DNA from: Candidatus Sumerlaeaceae bacterium
GTDB taxonomy: Bacteria > Sumerlaeota > Sumerlaeia > Sumerlaeales > Sumerlaeaceae
DNA: 64,000 bases
Direction of reading: 5' to 3'
Assembly (NCBI GenBank): GCA_049968255.1
Contig: JBMFRB010000003.1
Coordinates: 332,477-396,476 of the forward strand
Position 1 is the first letter of the stretch. The number at the start of each line of letters is the position of its first letter. Shown one piece after another: positions 1 to 64,000 of this stretch. The position numbers were made by a program, and so were the translations under genes. The notes beneath the pieces were generated by a model that saw nothing but the letters and a program-made list of their open reading frames with translations, was not told the origin of the DNA and did not search any database.

Positions 1-266
1 CCGCTTACGCCCTCGATCTCAAACGTGGTCTCTACATTTCCCTTTTCGTTCATGAACTGTTGCTCGGAGGGTGTGAGCAGCTTTTCCACCATTGCGGCGG
101 TCTCGTGGAACGTCAGAGGGCGTGAATCGACAGGGGGCTGCAGCTCGCGGCCGATGCGCATCACCGGAGGTTTGCCCACAAGATACAACACAGTCGAGGC
201 GCCGCACTGGGCGGCTAGGCGCAAAACTTCCGCAAGGCTCATGCGTTGGCTCGCTGCTTCGCTCAT
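1..266 (-). CDS. PilT/PilU-like N-terminal domain protein (partial, runs off window start)
   Basis: Not in ORF track. Hand translation from ATG at 266: MSEAASQRMSLAEVLRLAAQCGASTVLYLVGKPPVMRIGRELQPPVDSRPLTFHETAAMVEKLLTPSEQQFMNEKGNVETTFEIEGVS, which follows the PilT N-domain pattern (GASD.HL..G.PP..R..G...). Confidence 0.7.
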   Translation of the reverse strand, partial: MSEAASQRMSLAEVLRLAAQCGASTVLYLVGKPPVMRIGRELQPPVDSRPLTFHETAAMVEKLLTPSEQQFMNEKGNVETTFEIEGVS

Positions 267-665
267 GGTTCTCGGCGCTCGTGAAGTCGTGCGCTGAGTA
301 TAAACAGCAAAAGCGCGGGACGTGTGTGACTCAGGCCTGAATGACCCAAGCTAAGCCCACACGGACCGAGGACAATCGTCCGTTTGCCGGTCGCGGTGAA
401 GCCGGATAGTAATTGCTGCCCGATCCACCATCGTCCCGCGCATAAAGTTTTTACATCCACGCAGCCGCTTCAATCGCTTGAAAAATGTCTTCAGGGCCGC
501 ATCCGGCGAAATCTTCGTTTTTTTCATTGCGCAGTTTTTGTCACGCGACTGTAAAAAGACATGTTCGGCTTTCAATAACCCGAGGGCAAGCACCCTTTCT
601 CGTGTAAGGCCAAGCAAGACTCTCGATAAAGCCGAACATCATCTCACGACGTGAGGGTTGGCAAC

Positions 666-1940
666 GTGGCCGTCTTAACGAGTCGCGAACACCGATTGTC
701 GGCGCGTGCGCGCCGCACAAAAGAACCACAAATCTCTTGGCTTCTCAAAAAACCTTTGGAGAACCCAAGCATCATTTCCCTAGCAGCGGGACTGGTGGAT
801 CAACAAACCTTGCCAGCGCAGATCATTCATCGGCTCGTCACCGAGCTTTTCGCCGATGAGGATGCTGCTAAGCGTGCTCTGCAGTATGGCACCACCGAAG
901 GCGAAGCCAACCTCCGTAAGCTGCTTGCAGCCCGGTTAGCAAGCGCTGGGTTACCGGCCCCTATTGATCCCGAGAACATCGTTCTTACCAATGGTAGCCA
1001 GCAGCTGCTATTCTTGGCAACGGACGTCCTTGTTGACCCTGGCGATATCGTGCTAGTCGAGGATCCCACCTATTTTGTTTACATGGGCGTTCTTGATGCT
1101 GTGGGAGCACGCACGATCGGCATTACGACCGACGACGAGGGCATCATCCCCGAGGCGCTTGAAGAAACCCTTCAGCGGCTTGCCGCCACGGGGGAGCTGC
1201 CCCGCGTCAAGATCCTCTATGTGATGACCTACTTCCAAAACCCAAAAGGGTCCAGTCACTCTCGGAGGCGGCGCGAGCAGATCTATGAAATCATCGAGCG
1301 CTTTAGCTCCGAGGAACATTTCATCTATATCATCGAGGATGCTGCCTATTATGAACTGAAATTCGAAGGCGAGGATGTGCCATTCCTCAAGACCCTCGAT
1401 GCTCAGAACGAGCGCGTGCTTTTGGCCATGACCTTCTCGAAGGCCTTCGCTCCCGGATTGCGCTTGGGCTACGGCTACCTGCCGACCGAGCTAACGCCGC
1501 ACATTCTCAACCAGAAGGGCAACCACGATTTCGGCAGTAGCAATCTGGCCCAGAATCTCGTTTATCATGCACTCAAAACCGGTGTTTTCGACAGCCACAG
1601 TGCAATGCTCCGCGAACGCTATCGACGCAAGCGCGATATCATGCTCGACGTCCTGCGTACGAAATTCCCGCCCGAGGTCAAATTCCTCGAACCAAAAGGT
1701 GGCCTCTACGTTTGGGTGACGTTACCGGAAGGAGTCTCAACGGCGCCCGGGAGCCGTTTCTTCGAGGAGGCGCTCGCACGGCAAGTTATCTACGTCCCAG
1801 GGTGCTATTGCTACGCCCAGGAAGAAGGGCGCACGAAGCCAGAAAATCAACTTCGCCTTTGCTACGCCTACATCGAGGAGCAGCCCATGCGGGAAGGGCT
1901 TCAGCGTCTCGCAGCGGCGTGCAAGGCCGCCCTTGGTTAG
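666..1940 (+). CDS. PLP-dependent class I/II aminotransferase (LysN/ARO8/MocR-aminotransferase-like)
   Basis: IISLAAG, ALQYGTTEG, TNGSQQ, VEDPTY, FQNPKG, IIEDAAY, TFSKAFAPGLRLG (PLP lysine); GTG 666 follows GAGGG. Confidence 0.9.
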   Translation: MAVLTSREHRLSARARRTKEPQISWLLKKPLENPSIISLAAGLVDQQTLPAQIIHRLVTELFADEDAAKRALQYGTTEGEANLRKLLAARLASAGLPAPIDPENIVLTNGSQQLLFLATDVLVDPGDIVLVEDPTYFVYMGVLDAVGARTIGITTDDEGIIPEALEETLQRLAATGELPRVKILYVMTYFQNPKGSSHSRRRREQIYEIIERFSSEEHFIYIIEDAAYYELKFEGEDVPFLKTLDAQNERVLLAMTFSKAFAPGLRLGYGYLPTELTPHILNQKGNHDFGSSNLAQNLVYHALKTGVFDSHSAMLRERYRRKRDIMLDVLRTKFPPEVKFLEPKGGLYVWVTLPEGVSTAPGSRFFEEALARQVIYVPGCYCYAQEEGRTKPENQLRLCYAYIEEQPMREGLQRLAAACKAALG

Positions 1941-2016
1941 TGAGCCCCAGCGCGGGGCATTCAGCGGTGAGCGCGGCCATTGAATCTTTGATGACGCGAT
2001 GGCTAAGGACGCGGCG

Positions 2017-2790
2017 ATGATAAAATGTCTACTTTCTCGCAAAAGCTTGCAAATCGTGATTCCACTGCGACGCTTTCGCCTGAGGACAGTGTTTAGCTTG
2101 TTTGCATTTTGCTCCACGCTGCCCCTGGCTGCAGCTCCGACCACGGCATCGCTGTGGGGGAGAGTGAGTTATTTGGGCCAGCGGCCGCAACTGGAGCTTA
2201 TCGAGATGCGGGGCGACTCCTACTGCTCTGCCCGTCAGCGCGAAGCTCGTCATTCGCGCCAAGACTTGCTCGTCAACGAACAGGGTGGGGTGGCCAATGC
2301 GCTGGTGTACGTCAAGGACGGTCCAATTGTCCGTCGCGCAGATCCGCAGCGCAAAATGGTTGAGCTTGCTATGCGCGACTGCCTATTTTTCCCTCGAGTT
2401 CTTGGCGTGCAATGTGGCCAGAAAATCGCTCTTCGCAACGATGATCGCACGCTCCACACGGTGTATGCCCGGGCCAAGGCGAATCCCAAATTCATCCATC
2501 CGTTGCGCGGCCCCGACGATCCACCGTTTGAATTTTCGTTCAGTGCACCAGAGTTGCCGGTCTACTTGCGCTGCGATGTTCAGCCCTGGATGATTGCCTA
2601 CGTTGGCGTTTTCGATCACCCCTACTTTTCCGTCACCGCTATTGATGGGACATTCGAGCTCGTGAACTTGCCGCCTGGGAACTATACCATTGGCGTATGG
2701 CATGAAAAATTAGGGACGCTGACGGAACACATCGAGCTAAAGGCTGGCGAGCGACGCGCCTTAGAGCTGCATTTCGCTGGCACGCGCTAA
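2017..2790 (+). CDS. Exported protein with cupredoxin-like and carboxypeptidase-regulatory-like domains
   Basis: Signal-like N-terminus; GGVANALVYV, CLFFPRVLGV, NDDRTLHTV, LRCDVQPWMIAYVGVFDHPYFSVT, LPPGNYTIGVWHEKLG; start uncertain (1999/2017). Confidence 0.7.
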   Translation: MIKCLLSRKSLQIVIPLRRFRLRTVFSLFAFCSTLPLAAAPTTASLWGRVSYLGQRPQLELIEMRGDSYCSARQREARHSRQDLLVNEQGGVANALVYVKDGPIVRRADPQRKMVELAMRDCLFFPRVLGVQCGQKIALRNDDRTLHTVYARAKANPKFIHPLRGPDDPPFEFSFSAPELPVYLRCDVQPWMIAYVGVFDHPYFSVTAIDGTFELVNLPPGNYTIGVWHEKLGTLTEHIELKAGERRALELHFAGTR

Positions 2791-2799
2791 TTTGTGTGC

Positions 2800-4239
2800 T
2801 CACAGTCCCCCATTGTCGCTGCGGTGCGGCAAACGAATGCCCAGACGCTCGAATTTTTCATAAAGATGACGACGCGACAAACCGCTGAGCCGTGCCGCTT
2901 CGGACACGTTTCCGCCCGTAGCCTCAATGAGATGATGCAAGTAAGCCCGCTCGAATTCCTCCCGCGCCTTGCGATAATCAAGAGCCGCAAACGGCAGAGT
3001 CTGCCCACTCTTTGCTCCATGTGCCACGGAGGGCGTGTTGCGAACGTCGCTGGGGAGATCGGCTAAAGCGATTTCGTCACCGTCGCCCAAAATGAGCAGC
3101 CGTTCGATTAGATTCTCCAATTCGCGCACATTCCCCGGAAACGGATATTTCTTCAGTGCATCTAGTGCCGCGGGGGAAAACCGCGGCACGGACCGATTCA
3201 GTTTGCGCGCTGCTTTTGCAGCGAAATGCGCCACCAGCAAAGGGATGTCACCAATGCGCTCGCGTAGCGGCGGCAGATGCAACGAGATCACATTGAGCCG
3301 ATAATACAAGTCTTGCCGGAAGACCCGGTCGCGAATCGCGGCTTCGAGATCGCGATTTGTGGCGGCAATCAGCCGTACATCTACCTTGATGGGGCGCAGG
3401 CCACCCACGCGCTGCACTTCTTTTTCCTGGAGCATACGCAGAACCTTTGCCTGCAGCGGCATGGGAAGATCGCCGATTTCGTCCAGAAATAGCGTGCCCC
3501 CATTGGCCACTTCTACGAGTCCCATTTTAGGACGGTCAGCCCCCGTAAATGCCCCCTTTTCGTATCCGAACAACTCACTCTCCAAAAGAGTTTCGGGGAT
3601 CGAGGCACAATTGATCGCCACAAAGGGAGCGTCGGCACGCCGCGAATGCCGATGAATGGCGCGCGCCACAAGCTCCTTGCCCGTGCCGCTTTCCCCACGC
3701 AAGAGCACCGCCGCATCGGTGGGAGCAATTTTGGCAATAAGAGCACGCAGTTCGCACATCGGTGCGCTCTCACCCACAAGCTCCGCAGGCTCAAACGGCC
3801 GCGCCAGTGTGCGCGTGAGGGCCTCATTTTTCTCCCGCAAACGCGTTCGTTCCGCCGCACGCTCCACAATGAGCAGCAGCTCCTCGAGCTTGAACGGTTT
3901 GGTAATGTAATCGTACGCGCCCTCCCGCATCGCCTCGATTGCGCTTTCGATGGTGCCGTAGGCCGTCATCAGAATAACGTTCGTTGCTGGGCTCAAACGA
4001 CGCACCGCCCGCAGCAGGTCCATGCCACTGAGCTCCGGCATTTTCAGGTCAGAGATGACGATGTCGGTAGGCGAATTCTGGAGCCAAGAAAGTGCTTCGT
4101 TGGGGCGCGTAAATGTTTGGACACTGTAGCCTTCCTGCGTCAGAACCTTGCGCAGGATCGTGCACATCCCTTCTTCGTCGTCCACGACGAGAATCTGTGC
4201 TCCTCGCGTTCTCTCTGGTTGCTCGTGGGGCGTAATCAT
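2800..4239 (-). CDS. Sigma-54-dependent Fis-family response regulator (NtrC/AtoC/ZraR type)
   Basis: REC domain (ILVVDDE, DLKMP), Walker A GESGTGKE, GAFTGA loop, LFLDEIG, FPGNVRELEN, C-terminal Fis HTH. Confidence 0.95.
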   Translation of the reverse strand: MITPHEQPERTRGAQILVVDDEEGMCTILRKVLTQEGYSVQTFTRPNEALSWLQNSPTDIVISDLKMPELSGMDLLRAVRRLSPATNVILMTAYGTIESAIEAMREGAYDYITKPFKLEELLLIVERAAERTRLREKNEALTRTLARPFEPAELVGESAPMCELRALIAKIAPTDAAVLLRGESGTGKELVARAIHRHSRRADAPFVAINCASIPETLLESELFGYEKGAFTGADRPKMGLVEVANGGTLFLDEIGDLPMPLQAKVLRMLQEKEVQRVGGLRPIKVDVRLIAATNRDLEAAIRDRVFRQDLYYRLNVISLHLPPLRERIGDIPLLVAHFAAKAARKLNRSVPRFSPAALDALKKYPFPGNVRELENLIERLLILGDGDEIALADLPSDVRNTPSVAHGAKSGQTLPFAALDYRKAREEFERAYLHHLIEATGGNVSEAARLSGLSRRHLYEKFERLGIRLPHRSDNGGL

Positions 4240-4291
4240 CGAGCATTCACTATCCCGTGCTGACCAGATCGCGTCAAGGCCGGCTTCGCGC

Positions 4292-4942
4292 TCAAAGGCC
4301 TAGGTCCTTGTGAATCATTGGCACGAATCTCACAGGCCCCAAGCGCCGATGCACATAGCGCCCCGGTTCCTCATGCGTGATTTGCAAGAGTTCCTGCACA
4401 TCCCCACCGACAGGCACCACCATGATTCCGCCCACTTCGAGTTGATCGAGCAGAGTTTCAGGAACATGCTCGGGCGCCGCCGTCACAATGATTTTGTCGA
4501 ACGGCGCTTTTTCGGGCAGGCCGAGCCAGCCGTCGCGTACCAGAATGTGCACATTGCGCAGCCCCAGCTGATCGAGGCGGTGGCGAGCCGCTTGCGCAAG
4601 CTCCGGCACAATTTCCAGCGACCACACCTCTTTGACGAGATGCGCGAGGATGGCCGTCTGATAGCCAGTGCCACAGCCCACCTCGAGCACGCGGTCCGTA
4701 GGTGCGGGATGCAGCTCCTGGGTCATGAGCGCCACAATGTAGGGTTGCGAAATGGTCTGGCCGTGTCCCACGGGCAGCGGCCCATCCGTGTAGGCCTGGT
4801 GACGCAACTCCGGCGGCACGAAGAGTGCACGGTCCACTTGCCGCATCGCATTGATCACGAACATATCCGTGATCCCACGCGGCACAATCTGTGTCTCAAT
4901 CATCTCATCGTTTGTCAGCGCTGTGCCCCATTGCACGTCCAT
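4292..4942 (-). CDS. pcm: Protein-L-isoaspartate O-methyltransferase
   Basis: GQTISQPYIVALM, VLEVGCGTGYQTA, APFDKIIVTAA, VRFVPM. Confidence 0.95.
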   Translation of the reverse strand: MDVQWGTALTNDEMIETQIVPRGITDMFVINAMRQVDRALFVPPELRHQAYTDGPLPVGHGQTISQPYIVALMTQELHPAPTDRVLEVGCGTGYQTAILAHLVKEVWSLEIVPELAQAARHRLDQLGLRNVHILVRDGWLGLPEKAPFDKIIVTAAPEHVPETLLDQLEVGGIMVVPVGGDVQELLQITHEEPGRYVHRRLGPVRFVPMIHKDLGL

Positions 4943-5137
4943 GCCCCTACTTTACACCATCTGTCCTCTCTTTTGCCAAATGGAAACGTGAGGCCTCGAG
5001 ACGGCTCCTCCTGCCGGGCTTGCACCGAAAATTCGGCCATCACCGCAGAGAGGTGCGAAACAGAGTGTTCGATTTGTGCGATGCCTCTCCCGAAGAACAT
5101 CTTCGTGACGCTTGCTGGGGCACAAACGGGGGCGGCG

Positions 5138-5683
5138 TTAGAACTCTATCCCTCGCCGAGCCGCAACACCTTGGTAAAAATAGTGCTTTACAAGCTGGAC
5201 CTCCGACACCAGGTCCGCAGCCTCGATGAGTTCCGGAAAAGCCCCACGGCCCGTAAGAACAAGATCGCACGTCGGATGTGCGCGGAACTCTTTTACCAGA
5301 CTCATCAGTTCTCCTGGTGCCAGCAGTTTTGTGGCCACGCACGTGATTGCCTCATCGCAAACCACAAGGAAATAGCGCCCCGAGTTGATCAGCTCGATGG
5401 CTTTGCGAAGCCCAGCCTGTGCCTGCTCGAAATCCCCGGCTTCGTTTTGAAAGCGAAACCGGCCGTCGGACATCATGCGCTCAAGCCCGTAAAAATAAAG
5501 CTCGATGTTGGGAATCTGACGCAAGATTGCCCGCTCGTGATAGTGTTCGTTTTTGCCCTGAAAGCCTTTATCGAACTGAAGAATTGCCACACGTTCGCCA
5601 GCACCTGCTGCGCGAATCGACAGGCCAATGGCGGCCGTTGTTTTGCCTTTGCCATTGCCGGTGTAGACGTGAAGATATCCCAA
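5138..5683 (-). CDS. cobO: Cob(I)alamin adenosyltransferase (CobO/BtuR)
   Basis: [44 protein letters not shown]. Confidence 0.92.
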   Translation of the reverse strand: MGYLHVYTGNGKGKTTAAIGLSIRAAGAGERVAILQFDKGFQGKNEHYHERAILRQIPNIELYFYGLERMMSDGRFRFQNEAGDFEQAQAGLRKAIELINSGRYFLVVCDEAITCVATKLLAPGELMSLVKEFRAHPTCDLVLTGRGAFPELIEAADLVSEVQLVKHYFYQGVAARRGIEF

Positions 5684-5745
5684 AGAGCTGCTCTCTCTTT
5701 CGTAATGTTCTTGTTGTAGAGTACCAGGTCGCGTCTTTGCTCATG

Positions 5746-7182
5746 CTACAATTCGATGTGCGCCCACTTTTCTCTGCGGTAGCCATAGAAAAGAATAATG
5801 CAGCGCGCCAACCAGTCCACAATCGTGCCAAGGACCACGCCGTAAATTCCTAAGCCAAAGGGGAACGCCAACGCGTAGGTGGCCCCGATTCGCACGACCA
5901 GATTCCCAAAAAATGAGGCGAGCATTGGCGAGATGGTCTCGCCAGCGCCGCGTAGCCCGCCGCTCAACGTCATCGCGATGCCCAAGAGAGGCTGTTCGAC
6001 CGCCGCAACAAGAAGTAAAGCATACGCAAGTTCCACCACGTCAATTTCCCGGCAAAAGAACCCCAGCAAGGGGCGCCCCAAGAAAACCAGCGCTACGGCC
6101 ACGAAAGACATCACCAGCACAGCCAGCGTGGTGCTTGTACGAAATACGCGACGAGCCAGCGACACATCGCGCATCCCGAGCGCCTGCCCTACAAGGGCTG
6201 ACGATGCGATGGAAAAACCGATCCCAGCCATAAACGAAAGTGACTCAAGCCGCGTGGCCAAAGCATGGCTGGCCAGTGCCAACGTGCCCAGGCGAGTGAC
6301 GAAGCTAAAGAAGACCAGGAAACCAATGCTGATCATGAGCTCTTCCACAAAGGACGGCAGAGAAACGCGCCAGATCGTGGCAATGATTTTTCCGTTTGGC
6401 CAAAAATGATGCAGCCGCACCTGCGGCCCATCTTTCGCCCGCACCAGGTGAATCACCACAGCCACCGCTGCCAGACACAAGGCAACGCACGTCGAGAGCC
6501 CTGAGCCGAAAAGCTTGAGCTCGGGGAAGCCCCAATGCCCATAAATAAGTAAATAATTGAATAAGATATTCGATCCATTCATCCCTAGGGCAATCCACAT
6601 GGGAGTGCGGGTATTGCCGGTTGCACGCATGCTTGCGGCACCTACAAAAAATATCATGCGGGCAACACTTGCCGCCAACACAGCACGCATGTAGGGGATT
6701 CCGGCCAGCACCGCTTCCTCCGGTGTGCGGAGAGCGCGCAAAAGCTCCGGTGTCCACACAAGTCCGCCCACCGTAAGTAAGCTTCCGAGAATTACTGACA
6801 GCAGCAAGGATTGTCCGACCGCATGAGCTGCTCCTTCGCGTGAACTTGCGCCCCAGCGGCGTGCCACAAGCGCCGTCGTTCCGCGCTCGATGCATCCCAA
6901 CGTCATGTGCAGGCGCCACAAAATCATGCCCGCTGCCGCAGCCGCAGCGATCGGCACACTTCCATAGTACGCGACCATGAAAGTGTCGACCATAAGCAGA
7001 AGCGTCTGCAGCAGGTTCTCCGCGACGGCCGGACCAGTGAGTCGCAAGATTGTCGAAGTGAGCGAACGAGAAGAATCGGCGAAGACACCTAGCAGCTGTC
7101 GCTCGGGCCTTTGCAAATTCGGTTCAAGGACGGTCGTACTCCCTGCAGTTGTTGTCGGTCCTTCAGTGTCGCTGTCACACAT
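5746..7182 (-). CDS. MATE family efflux transporter
   Basis: About 12 TM segments; VDTFMV, RATGNTRTPM, LVGQALG, LRGAGET. Confidence 0.92.
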   Translation of the reverse strand: MCDSDTEGPTTTAGSTTVLEPNLQRPERQLLGVFADSSRSLTSTILRLTGPAVAENLLQTLLLMVDTFMVAYYGSVPIAAAAAAGMILWRLHMTLGCIERGTTALVARRWGASSREGAAHAVGQSLLLSVILGSLLTVGGLVWTPELLRALRTPEEAVLAGIPYMRAVLAASVARMIFFVGAASMRATGNTRTPMWIALGMNGSNILFNYLLIYGHWGFPELKLFGSGLSTCVALCLAAVAVVIHLVRAKDGPQVRLHHFWPNGKIIATIWRVSLPSFVEELMISIGFLVFFSFVTRLGTLALASHALATRLESLSFMAGIGFSIASSALVGQALGMRDVSLARRVFRTSTTLAVLVMSFVAVALVFLGRPLLGFFCREIDVVELAYALLLVAAVEQPLLGIAMTLSGGLRGAGETISPMLASFFGNLVVRIGATYALAFPFGLGIYGVVLGTIVDWLARCIILFYGYRREKWAHIEL

Positions 7183-7245
7183 TTGAGCTTGTCCCTTGAA
7201 TCAGAACCACTTTTGTCGAATACGCATCATCAAAGCCTACATCAA

Positions 7246-8232
7246 ATGAGCGGTCCAACGTACATGGACAATGTCATCGAAGAAATAGCGTCGTTTTTGG
7301 CACCGGATCTTCTGCGAGTGGACGAGCACCTGCAGGAGATTCTCGACAGCGACACTGCGCTGGTGCGCGAAGTTGGACAATATGTCCTTTCCTCGCGAGG
7401 AAAACGGCTGCGCCCAATCCTCGCAATATTGGCCGCAAAAGTCTTCAAATATGCCGGCGATGATCACACCAAAGTAGCCACCGCGCTGGAGCTTGTTCAT
7501 AGTGCCACGTTGCTCCACGACGACGTGATAGACAAGGCGCCGCTGAGGCGGGGGCGCCCAACTGTCAACGCGCGATGGGGCGACGATGTGGCCATTCTGA
7601 TTGCTGACTTCCTCTTTGCCCGGGCATTCAGCCTAGCGCTCAGCACGGCGATGAGTCCGAAGGTGCTCAGCCTCATCTGCCAGGTCACGGCACGCATGTG
7701 CGAAGGCGAAATGTTCCAAATTGAAAACAGCGACGCCATTCTCACGCGCGATGACTATCTGAGGATTATCAGGGGCAAGACGGCTTACCTGTTCAGTGCG
7801 TGCACCACATTGGGAGCAGTCCTGGCTCGGGCACCAGAGCAGCAAGTGATGTTGCTCTCCGCCTACGGTCTCAATTTCGGCATCGCGTTCCAGATTGTGG
7901 ACGATACTCTGGATCTCATTGCGTCGGATGATGAGATCGGCAAGCCTCACTGGGCCGACATTCGCAACGGCAAGCTCACCCTCCCCCTCATTTACGTATT
8001 CGAATCAGCCTCCGAACGCGACCGAAAAGAGCTCCTTGAATCCTGGCGCAACGGCCGAGACCCGGAAAGGATTGTGCCATTTATTGAAAAGTATGGCGGG
8101 ATCGAATACGCTTTGGCTGAAGCACGCCGCTATGCCACGATCGCCTGCGAACAGCTGGCAGATTTCCCCGCCGTTGAGCCGGTGCGAATGCTGTGCCGCT
8201 TAGCCGATTTTATTGTCGAGCGACGAAAGTAA
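7246..8232 (+). CDS. Long-chain trans-polyprenyl diphosphate synthase (IspB/HepT-like)
   Basis: GKRLRP, ELVHSATLLHDDVID, RRG, GKTA, FQIVDD, GKLTLP. Confidence 0.93.
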   Translation: MSGPTYMDNVIEEIASFLAPDLLRVDEHLQEILDSDTALVREVGQYVLSSRGKRLRPILAILAAKVFKYAGDDHTKVATALELVHSATLLHDDVIDKAPLRRGRPTVNARWGDDVAILIADFLFARAFSLALSTAMSPKVLSLICQVTARMCEGEMFQIENSDAILTRDDYLRIIRGKTAYLFSACTTLGAVLARAPEQQVMLLSAYGLNFGIAFQIVDDTLDLIASDDEIGKPHWADIRNGKLTLPLIYVFESASERDRKELLESWRNGRDPERIVPFIEKYGGIEYALAEARRYATIACEQLADFPAVEPVRMLCRLADFIVERRK

Positions 8233-8442
8233 TCGCCCTGCGACGCGCTTGCTCAAGCCGACGCGACTGTTGCGTACCGTGCGTCTGTGAGCGTCGGTTC
8301 CCCCACATAAAAAAGTATCCCCTCCGCCTTATCACGAGATCAATCCTGCCGTGCGTTTTTCCAGCTTTATGCGCCATCATCGCCGTGCTTCCGCAGAGCA
8401 ATGCTGGGGTGCCCTGCACGTGTGGGTCATTGCAATCCACTC

Positions 8443-10059
8443 CTAAGGATTCTGAGGGAAGTGGATTTGCCGCGGCGGATACGGGTTCGTGATCACTGTG
8501 TAACGCGCGTAAGCATCGGCGATCTTGTTGTAGAGATCATAGCTCGTTGGCGCTCCCAAAGATGGGTCGAGTTTCAGTGCCTCCTGCCAAGCAAAAATGG
8601 CCCGCTGCAAATATTTTGCTGCCTCCACCTTTGGCGAGAACGCCCGCTTGCGCTCATCAAAATTTGTGCTCGTGTAGGCCGCGAGGTAAGAAAGGGCCTG
8701 GTTGTAATAGTCGTCGCCGCGCATTGCCAGGGCCTTAGCCTGCTGTAATACGTCTTTTTGCAGTCGCTCCTTCTCGACCTTCGCTTTTGTCGCAATTTCC
8801 TGCGCCCTTTGCACGATGTCCGGGAACATCGCATATTGCGACTGCACTTCGAGTGCTTTCTGCGTTGCTAAAAGGAACTGCTGCTCTGCCAAGAAATCGC
8901 TTGCATCCTTCAGCTCGCTTTCAGCGAAGCGGCGCAGCCCCTCCGCAGCGGTTTTATTCTCCGGCGCCATAGCCAGCACGTTGCGGTACTCCTCTTTGGC
9001 CACATCCAGCAAGCCGCGCTCTTGGGCAAATTTAGCCAACTGTGCCCGCTGCTCGGGATCATTCTGGTTCACCTGCGCTCGTTTGAGCATGTACTCGTAA
9101 CGAGCTAGCGGTGTCGTGGGCTCATTGGGTGAAAACTGAAGGAACAACTTGTACGCCTCGATCGCCTTTTTGTAATCACCCTTTTCCGCATATTGCCGGT
9201 GGAGCATGTCGAACATCACGTAGACGCGCTGGCGCATTGTCTCGTTAGCGTATTTGGGCTCCTGCAAATATTTGAGGTAGATTGGCAGGGCTTCGTCGTA
9301 ACGTTTCAGTTTGAAGAGGGCATCCGCGACCTTGAGCTCATCCTCGGGACGTGTGCTATTCTTGTATTGCTCGACAACGGCCTCAAGTTTACTTGGGTCG
9401 CCTTCCCAGGCTTTAAGGAGGGCCTTGCGGATTTCGTCATTCTGTGGGTCGAGCCGCAGCGCGATCTGGAGCTTCTCCTGCGCTCCAGGGGGATCCTGAT
9501 GGTCGAGTCGCGACTTGCCCCACAAGTAATAGACGCGTGCAAAGGCTCGCTTATAGGCAGCGCTGCGTGGCGAGTTTTCGCCCGGATCTGCCGCCTTTAG
9601 CAAGCGGTTTGCTTCGTCGAATTTGCCTTGTTCAGCCAGCGCCACGGCCTGCGCCAGCATCTCATCAATTTTGCGTATCAGCTCACGCTGCTTCGAGGCT
9701 TCCATCTGCTTGTAGGCGGCCTCCACTTTTTGCATGCCAGCTGTCACTGTTGTGTTGTTCGGGTCGGCTTCCACAGCCTTCTGGTAAGCCTCGTAAGCCT
9801 TCACAATTTCGTTCCGGGCGAAAAACTGGTCGCCGATATGCGCATAGCTCGCTGCCGTGGACTCTCGCAGGATGGAACTGATTTTCTCGCGCGGAATGGC
9901 GAGATCACCCGCTGCCGTTCGAATGGTGATCGTTTTGTCGCCCGGCACGTCTTTAATGATCAAGCCCTCTTGGCGTTGGCCGTCCTGCAACACGATCACA
10001 TCCGCAGCCGTTGGCGCCGCCACGGCCAGAGCAATGACTAATGCTGCGTAAACTTTCAT
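8443..10059 (-). CDS. Exported TPR protein
   Basis: Signal peptide MKVYAALVIALAVAAPTAA, N-terminal DVIVLQDG...EG.I domain, several TPR-like repeats (KAVEADP, ALRLDP, ALKLDP). Confidence 0.8.
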   Translation of the reverse strand: MKVYAALVIALAVAAPTAADVIVLQDGQRQEGLIIKDVPGDKTITIRTAAGDLAIPREKISSILRESTAASYAHIGDQFFARNEIVKAYEAYQKAVEADPNNTTVTAGMQKVEAAYKQMEASKQRELIRKIDEMLAQAVALAEQGKFDEANRLLKAADPGENSPRSAAYKRAFARVYYLWGKSRLDHQDPPGAQEKLQIALRLDPQNDEIRKALLKAWEGDPSKLEAVVEQYKNSTRPEDELKVADALFKLKRYDEALPIYLKYLQEPKYANETMRQRVYVMFDMLHRQYAEKGDYKKAIEAYKLFLQFSPNEPTTPLARYEYMLKRAQVNQNDPEQRAQLAKFAQERGLLDVAKEEYRNVLAMAPENKTAAEGLRRFAESELKDASDFLAEQQFLLATQKALEVQSQYAMFPDIVQRAQEIATKAKVEKERLQKDVLQQAKALAMRGDDYYNQALSYLAAYTSTNFDERKRAFSPKVEAAKYLQRAIFAWQEALKLDPSLGAPTSYDLYNKIADAYARYTVITNPYPPRQIHFPQNP

Positions 10060-10153
10060 CGTTGCACCATCTCTTTGAAATTTGCCACACAATCGAGCTG
10101 TCCACTTTGAGTTACATTATTTAGAGAGCTGGGGCGACGTTCTGCAAGCAGAG

Positions 10154-11611
10154 ATGTTTCCCGACGTAAGAAAACCAGTGCAATCGGTCCCGCGCCAACT
10201 GTTTGGCGGAGCAATCGCAGCCGCAGTCTTTTCCATTTTGAGCTCCCTGGCAATTCGAGTTGGCGGTCCGCTAGCGCTGGTCGCAATGGTGGCTCTGGCG
10301 ATTCTCACAGTCCTCCTGGCCATCCACCCTTTTGTCTTTTTTGCGATGTATTTCGTTGCTTTGTTTTTTGCGGATACGCGAGTGCCTAGCCTCCCACTGA
10401 GCATCAACCAGATCCTTGCGCTGCTGTTCATCGTTTCGTGGGTCGGGCATTGGTTTCGCGGTAGCACCATTGCGTTGCGTTCGTCTGTCTTGCCTTGGCT
10501 CACCCTCATGGCAGTGTATTTCACTGCTAACGCTCTGCTTGGCGAGAGCCCGCCGCACGGCCAACTCATGGCGCGTTATGTTGTCATTTATTACGGCCTG
10601 GCTGTTCTTCTTGCCCTGTGCTTGCGCTCCGAACGCGCTATCTCTGCCTATGCGTGGATTAGTCTCGTTCTGACTTTCTTTGCGGCCGTTCTGGGCTTGT
10701 TCGAGGCAATTCAGCGGGGAACATTCTCTGCCTTTGCAGGGAAGATCTCCGACGCCGTGCGGGTGAAAGGTACGGCATCCACGGCAAACGTTTACGGGTG
10801 GAATCTTCTTTTCGCTTTCCCCTTCGCGTTCTTCCTCTTTTCGCAGACGCGCCACAGGATTAAGCGAGCTGCAGCTCTGATCATGGGCCTATTTATTTTG
10901 TTTGTGGCGCTTCTCACGCTCAGCCGCCAAACCATGGTTCTTGTGATCCTACTTCTCATCGTATGCGTGCGTGTCTTCCAATATCCGAGCCGCCGTCAGG
11001 TGCTTGTGGGGACGACGGTTTTTCTTGCGCTCGCTGCTGGATTTGCTGCTCCACCGCTTGTTGCGCGATTGCTCTCTGTCACGCAGCTCTCGCGTGATTA
11101 TTCCTATTTGGAGCGCCGCGATAGCGTCCTCATCTGTCTCGAAGTGATCAAAGCTCGTCCTATCTTCGGCGTTGGGCTTGGTTCCTACACAGCTGTTTGG
11201 CGCAATTATCTTCCGAGAGATTACAGCACGTTTTTCGCTCAGTACATTGAGCCAACTCGACCACGCGCGCCAGACCAAGGCTATCTCCAAATTACTGCCG
11301 AGGGAGGTGTTGTTGGGCTGCTGATTTTTCTGATCTTTGTGTTAGCGGTGGGGCGACAGGTCTGGCGCATTCGCCGCTTGGCAGCAATGCGTAACGACAC
11401 CTTCGCATACAATTTAGCGGCCCTTGTGCTCGCTCTCATGCTACACTTTCTCGCCACCACGTTCACCGACGACACGTTCCTCTATGTTCGCGTGTGGCTG
11501 ATCTATCCTCTTGCACTGCTATTGGATGAACGGATGTTGTGGGGGCCTGCATTGCGCGAAGACACCCAAAATTCGACCGCCGACGCCACAACAGTCGGAG
11601 ACATCGTGTGA
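10154..11611 (+). CDS. O-antigen ligase (WaaL/Wzy_C) family membrane protein
   Basis: Multi-TM; RVKGT, LLTLSR, RPIFGVGLG, QGYLQITAEGGVVGL. Confidence 0.85.
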   Translation: MFPDVRKPVQSVPRQLFGGAIAAAVFSILSSLAIRVGGPLALVAMVALAILTVLLAIHPFVFFAMYFVALFFADTRVPSLPLSINQILALLFIVSWVGHWFRGSTIALRSSVLPWLTLMAVYFTANALLGESPPHGQLMARYVVIYYGLAVLLALCLRSERAISAYAWISLVLTFFAAVLGLFEAIQRGTFSAFAGKISDAVRVKGTASTANVYGWNLLFAFPFAFFLFSQTRHRIKRAAALIMGLFILFVALLTLSRQTMVLVILLLIVCVRVFQYPSRRQVLVGTTVFLALAAGFAAPPLVARLLSVTQLSRDYSYLERRDSVLICLEVIKARPIFGVGLGSYTAVWRNYLPRDYSTFFAQYIEPTRPRAPDQGYLQITAEGGVVGLLIFLIFVLAVGRQVWRIRRLAAMRNDTFAYNLAALVLALMLHFLATTFTDDTFLYVRVWLIYPLALLLDERMLWGPALREDTQNSTADATTVGDIV

Positions 11612-12786
11612 TGATTCGCGTGGCCCTTGTTTCCCACCTGTCCGAAATCTCCGGCGCAGGAATCGCGCTGCTGCGCATCGCACGCGCCCTGAACCCCTCG
11701 CGTTTCCAGACGTGCGTTGTGTTGCCGGGCAAGGGGCCACTTCTCGACCTTGCGCGCAATCAGGGCATACCTCATGTTGTGATTGAAAATCCTGAGCAAA
11801 GCTGGGCGGCCGCGCCGCTTCTGCTAAAACCAAAAATTCTCGCGCGCCGCATTGCCTATCTTCACGCTCTTACACAGTTCTATCGACGCGAGCGTTTCGA
11901 CGTTGTCTATGTCAACACCACTATCACCGTCTTTGCCGGCTTAGCAGCGCGCCTGGCGCACCTCCCTGTTGTCTGGCATGTCCGCGAGCTGCTAGAGAAT
12001 CCCTCCCGTGCAGCGCGTGCGAAGATGTGGCTAATCGACCATCTCGCCGATGCCATTTTCTATGCCTCGGCCGCAAGCATGGCGCTTTTTCCAGCCTGTC
12101 GGGTCCGACGGCGTCTCGTTGTGCGAAACATCGTGGATGTGGAGCGTTTCGTCAAGGCAACCGTCCCGCCGTTGTTAGATGAGGAGCTGGGCATAGTGCC
12201 GGGCGAAATCGTGATCACTTCCAATGGCGTTTTCCCGCGCAAAGCGCCCGATCTCGTTTTGCGCGCGGCAGCGCTCTTGTGCGCGAGCCGCCGTGAACCG
12301 ATACGAGTGCTCCTTGTTGGGCCCACGCTGCCAGAGCATCGTGGGTATGTTCAAGAGATGCGCACCCTCGCCGCCGAGTTAGGCATTGCCAACCGCGTGA
12401 CTTTTACCGGGCTCCGAAACGATATGCCTTCCATCCTTGCGCGAAGCGACGTGTTTGTGTCGGCCTCGCGCAACGAGGCGCAACCCAACATCATCAATGA
12501 AGCGCTGGTGGCAGGGGTTCCCGTCGTGGCCACAAATGTGGGTGACTGCCGTGCCATGTTGCGCGACGGGGAATTTGGTGAAGTGGTGCCGCCAGAGAAT
12601 CCCCACGCGCTTGCTGCCGCTATCGCACGGATTCTCGACGATCGTCAGGCGGCGCGTGCCCGGGCGCGGCGAGCCCAGGCCGAGATCATCCGTGAGTTCA
12701 CGTCGCCCACATTTTGGCAGCCGGTGGAGCAAGTCCTGGAAGAATTAGCTCGCAAAAATAAGGATGCCAGTCGCGGTGCACAATGA
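11611..12786 (+). CDS. GT4 glycosyltransferase
   Basis: GAGIALL, VVWHVRE, FTGLRNDM, SRNEAQPNIINEAL, PVVATNVG; TGATG coupling to upstream gene. Confidence 0.92.
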   Translation: MIRVALVSHLSEISGAGIALLRIARALNPSRFQTCVVLPGKGPLLDLARNQGIPHVVIENPEQSWAAAPLLLKPKILARRIAYLHALTQFYRRERFDVVYVNTTITVFAGLAARLAHLPVVWHVRELLENPSRAARAKMWLIDHLADAIFYASAASMALFPACRVRRRLVVRNIVDVERFVKATVPPLLDEELGIVPGEIVITSNGVFPRKAPDLVLRAAALLCASRREPIRVLLVGPTLPEHRGYVQEMRTLAAELGIANRVTFTGLRNDMPSILARSDVFVSASRNEAQPNIINEALVAGVPVVATNVGDCRAMLRDGEFGEVVPPENPHALAAAIARILDDRQAARARARRAQAEIIREFTSPTFWQPVEQVLEELARKNKDASRGAQ

Positions 12787-12838
12787 AAAAGCGAGGACAG
12801 GATAAAACCTCGGCGGTAAAATTCTTAGCGAAGTGATA

Positions 12839-15718
12839 ATGAACAGAGCGAGCACAAAAAGAGTGGTCAGCTGGGTACTGGGGCGGAAGGTTGTGACGGG
12901 GATTCTGCTGATGTTGACGTATGCCCTTGGCGCAGCCGACACAACCGAGCCAGCCACGCTAGGGACAACCGCCACTTTGCGGGCCAAGCCAGATTTCTTC
13001 CCCGTGGTGTTTGAAGACCGCAAAACCACACTGCCGACGACTTCGCTCATCGCGGGCGACTCCTCAGCGACGTTGGGGACCGTGACCGTTGATCTTAGCT
13101 CGACCGATACCCTCTCACTCGGCCGTGGGGCTGTCGCTGTCACCACTTCGCCTCAAGTCCTCGCATCGGTAGAACTCTCGCCGTCCCTGCCTATCGAAGT
13201 GGACCGCTCGACAACTGCCGCGATGGTACGTCAGCTCCACGAATTGGAGAAGCGCAACCTCTACGCTGAAGCATTTCTGCTTGCTTGCCAATTGGTGCGC
13301 GAAAATCCAGATGCGGAATTTGCGTACGATGCCGCCATTCGCACGGGGATTGTGTTGAGTCACGCGAATCCTGACCAGATGGAGCAGGAGCTCGAGTTTT
13401 TCTTTCACGAAGCGAAGCGTACTGCTACGCTGCCTGGCCGCTACGTCCTTCAGCAGGCACACTATTATGAGCGCATGGGTAAACTCGAAAAATTCCGTAA
13501 GCTTGTGAGCGAATACGAAAAGCACAACACGAAAGATCCGGATTATTGGGTAACCCTGGCCCGGCTTTATGCAATGAGCGGCGAAACGGCCCGCTCGCGC
13601 GAGTTTCTCGAGCGGGCGTTGCGCGAAGTGCAAGACGTTTTCCCCTTAGTGCTGTTGGCGGCGCGGCTCTATCGCGAATTTGGAAGTTTCGACAAGGCTC
13701 GCCAAACACTGATTGCAGCGGTGGATCAAAATTACGGCCCGTGGCAGATGCGCTCACTTTTGCTCGAGTTTCTTAAGTTGCCAACTTTCGACCCTCCGGA
13801 CGTGGCACAAATGGTGCGTGGCGCGCTAGCCAACGAAGTGCGCTACAGCGTAGCGCGAGGGCTTGCCGACGCAATCGTTGAGCGAGCCATCGAGCGGCGA
13901 GTCTTCTTCCGCTTTCAGCGTTTCTTGGATGAGCGCATTGCGGCAAAAAAGGCTTCGGACGTCGAAATGTGGCTAGCTGCCTTGTTAGCCCAGCGCGCCG
14001 GCGACGACAAGCGATCGTTCGAAATTCTCATGCTCGATCCCGCGAAGACAACACCGGTCATTTCCTACGAGCGAGCGCTGGCGCTGGCACGCGAGGGACG
14101 CCATAAAGAGGCGCACGACATCCTGGCCATTTTAGTGGCCGAACAACCTCTGGAAATTCCTTTCCGTTTGGCGATGGCGCGCGAAGAGCTTGCAACCAGT
14201 CGTCCCCTCGATGTGCTCGAGACACTTAGCCGACTCCGGCTGGAAGAACTGACTGGTTCCGATCGTGATGATTTTATCGACACGGCGATGAAAGCAGCCG
14301 TGATGACTGGCAACCCGCAACGCATCATCGATCTCTGGCTCGACTTGGTGGGCGCTGCTACTTTTGCAGAAATTCAGACCATGGGCGACATCGTCGTGCG
14401 CGCATTGGAAAATGATCCTCAAGCACAGCACATCGAAGATGCCATAGCGGACGCCGTGCGCCAACCAGAGCGTTGGCCGCTCCTTGCTCTCCACGCGCGG
14501 CTGTACGGACGACATGGCAACCACCGCGCTGAGATCGAAAGCTATGCTGCGTATCTTGAGCATGCAGCCGACGACACGCAAATGTTGCGTTTTGCTGCCC
14601 AGCTCGCGCTGCAGTACGCTACCCGTCCGCTCCATATGGAGGCAAGCGCCGAACGCCAATCCACAGCAACGGTGCGCCTGCTCGACAACACACTCGTCGA
14701 GCATGCAGCTTCCTTTTATCGCCGTCTCATTGCGCTCCAGCCGATGGTGGGGGATAATTACTCAGCTCTCATGCGAGTCTATCAAGCGCGCGGCGAAATC
14801 GAGGCAGCAAAAAAAGTTGCCGCTGAACTGGCCGAAAAAAATACGTCCTCGCCGGAGCTGCTCGCAACGGCCGCCACAATTCTTGAGGAAAACGGTTTTC
14901 TCAACGAGGCTCTGCACTATTACGAGCGCGCTCTCCAGGCCGATCCATCGGATTACGGTGTGTGGCTAAAGTATGCGGACGCGTTACTCGCTGCCGGCAG
15001 CCACAAGCAAGCTGAGCTTATTTGCAAGAAAATGCTTGAAGAAGGCTATAGCGGCAAGCCTTACAATCAGCCCACTCTTCTGGCGTACTTGCTCAAGTTA
15101 GCAACCCTGACCCGCGAGACGAGCGGCTTGGTGGAGTATCTCTCCTCGCTGCGCGAAAAGAACATCCCCGGCAAACCAGAATTTTTGCTCAGCTCGGCTA
15201 AGCTGTTGCTTCAGATTGGCGCGCCAGACCAGGCTGTCGCCTCCGTCGCTAAGTTCCAGAAAGACTTCCCTGGCCACACGCTCCTTCAGGAAAGCTATTT
15301 GCTGGCCGGCCAGATTTGGTACTCACGAGGGGACATTGAGAAAGCTATCGCCACGTTCCGTCTCGTCGAAGAGAAATTTCCCCAGTCGCAAGCGGCGATA
15401 ACAGCCGCCTTTAACATTGCTGTGGCACAGGCAAGTGCAGGGCGTATTGACGAGGCACTCGAAACTTATCGCCGAATCGCCAAGCAATACTCTAACGACG
15501 ACCACGCCTTGGGAGCGCTTTTTGAAGCAGCTGTGCTTGCCTCACGCGCACACAAAGACCCCGTGCTTATCAAGACTTTGCTCGAACAATTCCTCGCGAC
15601 CGACTGTCAGGATTTTTCGTTGCGCAGGAACGCTCGCAAAGCGCTGGACGCTTTGGAGGCGGGCAAGCAACCCTTTGCCACCACTCAAGCCGTGCCGCCG
15701 AAAAGTTCCCGAATATGA
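12839..15718 (+). CDS. Large exported TPR-repeat protein
   Basis: Signal-like N-terminus, Thr-rich linker, many TPR helices, C-terminal BamD/CpoB-like repeats (FQKDFPGH, EEKFPQS). Confidence 0.75.
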   Translation: MNRASTKRVVSWVLGRKVVTGILLMLTYALGAADTTEPATLGTTATLRAKPDFFPVVFEDRKTTLPTTSLIAGDSSATLGTVTVDLSSTDTLSLGRGAVAVTTSPQVLASVELSPSLPIEVDRSTTAAMVRQLHELEKRNLYAEAFLLACQLVRENPDAEFAYDAAIRTGIVLSHANPDQMEQELEFFFHEAKRTATLPGRYVLQQAHYYERMGKLEKFRKLVSEYEKHNTKDPDYWVTLARLYAMSGETARSREFLERALREVQDVFPLVLLAARLYREFGSFDKARQTLIAAVDQNYGPWQMRSLLLEFLKLPTFDPPDVAQMVRGALANEVRYSVARGLADAIVERAIERRVFFRFQRFLDERIAAKKASDVEMWLAALLAQRAGDDKRSFEILMLDPAKTTPVISYERALALAREGRHKEAHDILAILVAEQPLEIPFRLAMAREELATSRPLDVLETLSRLRLEELTGSDRDDFIDTAMKAAVMTGNPQRIIDLWLDLVGAATFAEIQTMGDIVVRALENDPQAQHIEDAIADAVRQPERWPLLALHARLYGRHGNHRAEIESYAAYLEHAADDTQMLRFAAQLALQYATRPLHMEASAERQSTATVRLLDNTLVEHAASFYRRLIALQPMVGDNYSALMRVYQARGEIEAAKKVAAELAEKNTSSPELLATAATILEENGFLNEALHYYERALQADPSDYGVWLKYADALLAAGSHKQAELICKKMLEEGYSGKPYNQPTLLAYLLKLATLTRETSGLVEYLSSLREKNIPGKPEFLLSSAKLLLQIGAPDQAVASVAKFQKDFPGHTLLQESYLLAGQIWYSRGDIEKAIATFRLVEEKFPQSQAAITAAFNIAVAQASAGRIDEALETYRRIAKQYSNDDHALGALFEAAVLASRAHKDPVLIKTLLEQFLATDCQDFSLRRNARKALDALEAGKQPFATTQAVPPKSSRI

Positions 15719-15846
15719 CTGCGCATGTCCCCGTTGCCGTCAGACCTATGACTTGACCGCCATGCTCAGTTTTGCGGTTCTTTGCAGGATCGCGGATGTT
15801 TTTGGAGTAGATGATTACGAGTTAGCGAGAAAACGCACGACGCCCC

Positions 15847-16689
15847 ATGTCGTCAGTATATTCACCGACAGCTATGCATCGCATCCCCCTCGAAAGGGAG
15901 TTATTGCAACAGCGCCGCCTGCTGAGCCTCTTCGTGCGGCGCGAGCTTCGTGGGCGCTATGCTGGCTCGCTGCTGGGCATTTTTTGGTCGGTCATCCATC
16001 CACTCGTCATGCTCGCTCTCTACATTATTGTGTTTTCTACGCTCGTCCCTCGCAGCGGGCGATTGCCGTTTCGCTCCGCAACCGCCGAATACGCCGTCTT
16101 CCTCTGCCCTGCACTCATTGCTTGGAATTGGCTCCACGAAGGAATCCTTGGGGCCTGCGGCTCGATCGTTGCGAACGCCCCCCTTATTCGCAAAACTGTT
16201 TTCCCCGTGGGGATCCTTCCTACCGTCTCCGTAGTTGCAAGCGCCACCGGTTTCGTTGTGGCCATGCTAGCCTTCGTGATTTTTCTGGCTGCAGCCGGCC
16301 TCGCTTCTTGGAATCTTCTCCTTTGGCTACCGCTCTTGGCCATTCTTCAGCTCGTTTTTCTTCTGGGGCCAGCATATGTTTTTGCCACGCTGAATGTCTT
16401 TCTTCGCGATACAAATCAGGTGCTATTTGCCGTGTTACAGGTGCTCTTCTGGGCCACGCCGATTGTTTATCCGGCGGAAGTCATCGCCAAGCACTCAGCT
16501 GTCTTCGAGTGGTGGTATCGGCTCAACCCTGTAGCGCGCTTTGTCGATTGTTATCGCCAAGTCATCATCCTCGGCAAAGCGCCCGACGCGGAATCGCTCA
16601 TTTATTTGAGCATCGTGGCCATCCTCTTGTATTACGGTGGGCGCACCGCTTTCGAACGCGCCCGCGGACGGTTCGCTGACGAGGTCTAG
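15847..16689 (+). CDS. wzm: Polysaccharide ABC exporter permease
   Basis: RELRGRYAGSLLGIFW, LIRKTVFP, LNVFLRD, FWATPIVYP, LNPV. Confidence 0.93.
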   Translation: MSSVYSPTAMHRIPLERELLQQRRLLSLFVRRELRGRYAGSLLGIFWSVIHPLVMLALYIIVFSTLVPRSGRLPFRSATAEYAVFLCPALIAWNWLHEGILGACGSIVANAPLIRKTVFPVGILPTVSVVASATGFVVAMLAFVIFLAAAGLASWNLLLWLPLLAILQLVFLLGPAYVFATLNVFLRDTNQVLFAVLQVLFWATPIVYPAEVIAKHSAVFEWWYRLNPVARFVDCYRQVIILGKAPDAESLIYLSIVAILLYYGGRTAFERARGRFADEV

Positions 16690-16691
16690 CA

Positions 16692-18395
16692 ATGGATTCC
16701 TACGCGATCGAAGCCGTAGCCGTGCGCAAGGTTTACCGCCACTATGGCTCGCCGTGGCAACGCGTCCGCAGCCTGGTCGCTGGCCGCGTACCGGCGCGTG
16801 AGTTCGTGGCACTCGACGACGTGACACTTTGTGTGACCAAGGGTAGCGCGCTCGGAGTGCTTGGTCCCAATGGTGCCGGCAAAAGCACGCTCCTCAAAAT
16901 TCTCGCAGGGATCGTCGAGCCGACGTCCGGGCAAGTCGCTGTTCACGGCAGTGTAGGGTCAATCCTCGAGCTTGGCGCTGGTTTTCATCCTGAATTCACT
17001 GGACGCGAAAACCTCGTGCTCAACGCCGCTCTGTTGGGCTATCCACCTGAGCGCACAAGTGAGATCCTTGCGCGCGTCGAAGAATTCTGTGAGCTAGGGC
17101 CTTATCTGGATCTTCCCGTGAAAACATACTCCTCGGGGATGTTTGTTCGGCTTGCTTTCAGCGCCGCCATTGCCATCGAGCCAGATATCTTGCTGGTTGA
17201 CGAAGCGTTGGCCGTGGGCGACGCCGTCTTCGCGCACCGCTGCCTTGCCCGCGTCCGTGAGTTGCGAGAGCGCGGATGCACTATCGTTTTTGTGACCCAC
17301 GACACTGCCACTCTCACTCAGGTTTGCGACCGTGCCATTCTTCTCGCGCAAGGCCGGATTGTCGCCGACGGTTTGCCGCGCGAGGTGGTGGACCTTTATC
17401 TCGTCCGTGTGGCGGAACAGTTAGCCAAAAGTGCCTCGCAAGAAAAAGGGGCCCCCATTCACGTTGTGGGTGCCCGCGAAAGCAGCAACGTCAGCCCGAC
17501 GCGCTTCGGCTCATTCCAAGCCGAGATCGTGGAATGTGCCGTCGAGGGTGCCGATGGCCGCCCGCTGCAACGCATCGTCAGCGGGACCCCAGTCCGCCTG
17601 CGTATGCTTGTTCGCTTTCACCGCGGCGTGGAGAATCCCGTCTTCGGCGTGATGATCAAGAATCGCCACGGTGTGGAAATCTTTGGCACCAACACGCACC
17701 TGCGCACGATGAACACAGGGAGTTTCCAGGCGGGCGACATAGCTCAGGCATGCTTTGATCTGCCACTCATCCTCGGTACCGGCACGTATTCAGTCTCTTA
17801 CGCTGTGCACACGGCTGATGGGCATTTTTTTGACTACCGTGTGGATGCGCAGCTCTGCGAAGTCATTGGTGTGGCCGAGGCCGTGGGGATCGTAAATTTG
17901 CCTGTCGCCGTAAGTGTGGCGAAGGCTGCTGACTCGCTCAGTGCGCCGGTGGCTGATCTTGCGGCACACCTCTACGCCGATGCACCAACCTTGCTCGACA
18001 TGAGTGAGCGTTGTGATCGTTTCCTGGCAGGGGAGTGGCATGTGCCGGAAACCGACAGCGAGGGCACATACCGCTGGCTTGGACGCGAGGGTCTAGCTTT
18101 TGTTGCGGCCGGCCGTGGCCGCACTCTCGAGACAGACGTGCAAACGTTTGCCCCCGACGTGGCTGGCGATCCCCTAATTCTACGCATTCTTGTCAATGGT
18201 CACGAGCTGGGGCAAGTTGAGCTCAACGATTCGCGCAGGCGAATTGTGCGCCTGGGTGTTCCATCTGAAATTCTCCGGCCCATCAACACGATCACGCTTG
18301 TGGCATCACGCGTGTGGTCGCCGACGCAATTCAACACATCCTTGCGCGATGCACGCCAACTCAGCGTGCTGGTGCGCAGGATCGCGGTCCCATGA
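16692..18395 (+). CDS. wzt: Polysaccharide ABC exporter ATPase with Wzt_C domain and an extra C-terminal beta-domain
   Basis: GPNGAGKST, YSSGMFVRLAF, LLVDEALAVGD, VTHD; Wzt_C (RFGS..AEI, GTNT, GTYSVS). Confidence 0.93.
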   Translation: MDSYAIEAVAVRKVYRHYGSPWQRVRSLVAGRVPAREFVALDDVTLCVTKGSALGVLGPNGAGKSTLLKILAGIVEPTSGQVAVHGSVGSILELGAGFHPEFTGRENLVLNAALLGYPPERTSEILARVEEFCELGPYLDLPVKTYSSGMFVRLAFSAAIAIEPDILLVDEALAVGDAVFAHRCLARVRELRERGCTIVFVTHDTATLTQVCDRAILLAQGRIVADGLPREVVDLYLVRVAEQLAKSASQEKGAPIHVVGARESSNVSPTRFGSFQAEIVECAVEGADGRPLQRIVSGTPVRLRMLVRFHRGVENPVFGVMIKNRHGVEIFGTNTHLRTMNTGSFQAGDIAQACFDLPLILGTGTYSVSYAVHTADGHFFDYRVDAQLCEVIGVAEAVGIVNLPVAVSVAKAADSLSAPVADLAAHLYADAPTLLDMSERCDRFLAGEWHVPETDSEGTYRWLGREGLAFVAAGRGRTLETDVQTFAPDVAGDPLILRILVNGHELGQVELNDSRRRIVRLGVPSEILRPINTITLVASRVWSPTQFNTSLRDARQLSVLVRRIAVP

Positions 18396-19462
18396 GTGCG
18401 CGGCCCCCGCACATCGACGTTGTTGTTGCCTCGCTGGACGAGAGGGACGGCGTGTCGTTCGACTCGCTGCAGTGCCACGCAGCGCTAAAGGCGCTTGGCG
18501 TCGAATCCCACCTCTTCTGCGATTACAATCGAAGTGCCGTCGCTGCACGCCAATGGGCCCACCATTATTTGGCGATGCGCGATCACTCCAGGCCAGATGC
18601 CGTGCTTTACGTGTACTCTGTGCAGTCGCCCATCAGCATGTATTTGCGCCAGCAGGGCTGGCCGGTTGTACTCCGTTATCAAAATATTACGCCGCCGCAT
18701 TTCTTTGAACCTTATGATCCCGAATTTGCTCGCCACCTTGCCCAAGGACGCGAAGAGTTAGCCCAATTGTGCGCGCACGTGTTCGCCGGAATTTGTCCCT
18801 CACGCTTCAATGCGTCGGAGCTCGAAAACTATGGCGTGCGGCAAATTCACGTTGTCGCGAATTTTTGTCGTCTCAAAGAAAGAACCTCCGCTTTGCCGCC
18901 AGAATCCTTTGTTCGTCTCCTGTTTGTCGGCCGTGTGGTGCCGAACAAATGTCAACACGAACTCGTGGACGTAGCGTCGCGCCTATGCAGAACGTATGGT
19001 CGCAAGGTTGAGCTCGTTCTCGCGGGGTCGACGACTCGCTGCAGTCTCTATGCGTCTCTTGTGCGAGAGTATGCGCGCAATGGCGGTGTCCCTGTTCATG
19101 TGCTCGAAGAGTTTTCAGAACAGGAAAATGTTTACACTGGCGCACATTTCTATTTGTCGCTCAGCGAGCACGAAGGATTCGGCATGCCTCTTGTTGAAGC
19201 AATGTCAGCTGGAGTTCCTGTCCTCGCTTATGGAGCGGCCGCCGTGCCGGAAGTGGTCGGCGACGGCGGAGTGGTGTTCGACACGAAAGACAAGGATTTC
19301 GTTGCCGCACTCATCGAAGCAATCGTGCACGAGCCGGCGCGTTGGCAGCAACTCGCTGAGGCCGGCGTCAAGCGCGCCGGCGAGTTTCGTCATCACAGAC
19401 TCCGAACACAGCTCGCAGGCGCATTACGAAGTCTAGGTTTCGAGGTAGGCGATGGCGCATAA
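18392..19462 (+). CDS. GT4 glycosyltransferase
   Basis: YQNITP, LFVGRVVPNK, SEHEGFGMPLVEAM; ATGA overlap with wzt. Confidence 0.92.
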   Translation: MSARPPHIDVVVASLDERDGVSFDSLQCHAALKALGVESHLFCDYNRSAVAARQWAHHYLAMRDHSRPDAVLYVYSVQSPISMYLRQQGWPVVLRYQNITPPHFFEPYDPEFARHLAQGREELAQLCAHVFAGICPSRFNASELENYGVRQIHVVANFCRLKERTSALPPESFVRLLFVGRVVPNKCQHELVDVASRLCRTYGRKVELVLAGSTTRCSLYASLVREYARNGGVPVHVLEEFSEQENVYTGAHFYLSLSEHEGFGMPLVEAMSAGVPVLAYGAAAVPEVVGDGGVVFDTKDKDFVAALIEAIVHEPARWQQLAEAGVKRAGEFRHHRLRTQLAGALRSLGFEVGDGA

Positions 19463-21092
19463 ACCAACGTTGGATCGGTTGCATCGCGTTGTTTTTTTGG
19501 CGCTGCTCGCCCTGGCCTTGTTTTTGCGTCTATGGCAGATTTGGGACATCCCGCCGGGGCTTTGGTACGACGAGGCGCTCTACTGCCTCAATGCCTTGTC
19601 CATTGGCCGCGGGCATTGGCCGATCTTTTTCATGCTTCACGATCATCCGGTGGAGCCGCTCTATGTCTACACACTGGCCGGCGCGTTCGCGCTCTTCGGC
19701 CCGACGGTCGTCGTTGGGCGAATCGTGAGTGCTCTTTGGGGAACGATCGCAGTAGCGCTGTTTTATCCGATTGGCCGGCGGCTGATGAATGAGCGCTGGG
19801 CGCTCGTGGGCTGTTTCGTCTACGCCGTTTTCCGCTGGCCGCTTCATTTCAGTCGGACCATTTTTCGCGCCGTCACGCCTCCGGTCTTTATCATGCTTGT
19901 CGTCCTCTTCTTCCTTCGTTGGCGCGAGCGTCGCCGAACTTCCGACGCCATGCTTTGTGGCCTCTTTCTCGGGCTTGGCCTTTACACTTACATCTCATTC
20001 CGTCTCGTTCCCCTCCTTTGGCTCGCTTGGGTGGTGTGGCTTGCCTGGCGCGGTGAGATCGTCTGGCGTCGCGATGCCAAAGCGCTTGCCACCATGGTCA
20101 TCACAGCTTTTCTCGTGGGGTCTCCACTCGCTGTAGATTTCTTGTTTCACCCCGCCCACTTTTCTGGTCGCCTTGACGAAGTCTCGATGTTTCACGAACG
20201 CATCGAGCAGAGGCGCCCCGATGGCCGCGTGGAGGTTCACGAAGTGCCCAAACCGCTCTCACAGGTTATTCTTGGGCTGCTTAGGAATGCAGTGGCTGTG
20301 AGCAAAATGTGGACTATCCGCGGCGATCACGTTGGCCGCCACAATTTGCCTTACGAACCAGTGTTTGATTGGGTGAGTGGCATCATCTTTTATATCGGGG
20401 TGCTGTGGGCCATGTGCTACGCATGGCGACGTGAAGCCGCTTTTCTTCCTCTCCTATGGTTACTGACGCTGTTGGCAGCTAGCGTGTTTTCCTTCGGAGC
20501 GCCAAACATTCTGCGCACGCAAGGCGCCATTCCCGCTGTCGTGCTGCTTTACCTTCGCGGGTTGCATATCACGGCGGCTGCGCTGCAGCGCTGGACTTCA
20601 CGTCGCACCGCCGCTGCGGTCAGTGCGATTTTGCTGCTTTGGTTCGCAGTGGTGCAGCTCGATACTTATTTTCGCCGTTTTGCAGTTTCACCTGTCGTGC
20701 GAAATGAATTCCTCACCGACACGTTTTACGAGCCAGCGCGCGCAGCACGTTTGATCTCTCCCGATGTTCGCGAGGTGTGGGTATCGCGAGACCTCGCGGA
20801 TCATCTCACTTTTCAATTCGTTACCTACGGGCTGAAGAACATCCGCAAGTATGACGTGCTGGGCGACGCCCTGAGCTCGGCCACGCCACCTGCCGCTCTG
20901 ATGGCGACCACCATGGTGCTCCAAAAGCAAGCGCAACATGGTGATCCAAGGGAGCTGCTGGCGCGCCATAAGACGCGCCTCCAGCGCGAATTCTCGGTTT
21001 TGGCGCCAACCACCGAGGGCCAATGGACGCGTGTGCCATTCGCTTATCTCTGGATTCTTCCCATAGATTCTGCCAGCAAAGAAGTACGGTGA
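19452..21092 (+). CDS. ArnT/PMT-like GT-C membrane glycosyltransferase
   Basis: LRLWQI...PPGLWYDEA loop motif, GLGLYTY...R, many TM segments, periplasmic C-terminal part. Confidence 0.85.
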   Translation: MAHKPTLDRLHRVVFLALLALALFLRLWQIWDIPPGLWYDEALYCLNALSIGRGHWPIFFMLHDHPVEPLYVYTLAGAFALFGPTVVVGRIVSALWGTIAVALFYPIGRRLMNERWALVGCFVYAVFRWPLHFSRTIFRAVTPPVFIMLVVLFFLRWRERRRTSDAMLCGLFLGLGLYTYISFRLVPLLWLAWVVWLAWRGEIVWRRDAKALATMVITAFLVGSPLAVDFLFHPAHFSGRLDEVSMFHERIEQRRPDGRVEVHEVPKPLSQVILGLLRNAVAVSKMWTIRGDHVGRHNLPYEPVFDWVSGIIFYIGVLWAMCYAWRREAAFLPLLWLLTLLAASVFSFGAPNILRTQGAIPAVVLLYLRGLHITAAALQRWTSRRTAAAVSAILLLWFAVVQLDTYFRRFAVSPVVRNEFLTDTFYEPARAARLISPDVREVWVSRDLADHLTFQFVTYGLKNIRKYDVLGDALSSATPPAALMATTMVLQKQAQHGDPRELLARHKTRLQREFSVLAPTTEGQWTRVPFAYLWILPIDSASKEVR

Positions 21093-21101
21093 AACTAAGT
21101 C

Positions 21102-22295
21102 ATGGCGCATGAGCGAGACGGTGCGTTGGCAAAAGTGATATATCTCGACAACTGTGCGACAACCCCCTTGGACCCGATTGCTGCTCGCGAGCTCACACGC
21201 GTGGCCGCAGAGTGCTTCGGGAACCCTTCGAGCATTCATGCCGTTGGTCGTTGCGCAGCTCGCGAGTTGGATGCAGCGCGTGGCGCACTGGCAGAGACCG
21301 TTGGGGCAAAGCCCTCGGAAATTGTTTTCACATCGAGCGGGACCGAGGCAAATAATTTCGTGATCGCTTCGGTTGTTCACGCGGCCGTAAGCCGCGGTGA
21401 GCGCGTGCACATTGTGACCTCTGCGGTGGAACACGCCAGCGTGCTCAAACGACTCGAGTACGAGATACGCGAACACGGCGATCGCGTCGAAGTGACTTAT
21501 GTCGGCGTCGACAGCGTCGGGCGTGTGCGTCTTGATGAGCTACGGCGCGCCATTCGCGACGAGACGCGGCTGATCTCCATTCTTCATTGCAACAACGAAA
21601 CGGGTACGTTGCAGGATCTACACGCTCTCTCGGCGCTGCGCCTTGCTTATCCGCAGGTGCTCCTGCATCTCGACATCGTCCAGAGCTACACGAAGGTGCC
21701 CTTCGACGTCCGGATTTATCCGGCCGATTTTCTCACCGTCTCAGGGCATAAAGTGTATGGCCCTAAAGGAATTGGCTTTGTCTACGTTCGCCAGGGAACG
21801 CCAGTCGAACCATTGCTCGTGGGGGGCGCGCAGGAGCGTTTCCGGCGAGGCGGAACGGAAAATGTCCCTGCCGCTGCAGCATTTGCAGCTGCCGTCCGCT
21901 CAATTCCTCCGCACACGGAATTGGCTGCACGCTACGCGCACTTCGAGCGAACGTTCTTTGCAAAGCTGGACGAAGAGGGATGTGAGTACCGACTCAATGG
22001 CCCGGCGGATCACGAACGGCGTCTACCAGGCATTTTTAATATTTCATTTCGAGGAATTGCTAACAAAGAGGATCTTCTCGTCGCTTGCGATCTTGAAGGC
22101 GTTATGGTCTCGAGCACTTCTGCTTGTCATTCGGGTGTGGTCAGCGATTCGCACGTTCTTGCTGCCATGGGAGTGCCCGAAACAGAGCGCCGGGGAGCTA
22201 TTCGGGTGGCATTCAACAAATTCCATCGCGAGGAGGACGTCGCTGAAGCAGCCCGCTTGATCGCGCGGTGTGCCAAGCGAGTGGCGGTTCGGTGA
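21102..22295 (+). CDS. iscS: Group I cysteine desulfurase (IscS/NifS type)
   Basis: IYLDNCATTP, FGNPSSIH, SGTEANN, NNETG, SGHKVYGPKG, GGTENV, SSTSACHSG. Confidence 0.9.
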   Translation: MAHERDGALAKVIYLDNCATTPLDPIAARELTRVAAECFGNPSSIHAVGRCAARELDAARGALAETVGAKPSEIVFTSSGTEANNFVIASVVHAAVSRGERVHIVTSAVEHASVLKRLEYEIREHGDRVEVTYVGVDSVGRVRLDELRRAIRDETRLISILHCNNETGTLQDLHALSALRLAYPQVLLHLDIVQSYTKVPFDVRIYPADFLTVSGHKVYGPKGIGFVYVRQGTPVEPLLVGGAQERFRRGGTENVPAAAAFAAAVRSIPPHTELAARYAHFERTFFAKLDEEGCEYRLNGPADHERRLPGIFNISFRGIANKEDLLVACDLEGVMVSSTSACHSGVVSDSHVLAAMGVPETERRGAIRVAFNKFHREEDVAEAARLIARCAKRVAVR

Positions 22296-22431
22296 GCGCA
22301 TCGGGCCAGAGTGTGGCGATCATACCAAAAACGTCGCAGTGGGAATCTTTGATTGAAATTCATTCGGATATACGAGCCGAACGATTTGCAAGCAAAGCGT
22401 GCTCCATATCGTTGAAGGACTCGAACGACTC

Positions 22432-23133
22432 ATGCGCATTGTTGTGACATTGCCGACTTATAACGAGGCAGAGAATATTCAACCGCTTGTTGAGGAACTG
22501 CTTGCTCTTGGTGATGAATTCGAAGTTCTGGTCATTGATGACGATTCTCCAGACCGGACATGGGACATTGTCATGCGAATGAGCAAGACGAATCCGGGGG
22601 TGCATCTGATTCGCCGAATCGGCGAACGCGGGCGCGGCACAGCAGGACTTGTTGGCTTTAGGTGGGCGCGCGACAACGGCGCTGATGCTGTTGTCGAGAT
22701 GGATGCCGATTTCTCTCACCAGCCGCGCTTCATTCCCTCTTTACTCGAACCAATCCGCGCTGGCGAAGCCAACATCGTCATTGGCTCGCGTCTTGTCAAA
22801 GGGGGCAAAGAGATTGGCCGCTCACCGATCCGCACCCTCATTACCCTGTTCGCTAACGCCTACATACGGACAGTTCTAGGATTGCGCATTCGCGACTGTA
22901 CGAGCGGATTCCGAGTGTTTGATCGCAGGGCACTGGAGAGCCTCCCTTGGGAAAAAATGCGCTGCCGCGGGCCCGAGATCGTGCAGGAAGTCCTTCACGA
23001 AGCGCGCAAAATTGGCCTCAGTATGGTGGAGCGACCAATAGTGTTCGAAGAGCGTCGCGCCGGTCAATCCACATTCAATGTGAAAATCATGTTACGAAGT
23101 TTGCTTTATATGCTGCGATTGCGGTTTCAATGA
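22432..23133 (+). CDS. Polyprenol-phosphate glycosyltransferase (DPM1/Ppm1-like GT2)
   Basis: LPTYNEAENI, IDDDSPDRT, EMDADFSHQP, IGSR, DCTSGFR, FEERRAGQS. Confidence 0.9.
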   Translation: MRIVVTLPTYNEAENIQPLVEELLALGDEFEVLVIDDDSPDRTWDIVMRMSKTNPGVHLIRRIGERGRGTAGLVGFRWARDNGADAVVEMDADFSHQPRFIPSLLEPIRAGEANIVIGSRLVKGGKEIGRSPIRTLITLFANAYIRTVLGLRIRDCTSGFRVFDRRALESLPWEKMRCRGPEIVQEVLHEARKIGLSMVERPIVFEERRAGQSTFNVKIMLRSLLYMLRLRFQ

Positions 23134-24203
23134 GCCGTTTAGAAAAATCATGGCAGCGCTACGCCCGTTGGCTCATGCCGCTCGGTTCGGCCTACGCTGC
23201 AGCCATGCGCCTTCGGGCCAGCGCTTTCCGTCGCGGCATCCTTCAGCAGCGCCGCGCCAGCCTGCCTGTTGTGAGCGTAGGGAATTTGCACCTGGGCGGA
23301 AGCGGAAAAACGCCAGTGGTCGAATGGCTTGCCCGCGCTCTTACGCAAAAGGGCTATCGCCCCGCCATCGTGTCACGCGGCTATGGCCGACGCACTGCGC
23401 CGCATCAATTAGTGGTCGTCAGCGATGGCTATGCCCTTCAGGCGTCTCCAGAAGCTGGCGGCGACGAGCCGGTCATGCTTGCGAAGGCACTGCCAGCCGT
23501 TCCTATCGTTGTGTGTGGCGACCGCTACCGTGCCGCCCTTTTCGTGGCCGAGCACACGAGGGCTGACTGCATTATTCTTGACGATGGGTTTCAGCACCTT
23601 GCTCTCGCGCGGGATTTTGACCTCGTGCTGCTCGACGCCAGCATTTGCCACCAACGTGTTTTTCCAGCAGGCTACCTGCGCGAGCCACTCAGCGCTTTGT
23701 CGCGCGCCGACGCCTTTGTTCTGCCCGCCACGGCCCAAAACGAAAAAGATTTCCTGAATTGGCTCGAGCGCACACTTCCGGAGCGCCCTCAGTTTTGGAT
23801 GCAAGCCGCGGCCCAGCAGATTGAATGTCCTTCCACAGGTGAGATTGTGCCTCCCACTCAGCTAGCGGGGACGCGTGTGCTTGGATTTGCGGGAATCGCT
23901 GCACCCCAGCGGTTTTTTGACACCTTGCGAAAGCTTGGCCTGGACGTCGTGGAGCAAGCATTCGAAGATCATGCCTGCTACACGCGCCAACAGTTGGCCG
24001 GTCTTATCGAGCAAGCGCGCTGCCTTGGCTGTGCAGCTCTCATCACCACCGCGAAGGACGCCGTAAAGATACCGCCCGAAATGATGAGCGGTCAGCTCCC
24101 GCTCTACGTGCTACGCCTAAGCGTTGACATTGAACCTAAAGACGAATTGCTAAAGGCAATCCTTGCTCGTTTCGAGATCGGTCAGCGGCTTGGGGCAGCT
24201 TAG
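23130..24203 (+). CDS. lpxK: Tetraacyldisaccharide 4'-kinase
   Basis: [60 protein letters not shown]. Confidence 0.95.
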
Positions 24204-24357
24204 GACAAGCCGAGCTCTCATCAACTTTGTGTCATCGGAGCAATCGAGCTCGGCCGAATGAATCTCGTCATGCATAAGTAATAATTGATGAAAGCGGCCG
24301 GGACTGAGGAAGCCTCGACCACCTTCCAGCACGACGTAGCGGAAGGAGGTGAAACGC

Positions 24358-24594
24358 ATGGGCTTCGTAGACAAACACACGATCCCCGGGGCGTGCATGT
24401 TGCTCGAGTGCAAGAAGACCTCGACAGACGAGGAGAGCGTTGATCTGTCGGCCTATGATGACGGGCTGCTCAAAGAGGGCGGCGACTATATCTGTGGACT
24501 GACGGGCCGCGTGAATGGGCCGGATTATCGTCCAGCCGATCCCGAGCACTGCCGCAAAGGTCGACCGTGCTTCAAGCAACACATGATGTTCTAG
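24358..24594 (+). CDS. Small Cys-containing hypothetical protein (78 aa)
   Basis: Strong SD AAGGAGGTG just upstream of ATG 24358; five Cys and an acidic middle segment. Confidence 0.7.
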   Translation: MGFVDKHTIPGACMLLECKKTSTDEESVDLSAYDDGLLKEGGDYICGLTGRVNGPDYRPADPEHCRKGRPCFKQHMMF

Positions 24595-24859
24595 CCAAAT
24601 GCCGGGGGGCAAGGAGATGGAGCGCGGACAGGAAAAGAGGCGGAGGGATTGTTTTGCCTTTTCACGGCGTTACCCCCTTGTTTGGAGTTTTCCCCCAGTG
24701 TGTTCGAATTGCTCGCTCTTCTGTCTGAATAACGCAACGCAAGATGTTTTCCCCCCTCGCCACCCCTTTGTTGCGCATTAGCGTGCGGGTTAACAAGCCC
24801 GCAGACAAACGAGACGTATTGTGTCCAGAATTTTTCCGTGGCCGATGTAATCCCTAAAC

Positions 24860-26056
24860 ATGATTAGTGTCTCAAAACTCCTCTGCGATTCGGGCTCCTT
24901 TGGCGACACCCTGCGTTACGCCCGTCACAGCGTTGGTGCCACAGCAGGCGCCACTTGCAACCGCGGGCCGGTGGTCGTGTGGAATTGCACTCGCTCGTGC
25001 AACTTGCGATGCCTCCACTGCTACTACGCTTCTGAACCCCTGCTGCCTTCGCCGACTGAGCTCAGCACGCAAGAGGCACAGCGTTTCATTGATGACCTTG
25101 CCGCATTCCGTGTGCCGGTGCTCTTGATATCTGGTGGCGAGCCCCTTGTGCGGCGCGATATCCTCGACTTAGCCGCTTATGCGGCCGACAAAGGGATTCG
25201 CGTCACGTTCTCCACAAACGGCACGCTCCTCACGCGCGACATAGTCAAGCGCCTGAAGCAGATCGGTGTCGGTTATGTCGGCATCAGCTTCGACGGCGTG
25301 GGTTCCGTGCATGATTATTTCCGTGCTCGTGATGGTGCGTTTGCTGCCTCGCTGGCCGGCGTACGCTTGTGCCTTGAAGAAGGCCAAAAAGTTGGGGTGC
25401 GTTTCACCATGAACCGTCACAATCGGGAGGAACTCCCCCGGATTTTCGACTTCATCGAGGCCGAACGGATCCCGCGCGCATGCTTTTATCATCTTGTTTA
25501 CAGTGGCCGTGGGGCACAGTTGCGCGAATACGACCTGACGCATGAAGAAACGCGGCGTGCCGTCGATTTGATCATCGAGCGGACCGAGGCCATGGCGGCA
25601 GACGGACAATCGCGCGAAATCCTCACAGTCGATAATCACGCTGACGGCGTTTACATCTATCTCACGCTCTTACGGCGCGGCTCTCCGCGAGCTGAAACCG
25701 TACGGCAGCTTCTCGAAGCTAACGGTGGAAATCGCAGTGGAATTGCGATTGCGGCAGTGGACCATGAAGGCAATGTTCATCCTGATCAATTCTCGACGAA
25801 TCACACCCTGGGCAATATCCGCGAGCGTCCCTTCAGCCTGATCTGGAGCCAAAGTGAGCATCCGCTGCTTGCTGCGCTGCGGCGTCGAAAGCAATTACTG
25901 AAAGGCAGGTGCAGAGCCTGTAAATGGCTATCGCTTTGCAACGGCAATTTTCGCGCGCGGGCCGAAGCAGTTTATGGAGATTATTGGGCGCCGGATCCTG
26001 CCTGCTACCTTACCGACGAAGAAATTGGCGTCGCATCTGCGTCAGCGAGTGCCTGA
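24860..26056 (+). CDS. ahbC: Radical SAM/SPASM protein, AhbC/NirJ1-like (Fe-coproporphyrin III synthase)
   Basis: MISVSKLLC...DTLRY N-terminus, PVVVWNCTRSCNLRCLHC, LTVDNHADG, GGNRSG, VHPDQF, CRACKWLSLCNGNFRARA, DPACY. Confidence 0.85.
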   Translation: MISVSKLLCDSGSFGDTLRYARHSVGATAGATCNRGPVVVWNCTRSCNLRCLHCYYASEPLLPSPTELSTQEAQRFIDDLAAFRVPVLLISGGEPLVRRDILDLAAYAADKGIRVTFSTNGTLLTRDIVKRLKQIGVGYVGISFDGVGSVHDYFRARDGAFAASLAGVRLCLEEGQKVGVRFTMNRHNREELPRIFDFIEAERIPRACFYHLVYSGRGAQLREYDLTHEETRRAVDLIIERTEAMAADGQSREILTVDNHADGVYIYLTLLRRGSPRAETVRQLLEANGGNRSGIAIAAVDHEGNVHPDQFSTNHTLGNIRERPFSLIWSQSEHPLLAALRRRKQLLKGRCRACKWLSLCNGNFRARAEAVYGDYWAPDPACYLTDEEIGVASASASA

Positions 26057-26219
26057 GCCCAACTGCTGAAAAGTTCGGGTTGTGCGAGCTTTGTGTCGCG
26101 CGCATCAATACCCGAGCCAAGCGCTCTCGCGCGTGAAGGGAGCACGGGAGGCTCCGCCCTTGAGAGCGCGTGCATCACAGCCAACCGATCCCTCATGCCG
26201 TGCCCAGGCGGATGCTGAC

Positions 26220-27194
26220 TCACACGCTCCGTGCGCTAAGCTCTTTTTTCATGATGGCAAAACGGCGCGTCATCGTGAATCCAAGCCGCCCGTACACACC
26301 CTTGAGGGCGCGTTCGCCTGTCCACAGCACCCACGCACTGTGATAACCACTGAGCCGCATTTGATAAAGTGTCCGCGCGAGCAGGACGGAGCCAATTCCA
26401 CGTCCCTGATAAGCATCTGCCACACCAAAAGGGCCGAAATGTTCTCGTTCGTTTTGGCAAAAGCCGATAATGTTCCCTTGATCAAGCGCCAGCCAGATTG
26501 CCTCGGGGGGGAAGCGTCCATGCGTCATTTCAATGAGATTCCGGCGGGCGTCCTCGACCCAAGGCCCAGGCATGTGCTCGCGTTGAAATTCGATGTAGTC
26601 CACAAGATCATCGGGCTCGTAATGTCGGACAATGATGCCCTGAGCTGCCAACTCACGCTCCTTTGCTAGAACGTCGGGCGGAATCTCGAATTTCGAGATG
26701 AGCGCGTCTGCCGCGATGCCCTCGGAGTACTCGACGAACCCCCGTTTCTGCAGGAAGGCCACGCCCTCTGCGTAGCGATCCTTGTCCACTCCGGGCACAA
26801 AATAATTCGGTGTGTAAGGAGCGATACAGATGATCCGGCGCTGGTGTTTGCGGAAAAACCCCTCCGCCGCCTCCAGAAGCGCGCTTCCTACGCCGCGATG
26901 CCGATAGTTCGGATGAACCCCAAAGACCGTGATAAACCCCGTATCCTCGCGGTGCCCCACTTTTTCGATAGGCTTCACAAGCACGAAGCAGGTGATAAAT
27001 CCTACAACCTCCCCTTCGGATGTTGCGACGATAAGGCTATCGCGTTCGTAGTTTTGATCAAGCAGCACCTTACGCTCAAAAATCTCGCGCGTCACGCCGT
27101 CAAGCGGCAGCGCCGCTTCCCAACAACGCAGCAAGCTCACCGTGTCGCGCCCCTCGAATCGCCTGATTTCTATCCCATCTGGCTGGTTCGGCAT
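26220..27194 (-). CDS. Tandem GNAT acetyltransferase
   Basis: Two acetyl-CoA motifs (VHPNYRHRGVGSALL; VADAYQGRGIGSVLL), YGRLGF; ATG preceded by GGAGAG. Confidence 0.88.
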   Translation of the reverse strand: MPNQPDGIEIRRFEGRDTVSLLRCWEAALPLDGVTREIFERKVLLDQNYERDSLIVATSEGEVVGFITCFVLVKPIEKVGHREDTGFITVFGVHPNYRHRGVGSALLEAAEGFFRKHQRRIICIAPYTPNYFVPGVDKDRYAEGVAFLQKRGFVEYSEGIAADALISKFEIPPDVLAKERELAAQGIIVRHYEPDDLVDYIEFQREHMPGPWVEDARRNLIEMTHGRFPPEAIWLALDQGNIIGFCQNEREHFGPFGVADAYQGRGIGSVLLARTLYQMRLSGYHSAWVLWTGERALKGVYGRLGFTMTRRFAIMKKELSARSV

Positions 27195-27486
27195 CTCTCC
27201 TACCCTTTCTGCGTCGTCAACGTTGGCCGCATGTTTCGCCTGTTGCAAACACTCGACGCCAATAAACTCTTGAGCTCTCCGCTGGCATGACCCGCTAGCG
27301 AGCGCAACCAAAATTCAGCTTTTGCAGGGTCACATTCTCCGACGCCGCCATAACCACTCAGACGCTGAATAAAACCCCTTGCACATGGTTTTTCCGCGGC
27401 GGAAGTTTTCGCGCTCGGTTGACTACCTCGTTTTCTTCTGGGTGGGAGCACCGAGATCTACGATTCAAAAGATTCGAGGACAAAGA

Positions 27487-27861
27487 ATGCCGACGATTAA
27501 CCAATTGGTTCGCAAAGGCCGCAGGCGCGTGAAGAGCAAAACCAGCTCGCCTGCGTTGCAGGGGTGTCCCTTCAAGCGTGGTGTCTGCACGCGCGTCTAC
27601 ACCACCACGCCCAAGAAACCAAATTCAGCCCTGCGCAAAGTGGCGCGTGTGCGCCTGACGAACGGCATGGAAGTGACGGCTTATATCCCAGGTGAAGGCC
27701 ATAATTTACAGGAGCACTCCATTGTGCTCATCCGCGGGGGCCGCGTGAAGGATCTCCCCGGTATTCGTTACCACATTGTGCGTGGCGTTCTCGATTGCCA
27801 AGGTGTGGCGAATCGCAAGAAGAGCCGCTCGAAGTACGGCACAAAGCGCCCAAAGAGCTAA
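27487..27861 (+). CDS. rpsL: 30S ribosomal protein S12
   Basis: [49 protein letters not shown]. Confidence 0.99.
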
Positions 27862-28005
27862 ACCGCTTGCCCTTTTGCGCGTAATAAAATTTCGAGCACG
27901 ACGCATCGAGCCGGGAAGTGCTTCTTGCGCCGTGCTCTTCGTTTTTATGCTGCTGATGAACGCCAGGGGTTGATAAGATTCCTCGCGTCAGAAAGGATGC
28001 GGCCG

Positions 28006-28554
28006 ATGAGCGAACAATTCCCAGTGTTTCATGCCACCACAGTCCTTGCAGTGAGGCGCAATGGCCAAACGGCTGTTGCAGGCGATGGACAAGTGACCCT
28101 CGGCACCACGGTGATGAAAGCCGGAGCCCGCAAAGTCCGCCGCATCTATGATGGCAAAGTCGTGTGTGGATTTGCCGGTGCTGCGGCCGACGCTTTCGCC
28201 CTCTTTGACCGGCTTGAGGCTCGTGTGCAAGAGTATCGCGGCAACCTCGTGCGCGCCGCTGTTGAGCTGGCGAAAGATTGGCGCACCGATAAATATCTGC
28301 GTCGGCTCGAAGCCATGCTGGTCGCCGCCGACGTCGAACATCTCCTTCTGCTTAGCGGAACGGGAGAAATCATCGAGCCCGATGATGACCTCGTGGCCAT
28401 TGGATCCGGTGGTCCTTATGCTCTTGCGGCAGCTCGGGCGCTCGTTGCTCACACGCAGATGCGGGCCCCGGAAATCGCCTATGAAGCATTGCGCATAGCC
28501 GCCAGTTTGTGCATTTACACGAACGATCACATCGTCGTGGAAACGCTGCCTTAG
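28006..28554 (+). CDS. hslV: ATP-dependent protease peptidase subunit HslV/ClpQ
   Basis: [10 protein letters not shown] (catalytic Thr), [43 protein letters not shown]. Confidence 0.97.
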
Positions 28555-29681
28555 CCCTGCATGTTGGCCTTGTGCATCTGCGTTCGCGATGCGGAGGGAG
28601 AAATCTCAATGACCACCTTTGCCTCATACTGGGCCGCGTGAATTGACTCTGCCGTTTTTTCCAGAGAAAAGCGCGCCGTGATCCAACCGGCAGTCGGCAT
28701 TCCGTGTTCCACCATGAACTGAATCGCTTTTTCGAACGGCCCACAGCGCGAGCCTTGCAGGCGGACCTCATCTACGGCCAGCATTGTCGTATCAAGGGAT
28801 CGTGTAGGCACGCCTGGCGTAGATTTCAGCGCGATTGTGCCTTGCGGGCGCACCAGTTTGCTCGCGAGCGTCAGTTTCTGGGGATCACCGGTTGCTTCCA
28901 CCACCATGTCCGCCCCGAGTCCTTTCGTCCAGTGACTCACCAGCATCGCCAATTCATCTTCTGACTGCACGCTGATAATCTTGCCTCGCGAGCCGCTGTG
29001 GGCACCCTCCCCATCGAAACACACGCCACGCGTGAAAAGATCCTTCAGAGGGAAAAGCGAAGTTGCGCGACGCGTTACCGCGATGACACGATAGCCGTAT
29101 TTGGCGGCCACGAGCGTAACAAGTTTACCAAGGCGTCCGGCGCCAAGAACAACAATCCAGCCACCCCCCTCTGGCGCTGAAAGCTCGAAGGTGCGAATGG
29201 CGGCTGCTAGCGGCTCGACGAAAATCGCAGCATCAAGCGCAATGCTATCCGGCAAGCTATGAACGCAACCGACGGGCACACGCACAAACTGGGCAAAGGC
29301 ACCATCGTGATTGACAATACCCACAACCGAGCGGCGCTGACAGTGATTTACAAGACCCCGTCGGCATGCCGCGCACAAGGTTCGCGAACGCCGCGCCACG
29401 CACGTTGCATTGATCTCTGCCACCACGCGTTTGCCCAAAAGGGCGCGTGCTTCGCGACCTCGGCCAGCGTCCACCACACGGCCACTGAATTCGTGTCCGA
29501 GCACCAGTGGCAGTGGGACTCGATAATTGCCCGAGTAAATGGCAACGTCCGTTCCGCACACACCGGCGTACGCGACTTCGATCAGCACCTCGTGAGCCGC
29601 CAGAGGAAGTTCCACTTGTCGCTTTCTGATCTCGATGTGCTGAGGTTCCTCCAGCACAGCCGCAAAATAGGTCGCTGCCAT
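28551..29681 (-). CDS. Zinc-dependent MDR alcohol dehydrogenase (TDH/sorbitol DH-like)
   Basis: GVCGTD, LGHEFSG, structural Zn Cys cluster, EPLA, GAGRLG, EATG. Confidence 0.92.
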
Positions 29682-30062
29682 CTAAGTTCCTTTCTCCGCG
29701 TGGCATCGTCAAGGCGCACCGCTGCCCTGGCCCTCTGAGAGCAGCTCCTTGCGCCAAGTCACACTTGAGGTATTGCAGAGGCCACACCGCCGGCCTGACA
29801 AGCCAGATTTTGAAACTGCAAAAACAGGACGACCATGGTGCATTTTTTGTTGCCTTGCTTGCGCCTTACTAACCATACTGAGAGCCAGAAGATTGCAGAA
29901 TTGGACGCGTGACACTCGTATGTTCTCTGCGAAATTTCTGTGGCACAAGCGCGATTTGTGCGAATATAAGAGAGGAAGTTGAACACTCTCAAAGGAACAT
30001 AACTTGAACACCGCAAATCCTCATAACGTACAAACCCTTTCAGAAAGTCTGGAGAATCTCTT

Positions 30063-31994
30063 ATGAAGTCCCAACGGCGCTTTCAGCGCATCGTTTTCAT
30101 CGAACCCAAATCCACACACATTCACGTCTACAGCACTGTGCACATCCCCCGAATGGGAAGCATCCTCCTGGCTACGATTCTGCAGGAGCGTGGCTACGAC
30201 GTCACCGTGATTGTGGAAGATATGCTGCGAAAGCGCATAACCGAAGACATGGTTTGGCACAAGCTCCGTGAGGCGGATCTGCTCTGTATCTCTTCAATCA
30301 CTCCCACAGCTAATCGCTGCTACATGTGGGGGGATCGCGCTCGCGCAGCCGGTATCCCTGTCGTGATCGGCGGCACGCATGTCACCTATTTCCCTGAGGA
30401 AGCGCTCGAGCATGCCGATTGGGTGATGCGTGGGGAGGCTGATGAAACATTCCCCCGCTTCATGGATGTGTTGGAAAGCGGGGGCGACTTTTCCAGCGTC
30501 CCGGGGCTCACTTGGCGCGACGGCGGACTTATTCGCCATAACCCCGACGCACCTTTGCCCTCATCGAAGATTCTCGAAGCCAATCCATTTCCGAATTTTG
30601 ATCTCATCTGGGAAGCAAATCTTCACGGAAATGTCGCAAGCTTTGCCGTAGCACGGGGATGTCCCTACAACTGCTCCTTTTGCTCTGTCACAAAATTCAA
30701 TGGCGCCGCAGTTCGCACCGTAAGCGCTGAGCGAACTCTCGACATGATCGAGGACCACTGGAACCGCTATCATCCTCGCTATATCTTTTTCGCTGAGGAC
30801 ATTTTTAACCAAATGAAGACCCGCGCCAAGCAGATCATGCGCGGCCTCATTGAGCGCAAAATTCGCCCCACCATTGGTTTTGGCGCCCAAATGCGCCACG
30901 AGGTCGTGCACGACAAAGAGTTCCTCGAACTCATGCGCGAGGCTGGATTCGACCGCGCCATGGTGGGCTTCGAGTCTATCAACCAGGCCAGCCTCGATCT
31001 GTGTGGCAAGCGCGAAACCGTTGAGCAGGTGGAATTCGCCATCAAAGAGTTCCATCGCTACAAAATCAAGGTCCACGGCATGTTTGTCATCGGCTTCGAC
31101 ACGGATACACCTCAAACCTACCACGATACGCTCGAGTTCGTAAAGAGGTTGGATTTGGACTCCTTCCAGCTCATGCTGCTTACGCCGCTGCCAGGCACCC
31201 GCGACTGGCACTCCGACGGATTTGGCGATGGGCGTCGGCCACTACTCACGCGCGATTGGAATAAGTATGACGGGCACCATATGGTCCAGGTGCCGAAGCT
31301 CATGACAGCCTACGAAGCAAACAGGCTTGCTCTCGAGACCATGCGCAAATTCTATTCGCTGCCGCGTGCTTTTTCGCGCCTCCTGCGCGGCGACTGGGTC
31401 GAATTCCTTATGCGTTTCGAAGGCCACTTGCTCATCAAAAAATGGTACAAAACGCCGGAAAATCGCCAGTGGCTCGAATATTTGCGTCGGCAGCTTGAGG
31501 AACCAAAAGAAGAACTTGCTGCAAAGCTCAAGAAACTTCAGCGGCGCGTCCTTGTCGCCCACACGGAGGCAAGTCTGGCCTTCCGGGAAACGATCGATCG
31601 CTTCTTCACGGAGCTTGGCGTGAAAGTCGAGCATTCGCGCTCTGGGCTAGGGGAACTCGTGGCCACTAGCCACGGAACATTAGCAGGATTGCGCGATCGC
31701 ATCACCGACTACCTCGCTGACAAAGGCCTGTTGAAGCGCGACAAAGTGGATTTTGTCGTCGTCCCGATGGACCTCGGTAGTGCCACCAAAATCGAGCCGC
31801 TGGAAATTGACGCTGACGCGCCTCCAGTCATTCGACTCAACATTAACCAGCAAGCCAGAGTGCTGGCCGAGCAGTGCGTACAACTCGCGCTCGCTTACAC
31901 CGACGATATTATCGCCGCAGCAGATACGTTCCGCCGAATCATGCTCGAACAGATGCCACAGGCTCAGCCAGCCATGGTTACCGTCAAGAGCTGA
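30063..31994 (+). CDS. B12-binding radical SAM protein with C-terminal extension
   Basis: N-terminal cobalamin-binding domain (VIGGTHVT..PEE, VMRGEAD), RGCPYNCSFC, GFESI, GMFVIGFDTD, LTPLPGT, W.KYDG. Confidence 0.9.
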   Translation: MKSQRRFQRIVFIEPKSTHIHVYSTVHIPRMGSILLATILQERGYDVTVIVEDMLRKRITEDMVWHKLREADLLCISSITPTANRCYMWGDRARAAGIPVVIGGTHVTYFPEEALEHADWVMRGEADETFPRFMDVLESGGDFSSVPGLTWRDGGLIRHNPDAPLPSSKILEANPFPNFDLIWEANLHGNVASFAVARGCPYNCSFCSVTKFNGAAVRTVSAERTLDMIEDHWNRYHPRYIFFAEDIFNQMKTRAKQIMRGLIERKIRPTIGFGAQMRHEVVHDKEFLELMREAGFDRAMVGFESINQASLDLCGKRETVEQVEFAIKEFHRYKIKVHGMFVIGFDTDTPQTYHDTLEFVKRLDLDSFQLMLLTPLPGTRDWHSDGFGDGRRPLLTRDWNKYDGHHMVQVPKLMTAYEANRLALETMRKFYSLPRAFSRLLRGDWVEFLMRFEGHLLIKKWYKTPENRQWLEYLRRQLEEPKEELAAKLKKLQRRVLVAHTEASLAFRETIDRFFTELGVKVEHSRSGLGELVATSHGTLAGLRDRITDYLADKGLLKRDKVDFVVVPMDLGSATKIEPLEIDADAPPVIRLNINQQARVLAEQCVQLALAYTDDIIAAADTFRRIMLEQMPQAQPAMVTVKS

Positions 31995-32067
31995 GCCAGG
32001 TGTGCCCCACACACGTGCGGGTCTGCCTCATGCGGCCACGTAACTAACCCTAAAAGCCAGGTGTTGC

Positions 32068-32105
32068 CGAGCGACGGGCGTCCAAACCGTCGCTCGCTCT
32101 ATTTT
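32068..32105 (+). terminator. Stem-loop between convergent genes, probable intrinsic terminator
   Basis: CGAGCGACGG (32068-77) / CCGTCGCTCG (32087-96), perfect 10-bp stem, followed by CTCTATTTT. Confidence 0.6.
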
Positions 32106-32234
32106 GGCGGCTAGCTCATGTATGCCAAGGACCGGCAACGCTCGCAGGCCCCAGCCTTTCGCAAAGCACCGACCGCCAATGACTGAAGTGCGCCTATCCA
32201 CTCTTAGGAGCAAAGTCTTTTGGAGACGTGCCGG

Positions 32235-32984
32235 CTACATCCCGTAGTTTAATCGTTCGGCCAGCTCAACAGGGAGTCCCGCATCAAAAATGGCCTGCTG
32301 AGCGCGGGCAAGGTCATATTCCACACGCCGGATCTCGACCTGCTGTTTCTCACGATCATAAAGAGCGAAGCACGCTTCTGGATTGCGGTCACGCGGTTGG
32401 CCCACACTTCCCACGTTTACAAGGTAACGAGCGTTGGGTTTCAACTCGACAACTGGCGACGTCGGGCACGTCAGATTCTCATCGAAGTTCTCGACAACAA
32501 ACGGCGTATGCGAATGCCCAATAAAACAAATTTTCTGCCCAAATGAGCGGAAGGCCTGACGCGCATCACCGAGCGTGATAACATAATTCCATGCCTCGGG
32601 AGTGCGCGGCGAAGCGTGCACAAAGAGCATATCAGCCACTTCCAGCGACAAAGGAAGGTTGCGTAAAAAATCCTCGTTTTCGGGTGTCAGAACCTTGCGC
32701 GTCCACTGAATTGAACGTTTCGCAATCTCATTAAAATAAGTGATGTCTATCAGCGACAGCGCGGCGTAATCATGATTGCCTGCGATGGTAGGAATGTTGC
32801 GCGAGCGCAGAAGCTCAACGCATTCGTTGGGATGAGCCCCATAGCCAACAACATCGCCACAGCAGACCGTGAAATCCACATTCGAAGCGTCAATCTCCTC
32901 TAGCACCTTTTCTAGTGCCGGAAGATTCGCGTGGATATCGGAAAAAATGGCTATTCGGCGAGGGTCCAGTCCCTCAATATGCAT
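32235..32984 (-). CDS. Calcineurin-like metallophosphoesterase (PPP-like/YfcE family)
   Basis: SDIHAN, GDVVGYG, GNHD, VHASP, GHSHTP, NVGSVGQPRD, RRVEYD. Confidence 0.93.
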   Translation of the reverse strand: MHIEGLDPRRIAIFSDIHANLPALEKVLEEIDASNVDFTVCCGDVVGYGAHPNECVELLRSRNIPTIAGNHDYAALSLIDITYFNEIAKRSIQWTRKVLTPENEDFLRNLPLSLEVADMLFVHASPRTPEAWNYVITLGDARQAFRSFGQKICFIGHSHTPFVVENFDENLTCPTSPVVELKPNARYLVNVGSVGQPRDRNPEACFALYDREKQQVEIRRVEYDLARAQQAIFDAGLPVELAERLNYGM

Positions 32985-34359
32985 AATCTTTCCCAGTCAG
33001 TTTTTTGAGCATTTTTGCTGCTTGTCGCCGGATCACGGGACTCTTGTTCTGCAGAGCAGCTTCCCACAGCGCAACTTGTTCTTCGAGCGAGAGCATGCGC
33101 TTCATTTCCGCGCGCAGCTGCATAATGTCCTCCGCAGGCTGACTGACCAAGAGCTCGGGGCTTCCTCCCTCCGCGGAGACGCCTGCTTCGCGTCCCGCTG
33201 CCGCTGGCGCTAATTCATCTTCCTCACCGCGAACCGCTCCCTGCGCGGCTTCTTCCCCTTGAAATGCCCCTGCTTCTGCACCTTCGCTAGAAACCTCTGC
33301 GGCTTTTTTGGCGCGCTCAAGTTCACGCTGCTTACGACGGCTTGCGCGTGAAGTTTTTTCTGCGGGCCCCACCGGAGGGGCACTTGGTGCTTCCTTCGGG
33401 CCTGTCACTGCGGCCTCGGCCGCTAATTGTTCCCGACCAAATGTTCTGCTCTTGTCCTCCAAATCGAGATCCTCGAGGCCTATGCCTGCCGGCTGATGAG
33501 CCGCGGCTTCTTGCTCCAGACGCTCTTCTACCTCCGACCAGTCCTCACTCTCTTCCATCGGTGTTGTCGAAGAAGCAGCCGCTATGGCCTCTTCTGGGGC
33601 GGACGGCCGCAGCTCCGGCGGAAGCTCCGAGACGCTTGCAAAAATGCTGTCTTCCAACCCAAGCTCTTTGGGAACTCTTCCTGCGGGCTGCTCAACTTCC
33701 TGCGGCGATGCGTATTTGAACAAACACTTTTCCGCACCGATTTCGATTGTGTCCCCTTCGTTGAGCTTTTGCGTGCCGCTCAGCGTCTTGCCGTTGATGC
33801 GGGTGCGGCGCAAAGTCCCCAAGTCACGGATCTCGTACTCGATGCCGTGCCGAACAATCACCGCCTGTTTTTTCGCCAAAAACCAGTCGTCCGCAAGGAC
33901 AATATCGCATTGTGGACTTTTGCCGATCGTGAGCTCAGCCTTTGTCAGCCGGAACACCTTGCCTTTCATCTGCCCCTCAGTGAAGCACAGCACACCGATT
34001 TTCTCAGGCCGGTCCAACACCATTGTGCGTTCGGCTGCCAAAGCATCCACAATCACATCGGAATCGCTAAGCTCCTTATTTATAAAGTGTAGCTGATGTT
34101 TGCCGATCGTGATGATGTCACCGTCTAGAATCTCTGTCTTTGTCACGCGCACGTTGTTCACGAACGTGCCGTTGGCACTATTGAGGTCCGTCAGGACGTA
34201 CGAGTTGCCTTGCCGCCGAATGCGCGCATGATTGCGCGAAACACTCAGATTCTCGATAACGATGTCGTTGTCCTTCGCTCGTCCGATGCTGATCAGGTCC
34301 TTGTCGATGACATAGCGTTGGACGATATTGTCGCCTAATTTGACAACGAGTTCTGGCAT
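32974..34359 (-). CDS. Double FHA-domain protein with acidic linker
   Basis: FHA1 IGRAKDNDI...VSRNHA...DLNSANGT; FHA2 IGKSPQCDI; Glu/Ala/Pro-rich linker; helical C-terminus. Confidence 0.9.
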   Translation of the reverse strand: MPELVVKLGDNIVQRYVIDKDLISIGRAKDNDIVIENLSVSRNHARIRRQGNSYVLTDLNSANGTFVNNVRVTKTEILDGDIITIGKHQLHFINKELSDSDVIVDALAAERTMVLDRPEKIGVLCFTEGQMKGKVFRLTKAELTIGKSPQCDIVLADDWFLAKKQAVIVRHGIEYEIRDLGTLRRTRINGKTLSGTQKLNEGDTIEIGAEKCLFKYASPQEVEQPAGRVPKELGLEDSIFASVSELPPELRPSAPEEAIAAASSTTPMEESEDWSEVEERLEQEAAAHQPAGIGLEDLDLEDKSRTFGREQLAAEAAVTGPKEAPSAPPVGPAEKTSRASRRKQRELERAKKAAEVSSEGAEAGAFQGEEAAQGAVRGEEDELAPAAAGREAGVSAEGGSPELLVSQPAEDIMQLRAEMKRMLSLEEQVALWEAALQNKSPVIRRQAAKMLKKLTGKDYAY

Positions 34360-34474
34360 AGCTCACCGCACTTCGCGTAGCTTGACCGGTCGTGGCTTTC
34401 CCAAGTACAAGTCTAGCTTCTTATGCGCCTCCAAGTCTTGTCAAAAGCTTTTCTTGCCGGAAGAGTTCGACACA

Positions 34475-37327
34475 TCAGCCAATCTCAACAAAAGCAAGCT
34501 GAGCGTAAATCCCGGGATATTCTTCCCGCAAACGGTCAAAACGCCAGCTATGGCATGTGAGCACGATCACTTGCCGACGCTCGGCCAAGTCTGTCAAAAA
34601 GCGAACCCCTTGGACGAAGCGTTCATCATCCCAATGGGCAAAAGGCTCGTCCAAAATGAGGGGGAGCGGGCCGCAATGAGTCGTGAGGATTTCCCCAATG
34701 GCGACGCGCAAGATAAAATCCAATTGATCGCGCGTCCCACGGCTGAGGTAGCCTAACTCTTTGGAACCTTGGAAGACTTTGCCCGTCTTTCCGTCCCTGA
34801 GCGTCAGCTCCAGATTCTCCAACACGCCCGGTTCAACGTAATGCGGGAGAAGGCGTGGCATCAATTCTTCGAGCTTCATTTTCAGCTCGCGTTGCCAGCT
34901 ACGTGAGACCTCCTGGTTAAGCTCGGCGATCAATCGCCGCGCCAGCGCGAGAGCTTCAGCCATTCGCTGGAGCTGTTGCAGAGCTTCCTGCTTTTGGGCG
35001 CGCTCGACTTCAATGGCGGGCACCTCTGTCCGATATTTCTCGATGACCCGGTCGCATGCCAAAATCAGCTTCTCGTGCTCAGCGCGTTTCTCCTCCAATT
35101 CACGTCGTGCCAAAGCAAGTTCAGTCTCAAGTGCTGTGCGTTTGCGTGCACACAGCTCCGTCAGCTCGAGCAAATGAGGATGCGCTTCGGCCAGAGGCCT
35201 AATTCGCTGCTCGATCTGCTGTTTCTCTTCTATGCGCTGTTTTTCCTCCTCCTCGCTCCAAATTTGGAAAGTCTTCAGCTCAGCTTCGAGTTCACGGTAA
35301 CGTTTTGCGGAGCGCAAGTTTTGCTGATACGTTTCGATGCGGGTCTCTATTTTCCCATCCGGCGTACCTGCCTCGTTCAAAATGTCGAGCAGACGCGCCT
35401 CAATCGACTCCAGAGCTTTCTCCTCTTCCGCAATTTCTCGGCGTCGCCGATCATCATCCTCGCGCAAGCGATCACGGACCTGGCGTTGTTGCAAAAAGAG
35501 GTCGAGTTTGCGTTCGCACTCTTGAAGCTCCTTGAGGCTCGGCGAGTCAGAAATCTCCGGATCAACATGACGAATAATTTCGAGAGCCTGAGCGAGATTC
35601 TCGGCCCAAAGTTCTCTTTGGCGTGCCAGATGCTTGCGGTCCTCTACAATTGTCGCTACCGTCCGGTTGACTTGGGCGTAAACCTCCAGACCTAGCAAAT
35701 CGCCGCTCGAGAGAGCGGCTTTCTTCCGAATGCGCTCGAACTTTTGATTGAGGTCATCTAATCGGTTGCGCAGTTCGTTGGCGCGGCTCTCCGCCGAAGC
35801 TGCAGCCTCCTGCGCGGACCGTAACAGGTTCTCCACAATCCTCCGAGCACGCCACGCAAACCACATAGCCGTGAGCACGCACACCGCGGCTGCTGCCAAG
35901 CTTCCATACGCCACAGGGTTTAGCCCGTAAAGAAGTCCAGCAATGAAGCCCGCGCCACTGAGAAGTGCGAGAAAAAACCACACAGCCGAGAACGTTCTCA
36001 GCGAGGCGATTTTCTTTTCCGCCTCGCTGCACTGTTGTTGGGCCTGGCCGCGTTTGAGGAGAATCTCCTGTTGAGCGCGTTCGAGTTCCAATTGCTCGCG
36101 TTGGTGGCCCCCAAAAAGAAGAGCGAGTTCCTCACTTTCCAGATGCGAAATCCTCTCCTCCAGCGAGAGCACCTGTTCCACGTCCACCCCCTGGCGACGT
36201 AGCGTTGCTTCTCCCTCACGAATGCGTCGCTCAAGCTCCTCAATTTCGCGAATCTGGCCCTCGACCGCCAGCAAGAGTTTCGTCAGTCGGCCAGCGTCTG
36301 CCTCATTGAGCTTTTCAATCGTGGCAGGATAATCCGCAAGCGCGCGTTCGACGTCGCTCAAAGGTTCCTTCACCAGTCGATGGAGATCTGCTTGCTTTTT
36401 CTTCAGTTGCTCGCGGCGCGTCTTGAGCTCGCCCCACAGCTTTTGTAGCTCCGCAAAACTCTCTTCAGTATAGCGGGCGTAAGGTCTAAGTTGCTCCTTC
36501 TTTTGGAATTTCTCCGCGTGATCTTTCTTTCGCTTAGCTTGCTGGCGCAATTCATTCTCGAGCTCCGCAAGCCGCGCCTTATCGCGTGCAAATTCAAGCT
36601 CGATAACTCGCTTTTCGAGACGCTCAATCTCCGTGCGGGTCAGCTCGAGCTGACGCAAAAGGCCCTGTTGACGGTCGCGTTCTTCATCGCATTGCTGTCG
36701 GCGTCGTTCCAACTCGCGAATCTCTTTTTCTAATCGATCGATGGCCGTTTCGAGTTTTATCTGCTTATCTTGATAACTCACCGTGACGCAGTCCAAACGC
36801 CTGAGTGCTTCCTGCACCGACACGCCCTCTTGCGACGCCGCGGTACTCACCGCACGCTCAATCACAGTTTGCAAATCATGGGTATCCCCATCGGTCGTCG
36901 GTGTCGGTTCTTGTCGCAGCAAAAACGACTGCAAGCATGCTTTGAAGGAAAGCTGAAGTTTGTCCTCGCCAAACGAGTTATTAGGGATGGGGCTTTTGCG
37001 GTTTGTGTCCAGATCCACCAACAAGTATTCCGGCTTTTTTCCTAGCAGGGCTTCGATACGATAACGCCGATCTGGCGCAAGGGTAAGCTCGAGCCGGAGC
37101 AACGGCCGCTCGCGTCCATCACTCCACGGCTGGTAGCGTTCCATAGGCTTAAGGGCATCGCGTGGACCCAATTTCGGCGGGGGATAAAGAGAAAACAAAA
37201 TAGCATCCACGAGCGTAGATTTACCAAATTCATTGGCAGCGCATAGAACGTTGCACCGCTGTGGCTCGAAGTTGAAAGCGCCAGAAAGTTTGCCGAAGTT
37301 GGAAAGCTCGATTCTATTCAAGCGCAT
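34475..37327 (-). CDS. Rad50/SbcC-like (YhaN-type) coiled-coil ABC ATPase with central TM hairpin
   Basis: NFGKL, Walker A ANEFGKST, long coiled coil, signature LSRGTRDQL, Walker B PLILDEPFAHWD, LTCH. Confidence 0.88.
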   Translation of the reverse strand: MRLNRIELSNFGKLSGAFNFEPQRCNVLCAANEFGKSTLVDAILFSLYPPPKLGPRDALKPMERYQPWSDGRERPLLRLELTLAPDRRYRIEALLGKKPEYLLVDLDTNRKSPIPNNSFGEDKLQLSFKACLQSFLLRQEPTPTTDGDTHDLQTVIERAVSTAASQEGVSVQEALRRLDCVTVSYQDKQIKLETAIDRLEKEIRELERRRQQCDEERDRQQGLLRQLELTRTEIERLEKRVIELEFARDKARLAELENELRQQAKRKKDHAEKFQKKEQLRPYARYTEESFAELQKLWGELKTRREQLKKKQADLHRLVKEPLSDVERALADYPATIEKLNEADAGRLTKLLLAVEGQIREIEELERRIREGEATLRRQGVDVEQVLSLEERISHLESEELALLFGGHQREQLELERAQQEILLKRGQAQQQCSEAEKKIASLRTFSAVWFFLALLSGAGFIAGLLYGLNPVAYGSLAAAAVCVLTAMWFAWRARRIVENLLRSAQEAAASAESRANELRNRLDDLNQKFERIRKKAALSSGDLLGLEVYAQVNRTVATIVEDRKHLARQRELWAENLAQALEIIRHVDPEISDSPSLKELQECERKLDLFLQQRQVRDRLREDDDRRRREIAEEEKALESIEARLLDILNEAGTPDGKIETRIETYQQNLRSAKRYRELEAELKTFQIWSEEEEKQRIEEKQQIEQRIRPLAEAHPHLLELTELCARKRTALETELALARRELEEKRAEHEKLILACDRVIEKYRTEVPAIEVERAQKQEALQQLQRMAEALALARRLIAELNQEVSRSWQRELKMKLEELMPRLLPHYVEPGVLENLELTLRDGKTGKVFQGSKELGYLSRGTRDQLDFILRVAIGEILTTHCGPLPLILDEPFAHWDDERFVQGVRFLTDLAERRQVIVLTCHSWRFDRLREEYPGIYAQLAFVEIG

Positions 37328-38561
37328 GGCGCAGGCGAATCTCCTTTCCGTGCAAAGCATCGAGGCCGATCATGCGTGCCAGCCTGACGATTTCCAGCTC
37401 ACCCTCGTTGCGGCGTGTGCGGGCCGTGGCCTCAATCTCGTCGGTGCGTGCGACAAACTGTCCCACGACGGTTTTTGCTGCCGACACGTCATGGCGTAAT
37501 GCATCAACGTCGTAGCCGCGCTCCACATCACCCCAATCTACCACCGCGTGCCAGCAATGCTGTTCCAAAGGACGTTCATCGAGGGCAAACATCTCAAACT
37601 CCGAGGCCACTTGACCAGTCAGCCGGACATACACGATATCCTGGGGACAGACCTCGTGCTGCTCGAAAGCCGCGAGAATGCGCGTGAGAATTTCACCCTG
37701 CGAACGCACTTGCGGATCGAGCTCAACCTCGATATCGACGATGCGATGGGGATCAACCCGCACAAGTTCCCAGCTCGCCGAAGCAACGCCTCCCGGCTGC
37801 ACTTCTCCGACGATGACAAAGTGGTCGCGCGTTTCGTCGAGACCGCGTGCCACGAAAACGCCGCTATATGCAGCCCTGATGCGCCCTTGGCCATCCTCTA
37901 CTTTGGAATAAGCATGATAGTGCCCCAGCGCCACGTAATCGTAGCCACTCATCACAATATCGCGTGAGCAAAACGAAGGTGTTTCATCGCGTCGGATCCG
38001 ATCAGCGGCGGGGAACGGGCTGTCCACTTGTGAGCCGTGTACTAACGCGATGTTGAGCTTGTCTTTCACCACCTTTGGCGCAATGAAAGCTTCATGGCTG
38101 CCTAGGGCCGTGCTGCGTGTGAAGCACGACCCGTGAAAAACAACGTCATCGCGCCAGTGTTCCAAGCACAATGTCGCCATCGCTGTTCCTGTGAAAATAT
38201 AAACATTCGGAGGATGCGCCCGTCCGACTTTGCGCTGAAAGTGTGCGCGATCATAATAACTTAGCGGGTGGAAATAGTCGTGGTTGCCGGGAGCGATGAT
38301 GACCGGTACGCCGACTGACGCAAAAATTTCAAACAGTTCCGCCGCACTCTCCATGCGGATGGCTTCCTCTTCCCACAAGTCTCCCGGGCACAGCACAACA
38401 TCGGCGCAGGCCTCGCGCACCAGCTCGGGCACCCGCCGAAGCGTCTGAAGAATATCTGCTTGCAACCGTCTGCGCTTCTCTGGGGGCAAACGCAATTTCG
38501 TCGAGCCGAGCGGCGAGTCGAGATGTACGTCCGAAAACTGGAGAAAACGGAGTGCTTTCAA
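37314..38561 (-). CDS. Mre11/SbcD-like (YhaO-type) DNA repair nuclease
   Basis: FSDVHLD, PGDL, PGNHD, LVHG, YVALGHYH, AYSG...RGLDE; overlaps ATPase start. Confidence 0.9.
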   Translation of the reverse strand: MKALRFLQFSDVHLDSPLGSTKLRLPPEKRRRLQADILQTLRRVPELVREACADVVLCPGDLWEEEAIRMESAAELFEIFASVGVPVIIAPGNHDYFHPLSYYDRAHFQRKVGRAHPPNVYIFTGTAMATLCLEHWRDDVVFHGSCFTRSTALGSHEAFIAPKVVKDKLNIALVHGSQVDSPFPAADRIRRDETPSFCSRDIVMSGYDYVALGHYHAYSKVEDGQGRIRAAYSGVFVARGLDETRDHFVIVGEVQPGGVASASWELVRVDPHRIVDIEVELDPQVRSQGEILTRILAAFEQHEVCPQDIVYVRLTGQVASEFEMFALDERPLEQHCWHAVVDWGDVERGYDVDALRHDVSAAKTVVGQFVARTDEIEATARTRRNEGELEIVRLARMIGLDALHGKEIRLRHALE

Positions 38562-38746
38562 AACGGCAGACCTCCCGTGCCTGGCGATGAGCCCCTAGCA
38601 CCGAGCCACTCTCCGATTACAAACGTCCTCCAACCACAATTCGCCACGGTGAACAGATTTGCGCCGAGCATTGTAACAGATCATCACGTATTTCAGCTAA
38701 GAAACACCCAACACGCATTTCGTCGGCAACGCGGAGGAGCTCGTAC

Positions 38747-39016
38747 GTGTCCAGCGAAGAAAAAAAAGAATGGTTCTTTAATACGGATCTGTCGCAGCTC
38801 ATGCGGTCAGATACCATGCCTTATCTCATGATCAATGTCATCGCCAGACGAGCAAAGCAGCTCGTCCACATGGACCAGCGGCCGCTGGCCTATCCAGCCA
38901 ATGGCTCACGGCGGCCAGCCGACATTGCGGCTGCGGAAATTTATGAGGGGAAATTACAAATCATCCCCCGCCAGCGGCGTAAGAGCGAGCAGCAAGAAAA
39001 GCCACTCGGCATTTGA
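38747..39016 (+). CDS. rpoZ: RNA polymerase omega subunit
   Basis: YLMINVIARRAKQL and RPADIAAAEIYEGKL omega motifs; SD GGAGGAG. Confidence 0.8.
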   Translation: MSSEEKKEWFFNTDLSQLMRSDTMPYLMINVIARRAKQLVHMDQRPLAYPANGSRRPADIAAAEIYEGKLQIIPRQRRKSEQQEKPLGI

Positions 39017-39094
39017 CAAGCCCGCTGTTGCGATTCGACGACTAAGAGATTGCGCGCGACGACATTGCTCCGACACGCGGACAAGAGTCGCACA

Positions 39095-39137
39095 AAAAGA
39101 TGAGGCGAAGCAAGGGATGCTTCGCCTTTCGCTTTTT
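39095..39137. terminator. Bidirectional intrinsic terminator between rpoZ and the pseudopilin array
   Basis: AGGCGAAGCA (39103-12) / TGCTTCGCCT (39118-27) stem; A-run before and T-rich tract after. Confidence 0.7.
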
Positions 39138-39164
39138 CAAAGCGCTTCGCAGCGCGCCAGATTC

Positions 39165-39800
39165 TTAGAAGCCGAAATTTGTGACGTCGTCCGGCTCTTT
39201 TCCTATATCCTCCCACGCCGCTGGCTGACCATTCGGGCCTCGCGAGCTGATCTGGAATGTCGAAGGATTGTAGTAGCCCGGCGCATAGGGATAGCCAGAC
39301 GGCAACTCGATGGCTCGCATTGTCGCGTAAGAATCGGGCGATGGCCCCGAGCGAACATAACGATACGGCGAGCGCCATGGATCCAGAATTTGAACTTGTC
39401 CCGGAACAAGCGTGCCGCCAGCCTCTTCCACCGGTACCCCATTGATATCCCCAAGGAACTCACGATTGATGGTAATGTAGGGGCCGTGCCAGTTGTAGGG
39501 CGTTTCCGTTCCTGTACCAATGCCCACACTCAGTGCCTGCTGCAAATAACCGCACCCCTGCGCAGGCGACGCTGCTGGGAATGTTCCCGAGCCGCTTCCG
39601 CTCGGCGGATACTGTCCCGTATCGATCTGGTAACGGTTGATGGCCACTTCGAGTTCGGTAATCATGGTGCGCGCCGCTGCGATACGCGCACGCTCGACTT
39701 GCGTTGTGTACACTCCCACCGAAATTGAAGCCAGGATGCCGAGGATCAACACCACGGCCAAGAGCTCGATGAGGGTAAAGGCTTTTGCGTCCTTTGTCAT
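39165..39800 (-). CDS. GspG-like major pseudopilin
   Basis: KA|FTLIELL prepilin site, YQIDTGQYP, WHGPYI, LDPWRSPY, SSRGPNG, DDVTNF. Confidence 0.88.
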   Translation of the reverse strand: MTKDAKAFTLIELLAVVLILGILASISVGVYTTQVERARIAAARTMITELEVAINRYQIDTGQYPPSGSGSGTFPAASPAQGCGYLQQALSVGIGTGTETPYNWHGPYITINREFLGDINGVPVEEAGGTLVPGQVQILDPWRSPYRYVRSGPSPDSYATMRAIELPSGYPYAPGYYNPSTFQISSRGPNGQPAAWEDIGKEPDDVTNFGF

Positions 39801-39817
39801 GGTATAACCTTTTTTCT

Positions 39818-40588
39818 TTATGGACGAAGTCCGAACTCTGATTCCACGCCGGCGATCCCAAAGAAGTAGATGATGTCGTCGCGGTTGTTGACCCCTGCCA
39901 GAGTCTCAGGCACGCCGTCTCGCCCGTAGCTCACCACCGCGTAGCGCTGAAAGTTTCGATCGTCACTCGATGTCAAGGCACCGTCGCTGAACGAGTACGA
40001 AAGGTTTGTAATATTGAGGTTCAGCGCGTTCGTGCCGATGATCCCTAATGGGGAATAGAAGCGATACGGCTGGCCCCACGGATCGAGGGGGAAGTCGAGT
40101 CGCACTTCCGTCGTGTCGATGAAATTGATATCCTTCGGATCCTGGTTGCCTGTGTAAACGCGATGGTAACTAATGAAGGGACCCCCCCAGTGATCAATCA
40201 TATCACGGATGCGAGGGTTGGGGCTTGTTGAGCTCAGCCGCAGCTGATTTCCCTGCTGATCCTGGGGACGAATCAACGGGTTGATGACAAAGAGTTGACC
40301 GCCGGGCTCGTTGCGAATTGTGTCGCCTTGAATGGTGAGGTTCTTAGGATGGGGTAAATCCGAGAGTACCTGGAATGGCACGTAAAAGCCATGAATCATC
40401 GCACACTGTTCCTCAGCCATGGCAATTTCGCGGCATTCTGCCATGGCCAGCCGAACACGCGCATCCTCCATCCGGTTGATGTAGACTGGGACCGCAATGC
40501 TCGAGAGCAAGCCAATGATGAGCATCACGACCAGCAGCTCCGTGAGAGTTAGTCCTCGATTATCTTTCGTATGCCTGTGCCACCACAT
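39818..40588 (-). CDS. GspG-like pseudopilin paralog
   Basis: RG|LTLTELL, WGGPFI, LDPWGQPY, SYGRDG, DDIIYFF. Confidence 0.85.
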   Translation of the reverse strand: MWWHRHTKDNRGLTLTELLVVMLIIGLLSSIAVPVYINRMEDARVRLAMAECREIAMAEEQCAMIHGFYVPFQVLSDLPHPKNLTIQGDTIRNEPGGQLFVINPLIRPQDQQGNQLRLSSTSPNPRIRDMIDHWGGPFISYHRVYTGNQDPKDINFIDTTEVRLDFPLDPWGQPYRFYSPLGIIGTNALNLNITNLSYSFSDGALTSSDDRNFQRYAVVSYGRDGVPETLAGVNNRDDIIYFFGIAGVESEFGLRP

Positions 40589-40611
40589 AGTTATAAAACT
40601 CTCCTTTTCGC

Positions 40612-41343
40612 CTAAAATTGGCGATACAAGTCGTCGCCCTGTCCAAAGAATGGTTCTGCACTTCCGGAACCGTTGCCGGGTACCCCATTCGGTCCGAGGC
40701 TCAAAATTGTGGGGCGATCAAAACGCAGAGTCGTGTAAGAGTTGCCATCCTGCCCCACGAAGGTGGTCGAGATCACTCCGTCGCGGTCGTTGACTAGACC
40801 CTCTTTTGTGAAGAAAAGGTATGGGTGGCCCCACGGATCCAGCGGTAGACCGGCAGGTTGCCCCGCAACAGGATTTTTCAGACCTGATTTACGCGCCACG
40901 TTTACGTAGGGGCCGTTCCAGTTGAAAGCCGTCTCGTTCTGCGCCATTCGGTCAAAAATTCCAACACCGCCTGGCACGAACGTCCCATTCTTCGTGTCAA
41001 TAAAGAGCAGCTTCGGATTCGCCACATCAGTGCGTAGCCCTTCATCGCGGATTCCATCCACGCGATCCGTTGTCAAACTCGACGAGGGAATACCGTCGCC
41101 ACCACTGACGTCGTCGAGGACATAGAGCCGATAGAAATACCCCGTATCGATCGCCGCGTGTTGCTGGGCTGTTTGCAAGGCCTCGAGGTCTTGCTGGCAT
41201 GCACTTAGTCGCGCCTCATCCGCACGCGTCACGTAAACAGGGATGATAATTGCCACCAAAATCCCGATGATGATCACCGATATGATGAGCTCAATGATGG
41301 TGAACCCACCGTTACTAAACCTATGAGCGTTCCATTTTCGCAT
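40612..41343 (-). CDS. GspG-like pseudopilin paralog
   Basis: GG|FTIIELI, WNGPYV, LDPWGHPY, SLGPNG, GDDLYRQF. Confidence 0.85.
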   Translation of the reverse strand: MRKWNAHRFSNGGFTIIELIISVIIIGILVAIIIPVYVTRADEARLSACQQDLEALQTAQQHAAIDTGYFYRLYVLDDVSGGDGIPSSSLTTDRVDGIRDEGLRTDVANPKLLFIDTKNGTFVPGGVGIFDRMAQNETAFNWNGPYVNVARKSGLKNPVAGQPAGLPLDPWGHPYLFFTKEGLVNDRDGVISTTFVGQDGNSYTTLRFDRPTILSLGPNGVPGNGSGSAEPFFGQGDDLYRQF

Positions 41344-42146
41344 TAGAATCTCACCTCGAGATCGTCGCCCGTGCCCAACACATCATCGTTGGGGTCATTG
41401 ATGTTTGCACCTTCCCGCACCAGGTTCTGGCGGATGAATGCCTGACCGTTTCCTGGCAATCCATCGGGACCCAGGGAAAAGATAGAACAATAATTGTAAT
41501 TCGACTCATTGAGAGGTGGGAAAAAGAGGTAAGGGTTGCCCCACGGGTCGACGGGAATTCGGTTCTTGTCGCTGTCGTAAAGATTTGCGTTGCCACCCCC
41601 GAATCCGCCCAGAGGGATATCGCGAATAGGGGAGTATTGCCCCCCATTCACGGTTCGCAACAGCGGCGAACCGCTTGCGCGCAGCTCCCCGTAGGTGATT
41701 GTGCGGTTCATTGTCACATACGGTCCCTTCCATTTTGGGCTTGCTGTTGTTCCTGCCAGTGCATACCACTCCTGCAACGTCAGGTTGCGTGGCGAGCGAT
41801 TATCAGCGCCCGGCACGTAGACCAACGGCGGGGTTTCAATTGTCACGCCACTCCAGCCGGCCGGCAAGGGGTTCGGCGCGTTGTTGATCACGTTGTCAAG
41901 ATCCTCAAGGCGGAAATAGAACCCCGTGTCGGCGTGCGCCATGATTTCTGCTTTCATGAGGCTCGTCAGATCAGCTTGCGCAGCGGCAATTTTTGCTTCC
42001 TCCACGCGGTTACGAAACAGCGGGATCACCATGAGGGCGAAGATCGCGATGACCGTCGCCACCATAGCGATTTCCATCGCCGTGAAACCTCGCTCGCTCT
42101 GCCGGAGCTGCCACCTGTTCATTTTTGGCATCCAGTGTCGTTTCAT
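41343..42146 (-). CDS. GspG-like pseudopilin paralog
   Basis: RG|FTAMEIA, WKGPYV, VDPWGNPY, SLGPDG, GDDLEVRF; start uncertain (42146/42122). Confidence 0.85.
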   Translation of the reverse strand: MKRHWMPKMNRWQLRQSERGFTAMEIAMVATVIAIFALMVIPLFRNRVEEAKIAAAQADLTSLMKAEIMAHADTGFYFRLEDLDNVINNAPNPLPAGWSGVTIETPPLVYVPGADNRSPRNLTLQEWYALAGTTASPKWKGPYVTMNRTITYGELRASGSPLLRTVNGGQYSPIRDIPLGGFGGGNANLYDSDKNRIPVDPWGNPYLFFPPLNESNYNYCSIFSLGPDGLPGNGQAFIRQNLVREGANINDPNDDVLGTGDDLEVRF

Positions 42147-42171
42147 GAGACTTGTCTCGTTCCTTCCGAAC

Positions 42172-43002
42172 TCAAAACTCCACATAACGATCGTCCGATC
42201 CCGTTTCGCGAATCCGTGGCCCTAGCGTGTCCACTGCCCCTGCCAAAGGATCGATGAGAATCATGTTCAGTCGACCGTTTGGCGTGTTGTAGGGATTCGC
42301 TGCCGATGTTGGGTCGGGGCCAGCCTGAAGAAGTTGGAACACCTTTGGATTTCCCGTATCATTATAGAGACGGTAGGCTTTTCGCTGATTGACTGCAGCC
42401 GGATCGGGCATGTCGCCCAGACCCGGCACACGGTTACGACCGTAGCTTACAATTCCCGCAAACTCATTTGGCTTTTCGCCGGCGCTCCAGATGAAGCGGT
42501 GGCGAATGGGATTACCGCCCGATGGCGGGTCCGTCGTCACAAAATAGGCCACGTAGGGATTGCCGAAAGGATCCGCCGGCCAGTCGAACTCACGCGTGAT
42601 CGAGTTGCTCACAAACTGCATTTTTACCGTGCGGTCCTGCGAAAACGCGGCGTAAGGCCCTTTCCACTGCTTGAAAAGCCGCGCCTGGAGGTCCCCTACG
42701 GGAAGTGAGTGATACTCGAGTGCGTCAAAGGCCATCCCCGTGAGCACGGAAACGAGATTGGTCGAGTTGAAGCGCAAAAAGCACATTTTTGGGAAAAAGC
42801 CCATGTCCTGCTGTGCAAAGGACATCGCTGTGGCAATCTGGCGGCATTCGGCCACCGAGGCTTTCTGCTTGTTCAGCGTGTACTGCGTTTCGATGCTGAA
42901 GATGAAGAGGCCGGAAAACAACGCGATGAGCGCTGCCACAATGAGCATTTCCGCAAGCGTGAAGCCCTTTCGTGAGTAGCGCCCTGTCGAGTGTCCCCGC
43001 AT
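42172..43002 (-). CDS. GspG-like pseudopilin paralog
   Basis: KG|FTLAEML, WKGPYA, ADPFGNPY, SYGRN, SDDRYVEF. Confidence 0.83.
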   Translation of the reverse strand: MRGHSTGRYSRKGFTLAEMLIVAALIALFSGLFIFSIETQYTLNKQKASVAECRQIATAMSFAQQDMGFFPKMCFLRFNSTNLVSVLTGMAFDALEYHSLPVGDLQARLFKQWKGPYAAFSQDRTVKMQFVSNSITREFDWPADPFGNPYVAYFVTTDPPSGGNPIRHRFIWSAGEKPNEFAGIVSYGRNRVPGLGDMPDPAAVNQRKAYRLYNDTGNPKVFQLLQAGPDPTSAANPYNTPNGRLNMILIDPLAGAVDTLGPRIRETGSDDRYVEF

Positions 43003-43184
43003 TATCTTTCTCTGAATCCTTTCTCGCCTCGAACCTACTGATATGACGCTTGCCTCGTGCGTGTCAACTTGGCCTTCGTCCTGCTTCGGCACGTGTGTGC
43101 AAGGTGCAACCCGCACCACCCCTCGCGCCGCCGAAGACACAGCACACCGGCCCGCTGACGTCGCACTATTCACATTGGCCTTTT

Positions 43185-45365
43185 TCACCACGAATTCTCC
43201 GCGAAGTGAATGATGCTACAGGGGCGAAAATCAAGTCCAAGAATCCAGTAACACCTTACCTGGGGCAACCACGCCGACTTTTTCTCACTGCTCACCTTGG
43301 AGGGTGTCTGGCTAACGACCTCAAATGCCAGACTTCCTACGCAAACCTGGTCCAAGAGTTTCGAAAGGGCCGCCGCCGCACTTGTGTCGAATATGCCTTG
43401 CGCAGCAACAAGGTTGGCAAAATCGCTCAACCGCGCAAATGGCACAAGCCCAGCTTGATAGTAGCCTTGGCGATAATTTTTAAAATTGCTCACAAATTGC
43501 GGCGTGATGAGCTCGACCCCACCACTGCTTCCGTCCAGCCCCCAAAGCGCTTCAGGAACACATGTGTTGACGTTGAGTTTGCCGTACGAGTGGAGGAGAG
43601 TCGAGTTTGGATAATCACCGGCGCCGCGCACCGCGGATCGCGTGGCGAATATGTCCACAAGCCGCGCATCTAGATTCGTCGCGTCCGTTTGCTCAAGTTT
43701 TCCCCCCGATCGCTGCTGCCGGCCGATTTCTGGAAGCTGCGCCAAATGGGGAACAAAACGCTTTACGCTGCTGTTTCCACTCAATCCTACGTACGAGGTC
43801 GGAATGAGGAAAAGATGACCCAGTCCAAATTCCTTCCCTGACCGGACATCGCGCCGCAGCGCCTCAATGCTTCGGAGCAATTCCCGCGCTGGGGCCGTGC
43901 GATCTGCTGCGTACTGATCAAACGGCGTGGCCTCCGCCACAATGAACGCTCGCACCGTCGGATCGACCCGCTGGTAACTCTCACGGCTATCTGCTTTCGC
44001 GCGATCTGTGTAGCTAAAAATATCAATGAGCTGCCCGCGCTCGTTCACCAGGGTGACGAACGAGTTCTTGTTGGGCAGCTCCAACGCCGCCGACTGGATG
44101 ACACGCCGGTTCGTTTCATCCCCTTTTCGGCCAAAAATCGCGAGAAAGCAGCCCGTGCCCGGCTCGCTTTGCGGTGCAGGCACATCATACTGATCAGTAA
44201 CGATGAGGTAACCGTTGGGAGCAATCTGCCCTGTCAGCGCTATCATGGCCGAGCCGAGTAAGCCGTTGGCTCCGCCACTCACAACGAGTCGCCAGCCCTC
44301 CACAGAGACCGGCTCGGCCCAAGGATTGTAGAGTTCCACAAACTGGCCCTCATCACTACCACGCGTGACAGAATCGGGATACACTTCCGTGATGAAGGGT
44401 GTGCGTTCGATGCCGAGCAAATCATTCCAAGGCTCCGGGTGCTTCGGGTCGGAAAGCCGAGAGGGGACGTCATCGTCGTCGAGCACATCTGCAAGATTCA
44501 CAGCATATTGTCGCAAAAGCCGGTCTTCCTTATCAGGAAAAGCAGCCGCCAGCACAGCATAAGCTTTTTCGGCCGTGAGATCTTTGAGCGAAATTTTCTC
44601 CGCGATGGCGGGAGGCGTGCTTTTCCCGACGACCGCGCCTGCCCCCACGTTCTGACTCTCACTTGCCATAGAGAAAACCGTGACGTAGGGCGCGAGCTTC
44701 GCCACTTCGTCACGTGTGAAAAGTAGCGGGTTGTCACTCGTCGCGACGAGTTGTTCGATGTGCTCGATCCGTCGGAATCCCGGCGGAGGAGCAACCCTGA
44801 GATCGAGGCACGCTGTTGTGGCCCAATCCTGAAATGCGCCGCGCCACTGGAGCATGGCCTGGGCTCGGGTAAGCGCCGTGCCGTTCGCCATGTCTTGCGG
44901 CATCACGGCCAGCAAGAAGCGCGCAAAAACATTTGCGTCGCGCACGGCGTTGAGGTTCAGTCTACCCGACAGGTCGCTAATTTGCAGGTCATAAGGACGC
45001 GGCACGGCGTCATCGGCACGCCCACCTCGCTTCACCCGGACTGTTCTCGACTGTTTGGGGGCGCGGCCCTCTTTCGTCACCATACGAGCCTGCGCCCACG
45101 GTTGAAGCAGGTGGGTGACTGAAGTGGCACCTTCCAGATATCCCAGAGCCTCCGACAACGTCCCCCGCACCGCAATCGAGGTGCTGATCACTTGCGCAGA
45201 GTTCTGGCTCGAGGCAAGCTCCATCCGCACCGACACAGACAACGCGGCCGCAATCAGGCCCAGGAGAGCCAACAGTGCAAGAACCACGAGAAGCGTGGAC
45301 CCACGGGAGGTCCCTCCTCTCGTGTGTGGCAAGTGCCCCAATATGAGCGTCCAGCGTCTACGCAA
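43185..45365 (-). CDS. GspK/PilX-like minor pseudopilin with inserted lamin-tail domain
   Basis: RG|STLLVVL (no Glu5), DLSGRLNLN, LAPYVTVFS; LTD (PFITEVYPD, FVELYNP...VEGWRL, IAPNGYLIV); GKLNVNT, PFARLSDF. Confidence 0.78.
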   Translation of the reverse strand: MRRRWTLILGHLPHTRGGTSRGSTLLVVLALLALLGLIAAALSVSVRMELASSQNSAQVISTSIAVRGTLSEALGYLEGATSVTHLLQPWAQARMVTKEGRAPKQSRTVRVKRGGRADDAVPRPYDLQISDLSGRLNLNAVRDANVFARFLLAVMPQDMANGTALTRAQAMLQWRGAFQDWATTACLDLRVAPPPGFRRIEHIEQLVATSDNPLLFTRDEVAKLAPYVTVFSMASESQNVGAGAVVGKSTPPAIAEKISLKDLTAEKAYAVLAAAFPDKEDRLLRQYAVNLADVLDDDDVPSRLSDPKHPEPWNDLLGIERTPFITEVYPDSVTRGSDEGQFVELYNPWAEPVSVEGWRLVVSGGANGLLGSAMIALTGQIAPNGYLIVTDQYDVPAPQSEPGTGCFLAIFGRKGDETNRRVIQSAALELPNKNSFVTLVNERGQLIDIFSYTDRAKADSRESYQRVDPTVRAFIVAEATPFDQYAADRTAPARELLRSIEALRRDVRSGKEFGLGHLFLIPTSYVGLSGNSSVKRFVPHLAQLPEIGRQQRSGGKLEQTDATNLDARLVDIFATRSAVRGAGDYPNSTLLHSYGKLNVNTCVPEALWGLDGSSGGVELITPQFVSNFKNYRQGYYQAGLVPFARLSDFANLVAAQGIFDTSAAAALSKLLDQVCVGSLAFEVVSQTPSKVSSEKKSAWLPQVRCYWILGLDFRPCSIIHFAENSW

Positions 45366-45608
45366 ACTTGATTACCAGCCTCGCGAATCCAATGCCCAGT
45401 CTATAGCAACCTCAGCGAGTTGTAAACTTGGCCCCGAAAAAAGTTGTTCCTCTGACCAAGGCCGCGAAATGCATTTTCCGCAAAGCACCAAACGCAAATG
45501 CAACGAAATAAGCGGCCTCGGCTCCCCCCCATCATGAGGCTGTGTCACTCATCAACATTTTCCGCCCCTGGACTGTACGCTTTTTTGAGTAACCTTTGAG
45601 TAACCTTG

Positions 45609-46778
45609 ATGATTGACCTTGGTCGCCATATCCCACGCGGAGCGCGTATCCTCGTCGCAATGAGTGGCGGCGTGGACAGTTCGCTTACTGCTGCGCTGCT
45701 TCAACGCGCCGGTTTCGAGTGTGTGGGCGTGAACATGCGCACGCACTCACTCGAACCTCTGGACACAAGCCCCCGCAAGTTTCAAACGTGCTGCTCGCCA
45801 GAGGACGCGCGCGATGCTCGGGCCGTCGCCGATGTGGCACGAATTCCTTTCTATGTGCTCGATCTAGAGCGCGAGTTCGAGCAGGCGGTGATTGAACCAT
45901 TCATTCGCGACTATGCAAGCGGCCGCACGCCCAATCCTTGCGTACTCTGCAACAACTCCCTCAAGCTTGGCGTGTTGCTGCAGAAAGCTGCAGGTTGGGG
46001 GTGCGACTATGTGGCAACGGGCCATTACGTGCGCGTTGTGGAAAATCCCGCTTCAGGGCGAATGGAGCTGCGGCGCGCCGCCGACCGTGCGAAAGACCAG
46101 TCCTATTACCTCTTTGGGCTACGGCAGGAACAGCTCCGCAGGCTCATTTGTCCGCTGGGAAGCCTGACCAAGCCGCAGGTCCGCGAACTGGCCCGCGAGC
46201 TGGGACTGCCTGTCCATGATAAGCCCGACAGTCAGGAGATATGCTTCGTCCCTGGAGGGGATTATCGCCAATTTCTTCGCAAACGCGGCGTGGAAGCTGC
46301 GTTTCGCCCTGGGCTCATCGTTAGGCGCGATGGCACTGTGCTGGGCCAGCACGAGGGGATTGCTAACTACACCATCGGGCAACGCCGCGGCCTCCGAGTC
46401 ACCTACCCGGAGCCACTCTACGTGATCGAGCTCGATCCGGTGCGAAATCTCGTTGTCGTAGGCACTGCCGAAGAAGCATTTCAGAGTGAACTTCTTTGCG
46501 GCGGATTGAACTGGGTTGCCATGGAAGAGCCGGAAAAGGCCTTCCCTGCCCAGGCCCAAATTCGCTACCGGACCCGCCCCGCAGAAGCGATCGTCGACCC
46601 CCCACTCGCAGGCTGTTGCCGCGTTCGTTTTGCACATCCTCAGCGCGCAATCACACCAGGGCAGGCAGTGGTCTTCTATCGCGACGACGTCGTGCTGGGC
46701 GGGGGGTGGATCGAGACCACCGGCTTACCATCGCCATTCAGTGTTGCCACACGCGTGGCCCAGGAGGGAAATCTGTGA
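45609..46778 (+). CDS. mnmA: tRNA 2-thiouridylase
   Basis: AMSGGVDS, TPNPCVLCN, ATGHY, KDQSY, DSQEICF, TIGQRRG, ITPGQ. Confidence 0.97.
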   Translation: MIDLGRHIPRGARILVAMSGGVDSSLTAALLQRAGFECVGVNMRTHSLEPLDTSPRKFQTCCSPEDARDARAVADVARIPFYVLDLEREFEQAVIEPFIRDYASGRTPNPCVLCNNSLKLGVLLQKAAGWGCDYVATGHYVRVVENPASGRMELRRAADRAKDQSYYLFGLRQEQLRRLICPLGSLTKPQVRELARELGLPVHDKPDSQEICFVPGGDYRQFLRKRGVEAAFRPGLIVRRDGTVLGQHEGIANYTIGQRRGLRVTYPEPLYVIELDPVRNLVVVGTAEEAFQSELLCGGLNWVAMEEPEKAFPAQAQIRYRTRPAEAIVDPPLAGCCRVRFAHPQRAITPGQAVVFYRDDVVLGGGWIETTGLPSPFSVATRVAQEGNL

Positions 46779-47602
46779 TCAAGTGCGACTGCGAGCAACG
46801 CCCCCACTGCACATGCGAGAAAGGGATCGTCTGTGCGAAGAATCTCGGATTTCGTCGTAACGGTAACGTTGTGCTCCGCGGCATTACGTTTTGTCTCGAC
46901 GAAGGTGTGTTTCTTGGCCTCATTGGTCCAAACGGTGGCGGCAAAACCACTCTGCTTGAGCTCATCGTCGGTCTTCTCACCCCAACGGAGGGCTCTTTGG
47001 AAGTTTTCAAAATGCCGCCAACACAGCTGGGCCCGAAGCGGCAATGGATCGGCTACGTTCCGCAACGTCATCAGATTGATCCACGTTTCCCTGTCACCGC
47101 GCTCGATGTCGTTCTCATGGGAGCAATCCTAAACGTGGGCTTGGCGCGCCCGTATCCACGCGAGCTACGTCAACGCGCGCGCGACTTGCTCGAGCGCGTG
47201 GGCATCGGCGGGTTGGCCGACCGTCCCATCAGCCAGATGTCAGGCGGTCAGCAGCAGCGCGTATTCCTGGCGCGCGCCCTCATCACGCAACCGAAACTGC
47301 TCATCCTCGACGAGCCAACGAGTGGCGTTGATAGCTTGGGCCAGCAGCAGTTCCTTCATTTGGTGCGCAGCCTGCGCGACGAGCTTGGTCTCACCATCCT
47401 CATGGTTTCACATGATGTGGCGCAGCTTGCGTATTACGCGGATCAGATCGCATGCCTCAATCGGACCTTGCATTGGCACGATAAGGCGAGCTTGCTTACT
47501 GAGCACATCGTGCGTGACGTCTATCAGTGCGAACTTGATGCCTATGTCAAGCGGGTGCGGGAGTTCGGCGGTCCCAAAGAAGAAGAAGAAAAAGCTTCCT
47601 AG
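46775..47602 (+). CDS. Zn/Mn ABC transporter ATP-binding protein (ZnuC-like)
   Basis: GPNGGGKTT, IGYVPQR, MSGGQQQRVFLARAL, LDEPT, VSHD, ACLN; GTGA overlap with mnmA. Confidence 0.9.
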   Translation: MIKCDCEQRPHCTCEKGIVCAKNLGFRRNGNVVLRGITFCLDEGVFLGLIGPNGGGKTTLLELIVGLLTPTEGSLEVFKMPPTQLGPKRQWIGYVPQRHQIDPRFPVTALDVVLMGAILNVGLARPYPRELRQRARDLLERVGIGGLADRPISQMSGGQQQRVFLARALITQPKLLILDEPTSGVDSLGQQQFLHLVRSLRDELGLTILMVSHDVAQLAYYADQIACLNRTLHWHDKASLLTEHIVRDVYQCELDAYVKRVREFGGPKEEEEKAS

Positions 47603-47668
47603 CTGGGCGTTCGTACCGATTTACTCCTAGGCAATGCCGCTGCTATTCTATTCGAGGAAGAGTGCCAT

Positions 47669-49012
47669 ATGATGGCGACAACACATCGATCAGCTGCGTT
47701 TCTCTGTGTGATGATGCTTGCACTCAGTGCTGCGTGGGCGCGTTTGCCCGAGGATGGGCTGGCAAAAGCTCAGGAAGCGGAACGGGCGCTCAAAGCAGGC
47801 GACCCGCAACATGCGATTGCACTGCTCGTCGAGCTTGACGCCACCTACCCCAACGAACCAGCCGTGAACCTCCGGTTGGCGGAAATCTATGATCAGCAGG
47901 GACAACCGGGAGCCGCTCTTTACTACTATCGCCGCTACGTGCAGTTGGCTGGCCAAGCAGCACGGGCCACAGCCAAGGAGCGTGTCCAAACACTGGAAAT
48001 GACAGCGGGAGCCCGCGAGGCTGCCGACGTCATTGCCAAGCGACTCGGTCAAAAGGTCAGGGCCGTAAGCACGCCAACACCTGTCGTGCAGCAGGCCATC
48101 GAAAAACTGCTGCCCGATGGGGCTCGCGTGCGCGTGGATTCGCCCGAAGAACTTATGAGCGATAAGGTGAATCCGAAAAAACTTGTGGCTCCGACTCCGG
48201 AAACATCCCAACATCCGCTGGCCAAGGCCGAAGTGATCATTCGCGGATCTGATGAAACAACGGCCCCGTCTGTTTCGTCGCGTCGCACGCCCTCGCCTGT
48301 GTTTACTCCGCCGCCCATTGCCCACCAGTGGCCGGATACCCAAACAGCAAAACCCACCTTAGGACCAAATGAAGAAAACGAGACGCCGCGTACATCCGAA
48401 CCCGTTCCGCAGCCGGTCTCCCCGAATGCTCATGACGAAAAGTCCGACCTAAACCCGCACGCACAAGCCGCTTTGATCCAGCCTAACAAAGTCAGCTCAA
48501 CAAAAACAATACCATCGAGCCAGGACAATCAAGGCGAGGGTCGCAGCTCAAACAGAATAACCATAGAGTTTGCTCCAGCTGAAAGAACCTCATCAGCGAA
48601 GCCAAGAGCAGCCGCGTCAGCGAGTAGCCCTACCAACAGCGCAGAGGAGTCTGCTCCAACAGCGTCACCTTACGTTCGCCTTCCCCTCAGCGATCCAGCT
48701 AAATTTTTCCTTGTCTATCCTAGCGGTGGCGAAAAAGCCCGCCTGAGCCTTGCAAACAGCTTCCGCAATGCCGTGGTGGTTTTTTCCGCTTTGCCCGCGA
48801 CTGGGGGGGAGCCGGTCAATGCTATTGTCGGCCCAGGAGAAACGCGCACTTACGAGGTGACTCCCGGGCGCTATGCCGTCCATACAAAAATCACCGATGA
48901 TAGCTATCCGCCTGTCACGCTGCTTGACACACGTTTCGACTATGAGTTCCAAAGCGGGATGAGTTATGCCCGCCGGTTCAGCGACCGCGAACGCACAGGC
49001 GAGCTGCGCTGA
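47669..49012 (+). CDS. Exported protein with N-terminal TPR, Pro/Ser/Thr-rich linker and small C-terminal beta-domain
   Basis: Signal peptide; YPNEPAVNLRLAEIY...ALYYYRRY TPR; low-complexity middle; GPGETRTYEVTPGRY. Confidence 0.72.
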   Translation: MMATTHRSAAFLCVMMLALSAAWARLPEDGLAKAQEAERALKAGDPQHAIALLVELDATYPNEPAVNLRLAEIYDQQGQPGAALYYYRRYVQLAGQAARATAKERVQTLEMTAGAREAADVIAKRLGQKVRAVSTPTPVVQQAIEKLLPDGARVRVDSPEELMSDKVNPKKLVAPTPETSQHPLAKAEVIIRGSDETTAPSVSSRRTPSPVFTPPPIAHQWPDTQTAKPTLGPNEENETPRTSEPVPQPVSPNAHDEKSDLNPHAQAALIQPNKVSSTKTIPSSQDNQGEGRSSNRITIEFAPAERTSSAKPRAAASASSPTNSAEESAPTASPYVRLPLSDPAKFFLVYPSGGEKARLSLANSFRNAVVVFSALPATGGEPVNAIVGPGETRTYEVTPGRYAVHTKITDDSYPPVTLLDTRFDYEFQSGMSYARRFSDRERTGELR

Positions 49013-49143
49013 ATAGGCCGTTCGTGTGTTATGGTTTTAGAGCCTCGGCCGCCCGTTCAGTCGGGGGGCTCATGCTTCACTTGACTCCGTGTTTCTTGCG
49101 CAGCAAATGCGTCGCGTACCGAAATCGCGATGGGGAGGACACA

Positions 49144-50526
49144 ATGCCCCCAATCTTTTTTCATCCAAAGCTAGCTGCAGTGGCCTTGCTTCTCGCCAGC
49201 TTTTCCATGACCGTGTGCGCTGAGACGCGGGCATTCAAAATCGTGGACGACCCGGCCCTCGATTCCGCCGTCACGGAAGCGCGGAACGAGTTCATGCGCG
49301 ACAAGCCTTTCCAAAGGCTTGATGTTGCTCTTCTCGTGCCGGATGCCGATGGTAGTTGGCGGCGGGGCAGCTACAATGGCGAAGCCCTGGCCTATCCAGC
49401 GAGTTGCGTGAAGCTGGCCTACCTTGCCGCAGCTATGTCTTGGTGCCGCCAAAACAAGCTTCCCTATCGTCAGCTCGACGTCGCAGTGCGCCCCATGATT
49501 GTAAAATCCGACAATTATCAAACCGGTGTTGTTGTGGATACAATCACCAGTGCTCCCAACGTGGACGATCTGACCACCGTGACGGATCCACGGTGGGTGG
49601 AGTGGATCGAGCGCCGCCACTACACTGCTCGCTACCTCGACGCGCGCGGGCTGCTTGGAAACCAGATCATCCTCCACAAAACTTATCCCACAAATTCTGG
49701 GGAGTGGCCGCGCGGTGCAGAGAAAGTCGCGCGCGATGTGTTTGGGATGAATAAAATGCAACCGCGGCTCAGCGCCTCGCTCATGCTCGAAATTGCAAAA
49801 GGAGCGCTCGAGCCCGATGCGCGCGATTACATGCTCGAACTCCTGGAGCACGATCGTTGGAAATCCAATAGCGTCCTTGGGTTCGGCCTGCCTCCTGGCG
49901 CGAAGTACTGCAACAAGCCTGGTCTCGCTTACGACACATTAGAGGACATCGCCTACGTCGTGCTGCCAAACGGCAAGGAATTCATCGTGGCGGCATTCTC
50001 CAATGCATTCTGTCCGCCCTACTCCCACGATCCCGATCCCTACGACAGCTCGCAGCTCGGCCCCTTCATGGAGTTGCTCCTTGCGAAAACAGGACTCGCT
50101 GAGGGATGTCCACTGCCGGTGATGAAGTCGGTCGGAGATCCTCAGTTCGTGGTGGAAACCGAAGGCTCCTGGACTGAAGAGACAACGGCCACCTCCCGCG
50201 GCCCAGTGAAATATCTTCTCGCAAAAGCAGAAACCACTTCAACCAAGGCACGGGTGAAACTTGGCGTTGAACGCTCAGCCAAGTACGAAGTTTGTGTGCG
50301 CCACATGGCCGCCCCCGACCGTGCAAAGGTTGTGTTCGCCGTGCAGCACGCAGGAGGAGAAACGACAAAATCCGTCGACCAAACCCGCATCCACGACCGT
50401 TGGGTCAAGCTTGGCGATTTTGATTTTCCGCCTGGCGGAGGTCAGATTGAAATACGTCCCGCGCACGACACACCGTCCACAGCCACCATGTGTCTTTACG
50501 CAGTGCGCGCCACAGCCTATCCGTGA
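49144..50526 (+). CDS. Exported class A beta-lactamase-like serine hydrolase with C-terminal golvesin/xanthan-lyase-CBD-like domain
   Basis: YPASCVKL (SxxK), KSDN, NKPG; C-terminal KYEV...VDQT...WVKLGDFDF. Confidence 0.78.
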   Translation: MPPIFFHPKLAAVALLLASFSMTVCAETRAFKIVDDPALDSAVTEARNEFMRDKPFQRLDVALLVPDADGSWRRGSYNGEALAYPASCVKLAYLAAAMSWCRQNKLPYRQLDVAVRPMIVKSDNYQTGVVVDTITSAPNVDDLTTVTDPRWVEWIERRHYTARYLDARGLLGNQIILHKTYPTNSGEWPRGAEKVARDVFGMNKMQPRLSASLMLEIAKGALEPDARDYMLELLEHDRWKSNSVLGFGLPPGAKYCNKPGLAYDTLEDIAYVVLPNGKEFIVAAFSNAFCPPYSHDPDPYDSSQLGPFMELLLAKTGLAEGCPLPVMKSVGDPQFVVETEGSWTEETTATSRGPVKYLLAKAETTSTKARVKLGVERSAKYEVCVRHMAAPDRAKVVFAVQHAGGETTKSVDQTRIHDRWVKLGDFDFPPGGGQIEIRPAHDTPSTATMCLYAVRATAYP

Positions 50527-50711
50527 GTGAGGTCCCCCTCAATTCAAGATCCTCCATGAGGGAGGCCATGGGAAGAAGCGTGCCTACGTTGTGCTGAGCG
50601 CTGCAGCGCCCCATTGCCTATCCCTCAGTAGGTTGAGCGCGCTCGGCGGACATTCTCTTATCCGCACCATTTTGCTATTGGGCGCGAAGCATCCGGCGTA
50701 ACACGGATCGC

Positions 50712-50767
50712 TAAAAGCGAACCGCCCCTTCAGCCTTGGATCGGGCTAAAGGGGCGGGATGTTTTTC
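50712..50767. terminator. Intrinsic terminator downstream of rny (probably bidirectional)
   Basis: CCGCCCCTT-C-AGCC / GGCT-A-AAGGGGCGG stem (50722-50757); T-tracts on both strands. Confidence 0.7.
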
Positions 50768-50975
50768 TGCTGCTTGGTTATTGAGATTCCTCGAGAGAAT
50801 CGAGTGGTCATCTCTGGCGCCTAGAATAGCCTGTCGATAATGCGTCGACAGTCTCGTGCCCTTGCGGAGCAGGTTTTCTTCTCTGGCGTCGGCGCCAGCC
50901 GACGTCGGCTGCTTCAGCACCAGCAACTTTACTCTGTGTTTCACACTGGCACCGATGGGCAGCTCGCTCGCCGGA

Positions 50976-52547
50976 TCACTTTGCGAACTCCACGAATCGC
51001 GTTTCGCGAAGTACGGTGACTTTGATATGTCCAGGATACTGGACTTCGTTTTCGATGCGTTTGGTAACCTCGCGTGCGAGAAGAGCAGCTTCGTTGTCGC
51101 TGATAGTCTCGGGATTGACGATGATGCGCAGTTCGCGCCCAGCCAGCATGGCGTAAGATTTCTCCACACCTGGGAAACTCGACGCGATGGCTTCGAGATC
51201 CTGCAGTCGCTTGACGTAGGCCTCGAGTGCCTCACGCCGCGCTCCCGGCCGGCTCGCCGACACTGCATCGGCCACCTGCACCAGCACAGCGGCCAGAGTG
51301 CGAGGTTCTTCCTCATTGTGATGGGCGGCGACGGCATGCACAACCGGCATGCTTTCACCGTATCTTTTGCACAGATCAGCCCCAATCAAGGCGTGTGTGC
51401 CCTCCATTTCGTGGCTCACCGCCTTGCCGATATCATGCAGAAATCCAGCTCGCTTGGCCAGCTGGATATCCGCGCCCAATTCCGCAGCCATGTGCGCACA
51501 GATGTGCGCCACTTCGATGCTATGCAGCAGAATGTTTTGCCCATAGGAAACGCGATATTTCAAACGGCCTAACAGCTTGTGAAGCTCGGGATGCAGGTCC
51601 ACGATGCCAAGTTCCAGAGCCGCCTGTTCACCTTCCTGGCGCAAGTGCTCCATGAACTCGCGTTCGATTTTGCGAACGACTTCCTCGATGCGTGCCGGAT
51701 TGATGCGACCGTCCGCAATGAGCTTTTCTAATGCCTGGCGCGCGATTTCACGCCGCAAGGGATCGAAACAGCTTAGGACGATTGCGTCCGGCGTGTCGTC
51801 AACAATCAAGTTGACTCCCGTTACGGCTTCGAAAGCACGGATGTTACGGCCTTCACGCCCGATGATTCGCCCTTTCATCTCGTCCGACGGCAACGTCAGT
51901 GTCGAACAGATCGTCTCGGTCGTTAGGTCTGTCGAGCATCTTTGAATCGCCAGCGTGATGATTTGGCGTGCCTTGCGTTCGGCTTGCTCTTTAGTTTCAT
52001 TCTCAATTCGCCGAACAATGGCGGCTGCCTCCTGGCGAACCTCACTCTCGAGCTTTTCCAAAAGGTAGCATTTCGCTTCTTCTGCCGTCATGCCGGCAAT
52101 TTGTTCGGCACGTTGTCGCGTTTCCTGTTCCAGCTGCGCAAGTTCTGCCTCGCGTTTGCTCAGTTCCTGCAACCGCTCGTCGAGCTCCTGCTCTTTACGC
52201 GCGAGCGTCTTCTCACGCTGCTCGTAATTCTCGATCTTGCTGTCGAGCGTCCGTTCTTTGTTACGGAGACGGTTCTCAAGTCGCTCCACTTCGGAACGTT
52301 TGCGCGAAAGCTCTCGCTCGGCCTGCTTTGCCTTCTGGAACACGAGCTCCTTGGCCTCCACCTCCGCGGCTTTACGGATGGTGTCAGCTTGCTTTTGGGC
52401 TTCCTGCAGAATGATCTCGGCTTCTTTTTGGGCTGAGCTGATCTGCACTCCCATCCGCTTGGCGAGGAACCAATAAGTGCCAGCGATAGCTGCCAAAATC
52501 GCGATAGCAACCACGCCAGCCACGGCGAGGATAAGTACCAAGCTCAT
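50976..52547 (-). CDS. rny: Ribonuclease Y
   Basis: N-terminal TM, coiled coil, KH ([14 protein letters not shown]), HD (FLHDIGKA), [21 protein letters not shown]; SD GGAGGTG. Confidence 0.97.
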
Positions 52548-52837
52548 GGGAGAGAGTCACCTCCAGAATCATGTTGTCAAAGAACCTACTCAGCTCGGCT
52601 CTTGCCCGAGCCCGACGCGGCTTAAACGACCCCTCCACAGCAAGGACGCAAATGCCGCATCTGAAACATAATAGAACAATTTTTCGCCTCACTCATTCCA
52701 ATTTTCTTTGATGCTTCTCTGCTTTCGTTCAAAAGGAGGTCCAATCCCATCGATGGTGTCCGAGTTGCAAAATTCCCGCGATCCCACACTGCTCGTCATG
52801 GCATAGCCCCATCATGGCAGGAGCCGAGTTGTCACAC

Positions 52838-53854
52838 ATGCACAACCACGACAAGCCACCTTTGCTTTCGGTACTGTTACCAGTGCGCAACGCAGAGCCC
52901 ACGCTCGGAGAAGCCATCGCGAGCGTTCTCAATCAGACCTGGAGTCATTTCGAGCTCGTAGTCATTAACGACAGCTCAACCGATGGGAGTGATAGGGTCG
53001 CCCGAGCCTGGCAGCAGCGCGACTCGCGTGTCAACGTTGTGGAAAACAAAGGACAGGGAATCATTGAGGCGCTGCAAACCGGCCTTAGCGTCGCGCGTGG
53101 CGATTTTATTGCGCGCATGGACGCCGACGACAGAGCTCTTCCCCAGCGCTTCGCCAAACAGATGGAACTTATCGAGCGCGACCCCCGCTGCAGTGTTTGT
53201 GCCACTCATGTGAGCGACATTGGCGACGTGGGGCAAGGCCGACAGCGCTACACTCAATGGCTCAACAGCGTGCGTACCCACGACGACGTCGTGCGCAATC
53301 TCTTTATCGAATGCCCCGTCGCCCATCCCACTTTGATCATTCGGCGCCGAGCACTGGAACATGTGGGCGGCTATCGTGACGTGCCGTGGCCGGAGGACTA
53401 TGACCTTATTCTTCGATTATGGCTAGCCGGAGCCCGATTTGCTGTCGTTGCCGAGCCATTGGTTGAGTGGGGCGATTCACCCTCGCGGCTGTCACGGACG
53501 GACCCGCGCTATTCGCCCGAAGCATTTCGCCAGTGTAAGCTGCATTATCTCCCCCTTGCGCCCTATTTTCGGCCGGGACGAGAGCTAATCCAGTGGGGCG
53601 CTGGGAAAGAAGGCAAATGGTGGTTGAAGCACTTGCCACCGCCGATGCGACCCACCGTCGTGGTCGACATTGATCCAAGAAAAGTCGGCCAGCGCATCCA
53701 CGGCACCCCTGTCATTGCCCCAGAAAGTCTTGGTTCTCCCCGGAGCCGCTTTCTACTAATTGCTGTTGGAGTGCACGGAGCACGCGAAGAAATTCGCCCC
53801 TTTCTTTCCCTACGCGGTTGGCGCGAGCTCGACGATTATCTCTTCCTCTGCTAA
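52838..53854 (+). CDS. GT2 glycosyltransferase with C-terminal Rossmann-like domain (QTGAL/B3GNTL1-like)
   Basis: SVLLPVRN, INDSSTD, ARMDADD, RYTQWLN, HPT, PEDYDL, WGAGKEGK, VDIDPRK. Confidence 0.85.
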   Translation: MHNHDKPPLLSVLLPVRNAEPTLGEAIASVLNQTWSHFELVVINDSSTDGSDRVARAWQQRDSRVNVVENKGQGIIEALQTGLSVARGDFIARMDADDRALPQRFAKQMELIERDPRCSVCATHVSDIGDVGQGRQRYTQWLNSVRTHDDVVRNLFIECPVAHPTLIIRRRALEHVGGYRDVPWPEDYDLILRLWLAGARFAVVAEPLVEWGDSPSRLSRTDPRYSPEAFRQCKLHYLPLAPYFRPGRELIQWGAGKEGKWWLKHLPPPMRPTVVVDIDPRKVGQRIHGTPVIAPESLGSPRSRFLLIAVGVHGAREEIRPFLSLRGWRELDDYLFLC

Positions 53855-53914
53855 TCGCTTTTGCTTTTCGACCGCACCCCCCACACCCCAGCGATGTTGA
53901 ATATGAATATAAAT

Positions 53915-53929
53915 CTACTAGAATAATAG
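53915..53929. promoter_or_regulatory. Candidate operator upstream of sat
   Basis: CTACTA-GAA-TAATAG imperfect inverted repeat in an AT-rich patch. Confidence 0.35.
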
Positions 53930-54066
53930 TCGTTCTCCGAGGGTATGTAAGGTATGTCCACTGGAACAGGCCCGTGTTGCGATTTGCCACGGCATGTTAC
54001 TGTGGGCGGGCGAAACGGTCGCAGCCGTGCTTTAGACGATAGTTCATAACAGAAAGAAGAGGACGA

Positions 54067-55272
54067 ATGACAACAACTGCTGAACAACGAAGAGTGGAGC
54101 AACTTATTGAGCCTCACGGCGGACGCCTGGTGAACCGGGTGCTCAACGCAGAGGCACGTGCAGAGGCTCTTGCTCGCGCCCAGAGCCTGCCGAAGCTCGT
54201 CGTTGGCGAGTGGGAAGCCTCCGATATTGAGCTTATCGCCGTTGGGGCGGTCTCCCCGCTCGAAGGCTTCATGTCCTTCGAGGATTATAATAGTGTTGTC
54301 AATAGCATGCATTTGGCGAGTGGACTCCCGTGGACCATTCCCATAACCTTAACCGTGAACGAGGTTTTTGCCACGTCGGTCAAAGAAGGCGACGATGTGG
54401 CGATCTACGATGTGGCCGGCACGTTGTTAGCAATCCTCCACGTCGAATCAAAGTTCCGCTTTCACAAACAGAACGAGGCGGTGCAAATCTACGGCACGGA
54501 TGACGAAAAGCACCCTGGGGTGGCGGCGCTCATGAAGCGCAGCGAAATCGCGCTTGGGGGACCGTTGGACGTCGTCAATCTTCCGCCCCATGCGGATTTT
54601 CAGCATTATCGCCTCACCCCCGCGCAGACACGTGAAAGTTTCCGCAAACGTGGATGGCGCCGAATCGTCGGTTTCCAGACGCGTAACCCCATCCACCGCG
54701 CGCACGAGTATATGCAGAAAGTGGCCATGGAAATCACCGATGGACTTTTCCTGCACCCTCTCGTGGGCAAAACGAAAGACGACGACGTCTCAGCCGAACT
54801 ACGCATGCGCACCTACGAGGTCATTGTCGAAAAGTATTATCCACGCGAGCGCGTTGTGATTGCGGTAAATCCCGCGGCTATGCGCTATGCCGGTCCACGC
54901 GAGGCCGTATTTCATGCGCTTATCCGCAAGAACTATGGCTGCTCGCATTTTATTGTCGGGCGCGATCATGCCGGTGTCGGCAATTACTACGGCACCTTCG
55001 ACGCGCACTACATCTTCGATAACTTTGACCCTCAGGCCATCGGCATTGTGCCACTCTTCTTTGATTACACATTCTACTGCCGGGCCTGCGGTAACATGGC
55101 CAGTGTGAAAACCTGCCCACACACAAAAGAGTACCACGTGACCCTCAGTGGCACGAAAGTGCGGGAAATGCTCACGGCAGGCGTGATGCCACCGCCAGAA
55201 TTCACGAGGCCTGAGGTTGCCCAGATCCTCATCGAAGGCTATGCGGCCCAACAACAAGGGGCTGGGATCTAA
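54067..55272 (+). CDS. sat: Sulfate adenylyltransferase (ATP sulfurylase)
   Basis: PHGGRLV, SPLEGFM, FQTRNPIHRAHE, MRYAGPREA, HFIVGRDHAGVG, CRAC...CPH Zn site, LSGTKVR. Confidence 0.97.
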   Translation: MTTTAEQRRVEQLIEPHGGRLVNRVLNAEARAEALARAQSLPKLVVGEWEASDIELIAVGAVSPLEGFMSFEDYNSVVNSMHLASGLPWTIPITLTVNEVFATSVKEGDDVAIYDVAGTLLAILHVESKFRFHKQNEAVQIYGTDDEKHPGVAALMKRSEIALGGPLDVVNLPPHADFQHYRLTPAQTRESFRKRGWRRIVGFQTRNPIHRAHEYMQKVAMEITDGLFLHPLVGKTKDDDVSAELRMRTYEVIVEKYYPRERVVIAVNPAAMRYAGPREAVFHALIRKNYGCSHFIVGRDHAGVGNYYGTFDAHYIFDNFDPQAIGIVPLFFDYTFYCRACGNMASVKTCPHTKEYHVTLSGTKVREMLTAGVMPPPEFTRPEVAQILIEGYAAQQQGAGI

Positions 55273-55315
55273 AGACTTTTCCAAAACCTTCCTTTGTCTG
55301 TCTCCCCACACCGTG

Positions 55316-55342
55316 GCGGGGTCCCTTTTCGGGGGATCCCGC
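55316..55342 (+). terminator. GC-rich stem-loop after sat
   Basis: GCGGGGTCCCT / GGGGATCCCGC stem; no clear U-tract. Confidence 0.4.
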
Positions 55343-55478
55343 TGGCGCTGGGGTCCAGTGGCGTGAGAGATCTCTTGCAATCGCCTGCCCTTAAGCCTCC
55401 TATGGTTTGCTAAGCCAGGTGTGCCATGCTCGGTCCGGTACACTTGGATCATCGCGGATACACAAGGAGGCTCGGTTC

Positions 55479-56273
55479 GTGCTCAATCACATCTTTGCGT
55501 TTCTGGTTGTGGTCGGAATTCTCGTAGCTCTGAGTTCGTCGCTCTATCACGCACAGCGAGGCGAGGCCGTGGTGAAAGTCGTGGGTGGCCGAGAAATGGT
55601 CGAGCTGCGGCCTTACGCCACGTGGGGCGAGAAACTGAAAGCGATTGCCGCCGCTGGCGACAAAATCACTCAATCTGCCATCAACACCGCGGGGTTTCGC
55701 TACGAAGATCCGCAAACAAAGCAGGAAAAAAGCGGTGCCGTCGGGCTGGCGATTGATTACATTGGAATCATGGCCTTGTGGCTCGGTTTCATGAAAATTG
55801 CCGAGGCCGCCGGCCTCATCCAGCTCTTGGCCCGTGGCATTGCCCCAGTGTTTCGGTTCCTTTTTCCCCGCGTGCCCGTCGATCACCCTGCAGCGGGAGC
55901 TATGCTGATGAATATGGCCGCGAATGTGCTCGGGCTCGACAACGCCGCCACACCCCTCGGCATCAAAGCCATGAAGGAGCTGCAAGAGCTCAACGGGCAA
56001 AAAGATACCGCCTCCAATGCCATGTGCATGTTCCTGGCGCTCAATACATCGAGCCTTACTCTGCTCCCCGTTTCGGTCATAGGGTGGCGCGTTGCGTCGC
56101 ATTCGGCAGCGCCCGCCAGCGTCATTGTTCCCATCCTCATTGCCACGTCGTGCGGAAAAATCGCGGCGATCGTGGCCTGTAAGCTCTTAGAACGTCTCAG
56201 CCCCGACACACCCAGCACGCTCGAAGATCATGAGGCTTCGGCTGCACCATCGTCCGAGGATGCCGACCGATGA
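55479..56273 (+). CDS. spmA: SpmA-like nucleoside-recognition (Gate) membrane protein
   Basis: MLNHIF, GIMALWLGFMKIAE, LFPRVP.DHP, ANVLGLDNAATPLGIKAMKELQELN; SD AAGGAGG. Confidence 0.9.
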   Translation: MLNHIFAFLVVVGILVALSSSLYHAQRGEAVVKVVGGREMVELRPYATWGEKLKAIAAAGDKITQSAINTAGFRYEDPQTKQEKSGAVGLAIDYIGIMALWLGFMKIAEAAGLIQLLARGIAPVFRFLFPRVPVDHPAAGAMLMNMAANVLGLDNAATPLGIKAMKELQELNGQKDTASNAMCMFLALNTSSLTLLPVSVIGWRVASHSAAPASVIVPILIATSCGKIAAIVACKLLERLSPDTPSTLEDHEASAAPSSEDADR

Positions 56274-56809
56274 AAGAATTTGTCGAGCTCATCAATAGCT
56301 GGGTCATTCCGCTGATCTTTCTGTTCATTATCGCCTACGGATATGCTCGCCGCGTGAAGGTGTATGAAGTGTTCGTCGAAGGGGCAAAGGAAGGTTTCAA
56401 CGTTGGCGTCATGATCATCCCCTACCTGGTCGTTATTCTTTGTGCCATTGCGATCTTTCGAGCCAGCGGGGCCATGGACATGCTTGCACGCGCTATCGCG
56501 TATTTTCTGCCGCCCGCAGTGGTACCGCCCGATGTTATTCTCCTCGCGCTTGTGAAGCCCTTGAGCGGGAGCGCAGCTCGCGGCGTCATGCTTGATATCT
56601 TCGCTCGCTATGGGGTGGACAGCCTGCCTGGTTTCATGGCTAGCGTTATTCAGGGAAGCACCGAAACCACGTTCTATGTGGTGGCCGTTTACTTCGGGGC
56701 CATTGGCGTAAAAAATCCGCGTCATACCATCGCTGCAGGCTTGACCGGCGAGTTTACCGGCATAGTAGTCTCCATTATTCTAGCTCACGTGTATTTCGCC
56801 ACCAGATGA
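56270..56809 (+). CDS. spmB: SpmB-like membrane protein
   Basis: VYEVFVEGAKEGF, IIPYLV, KPLSGS, GSTETTFYVVAVYFG. Confidence 0.92.
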   Translation: MKEFVELINSWVIPLIFLFIIAYGYARRVKVYEVFVEGAKEGFNVGVMIIPYLVVILCAIAIFRASGAMDMLARAIAYFLPPAVVPPDVILLALVKPLSGSAARGVMLDIFARYGVDSLPGFMASVIQGSTETTFYVVAVYFGAIGVKNPRHTIAAGLTGEFTGIVVSIILAHVYFATR

Positions 56810-56848
56810 GATGCACAAAATGAAGACTCAGGAGCGGCACAGACGAGC

Positions 56849-57745
56849 ATGAAGGTGATCGGCTTCATTTACCTTGCCTACGTCGCCATTGTCCTTGCTT
56901 ACGGATTTGCCACCAGCCGGCGCAGACTACTGCTGACACATCTGAAGTACAACGTGCTAATTCTCGGCGCGATCATCATGATCCTGCCCTTTTATTGGAT
57001 GGTTATCACGTCGTTCAAAGACTACGCGGAAGCTCTGGCCTCGCCGCCCACGTGGTGGCCTAGGAAATTCCTGTGGCAGAACTACGTCGAGGCCTGGCAC
57101 AAACCAGAAGTAGGGTTTAGCCGCTATTTCTTCGTCAGCACCTACACGGCGGTTGTCAGCACGGCAGGCACTCTCGTCACCAGTGTCCTCGCAGGCTATG
57201 CCTTCGCACGAATGAACTTTCTCGGCAAGGGCCTCTTCTTTTACATCGTGCTCGCCACGCTCATGGTCCCCGGCGAAGTGCTGCTCATCCCCAAATACAT
57301 CATTCTTGCGAATCTTGGTTGGCTCGACACTTACAAAGCTCTCATCGTTCCGTGGTTGGCCAGCGTGTTTACTATCTTTCTTGTGCGTCAGTTTTTCATG
57401 ACCATTCCCAACGATCTCTGGGATGCTGCGCAAATCGACGGCGCTGGTCGCTGGCGTTTCCTGTGGCTCATCATGGTGCCGCTGTCGAAACCCGTGCTCA
57501 TCACCAGCGGAATCTTCTCCTTCATCGGCACATGGAATTCTCTCCTGTGGCCCATCGTGGTCACGTCCAAGCCTGAAATGCGCACCCTCATGGTGGGCTT
57601 GCAGGTCATGAACACCGAAGCCGGCAGCGAGTTTCATCTCCTCATGGCCGCTTCCACGTTCTGCATTCTGCCGATCGTCATGGTCTTTTTCGCCCTGCAG
57701 CGCTTCTTCATCGAGGGGATTGCGCGCAGTGGCTTGAAATCGTAA
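56849..57745 (+). CDS. Carbohydrate ABC transporter permease (MalG-type)
   Basis: PFYWMVITSFK, AGYAFAR, EAA-like loop DAAQIDGAG, WNSLLWP, QRFFIEG. Confidence 0.93.
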   Translation: MKVIGFIYLAYVAIVLAYGFATSRRRLLLTHLKYNVLILGAIIMILPFYWMVITSFKDYAEALASPPTWWPRKFLWQNYVEAWHKPEVGFSRYFFVSTYTAVVSTAGTLVTSVLAGYAFARMNFLGKGLFFYIVLATLMVPGEVLLIPKYIILANLGWLDTYKALIVPWLASVFTIFLVRQFFMTIPNDLWDAAQIDGAGRWRFLWLIMVPLSKPVLITSGIFSFIGTWNSLLWPIVVTSKPEMRTLMVGLQVMNTEAGSEFHLLMAASTFCILPIVMVFFALQRFFIEGIARSGLKS

Positions 57746-57799
57746 GCCAGCGAAACCTGCGAGAGAATAGAACATCATAGGGCCCCTAGTTGAGCCATA

Positions 57800-58882
57800 A
57801 TGAATGCTCGCGAAATGGATCTTTGCGTAACGGGCGCAGCACCATGTGACGAAAACGGTCGGCCCCTCATGGTCGGCGGACAAGCCCTCATCGAGGGAGT
57901 CATGATGCGTGCTCCCCATGGCGTCGCTATGGCTGTGCGCCGGCCTGATGGTTCGATTGTCGTGCGGGCCGAACCTTACCGTCCCTTGGCTAAGCGCTCT
58001 CGCTGGCTTGGGCTTCCCATCGTGCGCGGTGCAGTGTCGCTCATCGAGATGCTCGTCATCGGCTACCGTGCGCTCGAATTTTCTGCCCTTGAAGCCAGCC
58101 GCGAAGAGGCAACCACCTTGGCGGCAACGCCCCAAGAGACCTCGAAGCGCGACCTTATCTTTTCTCTGATTCTTGGGGTGGCGCTTGCCATCGGGCTATT
58201 TGTGGTGCTGCCGAATCTGGCCACCCACTTCAGCGCGCTGCCATTTGCTGGCAGCGGACGCCGCCTTCTCGAAGAACATTCTCCCGTGCTTTACAACCTC
58301 ATTTCTGGGGGCATACGGATCGCGATCTTCGTCGCCTATGTGTGGCTTATTTCACGGATGCCCGAAGTCTCCCGCATGTTTCAGTACCATGGCGCCGAAC
58401 ACAAAACCGTAAGCGCCTATGAGGCTGGCTTGCCGCTCACGGTCGAGAATACTCGCCGCTTCTCGACGTTTCATCCGCGTTGCGGTACCACCTTCATCGC
58501 AATCGTTTTGCTCGTGGCCGTCGTCGTGTTTGCCGTTTTTGCACGCATATTGCTAGCCGTGTGGCCAGCTTTTGCCGAGCTGCCCTTTGCGGCACGCAAA
58601 GCCATCCTTATTGCGGGACACATCCTGCTTATGCCTGTCGTCGCAGGTGTATGCTTCGAACTCCTTCGCCTCGGCGGCCGCTATCCAAATAATCCGCTCG
58701 CAAAAATCTTTCTCGTGCCCGGTTATTGGTTTCAGCGGCTGACGACTAAAGAACCAGACGATTCGATGCTTGCCGTCGCGATTGTCGCGCTGGAGCACGC
58801 CTTTGCTATTACAGAGGAGCCCCGCACCGTTGTGCTCAATGCCAAAGTGCCACGCGAAGCAGGGGCTCTTGCCGCGAGCTGA
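57800..58882 (+). CDS. DUF1385 family membrane protein
   Basis: [38 protein letters not shown]. Confidence 0.92.
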
Positions 58883-58994
58883 AGGCAGGGGCTGTGGGCA
58901 TATAGAGCGGCGCGGGGGAGCTATCGCGCGCAGCAGGGCAGCCACGTGCCTCGCGCCCTTGCTCTCTCCAATTCGCACCAAGCAGCGCCTTGGC

Positions 58995-60368
<1,374 letters not shown>

Positions 60369-60571
60369 TTAACGATGACAATGCCGCGTTGGTCTTCGTA
60401 AGCAAGCACAATTGCGCTTCGATTGCTGGTGCAATTCGTTGATCGGCAAAACTTCGTACTTGAGCAGCAAAATGCTTATTCCGTCCCTGACCAAGCCAAT
60501 GCGAGCATGATCGCCATCGCTTTGCGACGTATCTCGCAACTGTGACAGGCAGGTGAATAAAGCTTCGTTCG

Positions 60572-61612
60572 CTACTCTTTGCCCTCGAGTTTTGCTCGGA
60601 GTTCTTTGACAATTTCCGAAAGTCTAGCCACCTCGCTGACAAGGTCAGGCAGTTTAGCTTCGGCAGCCATGATTCGGGCAGCCAGACGGAACGGCCGCGC
60701 CGGAGCCCCCAGAACCGTTTGCCCATCCCCGATATGATCCTTCACGCCACTGCGCGCCATCACGCGCACGCCGCGGCCCAGGTTGAGGTTGTCGGCAATT
60801 CCCACCTGGGCCGCGAGAATGCTGCCATCGCCCACCGAAGAACTTCCCGCAATCCCTACCTGCGCCACAATCACACAGTCGCGCCCAATTTTTACATTAT
60901 GCGCGATCTGCACCAGGTTATCAATTTTCGTGCCCGCGCCAATACGGGTCTCAGTGAAGCTCGCTCGGTCTATGGTCGTGTTAGCGCCGATTTCCACGTC
61001 GTCTTCAATAACCACGCGCCCGACTTGCGGGATTCTTGTCCACTTTCCTCCAATCACTTCGTATTTGAAGCCGTCCCCACCAATGACGGCACCTGCCTGA
61101 ATGATGACGCGGTGGCCAATGCACGTCCCGTGTTCAATGACCACATTCGGATGCAGATGGCAACGCTCACCAATTTCGACGTCGGGCCCCACGACGCACC
61201 CAGCTTCGATGATCGTGCCAGCACCGATTCGCACGCGCGGTCCCACGACAGCGTGCGGTCCCACGCGCACTCCCGCGCCGAGCTGTGCCGTCGGAGCCAC
61301 AACGGCTGTTGGATGAATCCCATCGAAATAAATCGCGGCATCGGCAGGATAGAACCGCTCAAGCAAATAGAGCACGCCACGCCACGGCTCTTTCAGCACC
61401 ACGCAGGTTTTCCCTGCAATCGCCATCTGTTCGGGAACGATCAGCGCCGAGGCTTGTGTCTTCTGGGCTGCCGGCACATAGCGTTCGTGTGTCACAAATG
61501 AAATTTCGCCCGCCTTGGCCTCTTCCAGAGTCGTGAGCCCCTGGATTTCGAAGTCCTCGCCCGGCCCAACAATTTGTCCACCGACTGCCTCAGCGAATTC
61601 GCGAAGTCGCAT
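60572..61612 (-). CDS. lpxD: UDP-3-O-acylglucosamine N-acyltransferase
   Basis: Hexapeptide repeats, [29 protein letters not shown]. Confidence 0.96.
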
Positions 61613-61712
61613 CGAAACGTCCTATCCTCTTACGAAAGCGTTGCAAACATCCTGACTCAAGACACTAGTGCCACTGGCCACACAACCCAACACAGCGATG
61701 CAGCCCGTGGCG

Positions 61713-62864
61713 TCAATTGCGTTTTTCCTCGGCGAAGTGCTCGATGAGCTCGATCATCTTGGCCGTGACGTCCGCGAAAGGCACCTGTTCGAGAATGAGT
61801 CTGCCCTGGCGATAGATGCGGGCGGTTTTTCCGCTGGCCACCACGCCCAGGTCGGCTTCCGCTGCTTCACCTGGGCCGTTCACATAACAGCCCATGACCG
61901 AAACTTTCACCGGCGTGGTTAGGTGTGCCGTGCGCTCCTCAATTTCGCGGGCTATTCGCGTCGTGTCGAACCCCTGATCTTCGCGCCCGCACGTTGGGCA
62001 AGCTACCACTTCCACTCCATAGCTGCGTAGTCCAAGCGCCTGGAGAATTTTGAAGCCCGTTCGCACCTCTTCGAGCTTATCAGGCGTCGAACGCGCAGCA
62101 ATGGACACACGCAACGTGTCGCCGATTCCCTCAAGTAGCAGTGCACCTATTCCGATGCTCGATTTGATATTCGAGCTATCTTTCGTGCCTGCTTCAGTCA
62201 CTCCCAAATGTAGCGGATAATCGCACGCTCGACCCAGCTGGCGATACGCTTGAACCATGAGCGGCACGTTCGAGCTCTTCACGCTGATGATAATTCGGTG
62301 GAAACGCAGCGATTCAAGCATCTCAACATTGCGCAAAGCGCTCTCCACGAGCGCTTCAGGCGGATAGCCCTCTTCCGGTGGCGTAAGGATGTTATCGCGC
62401 ACGTGCGCACCGTATTTGAGTGCAATGTCGCGTTCGAGCGAGCCATTGTTCACGCCAATGCGGATGGGCAAGCCAAACTCGTTCGCGCGCTCAACGACGG
62501 CCCGCACATTCTCCATTCCTCCAATATTGCCCGGGTTAATGCGGATCTTGTCCACATAGGGCGCGGCCTCGAGCGCCAGCCTGTGGTTGTAATGAATGTC
62601 GGCAACCAAAGGAATCCCTGCGCACTGGCGGCGGATTTCCGGAAGTGCCCGCGCGGCTTTCGGCGTGTCCACAGTCAAGCGAACGATTTCACAGCCGGCG
62701 TCCCACAAAGCGCGGATTTGCGCGATCGTGGCCTCGATGTCCCCCGTGTCCGTACTCGTCATGCTTTGCACGCGAATGGGATGTTCGCCGCCGAGGATCC
62801 ATTGTCCCACAGCGACTTCACGCGTCTTGCGGCGTGGCGGCAGAAGCTTATGCATTGTGCTCAT
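61713..62864 (-). CDS. ispG: HMBPP synthase (MEP pathway)
   Basis: IRVQSMT, PLVADIHY, RINPGN, RIGVN, PLHLGVTEAG, GIGDTLRVS, ACPTCGR, MGCYVNGPGE. Confidence 0.97.
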   Translation of the reverse strand: MSTMHKLLPPRRKTREVAVGQWILGGEHPIRVQSMTSTDTGDIEATIAQIRALWDAGCEIVRLTVDTPKAARALPEIRRQCAGIPLVADIHYNHRLALEAAPYVDKIRINPGNIGGMENVRAVVERANEFGLPIRIGVNNGSLERDIALKYGAHVRDNILTPPEEGYPPEALVESALRNVEMLESLRFHRIIISVKSSNVPLMVQAYRQLGRACDYPLHLGVTEAGTKDSSNIKSSIGIGALLLEGIGDTLRVSIAARSTPDKLEEVRTGFKILQALGLRSYGVEVVACPTCGREDQGFDTTRIAREIEERTAHLTTPVKVSVMGCYVNGPGEAAEADLGVVASGKTARIYRQGRLILEQVPFADVTAKMIELIEHFAEEKRN

Positions 62865-62911
62865 CGTGGGGCAAATACGACTTCCTGCGAACTTACTTCA
62901 GCCCGACACGC

Positions 62912-64000
62912 TCAATGTGGCTCGGCTGCTTTGCGCGCAAAGCTCTTACGCTCTAGCCATGCTGGTGGGATGTAAACGCAATCCGGTTCCGCCGCCATCG
63001 GATCGCCATAGACTGCGTAAGCACGCGCTCGACTGCCCCCGCACACACTCCGGTATTCGCACACTCCGCACTTGCCGCCAAGCCTGTCCGCGTCGCGCAG
63101 CCGCAAAAAAAGTTCGTGCTCCTGGTAAACAGTCACTGGCGAATCTGCGGGATATTTGCCACACGCGAGGGGAAGAAAGCCACTCGGACATATTTCGCCA
63201 GTGTGGCTCACGAACATCACCCCACGCCCATCGTTAGTTCCCACCGGCGCCTGACGGCTCATTCCGTAGATGTGTTGCGGCGTGTCGATGGGAGACAGCC
63301 CTAGCTTTTGCATAACGTAGCGCCGATAGTGGGGGGCCTCTGTGGATTTTACCGCGTAAAGGCGCCTCCGTGATTCACGGTACAGGAGTTCGAAAACGCG
63401 CTCGTACTGGCGCGCGCTAAGTCGTTGCGCATGACGTGCCCTCCCCACAGGCACAAGGAAAAACACTGACCACATCTGTACCGGCAATTTTTCCAACTCG
63501 TCGGCAAGTTGCTCGAGCTCATTGAGATTGGAGGCAAAAACCGTCGTGTTCACCTGAACGGGTAATCCCACCTCTCCAGCCCAGCGGATCATCTCAAGAC
63601 TTAGCGCGTGGCTTCCCTCGATGCCGCGGAAGGTGTCGTGAGTCTGCGGGCGTGCACCGTCGATGCTCACTCCGAAGCCACAAGCTCCCGCTTCCTTCAT
63701 CGCTGCTACAGCCTTCGCGGTCATGAGCGGAGTTGGCGACGGGGTCACAGCCATCCGCAACCCCACGCTGCGACCATGAGCAATCAGCTCCACGAGGTCG
63801 GGCCGCTTCATCGGATCCCCTCCGGTGAGCACCACCATGGGCGGTTTCGGGAACCGCGCAACCTCTTCAAGCAGGGCCGCACTCTGTGCCGGCGTCAGCT
63901 GACCGCGCGCAGGATTTAGCATGGCGCTGGCCCGGCAGTGCTTGCAAACCAGGTCGCAAGCACGCGTCACTTCGTAAAACACAAGTAGCGGCGAGTGCTC
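62912..64000 (-). CDS. Radical SAM/SPASM protein, TIGR04053/AhbD-like (5' end beyond window)
   Basis: FYEVTRACDLVCKHC, LTGGDP, WSVFFLVPVGR, KSTEAPHYRR, NDGRG...PSGFLP, GKCGVCEYRSVCGGSRARAY, EPDC. Confidence 0.85.
   Translation of the reverse strand, partial: EHSPLLVFYEVTRACDLVCKHCRASAMLNPARGQLTPAQSAALLEEVARFPKPPMVVLTGGDPMKRPDLVELIAHGRSVGLRMAVTPSPTPLMTAKAVAAMKEAGACGFGVSIDGARPQTHDTFRGIEGSHALSLEMIRWAGEVGLPVQVNTTVFASNLNELEQLADELEKLPVQMWSVFFLVPVGRARHAQRLSARQYERVFELLYRESRRRLYAVKSTEAPHYRRYVMQKLGLSPIDTPQHIYGMSRQAPVGTNDGRGVMFVSHTGEICPSGFLPLACGKYPADSPVTVYQEHELFLRLRDADRLGGKCGVCEYRSVCGGSRARAYAVYGDPMAAEPDCVYIPPAWLERKSFARKAAEPH

Follow-up and report, generated by a model that had tools for sequence, protein, structure and literature searches.

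What does a GT2 glycosyltransferase encoded apart from any glycan locus do in the cytoplasm of a bacterium, and could it be a counterpart of QTGAL (B3GNTL1), the eukaryotic enzyme that glycosylates the queuosine (Q) of tRNA? The question is raised by a gene for a 338-residue protein in a 64,000-nucleotide stretch of DNA from a Candidatus Sumerlaeaceae bacterium (hereafter the window), which a first-pass annotation had put forward as a possible bacterial QTGAL ortholog. The protein is a GT2 of apparently B3GNTL1-like architecture, from a large bacterial family that has neither a name nor a characterised member. Its acceptor is the harder part of the question, and the evidence that bears on it comes from the two domains of the enzyme, the spread and surroundings of the family, the likeness to the eukaryotic protein and the queuosine pathway of the host.

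The gene and its surroundings

The gene occupies a stop-free frame that yields 338 aa, with the stop codon lying within its coordinates, and is flanked by two genes of general metabolism:

52838..53854, + strand, two-domain glycosyltransferase gene (ORF, PF00535 match and alignment of relatives)
50976-52547, − strand, RNase Y (rny), upstream, divergent neighbour of the GT2 gene
54067-55272, + strand, ATP sulfurylase (sat), downstream neighbour of the GT2 gene

Another in-frame ATG further upstream, at 52814, would give a product of 346 aa (+8 residues); in the alignment of relatives, the starts of the homologues agree with the 52838 form and not with the 52814 form. The 120 relatives listed are 323–370 aa long and match with 95–100% coverage at 46–100% identity, and the gene is therefore real far beyond chance. 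What the first-pass annotation had read from the letters proved accurate in every particular that could be compared: the gene sits between rny and sat, and all of the motifs that it had pointed out are present, namely RYTQWLN at residue 137, HPT at 163, PED at 185, WGAGKEGK at 253, VDIDPRK at 276 and GWRELDDYLF at 327. The same is true of its statement that the protein has no transmembrane segment, as the maximum Kyte–Doolittle mean over 19 residues is 1.42, and 6/121 family members exceed 1.6 on this measure. Its placement of the gene outside the glycan locus is also correct, since the glycan genes of the window, comprising Wzy_C (O-antigen-ligase-like), two GT4, a Wzt-type ABC protein and PMT_2, are found at ~10–21 kb, about 31 kb from the GT2 gene. 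A promoter and terminator scan at the gene gave no signal above shuffled background, and an Rfam scan of 52300-54200 with E up to 1 returned 0 matches, preQ1 riboswitches included.

The catalytic domain

The AlphaFold model of the whole protein (pLDDT 95.9, pTM 0.92) consists of two domains, of which the first is the GT-A domain that carries the catalytic motifs:

52862..53452, + strand, GT-A (GT2) catalytic domain, residues ~9–205 (PF00535 and structure model)
53120..53131, + strand, DAD(D) motif D95-A96-D97-D98, with D95, D97 and D98 invariant in 40/40 aligned sequences
53246..53332, + strand, family-specific acceptor-side motifs RYxxWLN (residues 137–143) and ECPxAHP (residues 158–164), from the alignment
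53393..53398, + strand, E186-D187 of the PEDYD motif, invariant in 40/40 aligned sequences

A Pfam search places PF00535 on residues 11–175 (E 6.1e-35, 121 bits against a cut-off of 23.3). The nucleotide-binding residues D45 and S47 are likewise invariant in the 40-sequence alignment, as are Y138, W141, E158, C159, P160, H163 and P164 of the acceptor-side motifs. From general knowledge of GT2 enzymes, we take the D95–D98 motif to be the metal and nucleotide-sugar site, and E186-D187 to be where the catalytic base of inverting GT2s presumably lies. By the same general knowledge, the invariance of DAD, D45/S47 and E186-D187 suggests an active, metal-dependent and probably inverting enzyme. The data support a description of the 338-aa protein as a stand-alone soluble GT2 with intact catalytic motifs and an extra C-terminal domain.

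The nearest solved relatives of this fold are K4 chondroitin polymerase (K4CP, 2z86, Z 24.4, rmsd 3.1, 229 aligned), heparosan synthase 2 (Z 24.2) and SpsA (1h7l, Z 23.7), followed by WrtF, TarS and TarP, with RmlT also among the best; a Foldseek comparison of the GT-A fold gave E 1e-15. At the level of sequence, the GT domain is shared with tandem-GT2 polysaccharide-synthase-like proteins at 36–40% identity, and the best partial matches in NCBIfam are of the EpsE, TuaG, PgaC and WcaA types. All three sets of relatives favour a GT2 of the usual envelope or polysaccharide kind whose gene simply stands by itself. It would act at the cytoplasmic membrane face, where an oligosaccharide linked to undecaprenyl-phosphate, a polymer resembling teichoic acid or a polysaccharide primer would receive the sugar. 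The same relatives weaken the proposed orthology with QTGAL, in that the catalytic domain finds its closest kin, solved and by sequence, among ordinary polysaccharide GT2s. Against an envelope function, the protein is without a membrane anchor and scores far under the cut-offs of all 25 NCBIfam equivalog families listed, with EpsE the highest at 100.8 bits against 450. The likeness to the polysaccharide enzymes is moreover confined to part of the protein. K4 chondroitin polymerase of E. coli, heparosan synthase 2 of P. multocida, SpsA of B. subtilis and TarS/TarP of S. aureus share with it the GT-A fold (Z 22–24 over ~215–260 residues), as well as an N-terminal half that binds the nucleotide and a DXD motif, but they are only 14–21% identical to it and none has a C-terminal Rossmann-like domain so arranged. 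The gene itself lies outside any glycan locus.

The linker and the C-terminal domain

The remainder of the protein consists of a basic linker and a small Rossmann-like domain with a glycine-rich loop:

53453..53557, + strand, linker, residues 206–240, with basic RLSxTDxRY..FR..K and a long helix (alignment and model)
53558..53851, + strand, small Rossmann-like domain, residues 241–338 (domain model and fold matches)
53594-53617, + strand, GAGxxGK glycine-rich loop of the C-terminal domain (alignment)

In the structure model the helix spans residues 227–240, and W211, R217, S219, Y225, F230 and K234 of the linker are invariant in the 40-sequence alignment. Residues 241–338 modelled alone gave a pLDDT of 93.6 and matched by fold 3nkl (Z 11.2), WbaP (8t53, Z 10.7), 2g6t (Z 9.8) and Rex (Z 9.4), with weaker matches to the N-domains of PglD/VioB-type proteins (Z 8.5/7.9) and matches to TcaB9 and FkbM types as well. 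With 3nkl, WbaP, 2g6t and the PglD/VioB N-domains, the fold is shared over 86–94 residues at 16–20% identity. No Pfam model matches this domain of the 338-aa protein at E up to 1; in relatives, CoA_binding and PglD_N appear below the Pfam threshold (E 0.003–0.25). These two and C2185-like_N are the possible Pfam kin of the small Rossmann domain, which in the 338-aa protein follows the GT2. The closest folds thus belong to enzymes of nucleotide-sugars and lipid-linked glycans, in which they serve as accessory domains. This counts against a queuosine acceptor, and recurrence of the fold in WbaP and in PglF/WbpM-type enzymes of lipid-linked glycan synthesis is a further point in favour of an envelope role.

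This domain also admits another reading, in which the acceptor is soluble and small or bears a nucleotide; nucleotide-sugars, cofactors, free 7-deazaguanine nucleosides and precursors of compatible solutes would be examples. The Rossmann-like domain would then hold the nucleotide part of the acceptor, or would sense a dinucleotide as Rex does. The GAGxxGK loop, the solubility of the protein and the fold matches to Rex with NAD+, to NDP-sugar-bound PglD/VioB N-domains, to TcaB9 and to FkbM are all consistent with such an acceptor, and the structural matches take in soluble GT-A enzymes that use small phospho-acceptors, the glucosyl- and mannosyl-3-phosphoglycerate synthases. The latter score only Z ~15.6–15.9, however, far below the polysaccharide GT2s; the gene has no biosynthetic neighbours that would indicate a pathway of this kind, and the look-alike of the protein in the ESM Atlas (see below) is B3GNTL1-like. 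A small-molecule acceptor is for these reasons distinctly unlikely.

Spread and conservation of the family

Named relatives among those listed come from assemblies labelled Sumerlaeota, Hydrogenedentota, Nitrospiraceae and Gemmatimonadota. Clusters of the ESM Atlas that match the full-length structure (TM 0.93–0.96) derive from at least six phyla, with Verrucomicrobiota, Myxococcota, Pseudomonadota and Bacteroidota also among the commonest. Searched exhaustively, the C-terminal module (residues 206–338) gave 797 representatives at E<=1e-3 and 335 at E<=1e-10, giving a family size of ~335–800 clusters when clustered at 50% identity. Among the best 150 of the 797, the module is always C-terminal and occurs in ~335-aa bacterial-type proteins or in fragments of them. 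Rare one-off joins to uvrA, a methyltransferase, YkuD, HEAT or PilZ were considered as clues to function and set aside, and the other long forms are either Arg/Ala-rich read-through artefacts or tandem GT2s that match the catalytic domain alone.

Across phyla the relatives are 45–65% identical, and 47 positions, with Arg and Lys frequent among them, are invariant in 40 sequences, which suggests one conserved and probably anionic acceptor. The family has a median pI of 6.7 and is not notably basic, so that net charge is uninformative as a hint of RNA binding. Full-length members at 32–34% identity come from two cultured Bacteroidota, Persicobacter sp. JZB09 and Aureibacter tunicatorum NBRC 107587, in both of which the gene is borne on a large plasmid (pAT1 in Aureibacter). 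The Aureibacter member, at 34% identity, keeps DAD, WLN, PEDY, RL(T)RTD-RYS, WGAG and EIR and lacks C159, H163, G259 and K260. Spread within phyla is patchy, as a full-length member is present in 16/75 genomes of the host phylum and in 20/101 of Gemmatimonadota, the latter being a sample of 101 that includes two unpublished genomes (G132 and G172), both without the GT2 gene. Such patchiness, at ~20% of genomes, is typical of surface-glycan genes and speaks for an envelope GT2; identity of 45–65% across phyla together with a fixed architecture is, on the other hand, unusual for strain-variable glycan glycosyltransferases.

Genomic context across relatives

The neighbouring ORFs of 80 related loci were clustered; the ORF caller used was a crude one and picked up the GT2 gene itself in 63/81 sources. 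Synteny among these loci is lineage-specific only. In Gemmatimonadota the order is uvrA, GT2 gene, TPR protein, gyrA and PLP enzyme, while in loci labelled Hydrogenedentota or Nitrospiraceae it is Lon, EngB-like GTPase, a 240-aa ORF, GT2 gene, ECF sigma factor with a putative anti-sigma factor, and T2SS. The 21 largest neighbour clusters, each with members in 4–20 loci, include uvrA, gyrA, cysK-like, Lon, EngB-like, ECF sigma and T2SS genes; none of the 21 is a glycosyltransferase, nucleotide-sugar or glycan-export gene. Conserved neighbouring ORFs of 240, 351 and 433 aa have weak TPR or anti-sigma matches only, and the Aureibacter gene also stands alone. The gene behaves as one for a stand-alone, accessory, well-conserved cytoplasmic enzyme, unlike strain-variable glycan glycosyltransferases.

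That the gene is never found among conserved glycan genes in the 80 loci, and in the window is tens of kilobases removed from them, counts against the envelope reading. With the catalytic-domain relatives weighed on the other side, we regard an envelope acceptor as unlikely, although more probable than a small molecule.

The same surroundings leave room for some other cytoplasmic macromolecule as the glycosylated target, be it a protein or another base in RNA or DNA. A soluble stand-alone enzyme, housekeeping surroundings beside RNase Y and many conserved basic residues would all suit such an acceptor, but nothing supports it specifically. Glycosylation of DNA bases would be expected in phage, yet 0/86 phage records cover at least 80% of the protein and 0/43 viral loci in IMG/VR match past residue 252. 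An acceptor of this kind is accordingly very improbable.

Likeness to eukaryotic QTGAL

When bacterial GT2 clusters were filtered out of the ESM Atlas matches, by dropping those with accessory GT2 Pfam families of the sort common among the bacterial relatives, the closest cluster with a name was eukaryotic and was called 'putative UDP-GlcNAc:betaGal beta-1,3-N-acetylglucosaminyltransferase-l...'. This B3GNTL1-like-named cluster, which is 100% Eukaryota, commonest in diatoms and 511 aa in length, has a score of 0.98 (199/256 features), a measure of whole-protein feature similarity and not an alignment. The clusters that come next are a Bacillota GT2 with C2185-like_N/CoA_binding (0.95) and a phage GT2 (0.93). 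The order of motifs in human B3GNTL1 presumably matches that of the conserved positions of the bacterial family. Taken together, the Atlas match and this presumed motif order make full-length homology of the 338-aa protein to QTGAL likely.

Other searches yielded no eukaryotic counterpart. The PDB, queried by sequence and by fold, gave no QTGAL entry; sequence searches among proteins of near length and longer, including one with a 246-residue piece against proteins of 514–2000 aa, listed only matches that are bacterial or unnamed; and 20 matches of odd length, viewed by cluster, carried no eukaryotic names. Two stramenopile proteins (P0190 and P0265) share the GT domain alone, to about residue 220–230. 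The comparison between the bacterial protein and the eukaryotic enzyme consists of Atlas feature similarity and presumed motif order. C159, H163, G259 and K260, invariant in close bacterial relatives, vary already in a bacterial member of 34% identity.

The chemistry expected of the two enzymes is compatible. QTGAL is described as B3GNTL1, which forms a beta-galactoside at the homoallylic hydroxyl that Q carries in tRNA-Tyr. A preprint describes the reaction as SN2 and dependent on UDP-galactose (bioRxiv 10.64898/2026.06.28.735034), which fits an inverting GT2. Flies are reported to be without a QTGAL orthologue, and C. elegans to have the gene while galQ is undetectable there. QTGAL, like the 338-aa protein, is a soluble GT2, and inverting chemistry is expected for both.

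The queuosine pathway in the host and in other carriers

The first-pass annotation had held that its proposal would fail in a host that lacks tgt or Q. The host genome (3.1 Mb, 95.75% complete) encodes tgt (540 bits), queA (398 bits) and queG (293 bits), all over curated cut-offs and all on contigs other than that of the window. The objection therefore falls away, as the host makes queuosine, the base that the enzyme would need as substrate. QueH, a TIGR03138-type QueF and GluQRS were not found above cut-off in this genome.

Among the carriers of the GT2 gene, tgt is present in 15/16 of the host phylum (the exception is 72% complete), in 20/20 Gemmatimonadota and in all five (5/5) from other lineages. 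Co-occurrence, which had been suggested as a check, cannot discriminate, because tgt is near-universal in the sampled phyla with or without the GT2 gene (68/75 genomes of the host phylum and 101/101 Gemmatimonadota). Neither tgt nor queA occurs within the 6-kb flanks of the related loci (0/80), and a riboswitch scan of 11 of them detected no preQ1 element, the sole Rfam match being an unrelated c-di-GMP riboswitch in one locus (L034).

Among the papers surveyed, accounts of Q that carries a sugar concern vertebrates and other animals, and the modified form reported for bacteria is gluQ (PMC10690763). A literature search retrieved no bacterial sugar-modified queuosine and no bacterial QTGAL homologue; Zhao et al. 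2023 (Cell), which may discuss relatives, lay outside its scope. The known bacterial modification of Q differs in its enzyme, since GluQRS (YadB), which modifies Q34 of tRNA-Asp, has an unrelated fold and performs an aminoacyl-tRNA-synthetase-like glutamylation. If the explanation favoured below holds, GluQRS and the 338-aa protein would nevertheless have in common that both modify the cyclopentenediol of queuosine and that both are accessory and patchy in distribution.

A proposed function

The idea of a bacterial QTGAL ortholog is upheld in some respects and not in others. On its side are a soluble, intact two-domain GT2, a B3GNTL1-like Atlas cluster and the presence of tgt, queA and queG in the host, while neither gene context, nor riboswitch, nor phyletic pattern links the gene to queuosine. 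Resemblance is the one basis of the QTGAL-like hypothesis in this analysis. The reading that we adopt is that of an inverting UDP-sugar transferase of QTGAL build, for which Q34 of tRNA would be the most likely single acceptor, at a probability that we put somewhat short of even.

Under this proposal, the enzyme would be a two-domain cytoplasmic inverting GT2 that combines a GT-A domain with a small C-terminal Rossmann-like domain in the manner of B3GNTL1/QTGAL. The DAD motif would hold a divalent metal and the sugar donor, presumably a UDP-sugar, and the ED motif would serve as the base for an SN2 transfer that yields a beta-glycoside. The acceptor pocket would be built from the basic linker, the Rossmann-like domain and the motifs specific to the family, and may accept the cyclopentenediol of queuosine-34 in a tRNA, the putative acceptor, supplied by the tgt/queA/queG pathway of the host.

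A wider form of the proposal, on which we place slightly less weight still, is that bacteria of many phyla glycosylate queuosine-34 of tRNA with this enzyme, and that eukaryotic QTGAL descends from the bacterial family just as the queuine-insertion enzyme descends from Tgt.

Implications

With an enzyme of QTGAL build present in hundreds of bacterial sequence clusters, bacterial queuosine glycosylation would become directly testable. Should the proposal prove false, there would still be a large and conserved family of stand-alone cytoplasmic glycosyltransferases without a substrate. Should it prove true, the family would bring a new bacterial tRNA modification, hexosyl-queuosine, would give the animal enzyme an evolutionary origin, and would offer a tractable system in which to study the effect of the sugar on decoding.

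Genomic neighbourhood of the glycosyltransferase

The gene for RNase Y (rny) directly adjoins that of the glycosyltransferase, and the gene for a tRNA 2-thiouridylase, mnmA, lies about 6 kb upstream; two RNA-metabolism genes are therefore found near the glycosyltransferase. The gene order rny, glycosyltransferase, sat and spmA-B-like genes is common only to the window and L006, the locus of the only close Sumerlaeota relative. The last of these elements is a pair of membrane proteins that begins directly 3′ of the ATP sulfurylase gene (sat).

Window features on either side of the glycosyltransferase
45606-46778, plus strand: mnmA, with three tRNA_Me_trans Pfam domains (E 3e-71)
47669-49012: 447-aa Pro/Ser-rich TPR protein, adjoining the next entry
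49024-50526, plus strand: 500-aa protein with a beta-lactamase-family domain and a Golvesin C-terminal domain
55407-56809, plus strand: two neighbouring 'Gate' (nucleoside-recognition, SpmA/SpmB-like) membrane proteins
57800-58882: DUF1385 protein

Further upstream, the window holds a surface-glycan locus and a minus-strand run of ORFs with few domain matches. The former encodes an O-antigen-ligase-like protein (Wzy_C), two GT4 glycosyltransferases and large TPR proteins, together with a PMT_2 family transferase and a Wzt-type ABC ATPase bearing a Wzt_C domain. Within the latter, neither four minus-strand ORFs (39821-43191) nor an interposed plus-strand ORF (38835-39725) matches Pfam at E up to 1e-8.

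Upstream window features
About 10082-21089, plus strand: surface-glycan locus
22947-24200: class-V aminotransferase and lpxK, following the surface-glycan locus
34478-45365, minus strand: ORF run with scant or zero Pfam matches (E up to 1e-8)
34478-37360, minus strand: 961-aa ORF, beside an FHA-domain protein and metallophosphatases
43188-45365, minus strand: 726-aa lamin-tail-domain protein

Relatives of the glycosyltransferase

At L034, a related locus on a Gemmatimonadota chromosome, the family member is followed some 5.4 kb downstream by a c-di-GMP-I-GGC riboswitch (12395-12472, plus strand; 59.2 bits, E 5e-11).

Partial sequence of the glycosyltransferase family is fused to HEAT/PBS-lyase-type repeats in three protein clusters (P0246, P0247 and P0249); in P0247, half a GT domain and a Rossmann-like domain precede the HEAT repeats. 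Tandem-GT2 proteins of 684-972 aa (proteins P0126-P0135; genome contigs G015:C104 and G016:C49), which also occur in the host phylum Sumerlaeota, are 36-40% identical to the glycosyltransferase through its catalytic domain and linker, up to about residue 245; they have no counterpart of its Rossmann-like domain. The closest sister group to the glycosyltransferase's catalytic domain is formed by these tandem-GT2 proteins.
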